Of a stretch of 64,000 nt of DNA, positions 1 to 64,000 are shown one piece after another (position 1 is the stretch's first letter; each line of letters opens with the position of its first letter). The translations under genes were made by a program, and so were the position numbers. The DNA lies in the NCBI GenBank assembly GCA_001662655.1, contig KV460250.1; one strand, 5' to 3'. The notes under the pieces were generated by a model. The model saw nothing but the letters and a program-made list of their open reading frames with translations, was not told the origin of the DNA and made no database searches. This DNA comes from Pseudogymnoascus verrucosus. Lineage: Eukaryota.

Positions 1-1722
1 CCTCGCCGGCCTCTCAACCACAACCCCAATCCAAGCTTCCAAGCCCACCATCCGCACTCTCCACATCACCTCGCGCTCCCAGCAAGCCTCCTCCGCCGGC
101 GTGAAGCTCACCTCCACCACGACCTCCTACCCAACTTCGCACGAGAAGATCCAGAACCCCGTCGACACCCCCTTCTTCATCGACAACAAGTTCGTCGCCT
201 CCACGACGAGCGAGTTCATCGACCTCCACGACCCCGCCACCAACAACCTCGTCACCCGCGTCCCGCAGAACACCGACGAGGAGCTCCGCGCCGCCGTGGC
301 GAGCGCGCAGGCCGCGTTCCCGGGATGGCGCGCCACGAGCATCGTGTCGAGGCAGCAGATCATGTTTAAGTTCGTGCAGCTGATTCGCGAGAACTGGGAC
401 CGTCTGGCTGCGTCCATCACGCTGGAGCAGGGGAAGGTGGTTTCTGATGCGAGGGGGGATGTGCACCGTGGTCTGCAGGTCGCGGAGAGCGCGTGTGGTA
501 TCACGTCCCAGCTTACTGGTGAGGTGTTGGAGGTGGCCAAGGATATGGAGACGAGGAATTACCGCGAGCCATTGGGTGTTGTTGCGGCTATCTGCCCGTT
601 CAACTTCCCCGCCATGATTCCACTTTGGTCCATCCCAATCGCCACGGTCACCGGTAACTGCCTGATCCTCAAGCCATCTGAGCGTGACCCCGGCGCGGCC
701 ATGATTCTCGCCGAGCTCGCAAAGGAAGCCGGTCTTCCAGACGGTGTCCTGAACATTGTTCACGGCTCGCACAGGGCCGTTGACTTCATCCTCGACGCGC
801 CGGAGATCAAGGCCATCAGCTTCGTCGGCAGCAACAAGGCTGGAGAGTACATCTACAGCCGCGGCTCCGAGAACGGCAAGCGTGTCCAGGCTAACCTCGG
901 CGCGAAGAACCACGCTGCCGTCCTGCCAGACTGTAACAAGAACCATGCTCTTAACTCCATCGTTGGCGCTGCTTTCGGTGCTGCGGGACAGAGATGCATG
1001 GCCCTCAGCACCCTGGTCATGGTTGCTGAGAGCAAGGACTGGCTCCCTGAGCTTGCGGACCTCGCTAAGTCGCTTGTCCTTAACGGTGGGTTCGAGAAGG
1101 ACTCTGATCTGGGACCGGTTATCAGCAAGCACAGCAAGGAGCGTATTGAGGGTCTGATTGCTAGCGCCGAGGAGGAGGGTGCTACTATCCTCCTCGATGG
1201 CAGGGGTTACAAGCCCGCTGACCCCAAGTTCGCTAACGGTTCGTAACCCCCTTCACTCTCTCAATATACATACATATCTAACGAAAAACAGGCAACTGGG
1301 TCGGCCCAACCATCATCACCGGCGTCAAGCCCCACATGAAGTGCTACACAGAAGAGATCTTCGGCCCCGTCCTCATCGCCCTCGAAGTCCCCACCCTCAC
1401 CAGCGCCATCGACCTCATCAACGCCAACGAATACGGCAACGGCGTCGCCATCTTCACTAAGTCCGGCGCCACCGCACAGGCCTTCCAGAAGCACATCGAG
1501 TGCGGCCAGGTCGGCATCAACGTCCCTATCCCCGTGCCCATCGGCGTGTCGAACTTCTCGTTCACGGGCAACAAGAAGAGTATTGCGGGTGGTGGCGCGA
1601 ATACGTTTTATGGAAAGATTGGACTCAACTTTTATACGCAGCAGAAGACGGTGACGAGTTTGTGGAAGGAGGAGGATGCGTTGGCTACGAAGGCTGATGT
1701 GTCGATGCCGGTGCATCATTAG
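1..1722 (+). CDS. mmsA: Methylmalonate-semialdehyde dehydrogenase (acylating, ALDH6 family), probably mitochondrial; 5' end outside window
   Basis: Frame is open from position 2 (LAGLSTTTPIQASKPTIRTLH..., presequence-like). ALDH motifs PFNFPAMIP, LKPSERDP, ISFVGS, NLGAKNH, catalytic GAAGQRCMA and EEIFGPV are present. Intron 1239-1291 (GTTCGT..CTAAC..CAG) joins the two ORFs in frame; stop TAG at 1720-1722. Confidence 0.95.
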
Positions 1723-2460
1723 GGGCCGGGTGTTTAAGCTAAGCTAAGCTGGTTGGTGGTTTGAATGCAGAATGTTAAAGCAAGCAATATTAATATTGTG
1801 TATATGTACACGTGAGCAAGCGCGTACTATGAATGATCCCCTTCGTGACTGCCAGCATAACCCCCCCCCCAAAAAAAAACACACATTACATCATCTATCC
1901 AGATCAGAACCAACAATATAATGCACTGTATGTCTCCTCCCATTGATAGGGATGGTTGCGTGGCTGAAGGAGCATAACAGCGATCTGCACTCGTTTGGCC
2001 CGCTCAGTACCTGTCAATCATCCTGGAGGACCCACGAAGTTCAATTGCACGTAGAAGTTGTATGCAGTGGTTGGGTGCGGGTATTTCCCCCCTTCTAGGA
2101 GAATCCTCTATTTTTTGCAATTTTTTTGGCTTATATGAGAACTCCCACAGACGCCTGTGAGGAGGAGTTTTTTGAGATTTTGAGGATTTGGGATATCAAT
2201 AAAAGCTCATGGAGACGAGGTGAAGCGAGGTGAGGCGATGCGTTGGGGGGGTGGGATGGGACTGTGTATATTAATGATGAGGAAGGGCAGGTGCGGTGGT
2301 TGAAGTTGTGGATGTGGAAGTGGAAGGAGCGGTGGTTGTGGAAGGAGTAAAGGGGCGACGGCTATGGTGGGATGGCGGCAAAGGCGGAAGGAATGAACGG
2401 CGCGTGTAGATAACATAGGTCCATTATTAATATATCCGGGTATACCCACGCACGCGCCCC

Positions 2461-5290
2461 CTACTTCTTAACCAACCTATACTTCCCCCCCGCCAACTCC
2501 AGCTCCCCGGCCGCCACTTTCGTAGAAAGGTACTCCGCAAGCTCCTCATTACTATACGGGAACCCCTCTACAATCAGCATCTTAAGCATCATCCCAATCT
2601 GCGCCAATGGCATCTTCGCCGCGCTATTCTTTAGCATCCCCTGGATGAACTTCCAGTACATAGCCATCTTATCCTCCACCTGTGACCCCCGCGCAGGTCC
2701 ATCATCCGTACTTCCACCAGCCGCGGCAGCTGCGGCTGCGGCGTCGGAGCGCTGTCGCTCCGCGGGGTTGAGGGTTTCGAGAACGGCGAACTCGTCGGGG
2801 CGGGGAGAGTGGAGGACCATTTTGCCGACCCAGAAGGCAAGCGCAGAGCGCAGGAGCCCGTCGTCCATTTGGAGGTGCTCAGCGAGGTATTCGAAGCTCC
2901 TCGAGACCGGTTCAGCACCCTGCGGCGCGCCCTGGAAGGCCCAGATGACGGCAGCCTGGTAAGTGTGGACCACCTCCGTGATAGTGCGGTCTTCGAGTTC
3001 GATATCCACCGTCGCGTGACCCAGAGCATGCAACCACGCCAGCTTTCTTGCGTTCTTGAGAGACTCGAAACCCGCCTCGTAGCGCTGCTGGAGGTGTGCG
3101 ATAGGGTCGGGGACTTTGTAAGTCTCGTCCTGGAGCTGGGGCCAGAAGAGGCGGGAGAGGATTTTGGCGTGGAGGGAGGGCTTGAGGAGGCCTTCGGGAC
3201 TCATGTCGTCTTGGGCGGTGCGGAGGGTGTGCAGGCTTGCGGTGGTGATTTCTTCGGCGCTGGGGTCGAGTTTTTGGGCGCGCCGGATGGCGCTGTTGAG
3301 GCGTCGAGAGTCTTGGATATCTTTTATCATTACTTCGCAGCTTTGGAGGCTGGATTCGCCGAAGCGGGTTTTGAGGAGTTCGAGGACTTTGATCTGGGGG
3401 GTGTTAGATGGGAAGATACGCAGGTTTGTATGGACTTACCTCTCGGTCGAAATCTCCGTCGTTCTTGAGGAGATTGTCCCCGATGATACTCTGGAACTCC
3501 TTGATGAAGACATCTTGGGAGCCGAGTACACCAATCAATGTTCCAATAATGTCAACATTCTTTCGGCGTTTATATCCAGGGCCAGCATCCACTGGATCTG
3601 GAACCCATTCCATATCATTCCAATCCATATCATCGTCAGGGCCCTGTGTACTATCAACGCCGCTGTTAAGCAAATATGCCAGCTCAACAAGCTTGTCTCC
3701 ATTAGAGCTGCTGGGTTTGCCCTTTTCAACATCCTTATCAGCCAGCAAACCAGTAATGATAATCCTCACGGTGTCTTCCCGCGAACACAGATAAACTTGT
3801 AACGGGTAGGCGACACGATCAAGGAGAACCTTTGAATGGTCCAGCGCGTGGAAGGAGCATATCATAGCAATATATGTTCTCAAAATCTCCAGGGTTGACT
3901 TCCCAGGGTGTAGCAGTCGCTCCTTAAGCTCCACAGTAAAGGCCTCAGTTAACTGCAGGCGACGCTGTGGCGTAGTAATAGCGGTTCTGAGGTCGTCAAT
4001 TGCTCCGCCGCCATTGGGCCAATGGACAACAATGTCGAATAACTCTGAAGTTCGGAGGCTTGCGAGGCGTCCAATAGCCATTTCTTTCCACTTTTCCAGG
4101 TCGCTATATGCGACTTCGGTGGAGTCTAATTGACTCAATATCTCGACAGCTAGTCGAGCGTACTCGTTCTCTGTCCAGGCACAGAGATCTGTAACACATC
4201 TGGATGGCTTTGAGTGGTTCACCACTCTCGGTACTAGGGGCTCTTCCTCGGTGGAGAGCGATGAGGGGCCAACGAGTGAGCTCCTGAAGTGCTGAGACTT
4301 TCTCCGTTTTGTAACTTCCGCGAGAGTTGGCGGGGATGGCTCATCTTTCCATACACGCTGGTAAGTGCCATAAACGTATGTAGACATGCTAGTATTCATG
4401 GCCTCGGCGAACATGATCTGGAACTTCTCGCCCCCTAAGCCGACATTATGCAATGCCTGTGCAAGCGCCAGAAGCTTCGTCCTGGCATCTTCTTGTTCCA
4501 TCTTGTCTGGAGATACCCGGGTGCCGTCCACAACGCGAGGAACAGCGAGAACGATAGGGATCTCTCGATTCACATACCACTCAACGGTCTCCCAGACAGA
4601 ATCGGGCACAGATTTCCTCACCAGAGCCTGGAAGTCACGATGAAATCCGCCTTTAAATGATTCCGGTAAGGAGGAGCTCCGGTGGCTCAATGTCTTCTCT
4701 ATTTCAGTCACCTTATCCAGGTACAAACTTTGAGCTTGCACCAAAACCTGCAGCGTACGCTGCAGCAGCTCTTCATGGCCAAACCCAGTAACAGCATTCT
4801 CAAGCCATGGCTGCACCGTCCGGAAAAAATGAGACCGCATACTTTGGGACAACCATTTCACAAGGTCTTCATGATGCGCCGCATATGGCAGGCGGGTTTC
4901 CGGCGTCAAGACATCCAGTAAAGCCGTTCCGTATTTCAATGGAGGCGACGCCTTCTCCGCGCTATGAATCTCTTGTCCATAAGGACTGAAGGGTTCATCC
5001 TGGAATGATAGCCAGCTGGTCACTACGTGCCATGATCTGTCCCAAGTGACCTGGTCCTGGACATGTCGTGACGAGTCCGACCGGGTATCGGATGGAGGTT
5101 GATAATCCGCACTACGGGTCACAAGATGCTGATTCCCCGTCCCTCTAAATCCTCCAAATGGCTGTCCAGGCGCCGTGAATCCGGTGTTTGGCGTCGACTT
5201 GGGAGTGGGCTCAGAGACAGCGACAGTGTATTTCTCGAAGACGGAGTTGAAAACCTGTCTTTGACGCGCCTTGACGCCCATTTGCGCCAT
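2461..5290 (-). CDS. APC2: Anaphase-promoting complex subunit 2 (cullin-homology scaffold), ~927 aa
   Basis: Motifs RLLHPG, YLCSREDTVRIII, WVPDPVDAGP, ILSRLFWP, RKLAWLHALG and a C-terminal winged-helix-like segment. One intron, 3394-3439 (GTAAGT..CTAAC..CAG), gives DRE|IKVLELLKTRFGE. Confidence 0.93.
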
Positions 5291-6082
5291 ATTTGAAGTT
5301 GGTGCCTCCTCACGGGAGGTATTTCATGATAATTATAACTCTCTGGGTATCATATTTCGCACAGTCGCTGTATCGCGGGGTTGTGTTGCGTCACGTTGTC
5401 TAAACACGCTAGTGCTTGTAGTCCCCAGTTGGGAAATCGCGAAACTATTACGAAGTCACATGACTTCCGGACATAAATTTTCTATCTGCCGCGAATTGAA
5501 CCAGTCCACAAAAACATTGTCTCATCGTTCTTCGTCAAAGGGAAGATGGGACTTGCTCCAGTGCAGTACAGCATACTGTATTTATGTCCATTATGCAAGT
5601 CGCTTTCTTTCTTTACTTATTATCATGAGTGTCACTTCTTCAATGCCCTATGGAGCCAAATGGGCCAAGTCTACTGAGTAAGCCAAAAATCGATGATGGA
5701 TCTATTTTGCCCCTTTTTCTTACGTCAGTCCCGTGACGTTTTGGTGTGTCCCCCTCCAAAAAAATCTAGACAGTCCCACATATTAGGATCGCCCTCCTAT
5801 GAGGAGCAAAAGACGTGTAAAGAGTGGGAAAATCAGAGTGTGGGGAAGCAAAACCAATCCAACACCAAAGGTCGTGGTAGGTAATAACAATCTAAGTAAC
5901 AGCTCTTTCCTCGTCTTCTCTTATACACCTATTCTATTCCTTCCCCGTCAGACTACCTCGTTCCCAAGCCAAGCCAGAGTGTTTTAGTTGTACGGAAGAA
6001 GACAAGCAAAAAATATAAGAAGAGAGAGAATCCATGATTGACGTCGTTTGCTGTATCACGAGAGCCCAAGGCCTAGTCAACG

Positions 6083-7929
6083 ATGGTGCAAAGCGGTATG
6101 CCCGTCGAAGAGGTTGATATCCCATCGACCAATGGATACCCTACTCAAGATAAAACCACCAAATACGAAGCCCAGCTTGAAAAACAGATCGTACCTCGCG
6201 AACAATATGTGTAAGTCTGCCATAGACTCTTTCCCGCGACCAACCCCTGACAGCAGCCATGCAGTAAATCGGGCTTCGCCGGCATCCTCGGATCCCCATA
6301 TGTCCTCGCATGCGCCTCGTTCTCCGCCATGGGCGGCCTCCTCTTCGGCTACGACCAGGGCGTCGTGTCCGTCATCCTCGTCATGGAGCAATTCCTCTCG
6401 GAGTTCCCACGCGTCTCGGATACCGCAGGAGGAGCCGGGTTCTGGAAGGGCCTGTTGACCGCCATGATCGAACTTGGCGCGCTCATCGGAGCCATGAACC
6501 AGGGATGGATTGCGGACAAGATATCGAGAAAATACTCCATCATGGTAGCGGTTGTGATCTTCCTCGTCGGAAGCATACTGCAGACTGCTTCGAATGGATA
6601 TGCCATGCTCGTCGTCGCGAGACTGATCGGTGGAGTCGGGATTGGCATGCTTTCCATGGTCGTGCCGCTCTACATCTCAGAGATTAGCCCTCCGGAGATT
6701 CGAGGAACCCTACTCGTGCTCGAGGAGTTAGCAATCGTGGGTGGAATTGTGGTCGCATTTTGGATTACCTACGGCACAAGATTCATACCCGGTGAATGGT
6801 CATGGCGCCTCCCGTTCCTCCTCCAGATCATTCCAGGCGTCGTCTTGGGCTGTGGAGTGCTTGCACTGCCATTCTCCCCGCGTTGGCTCATATCTAAGGG
6901 GCGCCACGAAGAGGCATTGGACTCGCTGTCCAAACTGCGCCAGCTACCACCCGACAATGCCCTCGTCCTGAGAGAATGGACGGAGATCAGGGCCGAGGTG
7001 ATGTGCCACCAAGAAATTAGCGCTGAGCGCCACCCAACGCTCCACGCTGAGCCGACGCGTCTCAACCGGATCAAGTTGGAGCTCGTGTCCTGGCTCGACT
7101 GCCTCAGACCCGGGTGTATCAAGCGTACTCACGTCGGTACGGGCCTCATGTTCTTTCAACAATTCGTGGGTGTCAACGCAATGGTTTATTACAGCCCGAC
7201 TTTGTTCAAAACTATGGGCCTCGAGTACGATATGCAGCTCATCATGTCCGGTGTCCTCAATATCTGCCAGCTCGTCGGCGTGGCATCCAGTCTCTACACA
7301 ATGGACCGCGTCGGTCGCAAGCCGCTCCTGGTATGGGGAAGCGTACTGATGTCAGTCTCCCACATCATCATTGCCGCGCTCGTCGGCGTCTTTGGCAAAG
7401 ACTGGACGCATCACCGCAATTCAGGCTGGACATCAGTTGCATTCCTACTGTTCTACATGCTCGCATTTGGGGCTACTTGGGGACCCGTACCCTGGGCCAT
7501 GCCATCGGAGATCTTCCCCAGCTCGCTGCGAGCAAAAGGAGTCGCATTATCCGTCTGCTCCAACTGGTTGTAAGTTCACCTCATCAGATAATCCCCCCCA
7601 AAACCAGCCAGATCACTAATCGTGCACGCAGTAATAACTTCATCATCGGACTCATCACGCCACCGCTGGTGCAGAACACGGAATGGGGCGCCTATCTCTT
7701 CTTCGCCATCTTCTGCGTGCTATCAGGGATATGGGCATTCTTCTTCGTGCGCGAGACGAACGGCAAGACCCTCGAAGAGATGGATGGCGTGTTTGGCGAC
7801 TCCGCGAGCGCCGAGGACGAGGAGCGGAGGCGCAGGATCGAGGACATTCTGCGCATCCGGGATGGAGATGCAGACAGTAGGGCTGAGGGGGAGGTTGGGG
7901 TGCTCCAGGGAGACAAGGAGGCTGAATAA
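6083..7929 (+). CDS. MFS sugar porter (monosaccharide/quinate-type transporter)
   Basis: Motifs GGLLFGYDQG, PLYISEISPPEIRG, QQFVGVNAMVYY, DRVGRK, WGPVPWAMPSEIFP and ETNGKTLEEMD. Introns 6211-6264 and 7570-7631 restore the frame. The start could be the ATG at 6083 or 6098. Confidence 0.92.
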
Positions 7930-10900
7930 CGGCGGTTGGGGCGGTTGGGGGGGCGGGGTGTCTCCACCCAGGCATACGAGGTGCCGGGCCAAAACTGGCG
8001 ATGCGAAGGATCGAGACAAGAGGTACCGTACTGTACAGTACAATACCTTTGCTATATGCAATGCTTATCGGCCCGGCTCAACGTTGAGGGACGCCACGCA
8101 GGGGATCAGGAGAGCTGCGGATGATACCGTACTCTATATACATGCCCGAATAGGAAATAAGGCGGATATGACAGCAGGGCATGATAGAAACAAAGCAATT
8201 TCTCCTCCTCGTATCATACCCTACGTATGCAGCATGTCGCTGTCGTGCGGCCCCGACAGATCGGGGACGTGATGTGAATCTGTATCTGCATAAACAGCTG
8301 GACCCTTGAGCAGCTGCCTTCACGGACTCGAATTATCTCCGTGCCTTGGAAGTGGACGGCTCAGGTCGCACTGTGGTCGCCTTCGTATGGCAGCATATGC
8401 ACATGCGTAGCTGCTTAGCCCCCAAGGTAACAACACCCCCTGCCCGCGAAGGAAGCTCGTCCTCGTATCCAAGCTACGTTCTGGGCCTATAGATGCGGCT
8501 CCGCGGATTAGGCATACTGCCACATCTGCGCGTGCATGGGGAGGTCATGCACGGTCGGGGGTTGAAGGGAAAGGAGGGGGCTACGTCGCTGGGGTTTTCA
8601 CGCATCCGCGTGGATGTCGGGAGGGAGTCCTTGGTTGAAAATGAACGGATAGCTGGGAGCACAGTTTAAGATTCTCGTACGGCAGAGCGACGTAGGGGTC
8701 GCGCTTATGATGTTGTACAGCGCCGGAGGACAAGCTGGATTGGGAGAGTTGGCCGATAGGGCTGAGAGGGTGGGTATGACGTATAGCTGTGAGGCACTGG
8801 ATGGGAGACCGCAGGAGGAGGAAGGGAGGAGGAGGTGATGCAGGCTGATTAGGGTTGATTGTGAAACATGCGCTCGTATTCATGAATGTTTATAGGGCTG
8901 AAGGAACGCATATCGAGGGCGTTTTGAGGGCGTTTTCGCGGGCGTTTTTGTGGCTGCTGGGCTAGACCGAAGGATGCGGGGTGCGGTTCATCGGATGAGA
9001 TGAGGGTTAAGATGGGCTGCGGGTGATCGGGTGGGCGGGGGTTGGGGAGTGGATTGATTTGAGACGGGAAGGCGGGAAGTGGCGGCAGGAGCGGAAGTGA
9101 GAAATTTGGTGGAGTTCGTCAATACTATGATGGTGGTGATGGTGATATCTAGGCCACAGGAAGGGAACGGATTGGGCGCACAGGACAAGCTTCCCTGCCC
9201 TGAGGATCCTGTCTTAGAGGCGAATTAGAGGACGAGGAATTAGATACTGAACAGCAAGAGCACAATAACAACGCTTCCATAACTGCCGGCCCTCCTGATC
9301 ACTCAGCAGTGAGAGGGAAGGACGGCATCGCGGTCCTACCCTACGATTCAGTGCATGCAGCTTGATCGTTGTCGATGTCAGCACTAGCATCTATTTGCGT
9401 GACTTGGGGGCCAAAAATCTAGAGGGGTTGCAGTCGTGGCACCACCAGGGTGCACGTGGCTTGCTGGTGCGGGCTGGAAGGGGAATTTCTGCACCTGTCC
9501 AGGGTGTGAAAAGGGGATTCATCGGCGTTGTTGTTAGGTTGTGGTTATCGTTGTCGTCGCCAGGGTTTGAAAGGCGGAATGAAGGGAGGCCATCCTAGTG
9601 TGATAGCGGAAGTTGACTCTAGCACTCCATGTCAAATGCTCTTCACCACGCCCAGCAAATCACTCAATAACACCAGACCTCTATGGGCCACCACACCAAT
9701 AGCACCTAGTCCGTGTGGGGTGGGTGGGGAGGGTGGAGAGGGTGGGGGCCAAAAAGTGGCGTCGTCGGACAGGGAGGACACGGCCCAGATGCTCCAGCGG
9801 AAACGGTGGAGACACAAACTGACGAACGAACGATGACGCTTGGAGCGCAGGGGAGAGGTGATATAGTACCATGCATGGAACCGGAGTTTACAGACTGCAT
9901 ATCTCCATGTGACAGGCTGCGAGGGAACGACTGGCTATGGAGAGAAGAGTTTTGCGCTGTTTTATGTCAAATCCTAAGGCGTCTTTGGCATCGTGCTGCC
10001 AATGGAAAGTGCTGCTGAGGATGCCCGCTGCTTCAGCTCGTCGCTGGCAATTGCTGGGCGATGTGGCCGGCCTTTTGAGAACAACATGAATGCTCCTATA
10101 TGCTTTTGTAGGGCATGCGCGGATAATCCGTGCAGATGCTCCTTCCTGATACAGCTCAGGTGCAAGTATCCACCTTGAATCCTACAGCGCACAAACCACC
10201 CACCAAGACGCCGACAGCGCACGCACTGACTTGAGCCATCCATACATGTAACTGCATGAAAACCTTACGTCAGCACCCTAGCTGCCAAGTGTAATTTGCA
10301 GCAGCAGCCAGGACAGGGGAGAAACCGGTCAAGAAAAGACGAGCACCGGTTACTCGATTGGGAACCCGATAAAAACCATGTGATATCCGGGATTCGGCAT
10401 CTCTGAAACTCAAATCATTATGCAATATAGGACACGGCGGAGAAAATGGCGCGCCCTAGCGCAAGCCCCAATTTTCGACAGTTCGATGCCTAGAGGGGGG
10501 AGAGGCAGGAAGGTCCCCCGCTCTCCACTCCCCTGGTGACGATCTTGGACGCTAAATATCTTTGCGAGACATTTTGTACCAGGGTCGCATGGGATGGCTG
10601 TCGCGGCTGAGATTGTATCCGAGAGAAGGTTAGAGCGACAAGACAACCAAGGGAAAGGGGGTCGCGCCACGCGGTTGGGCTTGTGGGTGGTTGCTGGGTT
10701 GCTAGGATGGTTCTTGGCTGCTGTCGGTGTACTTCCGAGTGGCATGTACAGTACAGTACTCTTCTCTTTGAAGTGTGACGATGTCTCGGGCGCTGATGAT
10801 GGGTGGTTACGCCCGCCAGGAATTTAATGTCCGCCGCTCTTCACCCCGTGGCTTGCTCGCCGTGTCATGTTGTACGAGAGCTGTCGGCCGACGGGTGCGG

Positions 10901-13168
10901 GGGGACCAGCCAACTGGGTTGCGGAGAGGCGCGGAGCGGAGTTTGATTCAGGAAATGCGATCGAGAATGTTGGTGCCACAGCGCAAAGGCGGATGCATCT
11001 CTGTCAAACGTAGCAGCGACGAATAGCTGTTGTAGTATCGTAATGCTGACTGTCTCTTTACCTGAGATGGTCAACGGTCCGGTCTCCTGTTCACATTCAC
11101 GCAAGCTGCTGTGTTGTAGAGCACAGGATCTCGGCGAACACAATCGCAAAAACCGATCCTCACCGCGCCCGATGGAATCCAATCTCACTGCAAATACCGC
11201 CGTGCGCCGCCCGGCCGCCAGATGTACAACCGAGACCTCCATTCTTCCCCTCCACGATCGACGCTGCGCGTGGGCGATCGTGCGCAACACTCTCAATCCC
11301 GTAGCCCCCGGCCGCCACAGTCGCACCCATCATCTGCACACATCCGAAAATAGCACCTCCCACACACACATACAAAATACAATCCGATACATGGCGCCAA
11401 TCGCGCTCGCGGCTGAGCATCACACCCACTGGCCCTTAAACGCTGCATATAGTTTCACGACACACCTCTCAAACTCAAAAACGAGGCGCAGCGACCATTG
11501 CCGCCGCGCGTGTGTATTTTGAGTTATGATGCTGACCAGATGCGTGGCGGAGCGGCGGCAGCGGCGGGGGGAAGGGGGGAGCGGGAAGTTCCAGGCGAGT
11601 CCAGGTACGGTACAGTACAAACCACCCCCCTAGCGAGGGGCACGGCCCAGCCGCGTCTACTGCGGTTCGGATCCGCGGGTGTTTTCGCGGCCGTACGGGG
11701 TCTTGGCCGTCCCCTCACATCCGCAATCTATTATCGCTGACGCGAGGGGCGCCGCCATCTGTCGCGAGAATTCCGCGGCTAAACGGGAAAACTGGGAAAA
11801 AGAGCGGTTTTGTTTTCGGGCCTTTATCTCTGGGGCTGCAGCTGGTGCGTGCGCGCGGGATTGCTTGGTGCTTGGCATGTGTTCTGGAGCTGGAGTGCCT
11901 GGAGCCTTGTCTATCTGTCGTCTTTCGGTGTCCTAGTGAATAGTGGGGTAGGGGGGGAGGATTCGGGGGTTCCGGTCGCGGTGCACGGGTTTACTTACCG
12001 TGGTGCAATGGAGCGTACAGAATGTCTTCGCCGTCTCATTCCACGCAGATGAGTCCGTTGGGGGCTTTTATTCAGAGACACAGAGGTTGTGCTACCTGGT
12101 CGCTGGCGAACTTGCCTTACCCGGCGTGGTGTTGGTTAGACAAGCACAGGAATCACCTGACTCAGCTCGTCCCTGAGCCCCGTGGAGCGATGATCGAGTC
12201 TGGGGTATTGAAGGCGGCTTGTCTTCGGGGTGAGTTGCACGCAAACGCGTGACAGGCCAATACGATTAATCGCACGCAAATGTGTGGAGAGGAGAGCCAG
12301 CGATCGGAATTACACGCAAACGGGTAGACGATCAGCGCAAATTGCGCATCTTTCCGGATTCTCAATCCCGCCAGTGAGAAGGTTACCCTTAATTGGGACA
12401 TTCTATTTCACCAGTTTAGTATTTCAAGTGGGTTTTTCTTGGCTGGCAGACTCTCCTTACTTGCTTATTTGGTTTGCTTTGCTGATGGTTGCTTACGTGA
12501 CTGGAGATAGCGCAGGGTACAGTGCGTAAGGTTACGGTGAGGTCGCATTCGCCATGCACCAACCATGCACTAACTAACTATGCACCAACTAGGCAGCCAC
12601 TTCTGGCCAGTTAGTAGTATAGGTGGGTTCGAACGGCTCACCAACGAACCGGGGTATGGGGATACGCTTTTTTGGTGTTTGGGCTCTTGAGGTGCAGTCA
12701 GTTGTTGGAAGTAAGGGGGGTCCGGACAACGCCGCTGTAACTAATTCACTGTTGTTTGATCCCCCCATATGCACGATTTTTTTGTTTGCTGCGAGATTTT
12801 ACCGGGTATCAGTTTTGTTTGATTTTTTGGGTCTGCAGCTCTGTTGGCTAGCTAAATTTCTAAATGCTAAAGCGAGTGTGGGAGATGAGGGTGTGCCCAT
12901 TCCAAGAATGCCAATCTGAGGTAGTGCCCAGTACGCACGCACGAGGCTGTTTCCAACAGACAGCCTCCACTCTCTCTATCCATATACACGTAGCGCTGGC
13001 TGCAAGGCAAGCCGCGCTCGGTTTCCAACATCCATGACCGCCCACCCTCCTACTCTAGGAACTGTCCAATTAAGCCTCGTAGCTTTTCGTAAAATATGTA
13101 CACGAAGATGATAGTTTAGTTTCGCCGCCCCCGCGGCGCTTGTATTAAGCAGCTGGCTGGCTAACCGA

Positions 13169-14561
13169 CTATGAGTTGCGTCGTTGCTTGCACTTCTCGT
13201 GCGCCATGTGCCCGTTGCGTGCCGTCGTGCGCGTGAATTCCGCGCCGCACTTGTTGCAGGTGGGTTTGTTGGCCATGCCGGACTTCTCACGTTGGTGGCG
13301 TAGCAGGTTGCTGAAGGTCGAGAACTTGCGGCCGTTGCAGTCGTGGTCCCAACACTGTGGTTTCGGGCGCGAGTGCACCACGCGCACAGTGTCGGGGGAC
13401 TCTTGTGGAGCATTCGCCTGCTGCTGGTTGCCGTAGTAGAATTGCATTTCCGGGCCTGAAGTCATGGGGGGCATGGTGACTGGGCGGGAGCTGAGAGAAG
13501 GGATAGATGGTTCGCCTGGTGCGGTGGTGTATGGCATAAGGTATCCACCTGAAAAGTCGTTGCTAATGCTGCCGTTGTGTTAGTTGTCGGTCCAATTCCT
13601 TCATAGACAGGTGTTACTTACATTGGGTACGGGGCCTGGTATAGTTCTGGTGATTGAGTGCTCGGGATTTGGGGAGGGCTCATGTATGGCTGTTGTAGTG
13701 GTAGGTTGATGGAAGAGATTGATGCTGAGGTCGTGGGTTGAGAATAGCCTGTGAGAGTCCTGGGAAGGATGTCTGGCGTAGTTGAGAGAGATGGGTGGTA
13801 TGAGTTGCTTGATGACCTGTCCCGCCTGATCTGTGCCTTTGAATCTCTCCGCGCCTGATCTCTTTGGCGCTTCAGCTCGCGCTGCTCGGTGGTAAGCATG
13901 CCTTGGGGCGGGCTTGACGAAATAGACCGCGAATCACTGGAGACGATAGCCTGCTCGGCGAAGGGATCCAGCAGCCCAGATCCGTCCTGGTAGCTGGTGC
14001 TTTGGTCAAACACTGGGTTAGGTTAGTCTGTGTAGTTGGTGACGGTCATTCCTAGAGAAACTCACCTGGCCAGGAATAAGCTGAACGGTTCAGTGATGCG
14101 TCGAATGGAGGATAGTATTGAACACCCATAGTACTAGAAATGTTAGCAGTGGCCTCGTAGCAATTGGGGGTCTGGGCAACTCACGTCATACTGCTCTGGG
14201 AGAAGGGGTCTCCTTCGCTCGTGTAGCTAGATCTCGACGGCGGAGGGATAACTTGGTCTTGAGCTGGATCGAGACGTAGAAGCGGTGTTTGTGAGGACTG
14301 AGAGGGGTCTATGTATGACCAGCCTTGCAAGGTGGTGTTCTGAGATGCGAGGGGGAGCGGCGCAAAGAGTGGTGGCGAGGAAGTTGCTGAGAATGCTGGG
14401 GACTGTTGCGGGGTAGACTGATCGTATTCTGAGGATGATGATAAAGGTGCTTGGTTATGGATTGCTATGGCAGACGACTCGGCGAGTGATAGTTGTCTTT
14501 GAGGTCTAGATCTAGACGTTTGTGAGTCTTCCTGACTAGGAAACTGAGGATAAGGCTCCAT
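13169..14561 (-). CDS. C2H2-type zinc-finger transcription factor, ~411 aa
   Basis: C-terminal RPKPQCWDHDCNGRKFSTFSNLLRHQREKSG..CNKCGAEFTRTTARNGHMAHEKC, a basic helical segment (EQRELKRQRDQARRDSK) and an S/P/Q-rich N-terminus. Three canonical introns (14134-14184, 14013-14065, 13569-13621) join four exons in frame. Confidence 0.88.
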
Positions 14562-17500
14562 GAGAAGATGGAGGAGAGTTTGAAAAAGTATAGAAGATGA
14601 CAAGAGATGACGAATGGCTATGGTTGCACGTACGTGAAGACCAAGTGGTCAGTGATGCCAATTGTTCTAGGATGAGTCGAGGTGAGAGCGAGATCGGTCC
14701 AGATGGGGGCAGATTGTATTTATGAGAGTCGAGAGTGGACCCGGCGGGATACTATGTATATGTTGAAAGATGAGAAGGAGGAGAGGTTCCAAGAGATTCA
14801 AGATAGATCGAGTCTCAGAATAAGAAATGCTATTTTGGTGCCCTGGTTCGATTTAACTCTGGAGTTACAAGGCTCTTGGATATCAACAACGCCTCCGCCT
14901 CGATGAAGGTCCAGGGCTAGCAAGGCTTAAGTAGAATAAATGTGGATGGGGGGTAAAAATGTCAGCGGAGAAGTGGCATGGGAACGTTGTAGTGGAGTCG
15001 TGCAAGGCCATTCTAATGCCAGCCAGTTCAAGTTCATTGCAGCTCTGAGTGGAGGTCGACAGGGTCAGATAGGACGAAGCAAGACCCTCTGGCCCCCCTC
15101 CCTTCTCACCCACCCCCCTCCCAGTCTCCGTACTTTTTTTTGTGAACAAGCACAACGCCATAAAAAGTAGAAGCGAAGTAGCCACGAAGTAGCCATGGAA
15201 GGGATTTGCATGTCTGAAGAGGCACAAAGTAGAGCAAGAAGTACGTGCTGGGTACTCGGCGACTGAACTGGACAGAGGATTTGGAAGGGTTGGGCCGGGG
15301 TACCCAGCACGACGCATGCCAGCAGTGTAGGACAGAGCTAGGCACAAAAGTGTGGGTGGTGCAGTGGGTGATGGTGGATTCTTCTGCAGCCCACAAGGTA
15401 CAGTGGGTACAGTAAAATACCTACTATACTCCACAGTAAGGGTCACCGTTTCTCTAGCGCGCGTGCCCCATGTCCTTCCCATATTCCCGTTCGAGACACA
15501 CCAGGTTTATTATTGAAGCGCACTAGGAGGAAGACGGTATGGCCGGGTTGGTGTCGCCTCGCCTCGCCGACCCTTCCTATCCACCACCAACACGCCATCA
15601 CCACTTCCTCGTTCCCTGTAAGATGCTACCGAGAAGAAGCCCCTGGTGGCGCTGCCTGCTGTGCTAGATTCAAGGAACATGCCGTCTAATCTCCTTATCC
15701 GGTAGACGTTGCGCGGCTGTTTTGGCGACGTGAGTGTCCGAGCAGCGCCGCTGGTGATGACATGACACATCACGATGGATGAGTCCGCACTCTATTCTAA
15801 CAGGTGCCGAATTGTGGATATACAGCGTGATGGCCCCGCCGTGTTACTTCGGTTGTATGAAGGCCCACTCCCCCCGAGCCTCATCTAGCATCTCCGCGGT
15901 GCTGAAGAGCCTTGAGCCTTGCACGAGGGCCGCAGAGATGCAGGCGAGGCATCTCTCTCACCAAGCCCGGAAATCCATTTAGAGTGCCACTGGCGATGAG
16001 CAGGAAGGGCTTGGCAACGGGCGAATGCGCACTCAGGCACCATGCCCCAGGCTGGTTCCTGCAATAATACCTCTGTTCTGTTCACCACTAAATCTCACAA
16101 CCAAAAACAACATGCCTTGTCGTCGAAGGATCGTAATCCCTGAGTCTTGGGCCACACCCCTTGCACCTCACTTCTCGGTTATGATTGGCTTGAACACGAG
16201 AACCGCAGCAATTCAGTACATTCCGCAACGTCAAGGCCTTGTTCACCCCCTGTCTCCCCACCCCTTGCTCTCCCCTGCATCTCCTAGTTTATCCTCGAGC
16301 ATAACTCTCTCGCTTGCATTGTACAGTGCTGCATAATGCACTTGGCCCCCCCGCCGCCCTCTCCGCTGCGTTCCGTACCGACATCTTAGGCGCCACACCT
16401 AGACACACTGAGTACAACAGCATTCCAGAATAACGCTTTCTTCATGGCTGTGCCAAGAATGCCCCAATCATCTCCACGACCATTGTCAGAGAGGCCGCAG
16501 GCGCTTACACTGAGGCTTAGACTCTGTTCAGCGCGCGGTAAAACTTATCTTAGACTAACAATAACGACAATCATGCGCGCCAAAGATAGAGAGACAACAC
16601 CACGAAACGGGCCAGGGAAAGATGGAGACAAAAAAGACGGAGACGCCGTAGATCCCCAACAGCAGTTGTTGCCAGAAAGGGTATATGTTTCGATTCACCC
16701 GAATCCCGAGTCCAGCGGAGAGACTTCCTGCCACTCACATGACGGAACAACAAGGCTATCCGAGAGGGGGTTAGCGTTATGTGGGTTGGAGTCCGACTGG
16801 TCTCCCCCACCAATTTGGAATTCTCCAAATGATCAGCGTTGAGATGGGCAAACAGTACAAGCCGGCTCTGTTGTGCAACTCCGCACGCACGGGAGCCCCA
16901 AGAAGGCAGGCAAAAAGAATACTCCAAATGCACGTGGTGAAGTGTGGTATCATTGTTCTTCACTGGAATACCAGGGAGTCCCGCCGAGACATCGACGAGT
17001 CGTCACAACAATCCACAACAATCCAAGCCGTCCCATTCCACTCTCCCCGCAAGGATTCCTGAAACATCTAGTGAGATCTCCAGGAATGGAATGCCACATT
17101 GTTTTTGACAGATGTAATAATAACAACAACATCCATGGCGGCCCAGTAGATGGCCTTCGGCTCCGAGGTTAATCCCGAGAATTCACGAGGAGGAAGGAGC
17201 AACAACCCTAAAATTCCAAAATTAGCAACAGTAGTCAATAATGATTGGACAGACAGTCACTCTGCAGTAGTGCGGCACCAGCGATTAAGATTGCGCTGCC
17301 AAATTTGTCATCCCTGAGACACTCACTACCTATAAAGCAGTTAGCTTATAGCCCCAAGTATCTCTAGCTCGTTATAGCGTGCACGGTACATACCAACAAT
17401 AGAATTCTCACATCTTGCCCACTTGGAGCGGCAGTGGCTTGTCGCCAAAGCTCAATCTTGCCGCTTGACATTCCGGGAAGCGCGTCTAAAACCCGCCCCC

Positions 17501-18676
17501 CCAGGTCCACCAGGTTGCGTTTCGTTCTTATCCACACAGAGCCCGTGCAGACAGCTTGTCATAGAGCTGCTTCCAAAAATACATTTGCCCTACCCATCAG
17601 ACATGGATGGCATCGTCTACCCCTCACATCTACCCCCGTCAGCGATCATTTAGAAACGAAACAAGCCAAAATTGTGACGATAATAGAATCAATGTGATGG
17701 CCAATCTCTTCGTCTTGAATCCTTCTCATAGCGACGGCAGATGATCGAGTCGAGCACAGGCGATCCCTCCCCGATGCAACATGGATGCTTCTTGATATAG
17801 CTCCCCCCCCCTCTTCAGCCCGTCAGCACCTACCTCTACAGGACAGAAAGAGAGGACCAGGTTGAAGCCGTGCAGCCGTCTTAGGTGAGATTCTCAGCCA
17901 AGCTCGCGTCGGAGTCCAAGTCAGTCGGAGTGATAGGGCAAGAGATGAGATTCATCTATCTGCCACATGTGGTCAGATGGAGATCCAAGGTAGGGATGCA
18001 TTTAGACGACATAATGTGACACTCAAGGGTGTGTTTATTTTTATAACAGGATCGACTTCGGAGCTTAGCTTGGTAAGTTTGTTTGGTTTAATATCTTCAG
18101 AAGGACCCATCAAATTAATTTCCCCCATAAATATTCCAAGTTGAAAAACTTACACTGTGGAATTCACAACTTCGTTTGCTTCTGGGAGAGGATGCCAACC
18201 CCATGGACCATTGCTATACCTTTGCTGAACACTGACATGCTAGCAGTACGGTTCTATATGGTCGCGTTCATATTAACATCATATTTGTTGGCAATATGGA
18301 CTGGCGTGTTCTGGTTGTGAGTTAAAGTTTACCCCAGATAATAGCGCCTGAGGCTCCAAAGGCTCCAAATGTTCGTGCGTGATGTGATTGGCTAGAGGAC
18401 AAAGTTGACAACCGCCTTGCGGCTCACGGCCACTGGGTACCTCACTTTACCTAAGCGTCTACAGCCTCATAGAAACAAATTCAGTCTACAACATTCCCCG
18501 TCTATTCATTGGTGATATTGACCTCTCCTGCCGACTCTACGGTATTTTGAATCTCGATCTATCCCTTGTGACCTTGTTCCATCGCTCTTGCCTCGTTGGA
18601 ATCTAAGTTACCGACCGAGCAAGGAAGGCCAACCAGGCCGACACGCGATATCGACTCATCCGGCAAGATTTGTATT

Positions 18677-21600
18677 ATGAACGACGAGCAAGCACATACA
18701 TCCTCCAATCCTGACTCTGTGACCCCAGAGTCCGATACAGGACATACGCACCACTCAAAAGCTGCAACCTCTGGAGCGTCGTCCAATGATCCGGCCGCTA
18801 CTCCCACACTGGGATCGGCGCTGCCTCTCGCCATGGTAGACAACGGGCATGTCGAAGAGAATCCAAAAGGCGACAGTGGATTTAGGAAGACGGTGTCGAA
18901 ACCCCCGAAAAAAAGGGATCCCGAATGGCCTTCTGCTCCGCGGCGGCAAGGGCCGCTCAAGCTCCTGGATCTCCCTGTAGATGTGCTAAAGGAGATTGTA
19001 AGTGAGGTATGTAACGCCTTATCAAAACATATACTCTATGTGTACTAACGGTGTGCTGTCTTATAGATCACACATACGAATGACCTCACGGCTCTGGCTC
19101 TCACGCACTCGGCTCTCCATTGCCTTGCGATACCACACATCTACTCCCGATTCGACATCGTATGGCCCGATGCTACGTCGACATCTGATACAAGGACAGG
19201 AGTTGATGCATTGACTTATGGTCTGTCAACTCTGGTGATGTCTCACCGACTATACGAACCTTTATCTTTAGCTCAAGAGCCACAGCCACAGCCGTCAGAT
19301 GCTGATGCGTCAGGTTCACCGCCCCCTCCTGGCTCTAGGTTGCGGATAGGGAACAACTACTCTATGTATACGAGAAAGTTTTCGCTGGGCAATGGGCCAT
19401 CCGATTGGGTGCAGGACTATATGATAACGAAAGAGAGCGGAAAGATGCTTGGGACGCTGGTGGCTTTGGCAGTGGCCCGAATGGTTAATCTGGAGACATT
19501 CGTCTGGGATATGCCGACGGGAGTTCTGAGGGATGTCTTCTTATCCCTCTCCTCGCTGGAGCGAAATAATAAGCCTGGAGAATGCCGACTGGAGAAGTTC
19601 CTCGTACGATGGCATGATAACTCCCTGGACCAGCCCACTCCGCCTGGTGGCTCGAGCCTTACTGCCCCTGGTGGATCAGTTATACCTCCCAACTCTATCG
19701 TGACGTCTATAGGCATCCCGCTTCCTCAAGACAACATTCAGCATCCGTTAAACCCTCACTTCGTGAGCTCTAGGCCGGCCTCGTTTCACAATGCCGTTGA
19801 GCATCCCACGCTCTCCGTCTTGCCGCCCTTGAAGTCTCTGAGTGTGCTAGATATCGACGAGGTCTCTTATCTCGATGAGATGAGTGTTCTCATTGAGAGG
19901 TCGAAGGATCGCCTACAGGCGCTTCGTGTCGGCATAGCGCGAAAGGCATGTGAGCGCCCGTTCGTTATGCCCTGGGATTCAGTTGGCCTCCACCAAGTTG
20001 ACCACGATCAAACATGGCCTGGTGCCCAAAGTAAAATCGGGGATCTAAGGCTTGGTGGTGTGCTAGGCGTTATTATGGGGCGCGTGTTTGATATCCACAG
20101 AAGCACAAAGGCTCCAGTCGCGCTTAAATCGGAAGCCACGATAGTACCTGATGGCGGGCAAACAGATATGCTTAATGGCATAGAGGCCCTTAATCTAGGG
20201 GGTACGGCTGCCTCAGAAGCTGCTATCGAGCAACATTCCCAATTGATGGATATGGTCGACCAAGATATATCATCAACAAACGCACTTATTGAGGGCGCTC
20301 AGCTTCTTCCAGCGCATCATGTCGAGGACGAAAGCGACCCATCAAAAACCGATACGGAGCCTTTGATAAGTGATGCTGGGGATGCAGATCTGGGGGTTTC
20401 ATCAAACATCATTTCACCCGCCGTTGAGATCTCTCAGCTGAACATATCGCAACCCTACGGTGTTCCCGCGTCGGGGAACAGGCGGCCCTCGAAGAAAGGC
20501 GCAGCTTCTGAGAAGTCTGCCGACGAGTCTGGACCACCAAAACGGAAATTGCTCACAGGCAAGCTCCGGTTGCAGGTTCTTGAGCTCGAACGCGTACCTC
20601 TGTCAATATATGTCTTGCAGAAAGCATTCGACTGGACGACGCTCAAGTCGCTTACTATCCTGGACTGTGCATATCATGAGAGTCTCTGGAGAATGCTGCG
20701 ACGCCAGTTCCGGCCCCAGCTCGGCACGAACTCATCCAAAGCAACCCCTCACATGGAGTACCAGTTAAATTTGAAGCACATCCATACAGACATTGCAACG
20801 CCGTCGCTGATCTCGTTCCTGAAGGATACTCTCGCCCCGAATACTCTGGAGGTTCTGTTTCTCCAAGATCGCCGCCAGAAGACTAGTAGCTCGGTGACCA
20901 TTGATGCTATATACAAGGGACCTCTCAGAAGGCATCGGAAGAGTTTGAAGAAACTTCTCATCGATTCTTCTGATAGGATTCCAAGAGGTCCATCCGTATC
21001 GAGTGAGACCGCCCGCTGGAGAACGTGGATGCTGTCCAATGAGGCTTTGTCATATATTACAAGTGGGAATATGACTAGTCTCAAGGAACTCAGCGTCGCC
21101 ATTGACTATAGAGACTGGGTAAGCCTATAACCTGAATAACTTGAAACTCTTGCTAACGATTCCGCAGCATTTCTTTCTCCGCCGGCTTCCTAACATCCCA
21201 GGGTTACGATCCTTGAACATCCCTTTCATCGGCGACCACGTCACGCCTGCGTATGACCCGAAAGAGCTCGCGATGCAAGTCGTGGACATGATATTCCTGC
21301 GGCCAGAGATTGAGCTCTGCTACCTAGGCATCTCGAACAAGTGTTTTGAGATCCTGGAGAACCGTCCCGGAGACGAGAGACACTCAGGCGATGAGGCAGT
21401 GACAGCGCACGGCGAGCTAGGGGAGCAGATGACAGAAGACGAGGAAGATGAGGATGCTGAAAGCGATGCGGACGATGATGATGCCGAGAGCGAGGCAGAT
21501 GATGACGACGGGACGGCTACGGAGGCTGTCGAGACGGAAGGCGCTGAGTATGAGCTTTCTGAGGACAGTGACGAGTTCGACGGCGCTTCAGAGGTGGATT

Positions 21601-21698
21601 CGGATACGGAGGGCAACAGAACTGCGCTACGGCTGCGGGAGATCCTCTTCTATGACGACAAGGTGGCCATTTTCAAGGCGAGGCATATGCGGCTTTAA
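18677..21698 (+). CDS. F-box domain protein with acidic C-terminal tract, ~970 aa
   Basis: F-box-like LKLLDLPVDVLKEIVSE|ITHTNDLTALAL, LRR-like segments and a C-terminal LREILFYDDKVAIFKAR. Introns 19007-19066 and 21119-21167. Confidence 0.88.
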
Positions 21699-22771
21699 GG
21701 CGGGCACTGGGCGGTGTGCCGCCCTCTTCTGGTGTTTGTGTTTTTATCTATTTCAGGCAGACGTTTGCGAAGAAGCGGGCTTTTGGGAAGGGGGGGCGTT
21801 TTTTTAAGGACAGAGACGATTAATAGCATTGGAGACACATATATACATATGGTTTTATTGGGATGGGCAAATCCAGGTGTTTGCAACAGTGGTGGCGAGA
21901 TAGATCGCTGCATTAAAGGGGGAAAGTTATTGGGCGAGCGCTGGTTCGTTGCTGGGAGTCGATGGGAGGTCGATCGTCGATCATATTGCAATACTTTTTT
22001 GCTGCTGGCGATAGTTATTGTAGCTTCGATAGCTGTTGATTGGGAAACACCTTCGTCGCAAGGAGGTTCTTTTGGCAGGCTATGATTGAATGAATGAGTG
22101 ACTCTTTGTTTACACATGTACTTCACAGCTCACACAACCAGATATCCTTGTTCAACTCCCGTCCTTATTGTAGTGCCTAAAGTCAACAAAAGTACTAGCC
22201 ACCAGCGCGTCATGGCCCAAACCCAACCCCGAGCGTGAATCGCGACCCAATGATCTGGCGGGGTTACATGGATGGGGGGCTCAATTATTCCCCGAGGTGT
22301 GAGTGAGAGCTAGGCACGACACGAGCGCGGACAGGCAGGCGTTGTTGCTGCTACGGTGGGGTATCAGTCAGGCGGGGCCGTGCGGTATCATCGCATTCGG
22401 GAACAAGGGAAATCAAGAAACGCAACATATCTCTCTCTCCTTCTCCAACGACGACGACGTTTGCACACTCTGTCCTTAACCAGCTGACGCGTGTCGCCTT
22501 ATAATAAAGTCGCTTTGCTACGCTTTAGATACCCGCGATACCGTCTATCCTGTTTTTCTGAGCGTTCTTGAGACAGAGACATCGCTGAAGTTGGGTGAGT
22601 TGCCCGCGTGCCTGAGATGGAAGTGAAGCGCGCATAGAGTACATTTACTGACAACTACCGCGCAGACGAGATACAGTAAAACACACCTCCCACGCACCGT
22701 CGCGAACCTTTAATATACCACCCCCAACCCGCGAAACAGCCACCCGCAACCAACCCACCGCGCCCGCCGCC

Positions 22772-23224
22772 ATGGCGACCTTCTTCACCGACCTCATGAC
22801 CTCCATATTCACTCCGGGCCCCACATCCTCCCTCCTCCTCGCTACGAACGTCTCCTTCGCGGCACTACAAGTTACCTTCCTCGGGCTCCTGATCGCGACC
22901 TTCTCTATCCACTTCGTGGTGCTCTCCGTCCTGTGCGGATCGCTCTGGTGGGGTATCAACTGGTTTGTGGCTGAGCTGCTGGCGCATGATGCGGCGGAGA
23001 AGGAGAAGGCTAGGGAGGAGGCTGAGGCGATAGGGGAGAGCAGTGAGAGTGATACAGATGCGCAAACTGTGGTGGGGGTGAAAGGGGGGAGTGGGGTGGA
23101 GGTTAGGGAGGAGGTGGAGGGGTTGGTGAAGAGGGATTTGGCGGAGAGTCCGTTGAGGAGTAAGAGTGATGTTAGTACGGAGGATGAGTGGGAGAGGGTG
23201 TCGGATAATGAGAAGGATAAATAG
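22772..23224 (+). CDS. PKR1: ER V-ATPase assembly factor Pkr1
   Basis: N-terminal SIFTPGPT motif, two hydrophobic helices ending LWWGINWFVAEL, and a charged tail; GCCGCC-ATG-G context. Confidence 0.88.
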   Translation: MATFFTDLMTSIFTPGPTSSLLLATNVSFAALQVTFLGLLIATFSIHFVVLSVLCGSLWWGINWFVAELLAHDAAEKEKAREEAEAIGESSESDTDAQTVVGVKGGSGVEVREEVEGLVKRDLAESPLRSKSDVSTEDEWERVSDNEKDK

Positions 23225-23695
23225 GGGGTTGCCTGGAATAGCTGGAGGGAGGTGTGATGCTGGTTTCGTTGGTTACTGGGGGTTCTGATGTGCGTTGGGG
23301 AGTTTGGAATTAGATATCCTGGGCGCGATAGTGATGGAAGCTCGGTCAGTTGCACAGTTACACAGTACATAGTCTCGGTCTTCAACAGGCAATAAATCTA
23401 GATCCGTCATCCTTTGCGATCCAAATCCGTTCATACCTTTCATAAATCCCTACAACCTGGCTGGGTTTTGGGGAAACAGTCACGTGTAGCCTTGCGTCTT
23501 AAAGTCGACACCTCACATCCAAGGCGTCCACGAAGCCTAGCTCCAAAAGTTCGAGGATCGCGATCAGAGCCTCAACCTCGCACAATCCAGGCGGCGGCAC
23601 GACATACAAATTGCACGCGCCTCTTTCTCTCAGACCCACACAACCACGACTCACCATCTCGATAGCTCTGTCACGACCGACAGACCACTGTCAAG

Positions 23696-24306
23696 ATGAA
23701 GCTCGTTAGGTACGCCGCGCCTCCTCCAATTGCGGAGCTCCTCGTGCGAAAGCTCGGTGTAGCCTTGAGCTTGGATAGGACCTGTGGAGAGAGATACTAA
23801 CTCCGTTCTAGATTCCTCATGAAGTGCGCGAACGAGACGGTGACGATTGAGCTTAAGAATGGTAAAGCCCCCCCGTCCCCCAAATGTACCGCGCACCACA
23901 CAATGCACCACACCACACCACCCCCCCCTCACTCCCCGCAGACACACGACTAACACCACCACCAGGCACCATCATCCACGGAACCATCACATCCGTCTCC
24001 CCACAAATGAACACCGCCCTCCGCACCGTGAAGATGACCGCGCGCGGCCGCGATCCCGTCGCCCTCGACACCATCAACCTCCGCGGCAGCACGATCCGGT
24101 ACTACATCCTCCCCGACTCTCTGCCGCTGGACACGCTACTCATCGACGACGCTCCGAAGCCGAAGAACAAGGCACGCAAGGAGGTGGCTGATAAGGGGGG
24201 TGCGAGGGGTGGGCGCGGAGGACCGAGGGGAGGGAGGGGTGGGGGACGGGGTGGGGGTTTCAGGGGGGGCGGTGGAAGGGGGGGAGGAAGGGGGAGGGGG
24301 TTCTAA
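23696..24306 (+). CDS. SMD1: Small nuclear ribonucleoprotein Sm D1, ~134 aa
   Basis: Spliced product [60 protein letters not shown] with an RGG tail. Introns 23710-23811 and 23862-23965. Confidence 0.96.
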
Positions 24307-24534
24307 GTGGGGTATTGGAGATGGGGAGGGGGATTATAGGGAGGGATGGGTTCTGTATGGCCTTTGGGAGTGGGTGCATGGCAATGTTGTTCTGGCGTTA
24401 TTAGGGAAAAGAAAGGATGAGTCGACGCGCGAGAGGACTGGCAGATATGAAATGCAATCGTCCTTCCTACCACTCCGGGTCACCACACGCACACTTCACA
24501 GTGGACCCATATCCAAAGCCGACTTAACACGATT

Positions 24535-25317
24535 CTATTCACCCCCGCTAACCCTCCATATCCTAACCACAACCAACTTCTCCCACCCCCCCTTCTTCCC
24601 GCTGCTCCCTACCACCTCCGCCTCCCACCTCCCCCCTCCTTCCCACCCCCTCGCCCCCTTCATCACATCTTCTGGCTTATTCTGCGCACACAACAACACA
24701 AACGCACTCCCCCTCTGACTCAACACCCTCGGTATCTCCGCCAACAACCGGTCCGTGACTTCCATCCCATCCTTCCCCCCCGCGTAACTGAGCGCCAGTA
24801 GACGACTCTCCCGCTCATACGCGGCCTCCCTGTCGCTCGGGGCCTCTTTATCCCCATCTCCGTCTTGTAAGGCGGGTACGTCGGGGGTGGGGACGTAGGG
24901 GGGGTTGAAGACTAGGACGTCTATTGATCCTGACTTCACTGCGCTGGTCAAGTCCCCGACGCTGTTTCCGATGTACGTCCCCCCGGTTTCTTGTCCCGCC
25001 TCACGAAGCGCAACAGCAACAGTCTCCCCCGTCGCCCGACAGGCGTGTTCATTTATATCCACGCCCCATGCTAGGACATCTGGGCGCCCGAAGATAGTCT
25101 CGGCGTGTGCGGTGAGGAAGGCGAGGACGACGCCGGAGCCGGTGCCGATTTCGAGGATGAGGGGTGAGGGCGAGGTGGAGGGGGAGATGGGGAAGAGAGA
25201 CCGAAAGAGCGAAGTGAGGGAGGGAGAGGAGAACGTGTCGAGGAGGAGGTAGGAGTCCTCTGCTGGTTCGTAGATGTGTGTAAACGGGACGTGGGCAGTG
25301 TCTGGGGTGTCGAGCAT
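24535..25317 (-). CDS. MTQ2: HemK-family eRF1 glutamine methyltransferase (Mtq2/N6AMT1)
   Basis: Motifs IYEPAEDSYLLLD, SAM-binding LEIGTGSG, FNPPYVPT and AGGKDGMEV. The real ATG is at 25317 (MLDTPDT); no intron. Confidence 0.93.
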   Translation of the reverse strand: MLDTPDTAHVPFTHIYEPAEDSYLLLDTFSSPSLTSLFRSLFPISPSTSPSPLILEIGTGSGVVLAFLTAHAETIFGRPDVLAWGVDINEHACRATGETVAVALREAGQETGGTYIGNSVGDLTSAVKSGSIDVLVFNPPYVPTPDVPALQDGDGDKEAPSDREAAYERESRLLALSYAGGKDGMEVTDRLLAEIPRVLSQRGSAFVLLCAQNKPEDVMKGARGWEGGGRWEAEVVGSSGKKGGWEKLVVVRIWRVSGGE

Positions 25318-25645
25318 GGTTGCGCTTATGCCGTGCGCGACGGCGTGGTTGACGGTGTGGTGAGGTTCGGGAATATAGTTAAATCCCAAATATTTGTCTT
25401 TCAATTCGTATCGATCCGTCGTTTCAGTCGTATAATAATTATCCCTTCAACCACTTGCGCAATGTCCCCCCAACGTTGTCATCGCACCCCCACCGTCATC
25501 CCCGCAACTTTTCCCTCTCCCCCCACAGCCTCGCCACAAGGCTGACATCAACTCGAACCCCAAACCCATGAACCTCGGATCAACCGCATCACCACTACCT
25601 CCTCTCACCCACCTCCCACCACGTCCTCAAAACAAACAAAACACA

Positions 25646-26307
25646 ATGCGCACCCTCCGCCCCCTCCTCGCGCGCGCCGCAACCTTACAACCAGCCGGTC
25701 GCGCACCACCCAGCGCGCTGCTCCCGCCTATACCGTTGTATAGACGGCTGTTGAGGGCGCATCGGAGGTGTTTGCCGAGGGAGATGAGGGTTTTGGGGGA
25801 TGAGTATGTTAAGGGGGAGTTTAGGGCGCATAGGGAGGTGGAGAATCCGATGCATATTGTACGTCTACATTTTCCTTTGCCGTTGTACGATTTTGGGGGA
25901 TTGAATTGGGGAAATGGGGATTGGATGGCAGTTGAGGATTGGGATGGGGATGAGAGAGAAGGGAGAGAGGGGGGAGGCGGAACATGGGAGATGGGACAAT
26001 GGGAGAGCACCGGCTGACAAAATGGACAGATCGGCTTCCTAACAGAATGGCAACTCTACGCCCAAAAACTCGAAGGTTCCTCCTGGCAAGGCGAGGTCCT
26101 AGACAAAGCCAAGATCGATAAGATGAGCGGTACGTCTTCTCGGTCCCTTTGGGGGTCGCTGTGATGTGAATGGCCGGGAAGCTAATGTGCGGGCGGATAG
26201 ATCAGCAACTAGGGCAGCTGTACGAACTGATGAAGGCGACGAGGGAATTGGAGGGTGAGGGTGAGGGAGGAGAGTTGGGGGGAGAGGGAGGAGAAGGGAA
26301 GAAGTGA
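25646..26307 (+). CDS. SDH7: Succinate dehydrogenase assembly factor 3 (Acn9/Sdh7, LYR family), ~139 aa
   Basis: Spliced product [56 protein letters not shown]. Introns 25859-26029 and 26130-26200. Confidence 0.92.
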
Positions 26308-26631
26308 GGTGGTTTGAAGATGAGGGGGGTGTATTGATACCTTAGACGTGGGCGGGGTGGGTGTATTATATGTTGATAGCATTTAGAAGGGGGGTTGAAT
26401 CTGTATTGTATAGTGGCATGTGGGAAGGAGATTCAGTGTATTCTTCTATGATTCAAATATACACCAACAAATTCACACACACCGCGCATGATTCACAGCA
26501 GCCGCGGTATACAAAATAAACCATTAGACACCCCCACTCACATCCATTCTACTCGACAGAAACCTTATTTCAAAATATCATTAATATCATCATTCATCAC
26601 AAGCTATTATATATACAACCCCACCACAACA

Positions 26632-26928
26632 ATGTGCCAAGTCCAAACCCTCCACTCCCCAACCTGTCACCACACCTGGATGGAGATCACCACCCCCTGC
26701 GCCCCTGACATGGGTTTCTCAAACTGCTCTACCCTCGTCTTCGAATGCTCCGCCCGCGGGCCGCGAATCACGCACACGTGCTGCGCGCAGTTGTGTCCCT
26801 GGGACGGCGGTCGTGGCGGGGAATATTGTCTGAATACCACGCGCGTGGTGATAAGAGTGCGGCGTGGTGTCCATATCGGCCGGAGTCCGTATGGGAGGGG
26901 CGTTGATCTGATGTGGGCTGTTATGTGA
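26632..26928 (+). CDS. Small Cys/His-rich hypothetical protein, 98 aa
   Basis: TATATA ~25 nt upstream and ACAACA-ATG context. Sequence MCQ..CHHTW..C..C..C..CC..CPW..C shows the C-rich to G-rich polarity of neighbouring real genes. Confidence 0.6.
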   Translation: MCQVQTLHSPTCHHTWMEITTPCAPDMGFSNCSTLVFECSARGPRITHTCCAQLCPWDGGRGGEYCLNTTRVVIRVRRGVHIGRSPYGRGVDLMWAVM

Positions 26929-27063
26929 GGCCGGTGGCGGGATGGGAGCGGGGGCGACGAGGTGTGTAAGAATCGAAAGAGTCGTGTACAACAGTACTCC
27001 GCGTCCAATTTCAGCACCGCGCCAGGCGAATGCTTCTCATTTTCATTTGGAAGGGCGAGCCGT

Positions 27064-28362
27064 TTACTCCGCATCCAACGGGCAGACGGGCGGTGTATCA
27101 TTAACCTGGATCCCACCACGCTTCTTCTCATTCGAGTCATGGAAGGGCAGTTTCCACCCTCCCTCGCTCTCGGGAACAGCGAGCCAGAGACGCATCAAGT
27201 GGCGTCTTGGGAGCGGGGGCAGGTTATCCTTATACGCCGTGCGCGAGTGAAAGACATGGGGTCCCGAATGCAAGAACTGGATATCGCCCAGCTCAAGCAC
27301 CATATGCAAACTAAGCCTCATGCACGTATCCTCCAGCACCTGCAGCGCCTCCAGCTGCTCCGACGACAATGGCGGGATCTCCCCGATATCCGAGAAGCGC
27401 TTGAGAGACTTGACGAAGTAGGGATCGGCTTTCGCGAAGACGCGCGGGTTGTCGGAGCCGGTCTCGAGGTAGAAGAGCGGCTGGCGCACGTACTCGTCTT
27501 CGCCGAAGGAGGTCTCGCCTTTGCGGTCGTAGTACCAGATGGGCTTTGTGAGGGTCTCGGCGACGTCGGGGCGCTCGCGCTGCAGGGTGTTCCAGACGTG
27601 TTGGGTGGAGGCGAGGTCGGATTCGCCGCCTTCGAGGGCGCGGGCTATGCAGAGGAGGCCGACGATGTCGCAGTCGTCGACGTGGAAGAATTGGCTGTTG
27701 TTGGGGTTAGTTTAACGTCAGAATGGGGAATGAAAGAGAAACTTACCGAGCGTTTGTTCTGTAGATGCGGACTTTGTCGGTTTGCGTGGCGTCGTCGCCG
27801 ACGTCTTTGACGTGACCCAGGACATGACCGCGGGAGTTTTGGCTGATGAAGTAGCCTAGGTATGTGCCGAGTCCCATGTATGCAGCCGCGCACTTGTGGT
27901 TATCCCATACTTGGACTGGGATGCCTTTGAAGAGTATGAATCCCTTGCCTTCAATAAGGTCGTGCTTAACATCTGACAGGAGCTTCCCGAGCTTTGGGAG
28001 AACGAAGTTGCTCTGCAATTTGTTAGAAAGGCTTATTTTGACAACTGATGACGACATACCTTTGAAATACCAGTTAGAGGAATGCCGTCTGCGATGAACT
28101 TGTCTGCCACAGAACCGAGCTCTTCGATCTCCTCGGCAGTGAACCTGTGGACCCATTTCTCTGGGTTGTCTTTGTAGTCCTCTGGCTTCCACAGCGACGG
28201 ACCAGAGCAGACCTTTGGGAATTCGGAGTATGGCCTCAGTTGGTCATAGAGGGGAGGGTGCTGTCCGGAAGTCTTGATGCCATCGTGGAAGATGGTAGTA
28301 TCAACGGCCTTCTTGCTCTGGTAGGGCGCCGTGGGAAGGGTCTCGAGGAGAGCTGGTGCCAT
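27064..28362 (-). CDS. TauD/TfdA (clavaminate synthase-like) Fe(II)/2-oxoglutarate dioxygenase, ~399 aa
   Basis: Spliced HxD motif RTNAR|QFFHVDDCD, distal His in GDIQFL..HVFHSRTAY, and RRHLMRLWL. Introns 28013-28059 and 27695-27746; TATATATA at ~28470. Confidence 0.92.
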
Positions 28363-28754
28363 GTTGAAAGGACTAAAAAAGGACGCTTTGGGTATATAAA
28401 GTGAAGTAGAGCGTGTAGTTAAAGAGTAATCAAGAAATCAAGAAGTATAAGGGGGGGCACACGACAGACTATATATATGTGCCTGGTGAGAAATAACAGT
28501 ATGAATGAGATAATAAATACCACCTATAATTACCTTTGACCCCTCAACCCCTCACTAACCTCTCCTCACATTCTGACTGTTCACCTACAAAAATACCATG
28601 TGTTTGGTGACAATCCGTGTACTAACGGCTTGGTAGGCATGGAGCAATTCCGATGGTCAATTGCGTGATGGTGGTGGTTGTCGCGGCTTCTTTGGGGAAA
28701 GGGACGGGTGTGGAGCCCTTTGATGGTACGATGGAGTAAGCTCGAACATTTTAA

Positions 28755-28820
28755 TACGGAGCCCAGAATTGGAGTTCATATTTTAAACTCATTATTGTAC
28801 TCCAATTCTTGGGCTCCGTA
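28755..28820. repeat. Short inverted repeat (21/22-bp arms, 23-nt loop)
   Basis: TACGGAGCCCAGAATTGGAGT (28755-28775) pairs with ACTCCAATTCTTGGGCTCCGTA (28799-28820) with one bulged base. Confidence 0.9.
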
Positions 28821-29424
28821 GTTAGTTGGCGCGGGAATTCCACATTTTCAGTATGGCACAATGGCACAATGCGGGGCAGGAACAAGGAAACAAACACCGG
28901 GAACAAACACCGTGGTATTCAGTACACGGTTCGGTATGTGTATCAGCTGATGGATATGTATCAATTGCCGTTACTGTTAGTTAATTGAAGTCGATTAATT
29001 ATCCCACCTTTTGAGTCTTCGTATCTCGTATTTCCTAGACAGAGATGCTGTTTTGTTGTAGACTATATAGTACGTCGTGTGTCGTCGGACCAGAAGTACA
29101 AGCATAGATTGCACGGAACTATAGTATGAAATTGTAAGCCATCGCCCTTTCCATTCCGCGAATACTCCCTAAGATAAGCTCGGCAGGCGCTACCACCTAC
29201 CACCTCCCACCTCCCACCAGCTTCCCGCAATGGACCAGCGGAAGATTGGCATTGCTGTGGACTGGCAGTGGATTGGCGGCGGACTTCATGTCCGTCCGGT
29301 AAGTCATCGACACATCGCCGTCCTTTCCGTATCTGCCGTAAAAACCGTATCGTGTACTCCTAGGCATGTTAATCTCTCAGCATCATATCAAATACCCCCG
29401 GCTCCCCATGCTCGTCCCCGTCTC

Positions 29425-29657
29425 GGCATCCCATTTTCCTGAGTTGGGCCCCGTACTCCAGACCAGGGCATCCCTTTTTCTGAAGCTGGGCTCCGTACTA
29501 TATACCAGGGCATCCCTTTCTTCTTGCATTGGGCTCCGTACTCGACACCACCACGGCCAGCTTGGGGATGTTATCGTGACCCAGAGCTTCCCTTTTCCTG
29601 CATTGGGCTCCGTACTCGACACCACTTCGGCCAGCTCGAGGATGTTATCGTGACCCA
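29425..29657. repeat. Degenerate tandem repeat array (42-bp units, then two ~75-bp units)
   Basis: GGCATCCC starts at 29425, 29467 and 29509. Core TGGGC(T/C)CCGTACT occurs four times. The last two units share TGCATTGGGCTCCGTACTCGACACCAC..CGGCCAGCT..GGATGTTATCGTGACCCA. Confidence 0.9.
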
Positions 29658-30495
29658 TTGGAAACACCAAATCAGGCAGGCGCGCCTTGATCTAACATCC
29701 ATGGGCTAGCTGGCACGTCGATGGCGTCCAGGATCAGGCGCGGGGAAGTGTTGTCATGATAAGAGTAGGTTGATTGATGCTCCGATGGCCAGCTGTTCTC
29801 GTACGACGGCGGAACAGAGAAGGAGCGATGGCGTCCAGGATTAGAAGCGGGACACTGTTCTCATGATAGAGCAGATTGACTCGTGGCCATTTCTATGGCG
29901 TAAGACGTTGAAGTTGATGGATGGCGAGGAAGGTCGACGACCACAGCTCGGATGCAATGTGTTTGCAAGAGGAAGGGAGCTGGAGTTGCGAGTGGTGACG
30001 AGAGAGGTGTAACATTTTGATATCCTATGCTGTCCCAGCAATGTTAGAGGGGTATTCTCAAATCATTTGTGTCGGGGGCGGAATTTGGCCGCTGGTGGTG
30101 TGTCGTTGTTTGGGCGTCTGATTGAATGCCACGAAAGTTGGAGTACAAGGCGTAAAAGGCGTAAATTTAAAAGTGTACAGTATTAATTAACTTTCTCCGT
30201 ATTTTATTTTGTAATCTCAGTCACGGTGGTCGCCTGGGTAGGACGAGCGCTGAAGGTGGCAATATATAATGAAGTGCCTTGGTTTTGGTTTTGGGGGATG
30301 AAGAGGTGCGAGGGGGAATATTTGCCAAGTTCTGCACTTATACCGGGGCTCTGATAATCCTGCTCCTGCTCTGATAAAGTTACATTACATGATACTCATT
30401 ATAGAAATCCCATCTCACTGTCCGTAGTCGACGACCCGGCCATACAGACTCCAAAGAACAATAACTCTCATACACATATTTAAGTTACAGCGTAC

Positions 30496-30714
30496 CTAAG
30501 TGGATGGCGGCGTAGGATATGGCGGAACACACTGAAGGCAATACCCCTCCTCATCTCCATACTTCATAACTCTCGACGCAGTCAACCCTCTGTTGTACTT
30601 TTCACCGACCTGGTGAGGAATCCAGTCATTTGATTTGGCTTCTGGACAGTACCAGGATACGATTTTTAGAGTATGTCCGCAGAGGGTGTAGGTTGTTCTC
30701 TGCCAGTGACACAT
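30496..30714 (-). CDS. Small Cys/His hypothetical protein, 72 aa (putative metal-binding)
   Basis: GCACC-ATG context; pattern MCH..CGH..C....CLQC with a PYPTPP tail; no signal peptide. Confidence 0.6.
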   Translation of the reverse strand: MCHWQRTTYTLCGHTLKIVSWYCPEAKSNDWIPHQVGEKYNRGLTASRVMKYGDEEGYCLQCVPPYPTPPST

Positions 30715-31549
30715 GGTGCGGTATTTGTGGTCTTTTATATGTTAGAATAGCTTCAATTTCTATGTGTGGAAGGAAGATCTCTTACTAATGTCTCTTATAA
30801 GTGAAAAGGTGGCTTTGATAGAGGCCTGAAGTGACGAAGAGAGGGGGTCCATCTATTATATGCACGTCTACTTGTTACTACACGTCGCCTTATTTTAGCC
30901 TACTATCCTCATCTCGACAAGGCTATCTACTGAGACTCTGAACAGTAGACCAGGCAACTATAAGCAGCCTCATGTTTAGATTATTGGTCGGCGTTGTTCA
31001 CTGTCTGCTATGGCATAGTATGCAGCCGCGCCATACTTGCATCGCCAACACACACTCTTTGACCGAGTCTTATGATGGAAACCACTACATTGTTAAACTA
31101 TCCAGAGCCTAATGCACCAGAGGGCTGTTTGACCGAATGCGGCAGTGAGGCTGTCGAATATAGGATGTCTCCTACTCTCTGCCACGGCCATCGCCTTGCT
31201 GGACTCATACAACTTCTGCTATAGGCACATCCCGCCGTTATCCGTCCTAAACATACTTTCTCCTGTCAATGGAACAATCACCTCGCCCCTGATTTAAACA
31301 TACATATATACTAGCAGGCACAAAAACGATTGCGAAGAGCAAAAAACTGATGGCTAAAACATACAACAATAGGTTGTAGCTTTCGCTGTACACGTATATT
31401 ATAAGTCTTATAAGTATTAGAGAATAGAATAGTAGAATAGTTGACTCCGCCCTGACCTCCTCTGACCGTCCTTGTATGTAAGCCTGTGAACAGCAGATCT
31501 CACAATTCAGCCAGATTCATAATCGAGCCTTGTCTATCAAGATCAGATA

Positions 31550-33599
31550 TTAGGCAGCCTGCTTGCGTCCGTCGCCGTCCTTGGTCTCAGTCTCGATCTG
31601 GGAGGTCTTTTCATTGTCGATGTAATCAACGTGAGCGACCATAGCATCATCTCCGTCGAAAATTCGGGAGATCTCCTCTAGAGTAGGTCCCTTAGTCTCA
31701 ATGTAGAAAAAGTAGACGAAGACAAGCTCGACGGCAATCCAGACCTAGAGGGTTAAAACGCGTTAGTCATACAATGGCAAGTCTATGATTCGGAGACGAA
31801 AGACATACTGTGTAGAAGCAGAACAAGTTCCACTTTCTGGGCATGTTGTTCAGAGCAATGGGGTTGGTCTGGTTGCCGATAGTAAGAGCAACCTGGATGA
31901 AAAAGTTCATGATCATGAGACCACGAGCACGGAGTCTGTAGGGCAGAATCTCAAGAGCATAGGCAACGAGCAGACCAGACCAGGCGACGGAGTAGCAGAC
32001 GTCAAAGAGCCAGACGAAGGCGATCTGAGGGTAGCCAAGGTTTTTGATGTCTTTCTCGCCAGTGTTCTCAAAACGGGCAGCGATGATGGTCCAGATAAGG
32101 AAAGAGAAAAACATGCCTGCATAAGGTTAGTGGACCCGGGATCATCCTGGAAGCTGAGGACGAGACGATGTTGCAACTTACCTATAGTGGCACTCAAGAA
32201 GAGAGGACGACGACCGAATCGATCAATACCCATAGAGAAGCCAATGGCAACCATAAGCTTGAGCAATTGCTCACCGGCATTGATACCAGTCTTCTGAGCC
32301 TGGTCCTTAATACCAGCGCCCTCATAGATAAGATTGGCGTAATTGCTGATTAGAGCATTACCAGAGTATTGGGAGATGATACCAAGAGAGACGAGGATCA
32401 TGAGGCGGTAACGATTGCCACGGGTTTTGAAAAAGTCAAGATAGCTGCTATTTGCCTTTGCCTGATACTCCATGGTAATAGTTTCCTTCATCTCATGGTA
32501 CTCAAACTGGACAGTGGCGTCGTTGCGGTCGCCATTAGCATGGAACTTTGCAAGAATGTCGAGAGCCTTTTCGGGTTGCTCCTTGGCTATAAGCCAGCGG
32601 GGAGACTCAGGGATCCAGTAGATGCAAACAATTTGGATAAGGGAGGGGACGCCCTGGATGAGGGTGATGGATCTCCAGGACCAGTCGTTCTTGATGTTGA
32701 TGGTGCCAAGAGCAACAAAGGCGCAGACTAGATTCCTGCAGTCAGCTTCTTTAATCTTTGGTGCGAACCCGCCATTCACAGAGCATCACCTACCACATGA
32801 ACCCAAGTTCCAGAGACAGTTATAGATGGCGGTGACGATACCGCGATGCTGAGGATGGCAGATCTCAGTCAGTAGAAGGGGGCAGGATAGTTGAGCCAGA
32901 GAATTCCCGAAGCCAACGAGGAAACGGCCACCAAGGTACACTAAAAAGGGTTATAAATGTTAGCTCATTCAAAGCTCTAGTTCTCATCTCCATGCGAGGC
33001 CCATTTAACTAATCAACTTGTTAGGAAAGGGGTCATGTATCACATACTTCCATATCCATTAGTGAAGGCGCTGAGGAAAGCACCGACAATCATAATAATG
33101 CAACCAACAGCGATGGGGATTCTACGGCCGAAGTGATCCGCCATAAACGGTCTATAAAGTACCAGTGTCAGAAAAAATATATCTCTCGCCTGTTGTCGCC
33201 GTGGATAGCCATATCTATCACTTACGCGACGGGGAAACTGGCAATACTACCAATCTGGTAGATCGAGTTGAGGATGCCGAGTTTAGAACCCTTAGGGTGA
33301 CCGAAATAGTCTTGCCATTTGTCCATGACTTGGGAGGCGTTAAGCATAGAACTGTCAAAGTTAGTCACCTTCTAATCATACTTCCTTTTGCCCGTTTTGA
33401 GCCTGATGCGATTCTCAGCTTACCCATCGTAACCAGTAGTAGCAGAGCAGACACAAAGAATGGCAGCGTAGAAGTACAACTGGCGCATTCCAGGGTCAGA
33501 CCACCATTGCACCTTGGCCAGGCGAGGGGTGCTGGCCTGAGCGACAGCTAGGTCATGTTTTTTGGTCGATGAACCGACGGCACCGACAGCGATAGCCAT
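31550..33599 (-). CDS. MFS sugar porter of the lactose permease/cellodextrin transporter type, ~533 aa
   Basis: Motifs TTGYDGSMLN, DHFGRR, LLTEICHPQHRG, PESPRWL, SQYSGNALISNY, EILPYRLRARG and ETKGPTLEEI. Six introns (33352-33423, 33152-33225, 32941-33047, 32728-32793, 32117-32181, 31745-31808) leave a 1602-nt open frame. Confidence 0.92.
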
Positions 33600-35365
33600 G
33601 GTGAGGACGTGTTGCCGATGAAGCCGCAGTAAACTGAAGCGTATCCACGAAAGCAGAAATAAGAGGGAAGAAACGATGAACGCTTTTCTCAGCCAAGGTC
33701 AGGACTGACCGAGACTTCAAGGAAAGTGCCATTATATAGCGAAAAGGCCAGTTGCGTGCACGTAGTGAATGGTCGAGCTCTCCGGCTTATCGGTGCGTTA
33801 GCCGTAGAGGCATAGAGGCAGATAAATGTATTGATCCTCTTGTCTTACGCCGATCCACGCAATCCCTATCCATGAAGCGTCCTTCCTTTTCCTGCCCCCA
33901 ATGGCACCACACCTCATGCCGGGGTATATGCAGTAAGCGACAGAAGTTCGTGTATGGGCCTGTACACAAATATCAGCAAATAGTGTGTTATTTTGCCGCA
34001 AGCTGTGCACACCCTTTACGCAGGTTTCTGTCGCCGAACTGGGATTCTACAGAAGAAGGAAGCATGGAAACAAATAGTGGGGATTCCCCCGCTTCTCCGC
34101 ACCATAGGGGAAGCCAGGCACTCCACCCACGCGGCGGTATTAGGTTGTCGTCTCTGACAGCCTATAATGGTTGTTGGTTGTGGAATCCTTCCAATGTTTG
34201 TGTGTGGTTGGATAATTAGGAAGCAGGGTATTGATCTTTGGTGAAGTGGCGCCCCCATTGTGAATTAGAATAGGCTGTATGCCTCCTCCTCTGACCCGAC
34301 ATGTTCACTTCTGGCTAAGGGCTCGGCCCAACTCTTCAACCTTTGAATCGCCTCGTGGCTCGCCTCGTGGCTAGACTATATTGAAGGGGCAATTCAAAGC
34401 TTGAGGGGGGAGCCTATATATTCTTTGTAAGCTGTGGCTCTACGGTTCACAGTGTTCCTTGAGCACAGACGTGCGTTTTGTGACAAATAAGGACAAATAG
34501 ACTCCATTGTATGTTATATCACATGCGAAGTATTTAAGGTGCCCAATTCTCTTAAGGCTATGGTCGTATGTGAAGAATACACATATAGTCGGTTTAAGTA
34601 TAGTGGTGGCGAAAACATCGACTTGCCTCCTACTGGACTCTCGCTCATCCCATCTACCTCTCCTCGTGTAGACTACAACTGTCTCTCAGTATAGGACGCT
34701 TTACACGCCAGAGCCCATTTCACAAAATTTTATCGTTCTCTCGGTGTCTCATATGATAACCCCGAAGAAGCCGTGGTTGTTCTAGAAGCGGGTCGGAGTT
34801 TGGTACGACCGGCAAGCGACAAGCGCCGATATATAGCCGCGTGATTTTAGAGGTGGTTTTAGGGTGGGTGGCATAAAACAGGGCCGAAGGCTGCCACTCA
34901 GACCAAACATGTAATTTAATTTATTTAATTCATTATTTTACAGCACATATCGCCAATCCCCCCACCAAAATTCACTTTCTAGGTATTCCCTGGAGATAGA
35001 AGCTCTCCAACCAATCTAGGTCTAGGAACAACGCTATCCCGATAAGCGAACCCCAACTTCTACGATAACGCCTATCACGAAAAAATTAATAAATTCGCAG
35101 CCCGCTCAAGCTATCCAGCAGCATCCAAACGCTTTCCACTTTCAAAACCCTTTGCGCGCACAAAGGGACGGAAAGCTTTTGTGGATTGCTATTTGCGCCC
35201 ACCTACCAATTCCGGCAAGGCGAATTTATATACAGCGCCCTCGCGACTTCCTCGACATCTCCACGCGAGACGAAACACACGAGACGAAACACACGAGACG
35301 AAATCCGAGGGGTGAAACTGAGGATAAAAGATAAGGCTGACAGCTACGAGACTGCCATAGCAAAC

Positions 35366-38300
35366 ATGTCCGAATCTTTCCAAGAGCCGAATTTGAAGAA
35401 GAGGAGCATAGGTGCGAATGGAGAGAAGGGACGGGTAGGGGATAGCGGGGACGAGAAGAGGCGGCGGTTGGTGGGGGAGGACGGCGCGGTTAATGGGAAT
35501 GGGGCGAAGAAGATTTCGTTTGGGGATAACGGTGGGGGAGGGGCTGTGAATGGGAACGGGGCGAAAAAGACTTCGTTTGCTGAACCTACTGCTGTCAATG
35601 GGAATGGCGCAAAGAAGACTTCGTTTGCGGAGCCTGCTGTCAATGGGAATGGCGCGAAGAAGACTTCATTTGCCGAATCTCCTGTCAATGGAAATGGCGC
35701 GATGAAGATCTCTTTAGCGGAACCAGCATCACCGGCCTCTAGCAGTGTCAGTGGAGGGAAGAAGACATCAACGGAGGGAGCAGTGAAACTCGCGACAGCC
35801 CAAGTAAATGGGATCAAGAAGGCTGCGGCAGCTGAATCTGCAACTTCAAACGACGCCCCCAAACCATCACCCTTCGGCAAGAAACAAAAACCTACCGGTC
35901 TCGCCAACGGCGCCGCAGGGAGCCTACGCCCAAGCCAGCGCCTTCTCGACGAGAAAGAAAAGAAGATCTTCCAAGAGCGACGCAAGCTCCCCATCTGGCT
36001 GTCGGGGCCCGACATCAAATACGGACTCCGATACAAAGGCAACATTATGCTCCTCGCCGGTGAAACCGGAAGCGGAAAATCCACACAGGTCCCTCAATTC
36101 CTGATGAATGAGCCTTGGATGGTGCGCAAGAGCGTGGTCATCAAGGGGGAGGATGGGGAGGACAAGAGTGTCGCTGTGGGGGGTATGATTGCGATTACCG
36201 AACCCCGACGAGTTGCTGCGATTTCGCTGGCGCAGAGAGTGGCGGTAGAGACGGGGTCGTATTTGGGCCCGCATTGTAATGAGAGGGATAGGGTTGGGTA
36301 TGCGGTGAGGTTTGAGTCAAACGTGCCGAAGGGAGCGAAGATTAAGTTTCTTACTGAGGGGATGTTGTTGCAGGAGCTGCTGCGGGATCGGCATCTGAGG
36401 AAGTATAGTTGTGTTGTTGTTGATGAGGTTCACGAGAGGAGTGTGGATGTGGATCTTTTGCTGGGATTTTTGAAGAATATCCTTACTGGAGATTTGAGCG
36501 GGAGAGGTGGAATCCCATTGAAGGTTGTTATTATGTCGGCGACGGCAGATATCGAGAAGCTGCAGGAGTATTTCACGATTCCGGAAGCACTTCCTGCGCC
36601 CGCAACCACAAATGGCGGTGGTAAACAGCGCAAGACGAATGGAGTCAAGCCAACAGGCCTCATCAAGGAGTGGATTGCTACAACCTCTCCCCCACCAGAA
36701 GCTATCTTAGACGGCGACGATGATGAAGGACACCCAGCCACGGAATCAAGACGCTCCTCAGCATCCTCCTACTCCTCCTGGTCCGGCCTCAGCGACACCA
36801 TCAAAGGCAGCTCGTCCTCCGCTGCTTCCGCCGCCGCTTCCCCCGCCAGCTCAACTCCCACCTCCTCACCTGCCGACAATCTCGACACCACCGTCGCCGT
36901 CCCCTCAAAACCCGCCCTCGACATCTTCGATCTGAAGGGCAAAAACAACACAATAACCTACCGCATCTCCGGCCGCCAACACCCCGTCTCAACCCTCTAC
37001 GTCCCCGCCGCCCTCCCTGACCTACTCGAAGCCTCCTTCCGCACGATCTTCCACATCCACACTACTGAGCCCATGCCAGGCGACATCCTCGTCTTCCTCA
37101 GCGGACAGGATGAAATTGAATCTCTGCTCGCGCGCGTCGTCGCGCAGGCTGAGCAGTTGGTGAAGTCCTTCCCGCGATTGGAATGTACGCCGCTGTTTGG
37201 GCAATTGAGTATCGAGAAGCAGCAACTCGCTTTCGCGCGCCCGCTAGCTAAGAATGCGAGGAAGTGCATTTTGGCTACTAACATCGCCGAGACTTCTATT
37301 ACAGTCCCAGGTGTACGCTACGTCATTGATACGGGGAAGGCGAAGGTTAAGGAGTACCGCCCACACTTGGGCCTACAATCTCTCCTCGCCAAACCAATCT
37401 CGCAATCCTCCGCCATCCAACGCCGCGGTCGTGCTGGTCGTGAAGCCCCTGGAAAAGTCTGGCGTCTCTACACCGAGGAACAATACAACGCTCTCAGCTC
37501 CGTTGAACGCCCCGAGATTCTGCGCGCGGATGTCGTGGAGGCGGTGCTGAAGATGAAAGCTAGAGGCATCGACGATATTTTCAGCTTTCCCCTCCTCTCG
37601 CCCCCGCCAAGGGACGCGATGCTGAAGGCCTTGACACATTTAAATACCATTGGCGCCCTCTCTTCTACAGGGGAGCTGAATGAGACCGGAAGGACAATGG
37701 CACAGTTTCCACTTTCGCCGAACTACGCCCGCGTCTTAGTAGCAGCCTCGCGCACCTCCCCCGCCTGTCTCCTCGCCGCCATCGACGCGATTGCGGTGTT
37801 GAGTGGGGATGATATATTCATCCAGCCCACCTCTGAAGAAGCACGTCTCGCGGCCGAAGACGCGCGTAAAGACCTGTTAAGGCGCGAAGGCGACGTCCTC
37901 ACACAGCTCACGACGATGCAGAAGTATGTCCGCGAGGCGGCGGGGGAGAGGAAGAGGTGGTGTGGTGTTCGGGGTGTGAATGCCAGGCATATGGAGACGG
38001 GGATGTCCGTCCGTCGACAACTTCGCTCAGCGTGCGTGAGCGCAGGTCTGGTCAGCAGCACGGATATTTCCGAGCTCGATGACGCGGCGGAGGGGGAATT
38101 TATTCCAATGTCCGAAGAGGCCGGAGAAGAGCTGCTCAAGTGCTTTTTGAAAGCGTTTGTGAGCCGCACGGCCGTCCTCGGCGCCGACGGAGCGTATAGA
38201 ACGGTCAGGGGTAAACACGTGGTGATTGTGCATCCGAGTAGCGTTATGTTTGGACGGAAGAGGGAAGCAGTCATGTTTCTGGAACACGTTTTTACGAATA

Positions 38301-38377
38301 AGAATTATGCCAAGAAGTGTTCAGGGGTGCAGGCGGATTGGATTGCTGAGGTGTTGGCGGGAGAGGGAGAGGAGTGA
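35366..38377 (+). CDS. DHR2: DEAH-box RNA helicase, Dhr2/DHX33-like
   Basis: Motifs GETGSGKSTQ, TEPRRVAA, TEGMLL, DEVH, MSAT, ILVFLSGQ, ATNIAETSIT, QRRGRAGR and HPSS. Intronless; first ATG at 35366. The family is certain; orthology to Dhr2 is less so. Confidence 0.85.
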   Translation: MSESFQEPNLKKRSIGANGEKGRVGDSGDEKRRRLVGEDGAVNGNGAKKISFGDNGGGGAVNGNGAKKTSFAEPTAVNGNGAKKTSFAEPAVNGNGAKKTSFAESPVNGNGAMKISLAEPASPASSSVSGGKKTSTEGAVKLATAQVNGIKKAAAAESATSNDAPKPSPFGKKQKPTGLANGAAGSLRPSQRLLDEKEKKIFQERRKLPIWLSGPDIKYGLRYKGNIMLLAGETGSGKSTQVPQFLMNEPWMVRKSVVIKGEDGEDKSVAVGGMIAITEPRRVAAISLAQRVAVETGSYLGPHCNERDRVGYAVRFESNVPKGAKIKFLTEGMLLQELLRDRHLRKYSCVVVDEVHERSVDVDLLLGFLKNILTGDLSGRGGIPLKVVIMSATADIEKLQEYFTIPEALPAPATTNGGGKQRKTNGVKPTGLIKEWIATTSPPPEAILDGDDDEGHPATESRRSSASSYSSWSGLSDTIKGSSSSAASAAASPASSTPTSSPADNLDTTVAVPSKPALDIFDLKGKNNTITYRISGRQHPVSTLYVPAALPDLLEASFRTIFHIHTTEPMPGDILVFLSGQDEIESLLARVVAQAEQLVKSFPRLECTPLFGQLSIEKQQLAFARPLAKNARKCILATNIAETSITVPGVRYVIDTGKAKVKEYRPHLGLQSLLAKPISQSSAIQRRGRAGREAPGKVWRLYTEEQYNALSSVERPEILRADVVEAVLKMKARGIDDIFSFPLLSPPPRDAMLKALTHLNTIGALSSTGELNETGRTMAQFPLSPNYARVLVAASRTSPACLLAAIDAIAVLSGDDIFIQPTSEEARLAAEDARKDLLRREGDVLTQLTTMQKYVREAAGERKRWCGVRGVNARHMETGMSVRRQLRSACVSAGLVSSTDISELDDAAEGEFIPMSEEAGEELLKCFLKAFVSRTAVLGADGAYRTVRGKHVVIVHPSSVMFGRKREAVMFLEHVFTNKNYAKKCSGVQADWIAEVLAGEGEE
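35486..35725 (+). repeat. Coding tandem repeat, five units of ~(A/P)VNGNGAKKTSFAEP
   Basis: Visible in the translation and in DNA (units of 45-57 nt with synonymous divergence). Confidence 0.9.
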
Positions 38378-40312
38378 GTGAGGGGATGGGAAAGGGGAGG
38401 GGCGTTCCAGCGACTGTTTTAAGGGCATTGGGAGGTGTTTTTGTGTGGTTATGATACCATTTTATAGGGCGTTGGGAGCCGTCTATCTCGTGGAGAGGAC
38501 GCGGTGGAAGAAGTTGGGTTGAGAACTAGTTGTGCATACAAATGAAGCTGAACTTCGAAACACCTGCTTTGAATATCCCTCGACGAAGATAGAACTGCTG
38601 TCTAATATTACCAATCCCGTCCAACTCCACAAACACAGCCCTCTCATCAGTGCCCCCACTCCCAGCCCTGTCCCTCACAAACCAGAAAAAATGAAAAGCA
38701 GAGGGAAATAAGGAAAGAAAAAAGGAAATGCAAGATCCCGGAACATCTCCAGGAAGGATCTCAACACAGAAACGGGTCGAAACGAACAAACTCACCTCCC
38801 CGCCCTTGGTTTATTGAAACCGGTAAACTGCAGGTAGTTAGATAGGTAGGTACCCGCCCCCGCCACCGCCCCCTCCCCCAACTCGCGCGGAAAGACGGAA
38901 AGATTGGGGAGTGAGTGGACTGTTAGTTTGTTTGCTAACTATACAGTATACATAGTGCCTTGCCAGGGGAACTTCCTTACTTACCCTTCTCCTTCTCCGT
39001 TCCTTTCCCCTTCTTTCCCCGGACCGCGAACCTGAAAAGGAAACCCGACCCGAAAGGGAAAATGCACGTCTGTCACGGCAAGCGGATATCGAATAGCACT
39101 CTCATATTTTCATTTTAAGATACCTGTCAAAAAACCATAGAATTCTCGATTAGTCTACTTCCCCGATCGTCTGTCCCCGCCTCTCCCTTTTTAATATCGG
39201 CTGCTGCGCTTTCACGCTGTTACGCCTGCACATCATGATCCTACCTAACGGATCCTTCGCCTTGGCTTCGTCGCATCTAGAGCCCCGCCGTGGCACATGA
39301 ACGCTTCGCAAAACCATAACCTCGATTTGATCCCTGCTTTTTAGCCTTTCCGAGATAGCATGCAGTCCTTCAAGCGTCGACCTCGGGTTAATTAAAACGC
39401 GAAAATAGGCCGAGTTGCATTCTATATTGCGCCATAGGTCGAGGCTAGCTTGGATCCTGGAAATAGCGAGGCTGGTGTTAAGCATTGCTATGTCGAGGCC
39501 GTAAGACTACGTCAGATGGATCGCGGGGTAGGATAAATTACGTTGGAAGGATCAATTATGGTGCTCTAATTTATGGGCCTGATGTCAACATAGTCTGCGC
39601 AAAAAATTACTATACTATAGAGTATTTCTCTTGCTCGGTCTCTTATAAACGTGCCTGTTGGATGCTGTTGAGCGGGGTAGTGCACCTCTGCTGATCTAGT
39701 GCCGGCCGGGGGGGTAAGAAGGTCTCGGTAGTGGGTGCATATTCTCCACGGAAGCCGTTTAAAACAACGGCGACCTTCCCTTCTGTGTGTAGATGCATCA
39801 GGACATAGCTTAGCTTTCGCCTAGTGCTGACCCCCGACGAATGCAACTTAGATTCACTTTGACTTAGACGCAGGCAACTCGGTCATATTCCTACGTCTCT
39901 ACGAGGGCACAACAAAATACTAAGGAAGGTTGGAGTTTGACGGAACGTTACCTCCTACAGGCTGGTTTTATGAGTATCACGAGTCTCTGTTCGTGGTTCC
40001 TGTTCGTGTAATGCTAGAGAGACACGGACATAGTTACCTGTGCCGGTCCGACTGTACCCTAGCATAGGTAGAATCAGCATAAGATCTACATTCGAGTGCA
40101 TATTTATTACTAGGGGACGATTCCTGCTCCTGTAGACTAAATTTATAAAGAATAAAGCTTGATGGGTCAGGTGAAGATCATGAGAATAAGCCCATAACAC
40201 TTTGTTGCTTAAAACCCCACGATGTCGCTCCTTTCCTTGGTGCTTGATTAAGCTTCTCGTTAATCAGTTTAGAAGCCTTCCTGTCCCACTATTACCCCAC
40301 CAAATAGTCGAC

Positions 40313-41827
40313 ATGTTGTCACGACCATGCCTCGGCTACGCTATCGGGCTCACCCTAGGCCTTGTTGCCAAGGGTGTTAACGGTGCGCCCTGCGACATCT
40401 ACGCCACTGGCGGCACGCCCTGCGTGGCTGCCCACAGCACCACCCGTGCACTATACGACGCCTTCAACGGCGCACTCTACCAGGTGAAACGCGATGCTGA
40501 CGGTGCCACGACTGACGTTAAGCCTCTGTCTGCCGGTGGCGTTGCCAATGCCGCTACCCAAGACTCGTTCTGCGCTGCTACTACATGCCTTATCAGCATT
40601 ATTTACGACCAATCCGGCAAGGGTAATCACCTTACTCAGGCTCCTCCCGGAGGCGCAGCGAGCGGCCCGGACGCCAATGGCTTTGACTTCCTAGCTAGCG
40701 CCCATGGCGCACCTGTCACCCTGGGCGGTAAAAAGGCGTACGGCGTCTTCATCTCACCCTTCACCGGCTACCGCTGCAACACCGCCAGTGGCACAGCTAC
40801 TGGCGACGCAGCAGAGGGTATATACGCAGTCGTTGACGGGACTCACTATAACGGGGCCTGCTGCTTCGATTACGGCAATGCTGAGACCAACAGTCAAGAT
40901 ACTGGCAATGGCCACATGGAGACCGTCTACTTTGGCACCGGCGGTGGTAGTGGTGCCGGCAACGGCCCTTGGGTCATGGCCGATCTGGAGAACGGCCTGT
41001 TCTCTGGCGCTGACCGCAACAGCAACCCTGGCAACCTGCCACAGACTTCCCGATTCGTCACTGCAGTCGTTAAGGGGAACACAAACAACCATTGGGCGAT
41101 CCGTGGCGGTAACGCCACATCCGGTTCGCTGTCGACCCTTTACGACGGCGCGCGCCCAGACAGTAGCTACAACCCAATGAAGAAAGAGGGTGCTATTATT
41201 CTAGGCATTGGCGGCGATAATAGCAATTGGGCTCAAGGCACGTTCTACGAAGGTGTCATGACTACCGGTTATCCGTCTGATGCTACTGAGAACGCAGTAC
41301 AGGCTAATATCGTAGCCGCTGGATACGCTACCACGTCTCTTACCAGTGGCCCAGCGCTCTCTGTCGGCTCCTCTATCTCGCTGAGAGCTACAACAGCTTG
41401 CTGCACTGGAGACTACATTACCCATACCGGCTCCACCGTCAAGATCCAAGCCGTGTCGTCTTCAAGCCCTGACGCCCTCAGACAGCAGGCTAGCTGGACA
41501 GTTCGCACTGGCCTCGGCTTCAGCGGCTGCTTCTCGTTCGAATCCAAGGACACTCCTGGCAGCTTCCTGCGCCACTCCCAGTACACGATTGTCCTGAACG
41601 GTAATGATGGCAGCAAACAGTTTGCTGAAGATGCCACGTTCTGCCCACAGACCGGCCTCAACGGTGCCAGCAACAATGCTTTGCGATCCTGGAGTTATCC
41701 CACTCGCTATTGGCGCCATTTTAACGCGGTGATCTATATCGCAAGTAACGGTGGTCCTTTCGAATTTGATTCCAAGGTTTCGTTCAACGACGACGTGAGC
41801 TTCGCGGTTGGCGCCAGTCTTGCTTAA
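40313..41827 (+). CDS. abfB: Secreted alpha-L-arabinofuranosidase B (GH54 + CBM42)
   Basis: Signal peptide followed by PCDIY..TPCVAAHSTTRAL, CCFDYGNAE, DTGNGHME, MADLENG, GIGGDNS and GTFYEG. C-terminal arabinose-binding domain (FLRH, FAEDATFC, YWRHF). Intronless. Confidence 0.96.
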   Translation: MLSRPCLGYAIGLTLGLVAKGVNGAPCDIYATGGTPCVAAHSTTRALYDAFNGALYQVKRDADGATTDVKPLSAGGVANAATQDSFCAATTCLISIIYDQSGKGNHLTQAPPGGAASGPDANGFDFLASAHGAPVTLGGKKAYGVFISPFTGYRCNTASGTATGDAAEGIYAVVDGTHYNGACCFDYGNAETNSQDTGNGHMETVYFGTGGGSGAGNGPWVMADLENGLFSGADRNSNPGNLPQTSRFVTAVVKGNTNNHWAIRGGNATSGSLSTLYDGARPDSSYNPMKKEGAIILGIGGDNSNWAQGTFYEGVMTTGYPSDATENAVQANIVAAGYATTSLTSGPALSVGSSISLRATTACCTGDYITHTGSTVKIQAVSSSSPDALRQQASWTVRTGLGFSGCFSFESKDTPGSFLRHSQYTIVLNGNDGSKQFAEDATFCPQTGLNGASNNALRSWSYPTRYWRHFNAVIYIASNGGPFEFDSKVSFNDDVSFAVGASLA

Positions 41828-42080
41828 GTCCTGTCTGGCCCAACCTCTCTACCAAAGCATCCAACGTCTCTTGTGTCGGGATCACCGTAGCCTACGCAAA
41901 TTTTTCCTTATTTAGCTTGTTTACCCTTGCCTATGCGCAAGAAGAGTGAAAATGTGCTTAGAAAAATAGCGCAATTCTACTGAGAATAACTTCATATATA
42001 TAAATCCGTCTCAGCTCGAGAATATCTCACAATTACAAGCCAAAATTACCGAGTTTTTTCACGTGCATAGACGCTTTTGC

Positions 42081-42311
42081 TATTCAATTGATGCTATACT
42101 GCTTGCTTTATTCTACCGTAGTGCTCTTATTCAGGTTGTGATATTCTGTACGGAGCGAAAGTGAGAACTGGACTCCTCCCTGGATTATCATACGGTCACT
42201 AACGCCGAGATATATTTCTCACTTCCGTTGCGAACAGAATATCACAACCTGAATAAGAGCACAAAAATACAATAATGTAAGCAGAATATGAAGAAAGGCA
42301 CTAATTGAATA
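42081..42311. repeat. Long inverted repeat/foldback with perfect 29-bp core
   Basis: GTGCTCTTATTCAGGTTGTGATATTCTGT (42121-42149) is the exact reverse complement of 42234-42262. Pairing extends inward (AAGTGAGAA/TTCTCACTT) and outward (CTGCTT/AAGCAG, TATTCAATT/AATTGAATA). Confidence 0.92.
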
Positions 42312-43031
42312 ACTAAACTATCTACTGGATATATGATACTATCTGCAGGCCACGGCAGGCATCGGCTTTGACCCCGAGAGTGCCAAGTCCCGTATCCCAA
42401 CCCGTGCCGAGATAGACACCAAAGCTAACCCAGCCGATATCTCAGCTGTTCCACCCGTACGGTGAAACGATTAGTGCCCGCAGTGCCATCAGCGGCAGAT
42501 CTCAGCCGCACGGAACGTCTGCCCCTCCGATTGGCCGACCCTGTTTCAACATGAAATGAAACATACGATCCTACATACATAGGGCTGTGAAATATCAAAG
42601 TATGGCTGCCTATTGTGGCCGTGAAGCCAATATAAAGTGTTTTTAAGTTGGACTACTCTACATCAGCAAGCATGAGGCTCCTACAAGAGCATGCAGCTGT
42701 TGCGAATCCAGCTCCTACGTGCCAAGCCCGCTTTCAAGCCGTGCTGTTTGTGGCCCGCCTCGTCTTTTAGTACAAGCCGGCTGCCATAAAGACCACTAGG
42801 CTTCTGAGCTAGGATATGACCTATTGATACGAACCTTCGTGGCACCAGCTGTCTAGCCGTATAGCCGGAGTTGGAGTGATCTACCTAGCTGAGGGTTCAG
42901 CTGGGCGTATCCAGTAAGCTTGATACGAATCTAGGTAGCCATATAAGAAATCTAACATATAGCTTAGCAAAGCTCGAGGTTTGAGCTCGTGGCCTTATTA
43001 ATAGCAGCTTAGGCCTAGTAGATATTCATAG

Positions 43032-43195
43032 TTAGTCAATTGATTTTATTTTTCCTTTCTATATACTCTACTGCTTGGTGCTCCTATCCCCGTTTGCTTG
43101 CCTACTGAATCTTAGTCAACTGATTTTATTTCCCTGTTTTATATACTGTACTCTATTGCTTGGTGATCTTCTTCCCGTTTGCTTGCTTACTGCAT
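43032..43195. repeat. Tandem duplication, ~80-bp unit, two copies
   Basis: TTAGTCAA.TGATTTTATTT..TATATACT..TGCTTGGTG..CCCGTTTGCTTGC.TACTG at 43032 and 43112. Confidence 0.9.
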
Positions 43196-43283
43196 GCCAA
43201 AGTGATAATTTAACTCGGCTAGCCAAATCGTCCTACATGCCCCTGGCCGAGACAGTTACAGCAGCGGCTTCTCCAGGAGTATG

Positions 43284-43607
43284 AGCCAACCAACAGATGC
43301 GGCAATTTTCTTAGTTCTGTAGGGCAGCACGATCCTTCATTATGATTCTCCGTTAGGATATTGCAGTCCGAGTGGAACACCAGTCAAACAAACGAAGCTG
43401 TTTTCTCAGCATCTCAAGAGAATAGGATCATTTATTAGAATCCTACAGAGTGGAACATGAGTCAACCAACAAACGCAGCAGTCCTTCAACATCATAAGGC
43501 TGTAGGACCATTCATTAAAATCCTACACAGCGAAACAATAGCCAACCAACGTAGGTGATAGTTTCCGCAACCTCGCAGGGCAGCATGATCCTTCGTTACG
43601 ATCCTAA
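43284..43607. repeat. Degenerate ~80-bp tandem array, four units
   Basis: AG(C/T)CAA(C/A)CAA at 43284, 43382, 43460 and 43540; GAT/GAC..ATCCTA blocks near 43423, 43503 and 43583. Confidence 0.75.
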
Positions 43608-43805
43608 ATGTGAACGGAAATATTTGTCATTAAGTAAGTGGTGGTAGAAATATACCGCAGTATTTATACATCCTGCAATCCTTTAACATAGAGAAACGAT
43701 TATAAAAGATAGACTCCTCCCCACTATCAATCTACCATCCATCAAACCAAAGCATCCTCCAAAGCATCCTCCAAATCCAATCTCAACCCCCCCCACAAAA
43801 ACACC

Positions 43806-44360
43806 ATGCATTTCCAACTCCTCACCCTCCTCGCCCTCGCCACCGCCAGCGCCGCCACCCAATGGGCCGGCATGGAGAACCTCCCCGACGGCGCCTACAG
43901 CGGCACCAACCACCCCGACGGCTCCACGACCATGACCTCCCTCACCACCGGCTCAACCTACACCTTCCAGCTCGCCTCCACCTCCGCCACCTCCCCAACC
44001 CGCCGCTCCCCCCGCCACGGCATTTCCAAGCGCGACACCAGCTGCTGGGGCTACGAGCTGGACCACGGCGGCGTCGACGAGGGCGTGACGGAACTAAAGC
44101 GCTGGGCCGGCGCCGGCGGCCAAGACCTCGTCTCCGGGGACAGTCGGAGCTATTACGGCTTCAATAGGAAGGGGGTGTACGTGTATTACTGCATTAATGC
44201 GCTGCATACGCAGGGGAATCTGGATACGGGGGATATCGATTATGCGAATAGGATGATGGATGCTGGGTGTGGGATGTATCAGGCGGGGTTCTTTTTGTGG
44301 CCGGGGTCGCCGGAGTTGGTGGGGAAGTGTAGGTCGGGGACGGCGATTTGTTTGGGGTAG
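43806..44360 (+). CDS. Small secreted protein with putative Kex2-processed Cys-containing mature domain, 184 aa
   Basis: TATAAAA at ~43701, ACACC-ATG context, signal peptide MHFQLLTLLALATASA, S/T-rich pro-region, ISKR|DTSC site, and five Cys all downstream of the KR. Confidence 0.85.
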   Translation: MHFQLLTLLALATASAATQWAGMENLPDGAYSGTNHPDGSTTMTSLTTGSTYTFQLASTSATSPTRRSPRHGISKRDTSCWGYELDHGGVDEGVTELKRWAGAGGQDLVSGDSRSYYGFNRKGVYVYYCINALHTQGNLDTGDIDYANRMMDAGCGMYQAGFFLWPGSPELVGKCRSGTAICLG

Positions 44361-44991
44361 GTTTGGGGGGGGGAAGGCGATTTATTGAGCACGCTGTTGG
44401 TGGGGGTGAAAAATGGAGGAGGGGGGAAGTTGGGATGTTGTGTGGGAGGGAGGATGATGATGATGTTGGCACACACTCATTTACCCCCCCTTTTTTTTGG
44501 GTGCAGTTGTCTGTGCTATTGCAGGATCGATCTTTCGGGTGGTAAAGAAGACTTCGTTTACTATTCTCTCACTACTACTATGTTCTGCTAGATACGCCAG
44601 AAAAATAAAAAACGCCTATCATCATGACTTGAAACTTTAGTGGTGTGCATTAAAATGCTTACGGCTTGTGTGCTTAATGTATGTATAATAAACCATGTAC
44701 ACTACGGTAATAACACCTCGAGTCTCTCTCTAGAAACCTAGCGGCATCACGAGACTAAAGTAAAGTGAGGCAGCTTATAGAGGTGGTAGTGTTAGACGTG
44801 TACAGTTTGGGGGGTGTGTGATTATATAGAGTTATAGACGGTAGGGGTAGAGGGGGGGTTGTTACATACAGTAATCTCTAAGGTCTATAGTTAGTTAAGC
44901 TAGGTAGGGTTAGGGAAAGAAGGCAAGGCTATATAAGGGGATAAATTGAGTAATAGGGATAGGATAGTAGGTAACGTGTATGTAGGTAAAT

Positions 44992-45026
44992 TTAGATGTT
45001 AGATGTTAGATGTTAGATGCTAGATG
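44992..45026. repeat. Heptamer microsatellite (TTAGATG)x~5
   Basis: Read directly from sequence. Confidence 0.85.
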
Positions 45027-45721
45027 CAGAATAAGATATGTAAAATAGAAGATGGAATAGAAGACACCATCTCCTATCTCTAATCTCCTATACCATTACA
45101 TCTTACATCACGCATTATAATCACAATCACAATTACTCCCCCTTCTATCCCTAACAAAGCTACAACATCACGAGAGAAAAAGCTCTTAATTACGCCCCCC
45201 CCCCCCCCCCCCTAATTCCCTCACTACCTAAAGCCAAGAGCCGAGCCGAGTAGAGCAGAGCTGAGATCCCCACCATGCCTTGCCACCCCCCTACCTTCCC
45301 ATCATGCCATGCCACCACACTATCATGTGTCTGTATGTCTGTATGTAATAACCCCCCTCCGCCCCCTTTCCCACCCCCACTAACCCCCCGAAAGCTAAAT
45401 ATCAAAACCATGCAAATGCTCCATGCCATCGAAATCACCAGATAAAAAACGCCATTAATCCCACCCCCCAGCCATCCCACCGTCCAGAAAGTCGTCCATC
45501 CCATAAATAATCCCCCGCCATAGAAGGCGTTACAGTACCCCCATCCCCATACCAGCTTAGCGTAAGCCATGCAGAAACGAAAAGAAACGAAAAAAATCCA
45601 GTGTGCGAGGGAATGCAACGGCGCGTCGATATGCATATGTTCATCCTCCACCCCCCCTTTCCCCTTCGCCTTTTCCCCATTATCTCTCACCCCTTCCCCT
45701 CCTCAATCACCACACCCCCCA

Positions 45722-48251
45722 TCACCCCCTCGCACCCCCCCACCGCCTCGCTCCACCCCCATCCATAACCCCCGCCTGAAACCCCGCACCCCCCACCCCA
45801 ACCCCCCCAGCTCCACCAAGGAACCCCTCACTAACCGGCCTCCCCGCCTCAGTCCACACCCTCTCCTCCGCCCCAAACAACTCCATCCTCGGACTCGCGA
45901 GCGCCATCTGCGCCTCATCCATATCCCCCACCTGCGTCGGCGGCAGATGCGGTATCCCCAACATCTGCGCCCTCGCCATGTCGCGCGCCTCGTCGCGGAC
46001 GGGTGCGTCCACGGGTAGGGACGACCTCCTGCTCGACAGAGGAGCGGGTGTCGCGCCGCCGTTCTCGAGGACGGTAGGGTGCGGTGTTACGGAGCGGGGT
46101 TGTCCGAGGACCGCAGCGACGGTGTTGGCGGTGTCGAAGATATTCCTGGTCGTTATCGTTGGGGGTCGGGAGTTCGCGTTGCTATTCGGATTCGAGTTCG
46201 CAGAGGGGCCGGAACTGGGATTGGGATTGGGAATAGACCCGCCCCCTCGAGGCATGACACCCGAGGATCGCGCTGCTGCACTGATACTGTTGCCGGTAGA
46301 GTTACGGATGTTGTTCCCGCGCCTGTTGCGGCGGCGAGCTTCGTTATCCGCCATTTGGCGGGTACCGAGCGGGACGCCGTGCGAGTGGTGCATCGCTGCC
46401 CACTCTTCCTGGCGTTGCATGTGTTGCCTATCCCGCTGTCAGTTTTCGGCACGTGGTGGGCATCAATTAGATGCCGGGGTCCAGAAGGGGGGGGGTTACC
46501 TCATAATCGCCTCAGAGTGTTCTAGCGCAGAGTTCTCTAGACGCGCGCGATTCTGTGCCTCGAGGGCGTAGAGGGCATGGATTTGCGACTGCACGTGTGC
46601 GCGGTTCATGTATGCCTGTCCCAGATGACGGGCTTCCATGGCTGCGAAGGCGGCGGCGCGCTCTTCGGCTGTCATGGGGCCGTTGTGCTGTTGGGCGCTG
46701 GAGGTTGCCGGGCGGTTGAGGACGAAGAGACGACGCATCTCTTCTGCAGGGCTCCTTTTAGGTTCCGAGGGAAGCTTGTCGCGGCAGTATGGGCAGCTGT
46801 CCGAGTCTTTGAGCCAGTGCTTTAGGCAGTGGTCGCCGAAGATGTGTTTGCACTTGGGGAGTCGGACTGCACATTCGATGTTCCCGTCCGGGTTCTTGAT
46901 GCCGAATTCGTTGTAGCAGATTATGCAGTCTGCGGCAGTTAGTTTTGGTATACGGGAAGCTAGATATAGATGTACTTACTTCGGTCGTCTCCCGTCAAGC
47001 TGGACAGCTCAACAGGTTCCAGTGATGCCAGAGCGGCTGGAGATGCAACCAACTTTGCAGCTGCTATAGCTGCTCTCCGGGCTGCCCGGTTACGCTCCAT
47101 AGCAAGCTCGCGCTCGTCACCTTCAGCAGAACTCACTGTGGTAAATTAGCTTCTGAAAATACAGCACTCATGGGTGTCTGCTGCCCAACCACCCCCAGAG
47201 ATCGATAATACTTACTTGCAGGTCGGTGCTGGCCATGAGCAGCACCCGGTGTAGGTCGGGGACGGGCACCCAAATCTCGCCGATCGAAGCTATCAAGACT
47301 ATCATCGTCCGATTCATCACCATAATCAGATATGAGGTTCGCCTCGTGTATCCAAGCACGGCGCTGCTCGTGTTCAAGGTGCGTCAATTGACGGGGCGGT
47401 TGTGCGGGAGGAGGACCCGACACGTTTCGAGAAGTATACTGGAATGTCTCGACTGCTACCCGGTTAGCATTCAAACGGCGGATGATGGGCAACCGCGCTA
47501 CGTGACGACGAAATGAAGAATGCTCACCCCGGGTTCCCTGGACTCCCTGGAAGTGAGATGGACTCCTGCTGCCCGTGAAATTAGGCTGCGGTAAATGTGT
47601 AGGGAAGAACGTAGATTGGACAGTCAGGGTGGGAGGCTGGCGTGTATTCCTGTTCGACTGAGCTTCTTGTTGGGCTCTCGCCATCTGGGCCTGTATCAAC
47701 TCACTCCTCCTCTGCGTCGCTTCATCTACTGGAGAGCTGTAGTTTGGAACTCCCGTAGCTACAGACGGCACAGGTCCTGCATTTTGACTCTCTCCTTGCC
47801 TGTTTTCGTTCGCATTGTGGAACCGATCCATGTTGGGTGCTCGAGGTATAGGGTGCCTATTCTCTTCGGGGCGCAGGAACTGCTGCTGGTTGCCAGCAAA
47901 GTCTGGGGTGCGGTTGAACGGAGTAAGGCTATAGCGAGTAGCACTTCCAGGATGACCTGAGTATGGAAGCTGGCGACTAGGTCCACCGGCACTCGAGTCG
48001 GGCTGTGGTGAATTGTGAGATGGCATGCCTGGCCAGTGTACCCCTCCAGGGTGGGAAGAAGGGCCGAACGAAGGTGTGTTTGGGTGAGGGTTATATCCCC
48101 AGCTGGACTGGAAGGCTGCCAGGGCATTCGGTGTGTCTGCAGTGGGCCGATAGGGACATGTTGGTTGAGCCATGGCCTGCGAGGAAGTAATTGTTGGGTC
48201 GTCAATGTCCATCTGGTATTCCATGAAGTTGGGGTTCATTGCCTCGGCCAT
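45722..48251 (-). CDS. RING-H2 E3 ubiquitin ligase, San1-like, ~751 aa, largely low complexity
   Basis: Spliced RING-H2: CIICYNEFG..VRLPKCKHIFGDHCLKHWLKDSDSCPYCRDKLPSE. Introns 47456-47527, 47136-47215, 46930-46979 and 46428-46499. The start codon is uncertain among several nearby in-frame ATGs. Confidence 0.85.
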
Positions 48252-49259
48252 GGACTGACCTCTCTCCGCTTGCACGAAGGGTGTCGAGGTGTGCGTTTCC
48301 CAATGACGACAGTCACCTTCTCGGTGGAGGAAGGGTATGGAAGGTGTTTGTTCTCGTGTCTTTGAGGGTTGGCCTTTCGAGGCAGCGTCGTATTGTGCGT
48401 GCCGGGGTTTATGGTCGACTCGTCTGCTACCTCATGAGGGAAGGTTGGTGGTGACAGTCGACTCGGTGTTGTGGGAATTGTCGGTGAGGGTAGGATTGGC
48501 GGAGTGAGAGATGTCTTGAATAAAGTATTGAGTGCCCGGCGAGGGAGGTTTCACTCGGAGCGGGGGCAGTGTACTGTACGGGGTCCTCGAGGGTGGATCG
48601 TTCAGAGGAGAGTGTCTCTTGAGGCAGTGGGAGAGTTTCGTGAGGGGTAGTTGGCTGAGAGATGGAGGGAGGGGGAGAGAGAGTGGGAGGTTACTGTAGG
48701 TGAGAGGAACAGTATGGTGGAGGAAGTTGTAGAGTTCTGAGTAGAAGAGGAGGAGAAAGACAGAGAAAGAGGAGAAAGAGAGGTCACAGAAAGAGATCTG
48801 TCGGAGGAGGAGAGGGAGAGACAGGGAGAGAGAGAGGGTGGTAGGTAACGAGCGGAAGCGGGGGGGGGGGTTGTGGTGGTGGGAGTAGGTGGTTGTGGTG
48901 GTAAGAGGTGGTTTAGAGAGAGAGTACAGTACGGTTCAGTACTAGAGAGACGAGACGAGGGTAGCGACTTGTGTGTGTGTGTGTGTTGCGTAGATTTGGT
49001 AGTATGGCACCTATGTATACTAATAAATGTGTGGTGGTGTGTTTTGTGTGAGGGAGGGGAGAGAGTGCGTATGAGAGGATGTGAGTGGTGTGGTATGTAG
49101 TATGTAACTATCAGTAGTAAGAGTGGTAGTGAGTGGTAGTTAGTACAGATGAGCTATGTAGCTCTCTCTATAAGTCTGTTTGGTATGTGCACGGTCTGTG
49201 TGGACTACAGTGGTGGTGTAAGTGATGGTGGATTATACTAGCTAACGATAAGCAGCTAC

Positions 49260-49450
49260 ATACATAATCCATCGAAGGCACATATCGAGATACACATACA
49301 CATACGAATAGAGATTCACATACGCATAGAGATACATATATGCACACATAGAGATACACATACATACACGCAGCATACAGATACAGATACAGATACGGAT
49401 ACAGATGCACATACACCTAGGCATACACCTAGGCATACACCTACACAAAC
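49260..49450. repeat. Low-complexity microsatellite block: (ATACAG)n, (CATA)n, (CATACACCTAGG)x2-3
   Basis: Read directly from sequence. Confidence 0.8.
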
Positions 49451-52400
49451 ACATAATACTGTGTCAAGTACTACTCCGACACAATCATGCCGTGAGGGAC
49501 AGACAAGCTTCACGAAACAATAAGCTAGCTATACCTATAGCCTAGGTAGGGCACTCGTACACGCCACGATTCTCTATTCGTATTGCGAGTATTATAGGCC
49601 CTTACTCGTACAATACGATAGTAATCAGAGTACGTTCGGTCGACAGTCACGAGTACTCTACTACTACTACTAGTACTACTACTTACTACCACCACCAATA
49701 CTATAAATGGTAAAATGCACACTCTAAGTGCGTGCAGGACAACAAGGAACGGACGGCGGGCGACGGGGGGTTCCAAGGCGGTTACATACAAATACAATTT
49801 AGACCGAATACATACATTTTAGACGGAAGACCACTCCTCTAGGACTCACTCGAGACTCCACGTTACATACGACGGGCGTGACGGGAGAGCGAGTTAGGAG
49901 ATATGTACCCTACAGTATGTATGTACTGCACGATATGTCACTGCTACCAACACCATTACTGGGAATACTGTCACTCTGATATTCCTACCACTCATTCTGT
50001 CACTCTCTGCCAATACTCCCACTTCTACCACTTCTACCACTCCAACCACTCCAACCACTCCTGCCAATTACTCCCACTACTGTCACTCCTGCCAACTAAC
50101 TCCCACTCGCACGCCCTGCCACTACCATCCATCAGCACTTCCCCAACCACTCGGTCGTGGCTGCTAGTACTAACCAACGGCGGTGGTTGGCGTCGATGGC
50201 CGAGTGGTTGGGTCGATACCTCCCTCCTCGCTGCTGCTGGTTAGCACGACCCCTTCACACCCCACCACCACCCACCACCGCCGTACTAAGTTACCCTCCC
50301 CTCCCCTCCTCTCTTCCCGTCCACTCCCGTCATCCAACATAAGACAACGCCCAGTCCCCCAAACCGGACTCGGAAAAAGAAAACGTCAGACAATCAAGCA
50401 AAAAAAACCGGCTGTGAAAAAATAAATAAAAAAGGAGCGGACCCTGGCAAGAATAAGAAGAAGAAGGAAAAATGTGTTCGAAACACCCGGCGCAACGCAC
50501 AGCTGCATCCGGTCGGTGGTCCTGGCTCGTCTCGTCACATTTTTTTACAATTCGACACACTCAACCCACATACCATCGCCCGATTCAGGAGTTTGATTGA
50601 GAGCGAGGAGCGACTAGGCGGCGACGACCGAAAATTGGCATGCAAGGTAGGTGAGGAGGTAAAGTTGGACACCGCCGTACAGGCGAGACAAGGTCAGCTC
50701 AGCCGGACAGGGCAGGGCAGGGCAGGGCCATTTCGTGCTCTTCCTGTTTGCTGTACTGTGCTCTGTACATACACTTCTGGTGATTCCACCTCGTAAGGTA
50801 AGTTAGGTTAGCTGCTTCTGACAGGTGCTGCCCGAGCCCAACCCAGCCAAGGAAGGCAAACTATTTTTTTAAGACAGGTACGGGGGTAGGGAGGTGGGTA
50901 ACTTGATCTAAGGTTGAGGTTGTGTCTGTCGTCTAAGGTGAGGTTGAGGTTGTCGTCAGGCACGGTGGGGATGAGGCAAGACGACCTAACGGAGATGGAT
51001 GTGAAGGGAGGAGGAAGACCGACCAGCCTCGTTGACGAGTCAACTCAACTCCACCACTCTACTCTCTACTCTCTCTGCAATGCCACGTCTCACACTCACT
51101 CGGCATAGGTTGGAGGATGGGAAGGGCGAGGATGCATTTGATGACTGGCCTATATAGGTTATATGAGTGAGTGAGTGAGTGAGTGAGTGAGTGATACTCG
51201 CATCGCATCGCAGTGACCGGTGGGATGGATGGGCGTCTCGTCAATACATACTACTTCCATACCCACACATACCTACCTCCTACATACATACATACATACA
51301 TAATAACTCGGCGTACTATTTTTTTTTCCCTTTCTCCCTCCTCCAACAGCGACGGTGCAATACATGGATATCTTCCCCAATATCCCCTCCCCTCCCTCCC
51401 AGATCGCCATCCGGGTCTTCCTTCCGCAGCCGTCACCTCCTCCGCCCCTCGCTCGGACTTTATGTCTTATCGCCTCCGCGCTGGCCAACAAGGTGTCGAG
51501 AAGCTGGCACGATAAGGGCGGAGGTAAGTCCGACAGTGATCACCGAGCTCCACTTTCTCGGTCTTTGGTGTTGTTCTTGTCTGTAGGGGATCCGGAGGAG
51601 GACTGGGATTTTTGGGTGTATTTCGTCACTACTGGTGCTACTGGCAGGGAGGTGGAGGAGGTGAGGTGAGGTCGACGCAACGGGTGGGGGAGGAGGTAAT
51701 ATCACGGTCGGTGGGAGAGGACGGTCGGTGGTGTCTATCTATACTGGTGTGTTTGACGCTGTTTGAAGTACATACGACGGTTCAAGTCTGTATATGCTAT
51801 ACTTTACCAACTGTACCATCATCCACCATACACCCACATCCACCACCACCACCACCCGTCAGCATCAGCACAATCCACAATCCACCATACACAAAACTAC
51901 AATACACGCACGCCCAAGACTCCCCAAAAATGACATCCCATCCCATCCCATCCGCTCCTTACGCACGCACAAACGCACATCCTCGCGCCTTCCGGCGAAT
52001 GTACGATGTACTTACTTACTTACTTACTTACATACCTACAAACACACATCCCACCCCATCCCTATCCCCATCCCGTCCGTCTATCCCGTACATACAAATC
52101 CAATACTTATACATACCACACATACCAACTCCCTCCGTCTTCCCCTCCGTCTTCCCCGCCGTCTCCCGTCTCTCCCTCCCCGTGTCACAGTGGCGTCATG
52201 CCTCCTCCCTTCCAGCCAGCCAGGCAGGCCTCTCTCGTCTCATCCGCCTCGTCTTGGCCATAGGAGGGGAAATACGACACAGTACCACAGCAATACAAAA
52301 GGCAACGATGACAGACTCCCTTACCCTACGCATGCAGTTCCCCATCCATCCATTCACTCCGTCACATTCCTCCTCCTACTGCTACCACTACTAATCAATA

Positions 52401-53900
52401 ATCCCCCTCCTCACCCAGCCAAGCCATCCAGCATTCCCATCCGCCTTGCCTCGCCAGGTCCATAAGAAGCCCGCCTGCGCCCGTCGCCCGTAACACCCCT
52501 CCCCCCTCCTCTCCTCCGCTCACAACTCACATACTGTATTCTCCACTCCCCACTCCGCCTCCTCCGTCCGCTCCCTCACGTCGCGAAACCCGCAACCCGC
52601 AACCCGGGCGACGTAACCGCCCCCATCTCTGGTATCGTAACACACGTCACTGAAGGGAGGGGTTGGTGGGTTTGTGATAGGGTCGGTTTGTGATATCGTC
52701 GGTGATACCGTTCGCGCTCGCAGTGGTGGGCATAACAGGTAGCCGTGCCTATCTGTCTGTCTGTCTACTACAGTATAATACCTTTCGCTTCTACAATGGC
52801 TGGGCTGGGCTGAGTCGGTCGGTCTACATAACCCCGCGCGCACGCCCGCCGGCCTGGCCGCCCGCCACCTTCTCCCATGCCCTGCTGCCAACGCGGGACT
52901 ACTACACACACCGCCGACACGGTGTTTGCGCATCCCGTGCGCGGCGCGCGTCACCTGTACGCACCGCACAGCGCCATAGTGGCGAAAAGCCCATGGATAG
53001 GATGGAAAAGCCTGCGTCTCTAATGAGGAACTATTGAATTGAAGCCAAGACGAGGACGTCGGATTGACTCTTTTAAGAGGTAAGTGGGTAGGTAGATAAG
53101 GCAAGGTAAGGTAAGGTATGTTTGCTCCTCTCCGTCCCCTCTCTCTCTTCCCCCCGTCTCGCCCGTCGATCGTCCGTCGATTCCGTATATACATACAGAC
53201 ATACATACATAAACACGCACCAACCAACTAAATACCCATCTACCACCCATCCCCTCGCTGCACCAGACCGACCGGTCGGCTGGGATATCCGCCACACTGC
53301 TTGTACCCGCCACCACCAGCACCGCTGGAAGGAGCGGGTGCTGCTGTGTGTGGTTGGTAGTGAGGGATCGTCGGTAGGTCGGCTGGCGGCGTGCGGTGCG
53401 GGGATGGAGGAGCACGGCGGCGGAATGGGGGGATGGAAATGCATGCTACTCCTCTAGGAGAGAGTAGGTACAACAGTGGGTATTCGCTAGTTAAGTTAGT
53501 AAAGGTTGTGTGTGTGATGGAGGGGAGAGGATGGATGGGGTTTCTTGGGATTGTGGTTGTGTATGTGTGAGCTAGATGGAGTGTGGTGGGTGGGTTGTAT
53601 ATACTATATAAAGCAGAGGCAGTGTCTAGTTCTGTTTGGTCATGAGGAGGATTGCTAGATATATACGTGTCGTGCTGTGTATACTAAGAGAAGGAGATTC
53701 TAAAGGAACGAGCGATATCTCTCACCATTGCTCCTTCCCTCAGGACAAAAGGGAGAGCCACCATTTTATACAACTCCCACACAGCAACGCGACCCAATGC
53801 ACGCCCCCTATTTACTTAAACAGTGATCAGATGGCAAACCCATCCATTCCAGAGATTCAAATAGAACTTGTAAAGTTTCTACTAACACAAAAATAATCTA

Positions 53901-56900
53901 TCAAACAGCCCACCGCTCAACAACCTCAGCAAGCGTATCATCACCCCCAACGTTCCCAGGAAACACAATATACGGCACCCCCTTATGCCTCGACGTCTCC
54001 TCCTCGCATCTCCAGATCGGGACGCCCAGCGCTGCTTGCCCGAGGATCATGGCGCGCTTCATATTGAGGCCTTTTGTTGCTGCGTCGGAGGAGGTGATGC
54101 CGCCCTGTTTGTTCGGGTTAGTAAATTTGAAAGCTCTGTAATCGGAGAAATATGGTGGGATGGGGATAGGAAAGGGGGAGTTGAGCTTACCTTGGCGATC
54201 ACATATCGCGGCCGGACTGTGATATTCTCCAAAACCTTTACTAACGCAGCAGCGACGACCCCACCGATTTTTAGACTCGAAATCGCGTCTGAGCCGGTGA
54301 CGAGACGCCGCGAGGTCATGACTAGAACATCCTGCCCCTCTCCTAGTTTGACACTAGCTTCCTGGAATGCGTTTGACACCACCTCCTCCGCCTTCGGTCC
54401 CTCCCCAACCAGCGTCCCAACATCCAGCTCAATGACATGGAGTTTCCCCCCTCTCCGCTCCCTCAACGACGCAAGCTGCGCTGTAGTCTTAGGGACGTAG
54501 GAGCCGGCGATGACGAGCCCGCCCGTAGTAGCGACGCCGGAGTGGTACCCCATATCCAGCTCCTCAGCCGACATGGGTGCTTTTCCAGCTATCCCGAGGC
54601 GCGAGGAGACGAACGCCGCGCCGGTGCGGTAGAGATACCTCTTTCCCTGCTGCTCAGCGCTGATTGCTCCAGCTGCGAAGACGGCCATATCCGACTCCGC
54701 CGCCGCGTTGACGACGACCACGCTCCCCCTCGGTATCTGGAGTAAGCGCTCCGCTACCTTCTCGGGGCCACCGAGGCGGATGTCGGAGAGGGTTATGGAG
54801 AAGATGTCCTTTGGGTTGAATCTTGCGCCGGATTTCTCGATGATGTAGTCCCGGAGGCTGGAGGATGCGTATCCGAATGTCGCGTCTTGTGCAAAGGGGG
54901 TCTGGCTGGCGGGGACTAGGACCTCCTTCTCGGCGACGTAGTGCACGTCGTCGATCGTGTATCTGCCGCCCTGGTAGAAAAAGGGTGCGAGGATCCAGGC
55001 ATCTACCTCTCCAAGCACCTCCTCCGCGCTCTCGAGCTCCTCGAGGAAGTGCCCGCGGAGTGTAGAGTCCCCGCGGAGAACAATCTGGAAGGTCTTGTTC
55101 GTCTCTGCAGCGGCTTTGGCTAGGTTTTGGCAGATCTCGGAGATGAGGATCTCGGCTTCGGGACCGGGGAGGGCGCGCGAGTTGGTGAGGATGAAGAAAC
55201 CGCCCTTTGCTGATTGGAGTTCTTTGCAGAGGGTGCTGTGGTCCCAGACGGTGAGGACGGCGATGTCGTGGCAGGTTTGGGTGCCGGTTGGGTCGTCGTC
55301 GAGGGCTATGACGAGGGGGGTTGAGGGGTTGTCCACTTGGGATCGGATGGTGGAGAGGATGTCGTCTGCTCCTCCTGCTGCTGGGGGGAGGGAGGCGAGT
55401 GTCTCTTTGAGGGGGAGGGGAGAGTATTCCCTGGGTTTGTGAGTGGGAGCAGCAGGTGTCTTTGCGCTAGAGGAGACCGAGACACCGGTCATGAGTTCCC
55501 ATACTCGGACGACGCCGCCGTCGGCGTCTTTGGACCAGCCGTGGGATTCCCCCATGAGGTAGAGTTGGTGGGCTGCGGCGGTGAGGGGGGAGGCGTATGT
55601 TAATCTCTTTGCTTCATCGAGGACGATTCCCTGATTATTTAGTTAGTTTATAATCTAACTCATATGTATTTATGGGGGGACGACTTACCAAATCCTTCAC
55701 AAAAATAGCAAGTTGACTATGAGGCGTCCAATCCGCATTGAGCATAGCAGGAACGCGATTCTCAAACATCCAGCTCCCGCCAGCGGCATTCTTGATGATC
55801 TCGTACAGATTAGCTGTATCCAAGCCCAGTTTGGCTCCGAATGCCATGGCCTCTGCTGCTGCTGCGATGTGCACTCCGGCGAGGAGTTGGTTAATCAGCT
55901 TTACCGACGATGCGGCGCCGACACCTTCACTGATTCGATGGAGGTTCGTTGCTTGGCCGCTCATGGCTGTGAGGATTGGACGGGCTTTGGAGAGGGCTAG
56001 CTCGTTTCCGGAGGATATGATCTAGAACATTTTTAGTTGGTGGTGATTGATGGATCTGGTTTGGGGTCCAATTTACCGTAAGTTCACCCTTTGCCGCCCT
56101 CGCTACCCCGCCACTGACTGGGGCGTCGATTAACTCTAGTCCCTTTCCTAAACTCGATAGCTGTGTTGAGAGATCCCTGACAGCCGTTGGAGATACGGTA
56201 GAGTTCAGTATAACAATCGATCCCTCAGGAAGTGACTTGGCGGCAGCCCCAGCTCCAAACAAAACATCCCCGGCTTGGGCAGCATTTTGGACCATGAGGA
56301 CTAGTACCTCTGCCTCCCTAGCTGCTTCAGCTGGCGATGTAGCTGCTATTGCTTTGCCACCGCCGGCAACAAACTTCTGAATCGATGGCTCGTAAACGTC
56401 GTACCCCCAAACGTTGAATCCTGCCTTCACGAGGGAGGTTGCCATTCCGACACCCATTGCGCCTAGGCCAACGAATCCCACTTTGGATATCTCGAAGGGG
56501 GTCGCTGACGGAGTGAGCACGTCGGGTTGAAGAGTTGCTAACTTTGAGCTCTCGTGCACTAATGTGGGCGTTGACGGCGTGAAAATACGTACGATCCCCG
56601 AGTCATCCTCGCGCCCGAAGCCCTGGGATGAAGCAGAAAGGTAGAGTTGTTCTGCCACCGAGGAGAGCGGGACTGGGAAACCGTGTGACCGTGCGGAGGA
56701 GGTGACGATGCCCTACATTTATTCAATTTAGACTGTGGAAATTAGAATAGACGATGAGGGGATGTAACTCACCATGTCTTTGACGAAGATATCCAATGCT
56801 GAGTATGGGGTTAGATCATTGTCTAGCATATGCGGTACTCTGTTCTCGAACATCCAACTGCTCCCAGCTGCGGTCAGGATTATATCGTATACTTGTCGCG

Positions 56901-57576
56901 TGTTCAATCCGGCTTTCGCGGCGAGGCCCATCGCTTCGCCGGCCGCGGCGATGTGGATTCCGGCGAGGAGTTGATTGACCATCTTCACATTGCTCGCAGT
57001 GCCGATTCCACCGGGTATAATGTATAATTTTTCTGAAAGGAGCTTGAGTACTTCGTGGCCTTGTTGTAATGCTGATTCTGTACCGGCTGCTAGGATTGTG
57101 AGTTTTCCTTGCGAGGCTCGGACGGTTCCTCCAGAGACAGGGCTGTCGATTAGATGGATATCTGATCGGTCCATATAATCTAGCTTCTGTTGAACGGATT
57201 TTAAGAATGTTGCTGGTACTGTCGAGCATAATATGACTGTTGAGTTTGTGGGCAGTGCTACATTATGTTACAATTTGGCCCAGTCTTCCCATGGATGCAT
57301 GCTCATACCTTGGACAGCTCCATTCGCCGAATCGAACAATACTGATTCAGCTTGCTGTGAGTTTGTGACCATGCAGATTAAATATTGATTTCCCCTCGCA
57401 GCCTCTTTAGGAGACGATGACACCCCTCCTCCAACTGCCCTGAATTTCTCCAGGGAGGGTTCGTAGACATCGTAGCCAGTTACATTATGGCCCTCTGAGA
57501 CTAGATGAGATGCCATTCCAAGCCCCATTGCACCTAGCCCAGCAAAGGCAATGTTAAGGGCGCTACTTGACGCCAT
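53901..57576 (-). CDS. Fusion protein: two tandem beta-hydroxyacid (3-hydroxyisobutyrate/L-threonate-type) dehydrogenase modules plus a DUF1537 four-carbon acid-sugar kinase, 1121 aa
   Basis: Module 1: GLGAMG, DSPVSGG, VKMVNQLL, FENRVP, FVKDMGIV. Module 2: GLGAMG, DAPVSGG, VKLINQLL, FENRVP, FVKDLGIV. Kinase: LDDDPTGTQ, RGDSTLRGH, GGRYT, AKGGITSSD, FPGNVG. Five canonical introns (57258-57308, 56713-56772, 56022-56076, 55631-55688, 54105-54190) leave 3366 nt in one frame. Confidence 0.92.
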
Positions 57577-57838
57577 GATCGTGTGGTGTGTGTAAGTAAT
57601 TGTGTGTTGATAATACAAGCACGACGATGGTCGAGGTTATAATGAAGGCTGTATGTAAGTGAACTTGAACATAGAACAGGGTATAAGAAAGGACTTGAGA
57701 GGAAGAAAACAGAAAGAAGAAAATATATTTAAATATACTAACCATGCACAACCTCCGTAAAGTACAGTACCATTCCTTGGGAGGTTTTTCTTAACTTTAC
57801 TAATAAAACGTTAAAGTTGAGGTTGTTATCGTCAATCT

Positions 57839-58035
57839 CGGTGTTCCCTCCGCGATGGTGGCAGTTGGCAGGAACGAACGCTTAGTCAGCATCAGCTAGC
57901 CCCGCAGTGTACCCCGCAGTGTGGCCAAATTGCGGACTTCATCCCGAGAACCATCAACCAACAAGTTTGCTTTCTCGTGCATCTTCTCCATCCATTTTGT
58001 GTTTGCCTTGCTAACGTACATCGGCCTATCCACCG
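57839..58035. promoter_or_regulatory. Three CGG-N8-CCG elements (putative Zn2Cys6 dimer sites) in the divergent promoter
   Basis: CGGTGTTCCCTCCG 57839-57852; CGGACTTCATCCCG 57933-57946; CGGCCTATCCACCG 58022-58035. Confidence 0.65.
57900..57922. promoter_or_regulatory. Tandem putative CreA/Cre1 sites (11-bp direct repeat)
   Basis: CCCCGCAGTGT at 57900-57910 and 57912-57922; the reverse complement GCGGGG fits SYGGRG. Confidence 0.45.
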
Positions 58036-58166
58036 CGAAACAAAAGAGGCCTTGATTCGACCTGCAGGACACCCGGCATCATCGAGCCTAAGAAAATCGC
58101 CCTAAACGCGATAGTGGTATGGCTTTGGAATCGGAGATAACAGGCTAGAAGCGTCCACGCTCTAAG

Positions 58167-60480
58167 ATGGACAGCATCTCTCCATCTTCAGTAGCCCATT
58201 TGGGCGCCAGCATCCATAGTAGCGATGGGTCGTCTCGTGTGCCGAAGATATCGAGAAAGGTTCACGCGTGTACAGAGTGCCAAGCTCGAAAGATCAAATG
58301 CGATGTTAATCCACCACAGCGTTCCATATGCACTCGCTGTTCTAAGAAGCGGGTTCGCTGTGTAGTTAATAAGAGTCTACAGTCTCTTATAGGCGAGGAT
58401 ACAGAGTACGTCATGTAACGTTTTCTTTATTACTTTGTTAAGGAGATGTGGGGGGGATTCTTTTCAAGGCTATTTCGATATAGTCTTATCATCGTTTAAT
58501 TTCATGTCATGTTATATGGAGTAGGAACGTCTTGAATATGATAGCATTCAATCATATATTTCTTGAGTTTAGAGAGTCAGTCTAGTTAATTTATCTTCAT
58601 ATATTAATTATATATAATGCTCGGCTTACTGACAATACAATTTGATTAGATGGAAGACCACTATGGAAGAAAACAGTCAGACTCTGTCTCTCGCAGTGTC
58701 CAAGATCTTAAGCGTGTTAGAGCTTCCCTCTCTAGAATCATTTGCAGCGCAGCTACAACACAACCAGCTACAGCACAGCCAGCCACAGGCGCAACAAGCT
58801 GTCACCAGAAGTATCGAGGCTCCTGATAGGTCGAGACCCTTCCGAACATCAGGCATGGCCATGACGCGCGAGAATTCGCAAGAGCCGACCCAAAGCAGAG
58901 CAGATACTCTTGTCACTGACCCTATGGGAGCTTTGTATGAAGTAACCAAACTGAGAAATCTCCGGAGCAACAACCTCCATGGGCATGCTTACGCTGCCAG
59001 GCCAACAATTTTAGAGGACGATTTTATCTCCAAGGGCAAAGTTAGCGAAGCTGATGCTGAAGAATTGTTTCGAACCTTCAGTACTTCTCTCAATCATTAC
59101 CTGTGGGGTGGTATTGGTCTCGTCCATGACAACCTTACTTCTGTGCGACGGTCCTCAACTCTATTGCTAGCAGCCATTTTCACAGTTACAGCACTACACG
59201 TACCCGGGAAAGAGCAGGTCTTTGATATCTGTTATGCCGAATTCACGGCACTTGTTTGCGATTCCATGTTTGACCGATATCACACGTTGGACGGTATTCG
59301 AGCTCTTTGCATTGGCGCGTTCTGGCTTTCAGACGTTAGTTGTATGGAGCCCCATAGCCAAGAGGACTTTGTCAGATTCGAATGCTAACTATACACCACA
59401 GGGAAGCTTGCCGGCCACGCAGTTAGAATAGCGACAGAGTTAAATCTGCATCAGAGCTATTCTCGAGCGATGCGAGGCTCACGGGAGCATTTCGAGGGTG
59501 CGAGGCTGTGGTACTTTATATACGTTTGCGATCACCACTTCAGTATCGCCTACGGTCGACCGCCTGTTATTCACGAAGATGCGACGATTACAAACCATGA
59601 GAAATTTTTGAACCTGCCAGGAATCACACAAGCTGACTACCGCCTGCACAGCCAGGTTTCCGTATTCATTATCCTAACAAGAGTTTACAATACCTTTGGG
59701 CCAGATATTGAGCAAGTGGTCGCTGAGGGAGATTTGATACTCTTACGTCAATTCAACCACGCGCTTGATAGTTGGCGATTGCACTGGGAGTCCCGACTCA
59801 CCCCTAACCCTTTCATCGCAACGTACCCTGCAAAGGGAGTCGTTCTGCACTATCACTTTGCAAGGCTGCAAGTGAGCTCACTGTCCTTGCGTGGGATTCA
59901 GAAAGACGGCATGCACGACTTGACCATAGATCGGCGAGACCTAGCGAATACCGCCATTGCCTGTGCTACTTCCATCCTCCAGACTGTCCTGGATGAACCC
60001 GGCATCCGGAACTCCGTCGTCGGTGTGCCAATCTACCTCCACACTATGATAGCGTACTCTGCGGTCTTCCTCCTGAAAGTGCAGCAGAAGTGGAAGGCGT
60101 ATAATCTTAGCGCCGATGCTACTCTAATCCGAGATCTTGTGATGAGAATCATACGGCTTTTGCTCGATGCCAGAGCAGGTGAACGGCATTTATCAAGTCA
60201 TATCGCTACCGGCTTGAGTAAAATGTTGGACCGTTTCACATCATGGGAGGCAGGAGAGAAATCGAGGAATCTCCTTGTGGATTCGGGACGAATAAGCCAA
60301 GATGATCCAAACAATCCGGCAGCGCAGATGTGGGAACCAAACTATGCGATTTCTGACACTGGAATTCTTCGCATGTTCGATTCTTCAGTGCCGTTCTACG
60401 ATGAGCATTATTTCCCCTTGGGCTTTTTCGATGTAATGTCTGCTGGCCAGACGGATACCGAGTATCGACATCGGGAATAA
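58167..60480 (+). CDS. Zn(II)2Cys6 transcription factor with fungal middle-homology region, ~669 aa
   Basis: ACTECQARKIKCDVNPPQRSICTRCSKKRVRC, plus AVRIATELNLH and RLWYFIYVCDHHFSIAYGRP. Introns 58406-58649 and 59342-59401. Confidence 0.94.
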
Positions 60481-60734
60481 ATGGACGAACGTGAGACTCA
60501 CGAGGAGCTCTTGGAAGTCAACAGTGGAACGCCACAAATTAGAGGAAGCAACACTTCCTCGACTATTAATCTCCATGGAGATTTAAATCTTGTAGAATAA
60601 GTAATAATGTTACATGTACCGAGGTCCTACCTAGATCCCAATTCCAACTGACTGGACCCGCAAACCAATGCTCTGGGCTCTTTGACATCACATCAGCTTG
60701 ATTGGCCCCTCGCAGTTCTGTCCGTGGCGGAGTG

Positions 60735-60748
60735 CGGTGTTCTGTCCG
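60735..60748. promoter_or_regulatory. CGG-N8-CCG element upstream of the MFS permease
   Basis: CGGTGTTCTGTCCG, 12/14 identical to the element at 57839. Confidence 0.65.
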
Positions 60749-61032
60749 AGATCCCAATGTCCCCCTGTTGGCATTTTGATTTAGTGTCAGCGCCATTCCA
60801 CTAAAACGCGGGGAAAGCACCAAGAGTGGGTCATATATCCCCCCGTCAAATACTTACCCCAGGGCTAGACTCCGCATTACTTTCCCGCCCCAACTGCCGC
60901 CATGAATAGATAAAGACGAGACAACGTCTACTTTTTGAACATTCATTGAAGAGGTCAATCTCGTCATGACAGCATCTTTACCCTTTTTGAAATATTAATA
61001 CTACACACACTTCGATTTTAAACAATTTCGCA

Positions 61033-62637
61033 ATGGAGGAGTCGAAGGACAACGCCCTTCATGTCGAGATGACAACTACCATTACCAAGGGAGATGGCGC
61101 GACGGAGGAGGAGATCCAGTTGCAAGAAGCTCTGAGCAATTATATTCCAGACACCGACGCGGAGAAGAAGCTTGTACGGAAAATCGACATGCACTTAATG
61201 CCAACTCTCTGGGTTATGTACATTCTCAACTATGTTGATCGAACAAATATTGTAGGTAACATTGTTGCTTTGCTTTTTGGTACACTAAGCTAACATATTT
61301 GGTAGGGGAACGCAAGAATTGCTGGAATGGAGGACGACCTGAATCTTGATGCCCAGAGTCAGTATTTTCACTTCATCAGTTGCCTCTAAAACATACTGAC
61401 GCGTGTAATAGAATACGCATGGGTTCTCTCCATCTTCTTCTTTGGTTACCTCATCATGGAAGTGCCGTCCAACATGATTCTCAGTCGAAGCCGTCCCTCA
61501 ATATTTCTTCCTTCCATCATGCTAGTATGGGGAGCAATGAGTGCCATCATGGCCTGCGCTCCGAACTACGGATCCATGCTCGCCTTCAGATTCATCCTCG
61601 GCTGCATCGAGTCTGGCTTCTTCCCCGGCGTGCTTTTCGTCATGAGCTGCTGGTACAAGGCAGCAGAGATTGGAAAACGATTTGCCATATTCTACAGTGC
61701 TGCTGTCCTATCAGGGGCGTTCGGTGGCCTTCTAGCTGGCGGTATCACCAACGGTCTCCACGACGCGCACGGTATTGCCGGGTGGAGATGGCTTTTCATC
61801 ATTGAAGGCGTCGCAACAGTCGGAGTAGCCATCATCGCAAAGTTCATCCTCCTCGACTTCCCTCACAGCTCCCCAGTACTCACCCTCGAAGAGCGCCAAC
61901 TAGCCACCGTTCGAATCATTGCAGACAGCGCGGTATCAGGCTCCGCATCCGGCTCATCTAGAGACGACCGACTTTCCCACTGGGAAGCCTTCAAGGCAGC
62001 CGCCACCGACCCACGCACATACTCTTTCATGCTCCTCTTCGTCCTCGACGTCGGCGCCGGCACAATCTCATATTTCATCCCCACCATCACCAAGTCATTG
62101 GGCTACGACACCGTCAAAGCGCAGTACATGACTGTCCCCGTGTACGCCGTCGCCACAGTCTGCCTCAACATCTGCGCCTTCTCCGCCGATCGCCACGAGG
62201 AGCGAAGATGGCACATCACAGCCGCTCTCTCCCTAGGATTCATCTGTGCCATGGTCTGCGCCATCGTCGAGACACCCGTAGTCCGCTACGTCATGCTCTG
62301 CTTCGTCGCCTCTGGGATCTGGAGTGCGCTCCCTCTCATCCTCGCATGGGCATCCAAGACCATTGATCTTCCGGCCGAGAAGCGCGCTATTGCGATCGCG
62401 ATGATCAACGCTGTTGGTAATCTGTCGTCTGTGTATGGGAGCCAGATCTGGCCTACTAAGAGCGCTCCGCATTATACTCTGGGCTGGGGTATAACGGCTG
62501 GATTCCTGGGTGCGGGTGCTTGTGTGGCTGCTCTGATGCCAGTGTTTATTAAGTTCGTCCCGAATAAACCGACTAAGGCGGAACTTGCGTTGAAGGAGAG
62601 GGGTGAGAGGATGATGGCTGAGGCTGCCGCTTTGTAA
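61033..62637 (+). CDS. MFS anion:cation symporter family permease (Dal5/Tna1-like), ~498 aa
   Basis: Motifs EKKLVRKID, NYVDRTNI|GNARIAG, EVPSNM, ESGFFPG, AFGGLLA, GWRWLFIIEG and KRAIAIAMINAVGN. Introns 61252-61305 and 61358-61411. Confidence 0.93.
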
Positions 62638-63459
62638 GAGACGATGTACCGTTTGGTATGGCGTGATATAGTGTGATATTGTAAATAATTCAATGCGTTA
62701 TTAGCGTTTAAAAGGAAATACTGCCTAAACTTCAATATTTTTGTGTCCCACGCCCTCCTTGTCTAATTCAAGCCCACCCGTACAAGACTCCCTTCATGGC
62801 TATTCAGACCAGCCAATACATTCAGATAGAGTTGTATCGAAATTGCATATCTAGGGGCATCCGCTCTACTATTAGCGATCAATTCTTGAATATGTAGGGC
62901 CATAGGAAAAAAGGCCCAAGGGTGGTGTTTGTAGGCTCGATGGTGGGGGTGAGTGGGTATGAAGGAGAAGCTGTGGATTGATGCCGTGAATTAGATATCA
63001 TCAATTAGAGGCTGCGATGGTAACCATGTTTAGTTGAATGGGGAGGAATGGCTTCGTTAAGGCTTGGGGCAATGCTTTCGTCCCTTTTTGGGGCTCCTCC
63101 GTGCAGGTCTGTAGTTTGTTAACCGTGATGGAAAGCCAGTTTGAATACCATAACAGCAAGAACTCAACGAAAGATGCAGTCAAGTCAGTAATCACAGCAT
63201 CCCACTCCCAGAGTCCGGAAAACCACAGTGTGGATAGTAGCAAAAAATGGATATAATATTTTTGTGTTTCTTTCTTTCTTTCTGCGCCGTTGACTTTACA
63301 ACTTTGGTTTGTTTGTTTGTTTGGCTGGTTCGTGCTCCCCGCTCTAAATCAAACTTTCGATAATACTCTTACCATCCGCTTTCCGCTTTCCCCCGTCCCC
63401 CAAACCGACAAAAAAGATTTATATTTTCCTTTCCTCAGACACTAACACATATCTCCCCT

Positions 63460-64000
63460 CTACTCCGCGGCATTGCTCCTCGTAGTCCTCTTGTTAACCT
63501 CCGACTTCCCGGCATCCACCGCCGAAGCAGCAGCACTACCAGCCTTCTCCTTTCCCTCCTTCACAGCCGCCTTCCCTTGCTTAGCAGCCGCCTTGACCTT
63601 CGGCGCCGGTGCGGAACCCAGAGTCAGAAGACCAACCAAAACACCGAGAAGCGTAAGGGCGCCAACACCAGCGCCGATAGCGACCTCAGGGACGTACTTG
63701 ATAGCCTCAATAGGGTCGTGCTTAGCGATGGTAATGAAGAGGTCCAACTTCTGCTTGACGAACTTGACGGGGTCGTCGCCAAATTCAATGTCGAGGTCAG
63801 ACTTGGGCTTGTCCTCAGCCTTGGGCTTGGCGGCGAGCTCGGCGGCCTTCTCGGCGGCGTGCTTGACGTCGAAGGTCTCGGCGGCGAGGGCCTCGGCGTC
63901 GGCGATGGAGTGGCCGATGTAGATGTTGTCGAAGAGGATGTCGTTCTGCATGGTCCAGATCTCGAAGCCGATGGCTCCCATGGGCTCGAGGTTGGAGGGC
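63460..64000 (-). CDS. CNE1: Calnexin, C-terminal part (5' end outside window)
   Basis: [27 protein letters not shown] followed by one transmembrane helix and a basic tail ending [10 protein letters not shown]. Confidence 0.93.

Follow-up and report, generated by a model that had tools for sequence, protein, structure and literature searches.

A candidate co-regulated gene cluster in Pseudogymnoascus verrucosus for catabolism of a four-carbon acid sugar, probably L-threonate

Two bacterial routes of L-threonate degradation provide the background to this work: a three-step pathway consisting of LtnD, 2-OtnK and 2-OtnC (work of Guo et al. 2024, via PMC12540250 and PMC12994016), and a four-step pathway consisting of LtnD, OtnI, 3-OtnK and 3-OtnC (Zhang et al. 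2016, via PMC12540250). The bacterial apionate route, as outlined in PMC12994016, uses a GFO/IDH/MocA-type oxidoisomerase and not LtnD, and substrate diversity of LtnD homologues is indicated by the title of ref. 44 of that paper. In plants, Arabidopsis LTD (AT1G18270, "L-threonate metabolizing domains") has the layout LtnD1-LtnD2-OtnK-OtnC and, in the account of PMC12540250, handles the plant's own L-threonate; when LTD is knocked out, L-threonate dehydrogenase activity is lost and L-threonate builds up, and LTD is needed for L-threonate metabolism. Its kinase domain shares just 18.5% identity with E. coli 3-OtnK (PMC12540250). This plant counterpart of the fusion enzyme described below was already published in 2025, which reduces the novelty of the latter. 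The words "fungi" and "fungal" do not occur in the main text of the plant LTD paper (PMC12540250), and our literature search found no described fungal cluster with a four-carbon acid-sugar substrate class and such an enzyme type, in agreement with the original prediction, which knew of no characterised fungal pathway of this kind.

Within the window analysed here (a stretch of 64,000 nucleotides of P. verrucosus DNA), a fusion gene lies on the minus strand at 53901..57576, with six exons (57576-57309, 57257-56773, 56712-56077, 56021-55689, 55630-54191 and 54104-53901) and five introns, all GT..AG and 51-86 nt long. The CDS of 3366 nt has no internal stops and encodes a protein of 1121 aa, in which two LtnD-like domains are followed by a DUF1537 kinase (Pfam order: NAD_binding_2 + NAD_binding_11 twice, then SBD_N + NBD_C). 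Exon 5 (480 aa) is 100% identical, with full coverage, to the database protein VE01_08150 of P. verrucosus, also of 1121 aa, and a by-eye comparison of this protein with the whole gene model found the two identical. The fused dehydrogenase-kinase originally predicted at this position is thus real, while its dehydrogenase part proved to be double, because two LtnD-like domains stand in tandem.

The first LtnD-like domain (56578..57555, minus strand, aa 8-296, containing introns 1 and 2) carries the best stretch of NF043037, the NCBIfam model of L-threonate dehydrogenase, together with the motifs GLGAMG, PVSGG and SNVKMVNQ. The second (55472..56487, minus strand, about aa 327-627, a range borrowed from related models and not from NF043037 itself) contains introns 3 and 4 and the second NF043037 stretch, and has far more invariant columns than the first among 12 fungal orthologues. 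The two domains, each of them conserved, share only 52% identity. NF043037 scored 654.6 bits over the two stretches, and the next family 331; each domain singly would probably reach about 327 bits (half of the total), slightly below the equivalog cut-off of 350 bits. The kinase domain (53931..55309, minus strand, aa 682-1112, containing intron 5) scored far above the Pfam cut-off for SBD_N (177.8 bits) and NBD_C (58.5 and 54.6 bits), and its motifs DDDPTGTQT and KGGITSSD are invariant. It is distant from solved structures (top score 46.9 bits), and the sole curated kinase model that it matched was that of D-threonate kinase, where it scored 53.5 bits and the cut-off is 450.

Homology searches related this protein to plant LTD. 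The F_bP_aldolase domain PF01116 is missing from 98 of the 120 best longer homologues; all named ones among these 98 are fungal, and 94 of the 98 have the LtnD + kinase layout. The other 22 possess PF01116, all named ones come from land plants, and their identity is 42-47% (kinase exon). Fungal and plant kinase domains formed one clade with an SH-aLRT of 94 in a quick, midpoint-rooted tree, the key forks of which, at 94, fall below the 95 mark. The third pathway enzyme, an F_bP_aldolase-type decarboxylase, is absent from the 64-kb window and from three fungal loci; the window and the fungal loci have no OtnI-like or Aldolase_II gene either. Of the 120 best short proteins related to the plant aldolase domain, none that carries a name is fungal.

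We analysed the gene neighbourhoods of bacterial proteins related to the kinase at 36-50% identity. An LTD-type F_bP_aldolase adjoins them at 14/66 loci from metagenomes and at 12/80 from genomes, and the genome loci also have LtnD-like genes (10/80) and ACS-like MFS permeases (9/80) beside them; TRAP/TctA uptake systems also adjoin them, and complete LtnD + kinase + aldolase sets are present in some bacterial loci (L018, L020, L066, L118, L127 and L149). Aldolase_II (PF00596) was found in none of the 138 neighbouring ORFs. Other contexts at similar identity include AKR, OtnI-like, Iso_dh, transketolase and GFO/IDH/MocA, and with so many contexts the substrate is not fixed by the kinase subfamily alone. 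This spread would suit a cluster of the same architecture and regulation that serves another acid sugar (for example D-erythronate, D-threonate or some similar C4/C5 acid), or one in which two LtnD specificities feed one kinase, as would the weak match to D-threonate kinase, the low mutual identity of two LtnD domains that are both conserved, and the substrate diversity named in the title of ref. 44 of PMC12994016. However, the fit of both dehydrogenase domains to the model of L-threonate dehydrogenase is about double that to any other model. The known kinase routes for D-threonate and D-erythronate use PdxA-type partners, and these are absent here. The GFO/IDH/MocA-type partner of the apionate route (PMC12994016) is likewise absent, and plant LTD, the sole studied member of this architecture, is tied to L-threonate in the account of PMC12540250; we therefore regard a different substrate as unlikely. 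From the list of substrates first proposed, L-threonate is now favoured and apionate disfavoured, the latter because its bacterial route, as outlined in PMC12994016, does not proceed through LtnD.

Divergently from the fusion gene, a Zn2Cys6 transcription factor gene is encoded on the plus strand at 58167..60480 (exons 58167-58405, 58650-59341 and 59402-60480; 669 aa). Its protein matched Zn_clus at 33.2 bits and Fungal_trans at 19.3 bits, the latter below the cut-off of 23, and the position of intron 1 is kept in two orthologues. The next gene on the plus strand, at 61033..62637 (exons 61033-61251, 61306-61357 and 61412-62637), encodes an MFS permease of 498 aa, with MFS_1 at 111.8 bits in Pfam and, as top NCBIfam model, TIGR00893 (D-galactonate transporter subfamily) at 178.5 bits, which bears out its earlier assignment to the organic-anion, ACS-like type. 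The tight spacing and orientation reported previously were also confirmed: the fusion gene and the regulator share a divergent promoter of 590 bp between their start codons (57577..58166), and the permease promoter spans 552 bp from the regulator stop to the permease ATG (60481..61032).

Contigs of a transcript run (X13) cover all three cluster genes. Splice joints were present for two of them, namely 54103|54190 (two contigs) and 55629|55688 (one contig), corresponding to introns 5 and 4 of the fusion gene, and both permease introns, whose joints lie in one contig; the regulator is covered at 58983-59217 and 59797-60062.

The original prediction had named loss of linkage in other fungi as evidence against it, and the linkage was found to be kept. 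In three close relatives, single contigs are colinear over 53400-63400, except where 82 nt have diverged and where the sequence near 63000 is replaced. Among distant fungal metagenomic contigs with enough flanking sequence (n = 3; L001, L003 and L004), a regulator orthologue is divergent from the fusion gene in 3/3, and in two, L001 and L004, it is followed by a permease orthologue of 70-76% identity, while none lies downstream of the regulator in L003. The fusion proteins of these loci are 61-67% identical in the best segment; the nearest named relative is Cadophora for L001 (88%) and Hyaloscypha for L003 (75%), and L004 has none above about 55%. The enzyme and regulator that L003 retains without a permease would fit a role in salvage or damage control of endogenous threonate or erythronate, with the permease serving for export or for an unrelated anion, and Arabidopsis LTD, in the account of PMC12540250, does act on the plant's own L-threonate. 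Against this, bacterial kinase relatives adjoin ACS-like permeases and TRAP/TctA uptake systems. A pathway regulator and a permease beside the enzyme gene are the usual layout of fungal nutrient-utilisation clusters, for instance the quinate cluster, and here a dedicated regulator and permease with a common promoter site are kept in distant fungi, so that a salvage role appears quite improbable.

A candidate regulator site, CGGTGTTCCCTCCG (CGG-N8-CCG), is located at 57839..57852 on the plus strand, upstream of two start codons, by 263 bp for the fusion gene and by 315 bp for the regulator; a second candidate site, CGGTGTTCTGTCCG, lies at 60735..60748 on the plus strand, upstream of the permease start codon by 285 bp, in a promoter that also holds a degenerate copy, CGCAGTTCTGTCCG, at 60711-60724. 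With at most one mismatch, CGGTGTTCNNTCCG matched twice in 64 kb (expected 0.33; at least two in 5/100 shuffles), the motif having been picked after inspection of the window's two promoters, and CGGTGTTC-NN-TCCG is confined in the window to these two promoters. Generic k-mers common to both promoters were not above shuffles, and the promoter signal therefore consists of this one site. Independently of the window sites, the core CGGTGTTC was present in 3/6 orthologous intergenic regions (the divergent and permease promoters of L001 and the permease promoter of L004), i.e. 3 times in 3,377 bp, where 20,000 mononucleotide shuffles gave a mean of 0.098 and none reached 3; beyond these regions, 2 sites occur in 53,384 bp. 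Neither L003 nor L004 has the exact 8-mer in its divergent promoter. With respect to the regulator and permease genes, 5/5 sites point the same way, and they are spaced 263-285 bp from the ATG in the window, as against about 270-276 bp in L001. The common promoter motif claimed earlier thus holds for the two window sites, and its core recurs in orthologous promoters. That the three genes are adjacent merely by chance and functionally unlinked would agree with the k-mer result and with the fact that co-induction is not readable from X13, which consists of contigs only; the concentration of CGGTGTTC in cluster promoters and the order kept at the above divergence of the fusion protein (regulator 3/3, permease 2/3) had already spoken against it, and we consider it very improbable.

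Taken together, we think it fairly likely that the three genes form a co-regulated cluster that catabolises a four-carbon acid sugar, with L-threonate as the most probable one; the conserved linkage, the recurring site, the LtnD model fit and the domain order of plant LTD all support the uptake-oxidise-phosphorylate regulon of the original prediction. In such a pathway, the ACS-type permease would take up L-threonate, one or both LtnD domains would use NAD(P)+ to oxidise it, yielding 2-oxo-tetronate, and the fused DUF1537 kinase would phosphorylate this product at C4. An enzyme encoded elsewhere may then convert the phosphorylated keto-acid to dihydroxyacetone phosphate (DHAP) and CO2. The Zn2Cys6 protein is predicted to activate the set and to bind sites resembling CGGTGTTC-NN-TCCG that lie 260-290 bp upstream of the enzyme gene and of the permease gene; as one of them stands in the divergent promoter of the regulator itself, autoregulation may be possible. 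Plant ascorbate (vitamin C) breaks down mainly to L-threonate, and a cluster with this role would let a soil fungus feed on it.

Compared with known systems, the fungal enzyme shares with Arabidopsis LTD the module order LtnD1, LtnD2, DUF1537 kinase and a double match to NF043037, whereas LTD continues into a C-terminal F_bP_aldolase (2-OtnC-like, aldolase/decarboxylase) domain and the fungal protein ends after the kinase, its gene being clustered with its own Zn2Cys6 regulator and permease. With the bacterial three-step pathway, known from characterised Arthrobacter proteins and compared here by its description, it has in common a dehydrogenase and a DUF1537 kinase without an isomerase; in bacteria these are separate operon genes accompanied by the decarboxylase, whereas the fungus unites two dehydrogenase domains with the kinase in a single polypeptide and would have its decarboxylase gene at an unlinked place. 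The four-step pathway resembles it in the LtnD-type first step and the DUF1537 kinase, but includes OtnI and Aldolase_II type steps, for which the fungal window and loci have no gene. Finally, fungal nutrient-utilisation clusters such as that for quinate show the same adjoining enzyme, pathway Zn2Cys6 regulator and permease, and likewise a divergent promoter with sites of the CGG type, and the present cluster differs from them in its predicted four-carbon acid-sugar substrate and in its enzyme type.

The fusion gene (57576-53901, minus strand) was modelled with six exons, separated by five introns (GT..AG, 51-86 nt), and contained no internal stop. The spliced model encodes 1121 aa, and by-eye comparison with the database sequence of VE01_08150 of Pseudogymnoascus verrucosus, annotated as a hypothetical protein of 1121 aa, gave an identical reading; the 480-aa exon 5 matched this protein with 100% identity and full coverage. 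Divergent from the fusion gene and 590 bp away from it lies the regulator gene (58167-60480, plus strand), which has three exons and encodes a Zn2Cys6 protein of 669 aa; the position of its intron 1 is kept in two distant orthologues. The permease gene (61033-62637, plus strand), starting 552 bp past the regulator, has three exons and encodes an MFS protein of 498 aa. The coordinates, gaps and orientations assigned to the three genes in the original prediction were all correct.

Contigs of one sequencing run, X13, matched all three genes. In the fusion gene their joints excise introns 4 and 5 precisely, and in the permease gene they excise both introns; two stretches of the regulator are covered by other X13 contigs. 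Since these contigs are spliced, we argue that X13 is RNA; its label "RNA?" is a guess, and the contigs carry no expression-level information. Given that X13 contigs lie on all three genes, with joints in the fusion gene and the permease, all three genes are taken to be transcribed, with splicing in line with the models.

In the C-terminal part of the enzyme, both domains of the DUF1537 family (Pfam SBD_N, PF07005, and NBD_C, PF17042), the halves of an acid-sugar kinase, occur in order and above the gathering score, SBD_N with 177.8 bits (cut-off 25) and NBD_C with 58.5 and 54.6 bits on its two exons (cut-off 28.3). The N-terminal DDDPTGTQ and C-terminal GGITS motifs, which we take to have catalytic roles in DUF1537 kinases, are invariant in 12 fungal orthologues, and an alignment with 13 bacterial relatives showed an invariant DDDPTGTQT and GGITS columns conserved to at least 90%. 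By these features the C-terminal part is a predicted member of the four-carbon acid-sugar kinase family. The kinase lies far from all curated kinase models, and the only one that it matched was that of D-threonate kinase (NF047819); at 53.5 bits against a cut-off of 450, it is not an equivalog of the D-threonate kinase DtnK. A single-sequence search of the PDB with the kinase gave no match, and a profile search retrieved only distant DUF1537 structures, the best being 4xfm at 46.9 bits. The NBD_C coding region also contains an 82-nt stretch (54362-54445) that is equal in length and diverged in sequence in contigs of two of three close relatives (X2 and X4), a local hot spot of inter-strain divergence.

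The original prediction of a dehydrogenase fused to a kinase held as far as the fusion is concerned, but the Pfam domains show a double dehydrogenase rather than a single one. Against the whole protein, the NCBIfam equivalog model for L-threonate dehydrogenase (NF043037) scored 654.6 bits in two stretches and the next family 331 bits, which makes NF043037 the best family for the enzyme by a factor of two; halving this score gives about 327 bits per LtnD domain, just below the cut-off of 350. In beta-hydroxyacid dehydrogenases the GxGxMG motif binds NAD, and conserved Ser/Lys/Asn motifs form the substrate site. Both LtnD domains have the GLGAMG (GxGxMG), PVSGG and VK..NQ motifs, which are invariant or nearly so in the 12 fungal orthologues; domain 2 shows the tighter conservation. 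The pairwise identities between plant and fungal LtnD1 and LtnD2 are 49-59%, values that do not resolve one-to-one orthology. The enzyme family of LtnD is dimeric by habit, and by analogy our guess is that the two LtnD domains may form an intramolecular pseudo-dimer.

The assignment of the divergent gene to the Zn2Cys6 regulators was confirmed by a Zn_clus score of 33.2 bits (cut-off 21) and by six cysteines in the pattern CX2CX6CX9CX2CX6C. Its candidate Fungal_trans (middle homology) domain scored 19.3 bits, under the cut-off of 23, and the orthologues scored 23.4 and 24.8 bits. The permease matched MFS_1 with 111.8 bits, and its best model was TIGR00893, of the anion:cation symporter (ACS) subfamily, with 178.5 bits against a cut-off of 395 in a scan of exon 3 alone (407 of 498 aa); it is thus a candidate ACS permease.

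Linkage of the three genes in other fungi, set beforehand as a test of the cluster, was assessed on JGI metagenome contigs scanned with an alignment of the 12 fungal orthologues. Three contigs with a full-length gene and sufficient flank were counted (L001, L003 and L004), and three that end within or right beside the gene (L002, L005 and L006) were excluded. The nearest named protein is from Cadophora for L001 (88%) and from Hyaloscypha for L003 (75%), while L004 represents a distant lineage, since no named protein is closer to it than about 55% identity. The linkage was kept: a regulator orthologue is divergent from the fusion gene in all three contigs, and in two of them the next gene after the regulator is an orthologue of the permease (70-76% identity). 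Among three close relatives, 53400-63400 is colinear on single DNA contigs with two exceptions, the 82 nt of diverged sequence and a replacement near 63000; this colinearity contributes little to the linkage evidence. On L003, an aldo/keto reductase (AKR) gene takes the place of the permease. As a candidate cluster partner the AKR was rejected: the AKR fragments of L003 and L004 share no significant similarity, and that of L003 is only 19% identical (E 0.022) to the AKR part of the fused kinase P0104. The adjacency of an AKR gene to the cluster in L003 and L004 is probably due to chance.

The original prediction had also included a shared promoter motif. Generic words shared between the two promoters of the window were no commoner than in shuffles. 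Both promoters do carry a CGG-N8-CCG site, CGGTGTTCCCTCCG at 57839 (at 263 bp from the ATG of the enzyme gene and 315 bp from that of the regulator) and CGGTGTTCTGTCCG at 60735 (285 bp from the permease ATG). The two have a common core, and with up to one mismatch allowed the 64 kb contain no other match, 0.33 being the expected number. Because this pattern was chosen after inspection of the window, the site was tested on the independent loci, where the core CGGTGTTC recurs in orthologous promoters. L001 has CGGTGTTC twice in 20.8 kb, in the divergent promoter and in the permease promoter; L004 has it in the permease promoter and once within the regulator coding sequence; the 17-kb contig L003 has one copy (462-475), 230 bp upstream of the AKR open reading frame (692-1393) in the permease's position. 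Three matches fall within the 3,377 bp of the six orthologous intergenic regions, as against a mean of 0.098 in 20,000 mononucleotide shuffles, none of which reached three, and two matches lie elsewhere, in 53,384 bp outside these regions. All five promoter sites point the same way with respect to the regulator and permease genes. In L003 and L004 the divergent promoter lacks the exact core, and L003 has nothing closer than two-mismatch versions.

Taken as a whole, these counts are good evidence for a cis-element common to the cluster promoters. As a target of the clustered regulator, whose binding we infer, the CGGTGTTC site is a reasonable candidate. Further repeats were seen in both promoters: in the divergent one, a direct repeat of CCCCGCAGTGT, present twice 12 bp apart (57900-57922), and in the permease promoter, two copies of GTTCTGTCCG 24 bp apart (60715-60748), corresponding to the full CGGTGTTC site and a degenerate copy.

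The other genes of the window appear unrelated to the cluster. They encode an aldehyde dehydrogenase (2-1719, plus strand), a sugar transporter (6251-7926, plus strand), a TauD-family dioxygenase (27067-28243, minus strand), a DEAH-box helicase (35093-38374, plus strand) and alpha-L-arabinofuranosidase B (40190-41824, plus strand), and a calnexin/calreticulin-family gene starts at 63460 on the minus strand right after the permease. The approximately 5 kb downstream of the fusion gene (49000-53900) contain only low-complexity reading frames rich in proline, threonine and histidine, with no Pfam-matching open reading frame, and the GC content rises to 0.62 near 52500-53000.

The bacterial relatives of the kinase, 36-50% identical to it, occupy many gene contexts, so the kinase subfamily alone does not fix the substrate. 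An F_bP_aldolase gene of the LTD type was found at 14 of 66 metagenome loci (directly adjacent in 13) and at 12 of 80 genome loci; LtnD-like genes lie near the kinase at 10 of the 80 genome loci, and ACS-like MFS permeases at nine. Complete sets of LtnD, kinase and aldolase occur at L018, L020, L066, L118, L127 and L149. None of 138 neighbouring open reading frames encodes an Aldolase_II, which is the kind of decarboxylase that E. coli uses in its four-step route; other neighbours include AKR, OtnI-like, Iso_dh, transketolase and GFO/IDH/MocA genes. Three bacterial loci have, upstream of the kinase, a long open reading frame ending in a universal stress protein (Usp) domain (L015:400-2250, L037:2712-4484 and L057:1174-2940), and their kinases form one tight clade. 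An AKR gene adjoins the kinase in six bacterial relatives, and DUF1537 kinases fused to an AKR (P0099 and P0104; L007:10001-11410 and L010:277-1689) fall within the fungal clade of the kinase tree. Microdochium bolleyi is among the fungi with such a paralogous kinase, which carries a C-terminal aldo/keto reductase and no N-terminal LtnD domains. The AKR fusions and the six bacterial neighbours suggest that there may be a second, uncharacterised reductase-kinase module.

We consider it very probable that the three genes form a co-regulated acid-sugar utilisation cluster. The acid-sugar reading of the original prediction was supported, and among its substrate candidates L-threonate is favoured through the fused LtnD domains. 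Apionate was rejected as the main option because no partner of the GFO/IDH/MocA oxidoisomerase type or of the transketolase-like type is present in the window or the fungal loci. On the strength of the fused LtnD domains and the plant orthologue, L-threonate is the likelier substrate, a call that we hold with moderate confidence. The permease would then import L-threonate, one or both LtnD domains would oxidize it to 2-oxo-tetronate, and the fused kinase would phosphorylate this product; an unlinked enzyme would yield DHAP in the final step, and the Zn2Cys6 protein would drive the whole set via the CGGTGTTC sites. The proposed oxidation and phosphorylation correspond to steps one and two of the three-step route (summarised in PMC12540250 and PMC12994016).

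Neither the window nor any of the three fungal loci encodes the enzyme of the last step, and a search for an aldolase remnant, taken to E 10 for the window and to E 1 for the related fungal loci, found none. Of 6135 matches to the plant aldolase domain among short proteins, the best 120 are fragments from plants and unnamed proteins some 281 aa long. No named fungal protein is in this set of 120, a result that does not by itself show absence from fungi.

Ascorbate breakdown in plants gives L-threonate as a major end product, and L-threonate is therefore expected to be common in litter, the rhizosphere and infected tissue. Its use is known in bacteria and, genetically, in Arabidopsis since 2025 (PMC12540250). 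The original prediction named no characterised fungal pathway of this kind, and a search of full-text literature that covers few subscription journals gave neither a fungal L-threonate pathway nor a paper on an LtnD-kinase fusion in fungi. In Magnaporthe oryzae, MGG_00039, named "Ketose-bisphosphate aldolase class-II", was reported (PMC3037901) among the induced genes at 72 hpi, with a 7.8-fold rise in rice and an 8.8-fold rise in barley. Database orthologues of the fusion gene often carry the same name, a lead by name only. The locus offers a concrete set of parts (the enzyme, the transporter and a regulator of their own, for which a candidate binding site is proposed), and the conserved site is a handle for a genome-wide hunt for the missing gene.

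A homologue search with exon 5 as query, restricted to longer homologues, placed the enzyme among fungal and plant relatives. Among the best 120, F_bP_aldolase (PF01116) is missing in 98, every named one of which is fungal, and 94 of these 98 have the LtnD and kinase domains. The 94 come from Leotiomycetes, Sordariomycetes, Dothideomycetes and others. The enzyme occurs widely across Pezizomycotina, with plant pathogens and endophytes among its carriers; the early-diverging Gonapodya has an incomplete copy of the fusion protein. The other 22 of the best 120 have a C-terminal PF01116, and the named ones are all from land plants (42-47% identity). These plant proteins are LTD. The Arabidopsis protein (AT1G18270) has the layout LtnD1-LtnD2-OtnK-OtnC and is called unique and conserved in land plants; in its knock-outs L-threonate dehydrogenase activity is wholly lost and L-threonate accumulates (PMC12540250). 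Neither "fungi" nor "fungal" occurs in the main text of that paper (PMC12540250). A quick maximum-likelihood tree was built from 71 kinase domains, with a midpoint root used for drawing only. In it the domains from fungi and plants group as a single clade, separate from 54 apparently bacterial metagenome rows; one further metagenome row, L065, falls on the eukaryote side.

We tentatively propose, as a reading with perhaps a minority chance of being right, a fungal L-threonate pathway whose last step would be performed by an enzyme unrelated to 2-OtnC and 3-OtnC, the decarboxylases known from bacteria and plants, encoded by an unlinked gene within the CGGTGTTC regulon, and whose LtnD-LtnD-kinase core would be common to plants and fungi, by old descent or transfer, rather than a land-plant invention. 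If this is true, the published view that links the origin of LTD to increasing ascorbate in land plants would need revision.

Compared with the setting of 2-OtnK in the bacterial route, the LtnD partner is fused to the fungal kinase, an OtnI-like gene is absent from the window and the fungal loci, and a decarboxylase of the F_bP_aldolase type is absent from the cluster. Unlike plant LTD, the fungal protein ends 9 residues past NBD_C, without the C-terminal F_bP_aldolase (2-OtnC-like) domain. Like plant LTD, it has the domains in the order LtnD-LtnD-kinase, with a kinase domain of common descent (SH-aLRT 94 in the quick tree). The plant counterpart is already published; the locus adds a fungal, aldolase-less relative of LTD within a proposed regulon, and it raises the questions of how fungi finish the pathway and where the fusion arose. 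The plant architecture described as "unique" has a fungal sister without the aldolase domain.

Follow-up and report, generated by a model that had tools for sequence, protein, structure and literature searches.

Conserved CGG-N8-CCG elements probably link the promoters of a probable sugar-acid cluster to its adjacent Zn2Cys6 regulator gene in Pseudogymnoascus verrucosus

Four CGG-N8-CCG elements in the promoters of a three-gene cluster of Pseudogymnoascus verrucosus are almost certainly real control sites, because distant fungi carry the motif in the corresponding promoters. The cluster lies in the 64,000-nucleotide stretch of DNA analyzed here (the window), is probably dedicated to the breakdown of a sugar acid, and contains a dehydrogenase/kinase fusion gene, a gene for a Zn2Cys6 transcription factor (TF), and a permease gene. 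By association, the adjacent TF is the most likely binder of the N8 sites. The relevant features of the window are listed below; no strand is assigned to the sites and repeats.

53901..57576, minus strand: enzyme gene with introns; two tandem HIBADH-type dehydrogenase modules, then SBD_N and NBD_C (DUF1537 four-carbon acid-sugar kinase)
57839..57852: N8 site 1, CGGTGTTCCCTCCG; 263 bp from the enzyme ATG, its end 315 bp short of the TF ATG
57900..57922: pair of CCCCGCAGTGT repeats in tandem, at 57900-57910 and 57912-57922, in the interval from site 1 to site 2
57933..57946: N8 site 2, CGGACTTCATCCCG; exact CGG-N8-CCG match
58022..58035: N8 site 3, CGGCCTATCCACCG; its end 132 bp short of the TF ATG
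58167..60480, plus strand: Zn2Cys6 TF gene; predicted CDS 58167-58405, 58650-59341, and 59402-60480 (669 codons), with the zinc cluster in exon 1
60711..60724: degenerate copy of site 4, CGCAGTTCTGTCCG, found by direct reading of the sequence; 24 bp upstream of site 4
60735..60748: N8 site 4, CGGTGTTCTGTCCG; its end 285 bp short of the permease ATG
61033..62637, plus strand: MFS permease of the anion:cation symporter type; Pfam MFS_1 and TIGR00893 (E 5.2e-53)

A preliminary description of this DNA had placed CGG-N8-CCG elements at 57839, 57933, 58022, and 60735, and all four positions and sequences are correct. Sites 1 to 3 share the 590-bp divergent spacer between the enzyme and TF genes (57577 to 58166; enzyme ATG at 57576 on the minus strand, TF ATG at 58167). 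This spacer contains five CGG and seven CCG triplets, forming three CGG/CCG pairs at N8, and no inverted CGG/CCG pair with a spacing between 0 and 20 other than 8 was found in it. Sites 1 and 4 have the half CGGTGTTC in common, and the degenerate copy CGCAGTTCTGTCCG equals site 4 at 12 of 14 bases, with CGC replacing CGG. Contigs from close relatives cover the promoters, and among the differences listed, the sole change inside a site is C>T at 57848, in the spacer of site 1. Two further alignments are hints only: within the divergent promoter, a diverged contig aligned solely at 57834-57857 (24 letters), around site 1, and another contig aligned solely at 60697-60836, around site 4, with short aligned sides.

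Taken alone, the window offers modest evidence. It holds 14 CGG-N8-CCG matches, fewer than the shuffle mean of 17.51, and this number or more arose in 76 of 100 shuffles, so the motif is not enriched overall. These shuffles give 17.5 matches per 64 kb, which corresponds to 0.16 per 590 bp, and the expectation of about 0.14 per 590 bp put forward earlier is therefore fair. The accompanying claim that three sites in the divergent promoter are unlikely by chance holds at roughly the 2% level, since three N8 sites inside 200 bp arose in only 10 of 500 dinucleotide shuffles. Four sites inside 3 kb were common (223/500), as were pairs of sites identical at 12 or more of 14 bases (363/500). The enzyme-side and permease-side sites do have the sequences that led them to be called almost identical, but within the window this similarity is not significant.

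The orthologous loci were drawn from metagenomes and are labelled L003, L005, and so on, with WIN for the window; some are closely related and not independent (L030/L035, L041/L046, and L006/L008). The order enzyme-TF-permease is kept in L003/L004, L006, and L008, and the enzyme/TF pair is also found in L005 and L024. Classical footprinting by alignment was dropped and motif counts were used in its place, because the orthologous divergent promoters cannot be aligned (mean column identity, 39%). Eight enzyme/TF promoters (WIN, L003, L005, L006, L008, L024, L030, and L035), each with two to three N8 sites, together carry 23 sites in 4,506 bp, whereas 0.87 was expected from 2,000 dinucleotide shuffles (maximum, 8). 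Across the same promoters, the remaining inverted spacings between 0 and 20 account for zero to two pairs each, N13 excepted (five pairs). In six loci the TF-to-permease spacers, 4,681 bp in total, contain 10 N8 sites versus 0.90 expected, with two sites each in L003, L006, and L008, three in L009, and none in L048, and TF-proximal N8 sites are present in all syntenic loci. When 1,344 inverted triplet/spacing patterns were scanned over 13 regions, CGG-N8-CCG ranked first (30 sites in 12 of the 13 regions); second came GCG-N10-CGC (9 regions), which is CGG-N8-CCG with one flanking base added per side. Motif and spacing are therefore conserved across orthologous promoters that no longer align. 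Nor is a similar density found elsewhere: beyond the TF neighborhoods, non-ORF sequence has 22 sites in 124,852 bp (0.176 per kb), and ORF-covered sequence has 42 in 164,579 bp. The earlier suggestion that the motif could serve to find unlinked regulon members would hold for clusters of sites only, since a background of 0.18 to 0.26 per kb would swamp a genome scan for single sites.

Individual sites are also recognizable across loci. The form of site 1, CGG[T/C][G/A]TTC, is found again in the divergent promoters of L003, L005, L006, L008, and L024, and relatives of site 2 (CGGTCATC...) occur in L003, L005, and L019. The resemblance between the enzyme-side and permease-side sites gains weight only because such pairs share an 8-mer half within each of four genomes, namely, CGGTGTTC in the window and L003 and CGGCATTC in L006 and L008. 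Site positions differ between species, and the spacing has exceptions: L048 has N6 and N7 pairs but no N8 pair in its TF-to-permease spacer, and in L003 the N7 element CGGACTTCTCCCG corresponds to site 2. The spacer is weakly informative, with position 6 alone standing out (A or T in 38 of 42 sites).

The TF gene was modeled from sequence, with GT..AG introns that preserve the reading frame. Exon 1 matches Pfam Zn_clus (PF00172; E 6.2e-08), and the Fungal_trans match is weak (E 0.00046; 19.8 bits, under the curated cutoff of 23 bits). In five orthologues (L014, L036, L041, L046, and L047) the zinc cluster and the segment that follows lie in one continuous frame, and these contiguous frames show that the zinc-cluster exon belongs to the predicted TF gene. 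The last Cys is followed by a conserved Trp at a distance of 15 residues in five orthologues, in the window TF, and in the paralogue L038. A monomer model predicts a helix at residues 34 to 65, directly after the zinc cluster, with moderate confidence (mean pLDDT, 69). The closest Aspergillus nidulans relative found is AN2763.2, which is 48% identical across 78% of the C-terminal exon. No characterized relative emerged, as both the C-terminal exon and the DNA-binding fragment, when used as queries, matched solely hypothetical or generically named proteins.

The motif also accompanies relatives of this TF in other settings. Within 700 bp upstream of the zinc-cluster exon at 21 nonsyntenic loci, where a related TF gene has no adjoining enzyme gene, N8 is the most frequent spacing, with 18 sites in 13,876 bp, followed by N7 with 11 pairs. 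At least one N8 site is present at 12 of these loci, and none at the other 9. In the paralogue cluster (L038 and L044), each divergent HD/PhyH promoter carries two N8 sites. The motif is thus tied to this TF family, and its presence upstream of related TF genes fits autoregulation.

The two other genes of the cluster point to acid-sugar metabolism. The kinase part of the enzyme is of the DUF1537 type (PF07005, E 4.7e-52; PF17042, E 1.7e-15), and the best NCBIfam match of both dehydrogenase modules is NF043037 (L-threonate dehydrogenase), with every exon fragment under the 350-bit cutoff (65.7 and 197.1 bits for module 1; 177 and 28.2 bits for module 2). Known L-threonate catabolic genes include bacterial LtnD, OtnK, and OtnC and Arabidopsis LTD (AT1G18270). 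LTD has, in the accessible part of its description, two LtnD-like modules followed by OtnK-like SBD_N and NBD_C (PMC12540250). The window enzyme has the module order of the first three parts of LTD as given there (LtnD1-LtnD2-OtnK); unlike LTD, it stops after the kinase and has no F_bP_aldolase/Aldolase_II (OtnC) module. Neither an OtnC-type decarboxylase (class II aldolase fold) nor the OtnI isomerase that a four-step route would use was found in the enzyme gene or in the 69 ORFs of at least 140 amino acids at positions 1 to 53900 of the window. The permease matches the D-galactonate transporter subfamily of NCBIfam (TIGR00893), and two short introns are predicted in this gene, at about 61252-61305 and 61358-61411, from frame and GT..AG borders only.

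The interval from site 1 to site 2 holds a second type of element. Read on the opposite strand, the CCCCGCAGTGT repeats include GCGGGG, which fits SYGGRG, which we take to be the CreA/Mig1-type consensus and which is the basis for assigning the GCGGGG elements to CreA. Of 12 orthologous promoter regions, 10 contain CCCCGC, versus a null mean of 3.08, and 5 contain CCCCGCAG, versus 0.21. The presence of CreA-type GCGGGG elements in the cluster promoters suggests that glucose repression is superimposed on the cluster.

How might these elements work together? Our preferred reading, which we consider likely, is that the four sites serve a small catabolic regulon as upstream activating sites and that the adjacent Zn2Cys6 TF binds them, most likely as a homodimer. 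The regulator, encoded between the two promoters, would bind each inverted CGG pair with one zinc cluster per CGG, and the invariant segment after the zinc cluster would fix the spacing at 8 bp. Sites 1 to 3 in the common 590-bp promoter would drive the dehydrogenase-like/kinase gene in one direction and the regulator gene in the other, the latter amounting to autoregulation, while site 4, in front of the MFS acid-sugar-type permease gene, would couple uptake with catabolism. The GCGGGG elements may add glucose repression over this control. Both the homodimer and the direction of regulation are parts of the scheme that we infer, and the inducer would probably be L-threonate or a related four-carbon acid sugar.

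Such a scheme has well-known precedents. Zn2Cys6 dimers take inverted CGG repeats, with a spacing of N11 for Gal4, N10 for Put3, and N6 for Ppr1. The logic of these systems is alike, in that a pathway-specific Zn2Cys6 regulator acts through repeated inverted CGG pairs of fixed spacing on a small catabolic gene set with a divergent promoter, but the spacing in the window cluster is 8 instead of 11, 10, or 6. Like Gal4-type upstream activating sites, the window sites are fixed-spacing inverted CGG pairs that are retained across species, with L048 as the exception, and that accompany a Zn2Cys6 regulator. The closest solved DNA-binding domain by sequence is that of Leu3 (E 5e-05), which binds everted repeats, so the spacing cannot be read off homology. 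The AcuK/AcuM-type motif, a direct CCG-N7-CCG repeat, was considered and rejected, with no direct N7 pairs in the divergent promoters. The AmyR site is given in the accessible portion of one report as CGGN8CGG (PMC8313289). AmyR is likewise a Zn2Cys6 activator of a catabolic regulon with an 8-base gap between CGG-type triplets; its triplets, however, form a direct repeat, and the eight divergent promoters contain 0 direct N8 pairs versus 23 inverted ones.

Which protein, then, reads these sites? A different Zn2Cys6 protein, either of the ClrB/ManR type or encoded elsewhere, would leave the adjacent TF to recognize something else. ClrB, on which the primary paper is reportedly that of Li et al. 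(2016), is presumably a different, unrelated protein and encoded at a locus other than AN2763.2, the nearest A. nidulans relative found for the window TF. The available sections of two reports give CGGN8CCG as the site of ClrB (ManR) in A. nidulans and Aspergillus niger, describe both triplets as necessary, and state for A. nidulans that loss of either abolishes binding (PMC13267753 and PMC8313289). ClrB as described there is a Zn2Cys6 activator with the same core as the window sites, inverted CGG triplets 8 bp apart, while CLR-2 of Neurospora crassa and Myceliophthora thermophila is reported with N11, not N8. A Botrytis cinerea Zn2Cys6 protein, BcSpd1, also shifted a fragment containing CGGN8CCG, according to the part of that work available. 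Since ClrB already uses this core, the core motif does not identify its binder. The distribution of the motif, however, favors the adjacent TF: it tracks TF-family genes and not cellulase or mannanase genes, it lies upstream of related TF genes with other neighbors and in the unrelated cluster of the paralogue, and sequence adjoining none of these TF genes has it at background density. The targets differ as well, in that ClrB acts on cellulases and mannanases, and the window sites flank genes for a dehydrogenase/kinase fusion, the TF, and an acid-sugar-type permease, which have no link to plant cell wall degradation. We consider a different binder unlikely. The earlier proposal that these are the cognate sites of the adjacent TF is partly supported. 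The motif is conserved, exceeds background, and is linked to the TF family; the near identity of two sites adds weight only through the halves shared in four genomes, and the core itself is not binder specific.

Two other readings have lower probability. The adjacent TF might team up with another Zn2Cys6 protein in a heterodimer, or its binding might be asymmetric, with one dominant half-site; a spacer bias beside one CGG (CGG-N-not T-A/T-T-C), an orientation toward the TF gene that 31 of 42 sites have in common, and orphan half-site-like CCCCGCAG repeats between sites 1 and 2 would all agree with that. Yet the conserved cluster has no second Zn2Cys6 gene, fitting orientations on 42 short sites can overfit, and the orphan repeats fit the CreA-type consensus too; we regard nonhomodimeric binding as improbable. 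That the four sites are a functionless chance cluster of a short GC-rich pattern is hardly credible, even though the window falls below expectation (14 versus 17.5) and shuffles often produce both four sites in 3 kb and a pair identical at 12 of 14 bases. The 23 sites in eight promoters, against 0.87 expected, were unmatched in 2,000 shuffles, the pattern came first among 1,344, and a promoter identity of 39% rules out that the metagenome loci are near-identical copies.

Control by a pathway-specific Zn2Cys6 factor through inverted CGG repeats is a textbook principle; what is added here is a further, well-supported example rather than a novel mechanism. A literature search, judged partly from titles and the beginnings of abstracts, found nothing in print on the fungal regulation of these genes; for AN2763 the fungal literature yielded only an unrelated A. 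niger esterase unigene, and the L-threonate dehydrogenase literature, going by titles, no fungal work. The present analysis links an uncharacterized regulator, as the putative binder, to a defined and conserved DNA code and a gene set. With this gene set, soil-dwelling and plant-associated fungi can probably exploit a four-carbon sugar acid, for example L-threonate, which arises from the degradation of vitamin C.

A wider generalization is possible but for now doubtful. An uncharacterized TF family, spread over several classes of filamentous ascomycetes, may use a single CGG-N8-CCG code set by the 15-residue Cys-to-Trp segment and may control its own gene together with small catabolic clusters, such as a putative fungal counterpart of the L-threonate pathway of plants and bacteria and the paralogue-linked cluster of PhyH-type dioxygenase, HD hydrolase, and phosphodiesterase; its members would often be misannotated without the zinc-cluster exon. 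If such a family code exists, the motif would offer a direct way to trace missing steps, encoded at unlinked loci, in the use of L-threonate by fungi. As to annotation, public gene models of the TF orthologues leave out the DNA-binding exon.

The N8 sites (CGG-N8-CCG) lie in the promoters of a three-gene cluster, two of them flanking a tandem repeat:

53901-57576, minus strand: enzyme gene, with two NAD_binding_2/NAD_binding_11 dehydrogenase modules in tandem, then SBD_N plus NBD_C (Pfam)
57839, 57933 and 58022: N8 sites 1 to 3, in the 590-bp divergent promoter
57900-57922: CCCCGCAGTGT twice in tandem (12-bp period), between sites 1 and 2
ATG at 58167, divergent from the enzyme gene: Zn2Cys6 regulator gene (TF; Zn_clus, Pfam, E 6.2e-08)
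60735: N8 site 4, on the permease side
ATG at 61033, downstream of the TF gene: MFS permease gene of the D-galactonate-transporter/anion:cation symporter subfamily (NCBIfam)

The best NCBIfam match of both dehydrogenase modules is L-threonate dehydrogenase, with every exon fragment falling under the whole-protein cut-off, and SBD_N plus NBD_C make up the DUF1537 acid-sugar kinase fold. The enzyme has the module order of the first three parts of Arabidopsis LTD, the fused L-threonate-metabolizing protein (PMC12540250), but lacks its aldolase-type last module. It is a putative fungal counterpart of plant LTD (LtnD x2 + OtnK) minus the aldolase-type decarboxylase module. No gene for such a module was found among 69 ORFs of at least 140 aa in the rest of the window, so that any gene for the final step of the presumed pathway must be unlinked. 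The 4 kb or so lying upstream of the cluster (50000-53900) carries overlapping open frames on both strands, with a high content of Pro, Thr, His, and Ser and no Pfam match; it looks like simple or degenerate sequence rather than genes.

All four N8 sites proposed in the preliminary description are present, with sequences exactly as quoted. The divergent promoter contains 5 CGG and 7 CCG triplets, three pairs of which are spaced by N8; inverted CGG/CCG pairs with other spacings between 0 and 20 are absent there. Across the entire window, there are 14 N8 sites versus 17.5 expected. Among 500 dinucleotide shuffles, three sites inside 200 bp occurred in 10, four sites inside 3 kb in 223, and a pair identical at 12 or more of 14 positions in 363. 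Since such pairs are frequent in shuffles, the argument from an "almost identical" site pair falls as stand-alone support, and the window by itself gives the N8 sites modest support. Site 4 has a degenerate counterpart 24 bp upstream (60711-60724), in which CGC replaces CGG; 60711-60748 carries GTTCTGTCCG as a direct repeat with 24-bp spacing, the upstream copy being a decayed site 4.

Are these sites conserved in other fungi? Metagenome contigs were searched with an alignment built on the TF C-terminal exon (95% identity to a hypothetical Pseudogymnoascus sp. 03VT05 protein), and the window exons were mapped onto the 68 loci obtained. The enzyme, TF, and permease arrangement was found in L003/L004 (duplicates), L006, and L008; L005 and L024 carry the enzyme/TF pair, L030 and L035 a single HIBADH-like gene divergent from the adjoining TF, and L009 and L048 the TF followed by the permease. 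TF segments share 47 to 67% identity with the window (L035, 48%; L005 and L008, 55%; L030, 67%). The closest named relatives include Rhynchosporium (80%, L003), Penicillium (90%, L011), and Verruconis (78%, L041), indicating that the locus set covers several classes.

The divergent promoters are unalignable (mean column identity, 39%), and N8 sites occur in all eight of them, 2 or 3 each, for a total of 23 in 4,506 bp (shuffle null: mean 0.87, maximum 8, n = 2,000). The remaining inverted spacings number 0 to 2 each, except for N13 with 5, where an extra CCG comes after the N8 site; everted and direct arrangements in the same promoters show no peak. In the six TF-to-permease spacers, N8 sites total 10 versus 0.90 expected; that of L048 has none and only N6 and N7 pairs. 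An unbiased scan covering 13 non-redundant regions and all 1,344 inverted triplet/spacing patterns ranked CGG-N8-CCG first (12 of 13 regions, 30 sites), and the runner-up, GCG-N10-CGC, is the same pattern plus one flanking base per side. Away from TF neighborhoods, N8 sites number 0.176 per kb where no long ORF covers the sequence and 0.255 per kb where one does. Hence, neither loss from orthologous promoters nor similar density elsewhere, which the preliminary description had named as evidence against its proposal, was observed, and a chance cluster is excluded for practical purposes. N7 variants with a spacer flavor as in the N8 sites (CGGACTTCTCCCG, CGGTAGTTCTCCG, and CGGTCTTCATCCG) occur at L003 5634 and L048 2011 and 2027; the protein may accept a spacer shorter by one base, or else these are decayed sites.

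Public gene models of the TF orthologues (P0001, P0002, P0003, P0014, P0015, and others) have an internal Met (ME[E/K]N...) as their first residue and leave out the zinc cluster. In the window, the frame is kept from exon 1 (58167-58405) to exon 2 at 58650 across a GT..AG intron that is unusually long (244 nt) and AT-rich, and in L014, L036, L041, L046, and L047 a single reading frame spans the zinc cluster's second half and the next segment, indicating that the DNA-binding exon is part of the TF gene. The inferred coding sequence would be 58167-58405, 58650-59341, and 59402-60480. With the conserved internal Met located where exon 2 starts, the gene may also have a second product, which would lack the DNA-binding domain.

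Which protein binds the N8 sites? Four observations link the motif to the TF family and suggest the adjacent TF. At 21 non-syntenic loci of related TFs, the 700-bp regions upstream of the zinc-cluster exon total 18 N8 sites in 13.9 kb; no other spacing is as frequent there, N7 coming second (11), and N8 sites are present in 12 loci and absent from 9. A paralogous TF (38 to 39% identity) belongs to a different conserved cluster of sugar transporter, TF, type I phosphodiesterase, HD-domain protein, and PhyH-type dioxygenase:

L038 2500-10300: paralogue cluster, two N8 sites in the HD/PhyH divergent promoter
L044 3200-11300: paralogue cluster, two N8 sites in the HD/PhyH divergent promoter

We take its dioxygenase and HD pair to be reminiscent of the bacterial PhnY*/PhnZ phosphonate route. 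One enzyme-side and one permease-side site share an 8-mer half in 4 of 4 genomes having both promoters (CGGTGTTC in the window and L003, CGGCATTC in L006 and L008), amounting to about two independent lineages since L006 and L008 are related. Finally, the last zinc-cluster Cys and a conserved Trp are 15 residues apart in five orthologues, the window, and the paralogue, and a monomer model places a long helix directly after the zinc cluster (fragment residues 34 to 65; mean pLDDT, 69); this length-invariant segment and predicted helix fit a fixed half-site spacing.

The likeliest reading, and a probable one, is a pathway-specific Zn2Cys6 activator binding inverted CGG pairs at N8. Occupation of the sites by a different Zn2Cys6 factor is the main rival and considerably less probable; the core is not uniquely assignable to the adjacent TF, since the identical core CGGN8CCG is reported as the site of Aspergillus nidulans ClrB (PMC13267753, PMC8313289) and a Botrytis Zn2Cys6 protein reportedly shifted a fragment containing it. 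The N8 spacer is weakly informative (sixth position A or T in 38 of 42 sites, fifth rarely T; recurrent form, CGG[T/C/G][G/A]TTC). With the adjacent activator, the three sites of the bidirectional promoter would act on both the enzyme gene and the TF gene itself, and the single site on the permease; the inducer would probably be a four-carbon acid sugar, and glucose repression would probably be superimposed via sites of the CreA type. The system is of a known kind and the cluster is a new, well-supported case, whose main value is an uncharacterized fungal regulon now directly testable.

GCGGGG, which matches the CreA/Mig1-type consensus SYGGRG, lies within the complement of the tandem CCCCGCAGTGT repeats. 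Its complement, CCCCGC, occurs in 10 of 12 orthologous promoter regions versus a null mean of 3.08; N8 sites overlap it with their right half, which accounts for part of this enrichment. CCCCGCAG occurs in 5 of 12 versus 0.21. An aldo/keto reductase gene adjoins the cluster in L005 (8658-9614), L006 (55-639), and L024 (8527-9228), taking the place of the permease in L005 and L024, and may be a further pathway member in these fungi.
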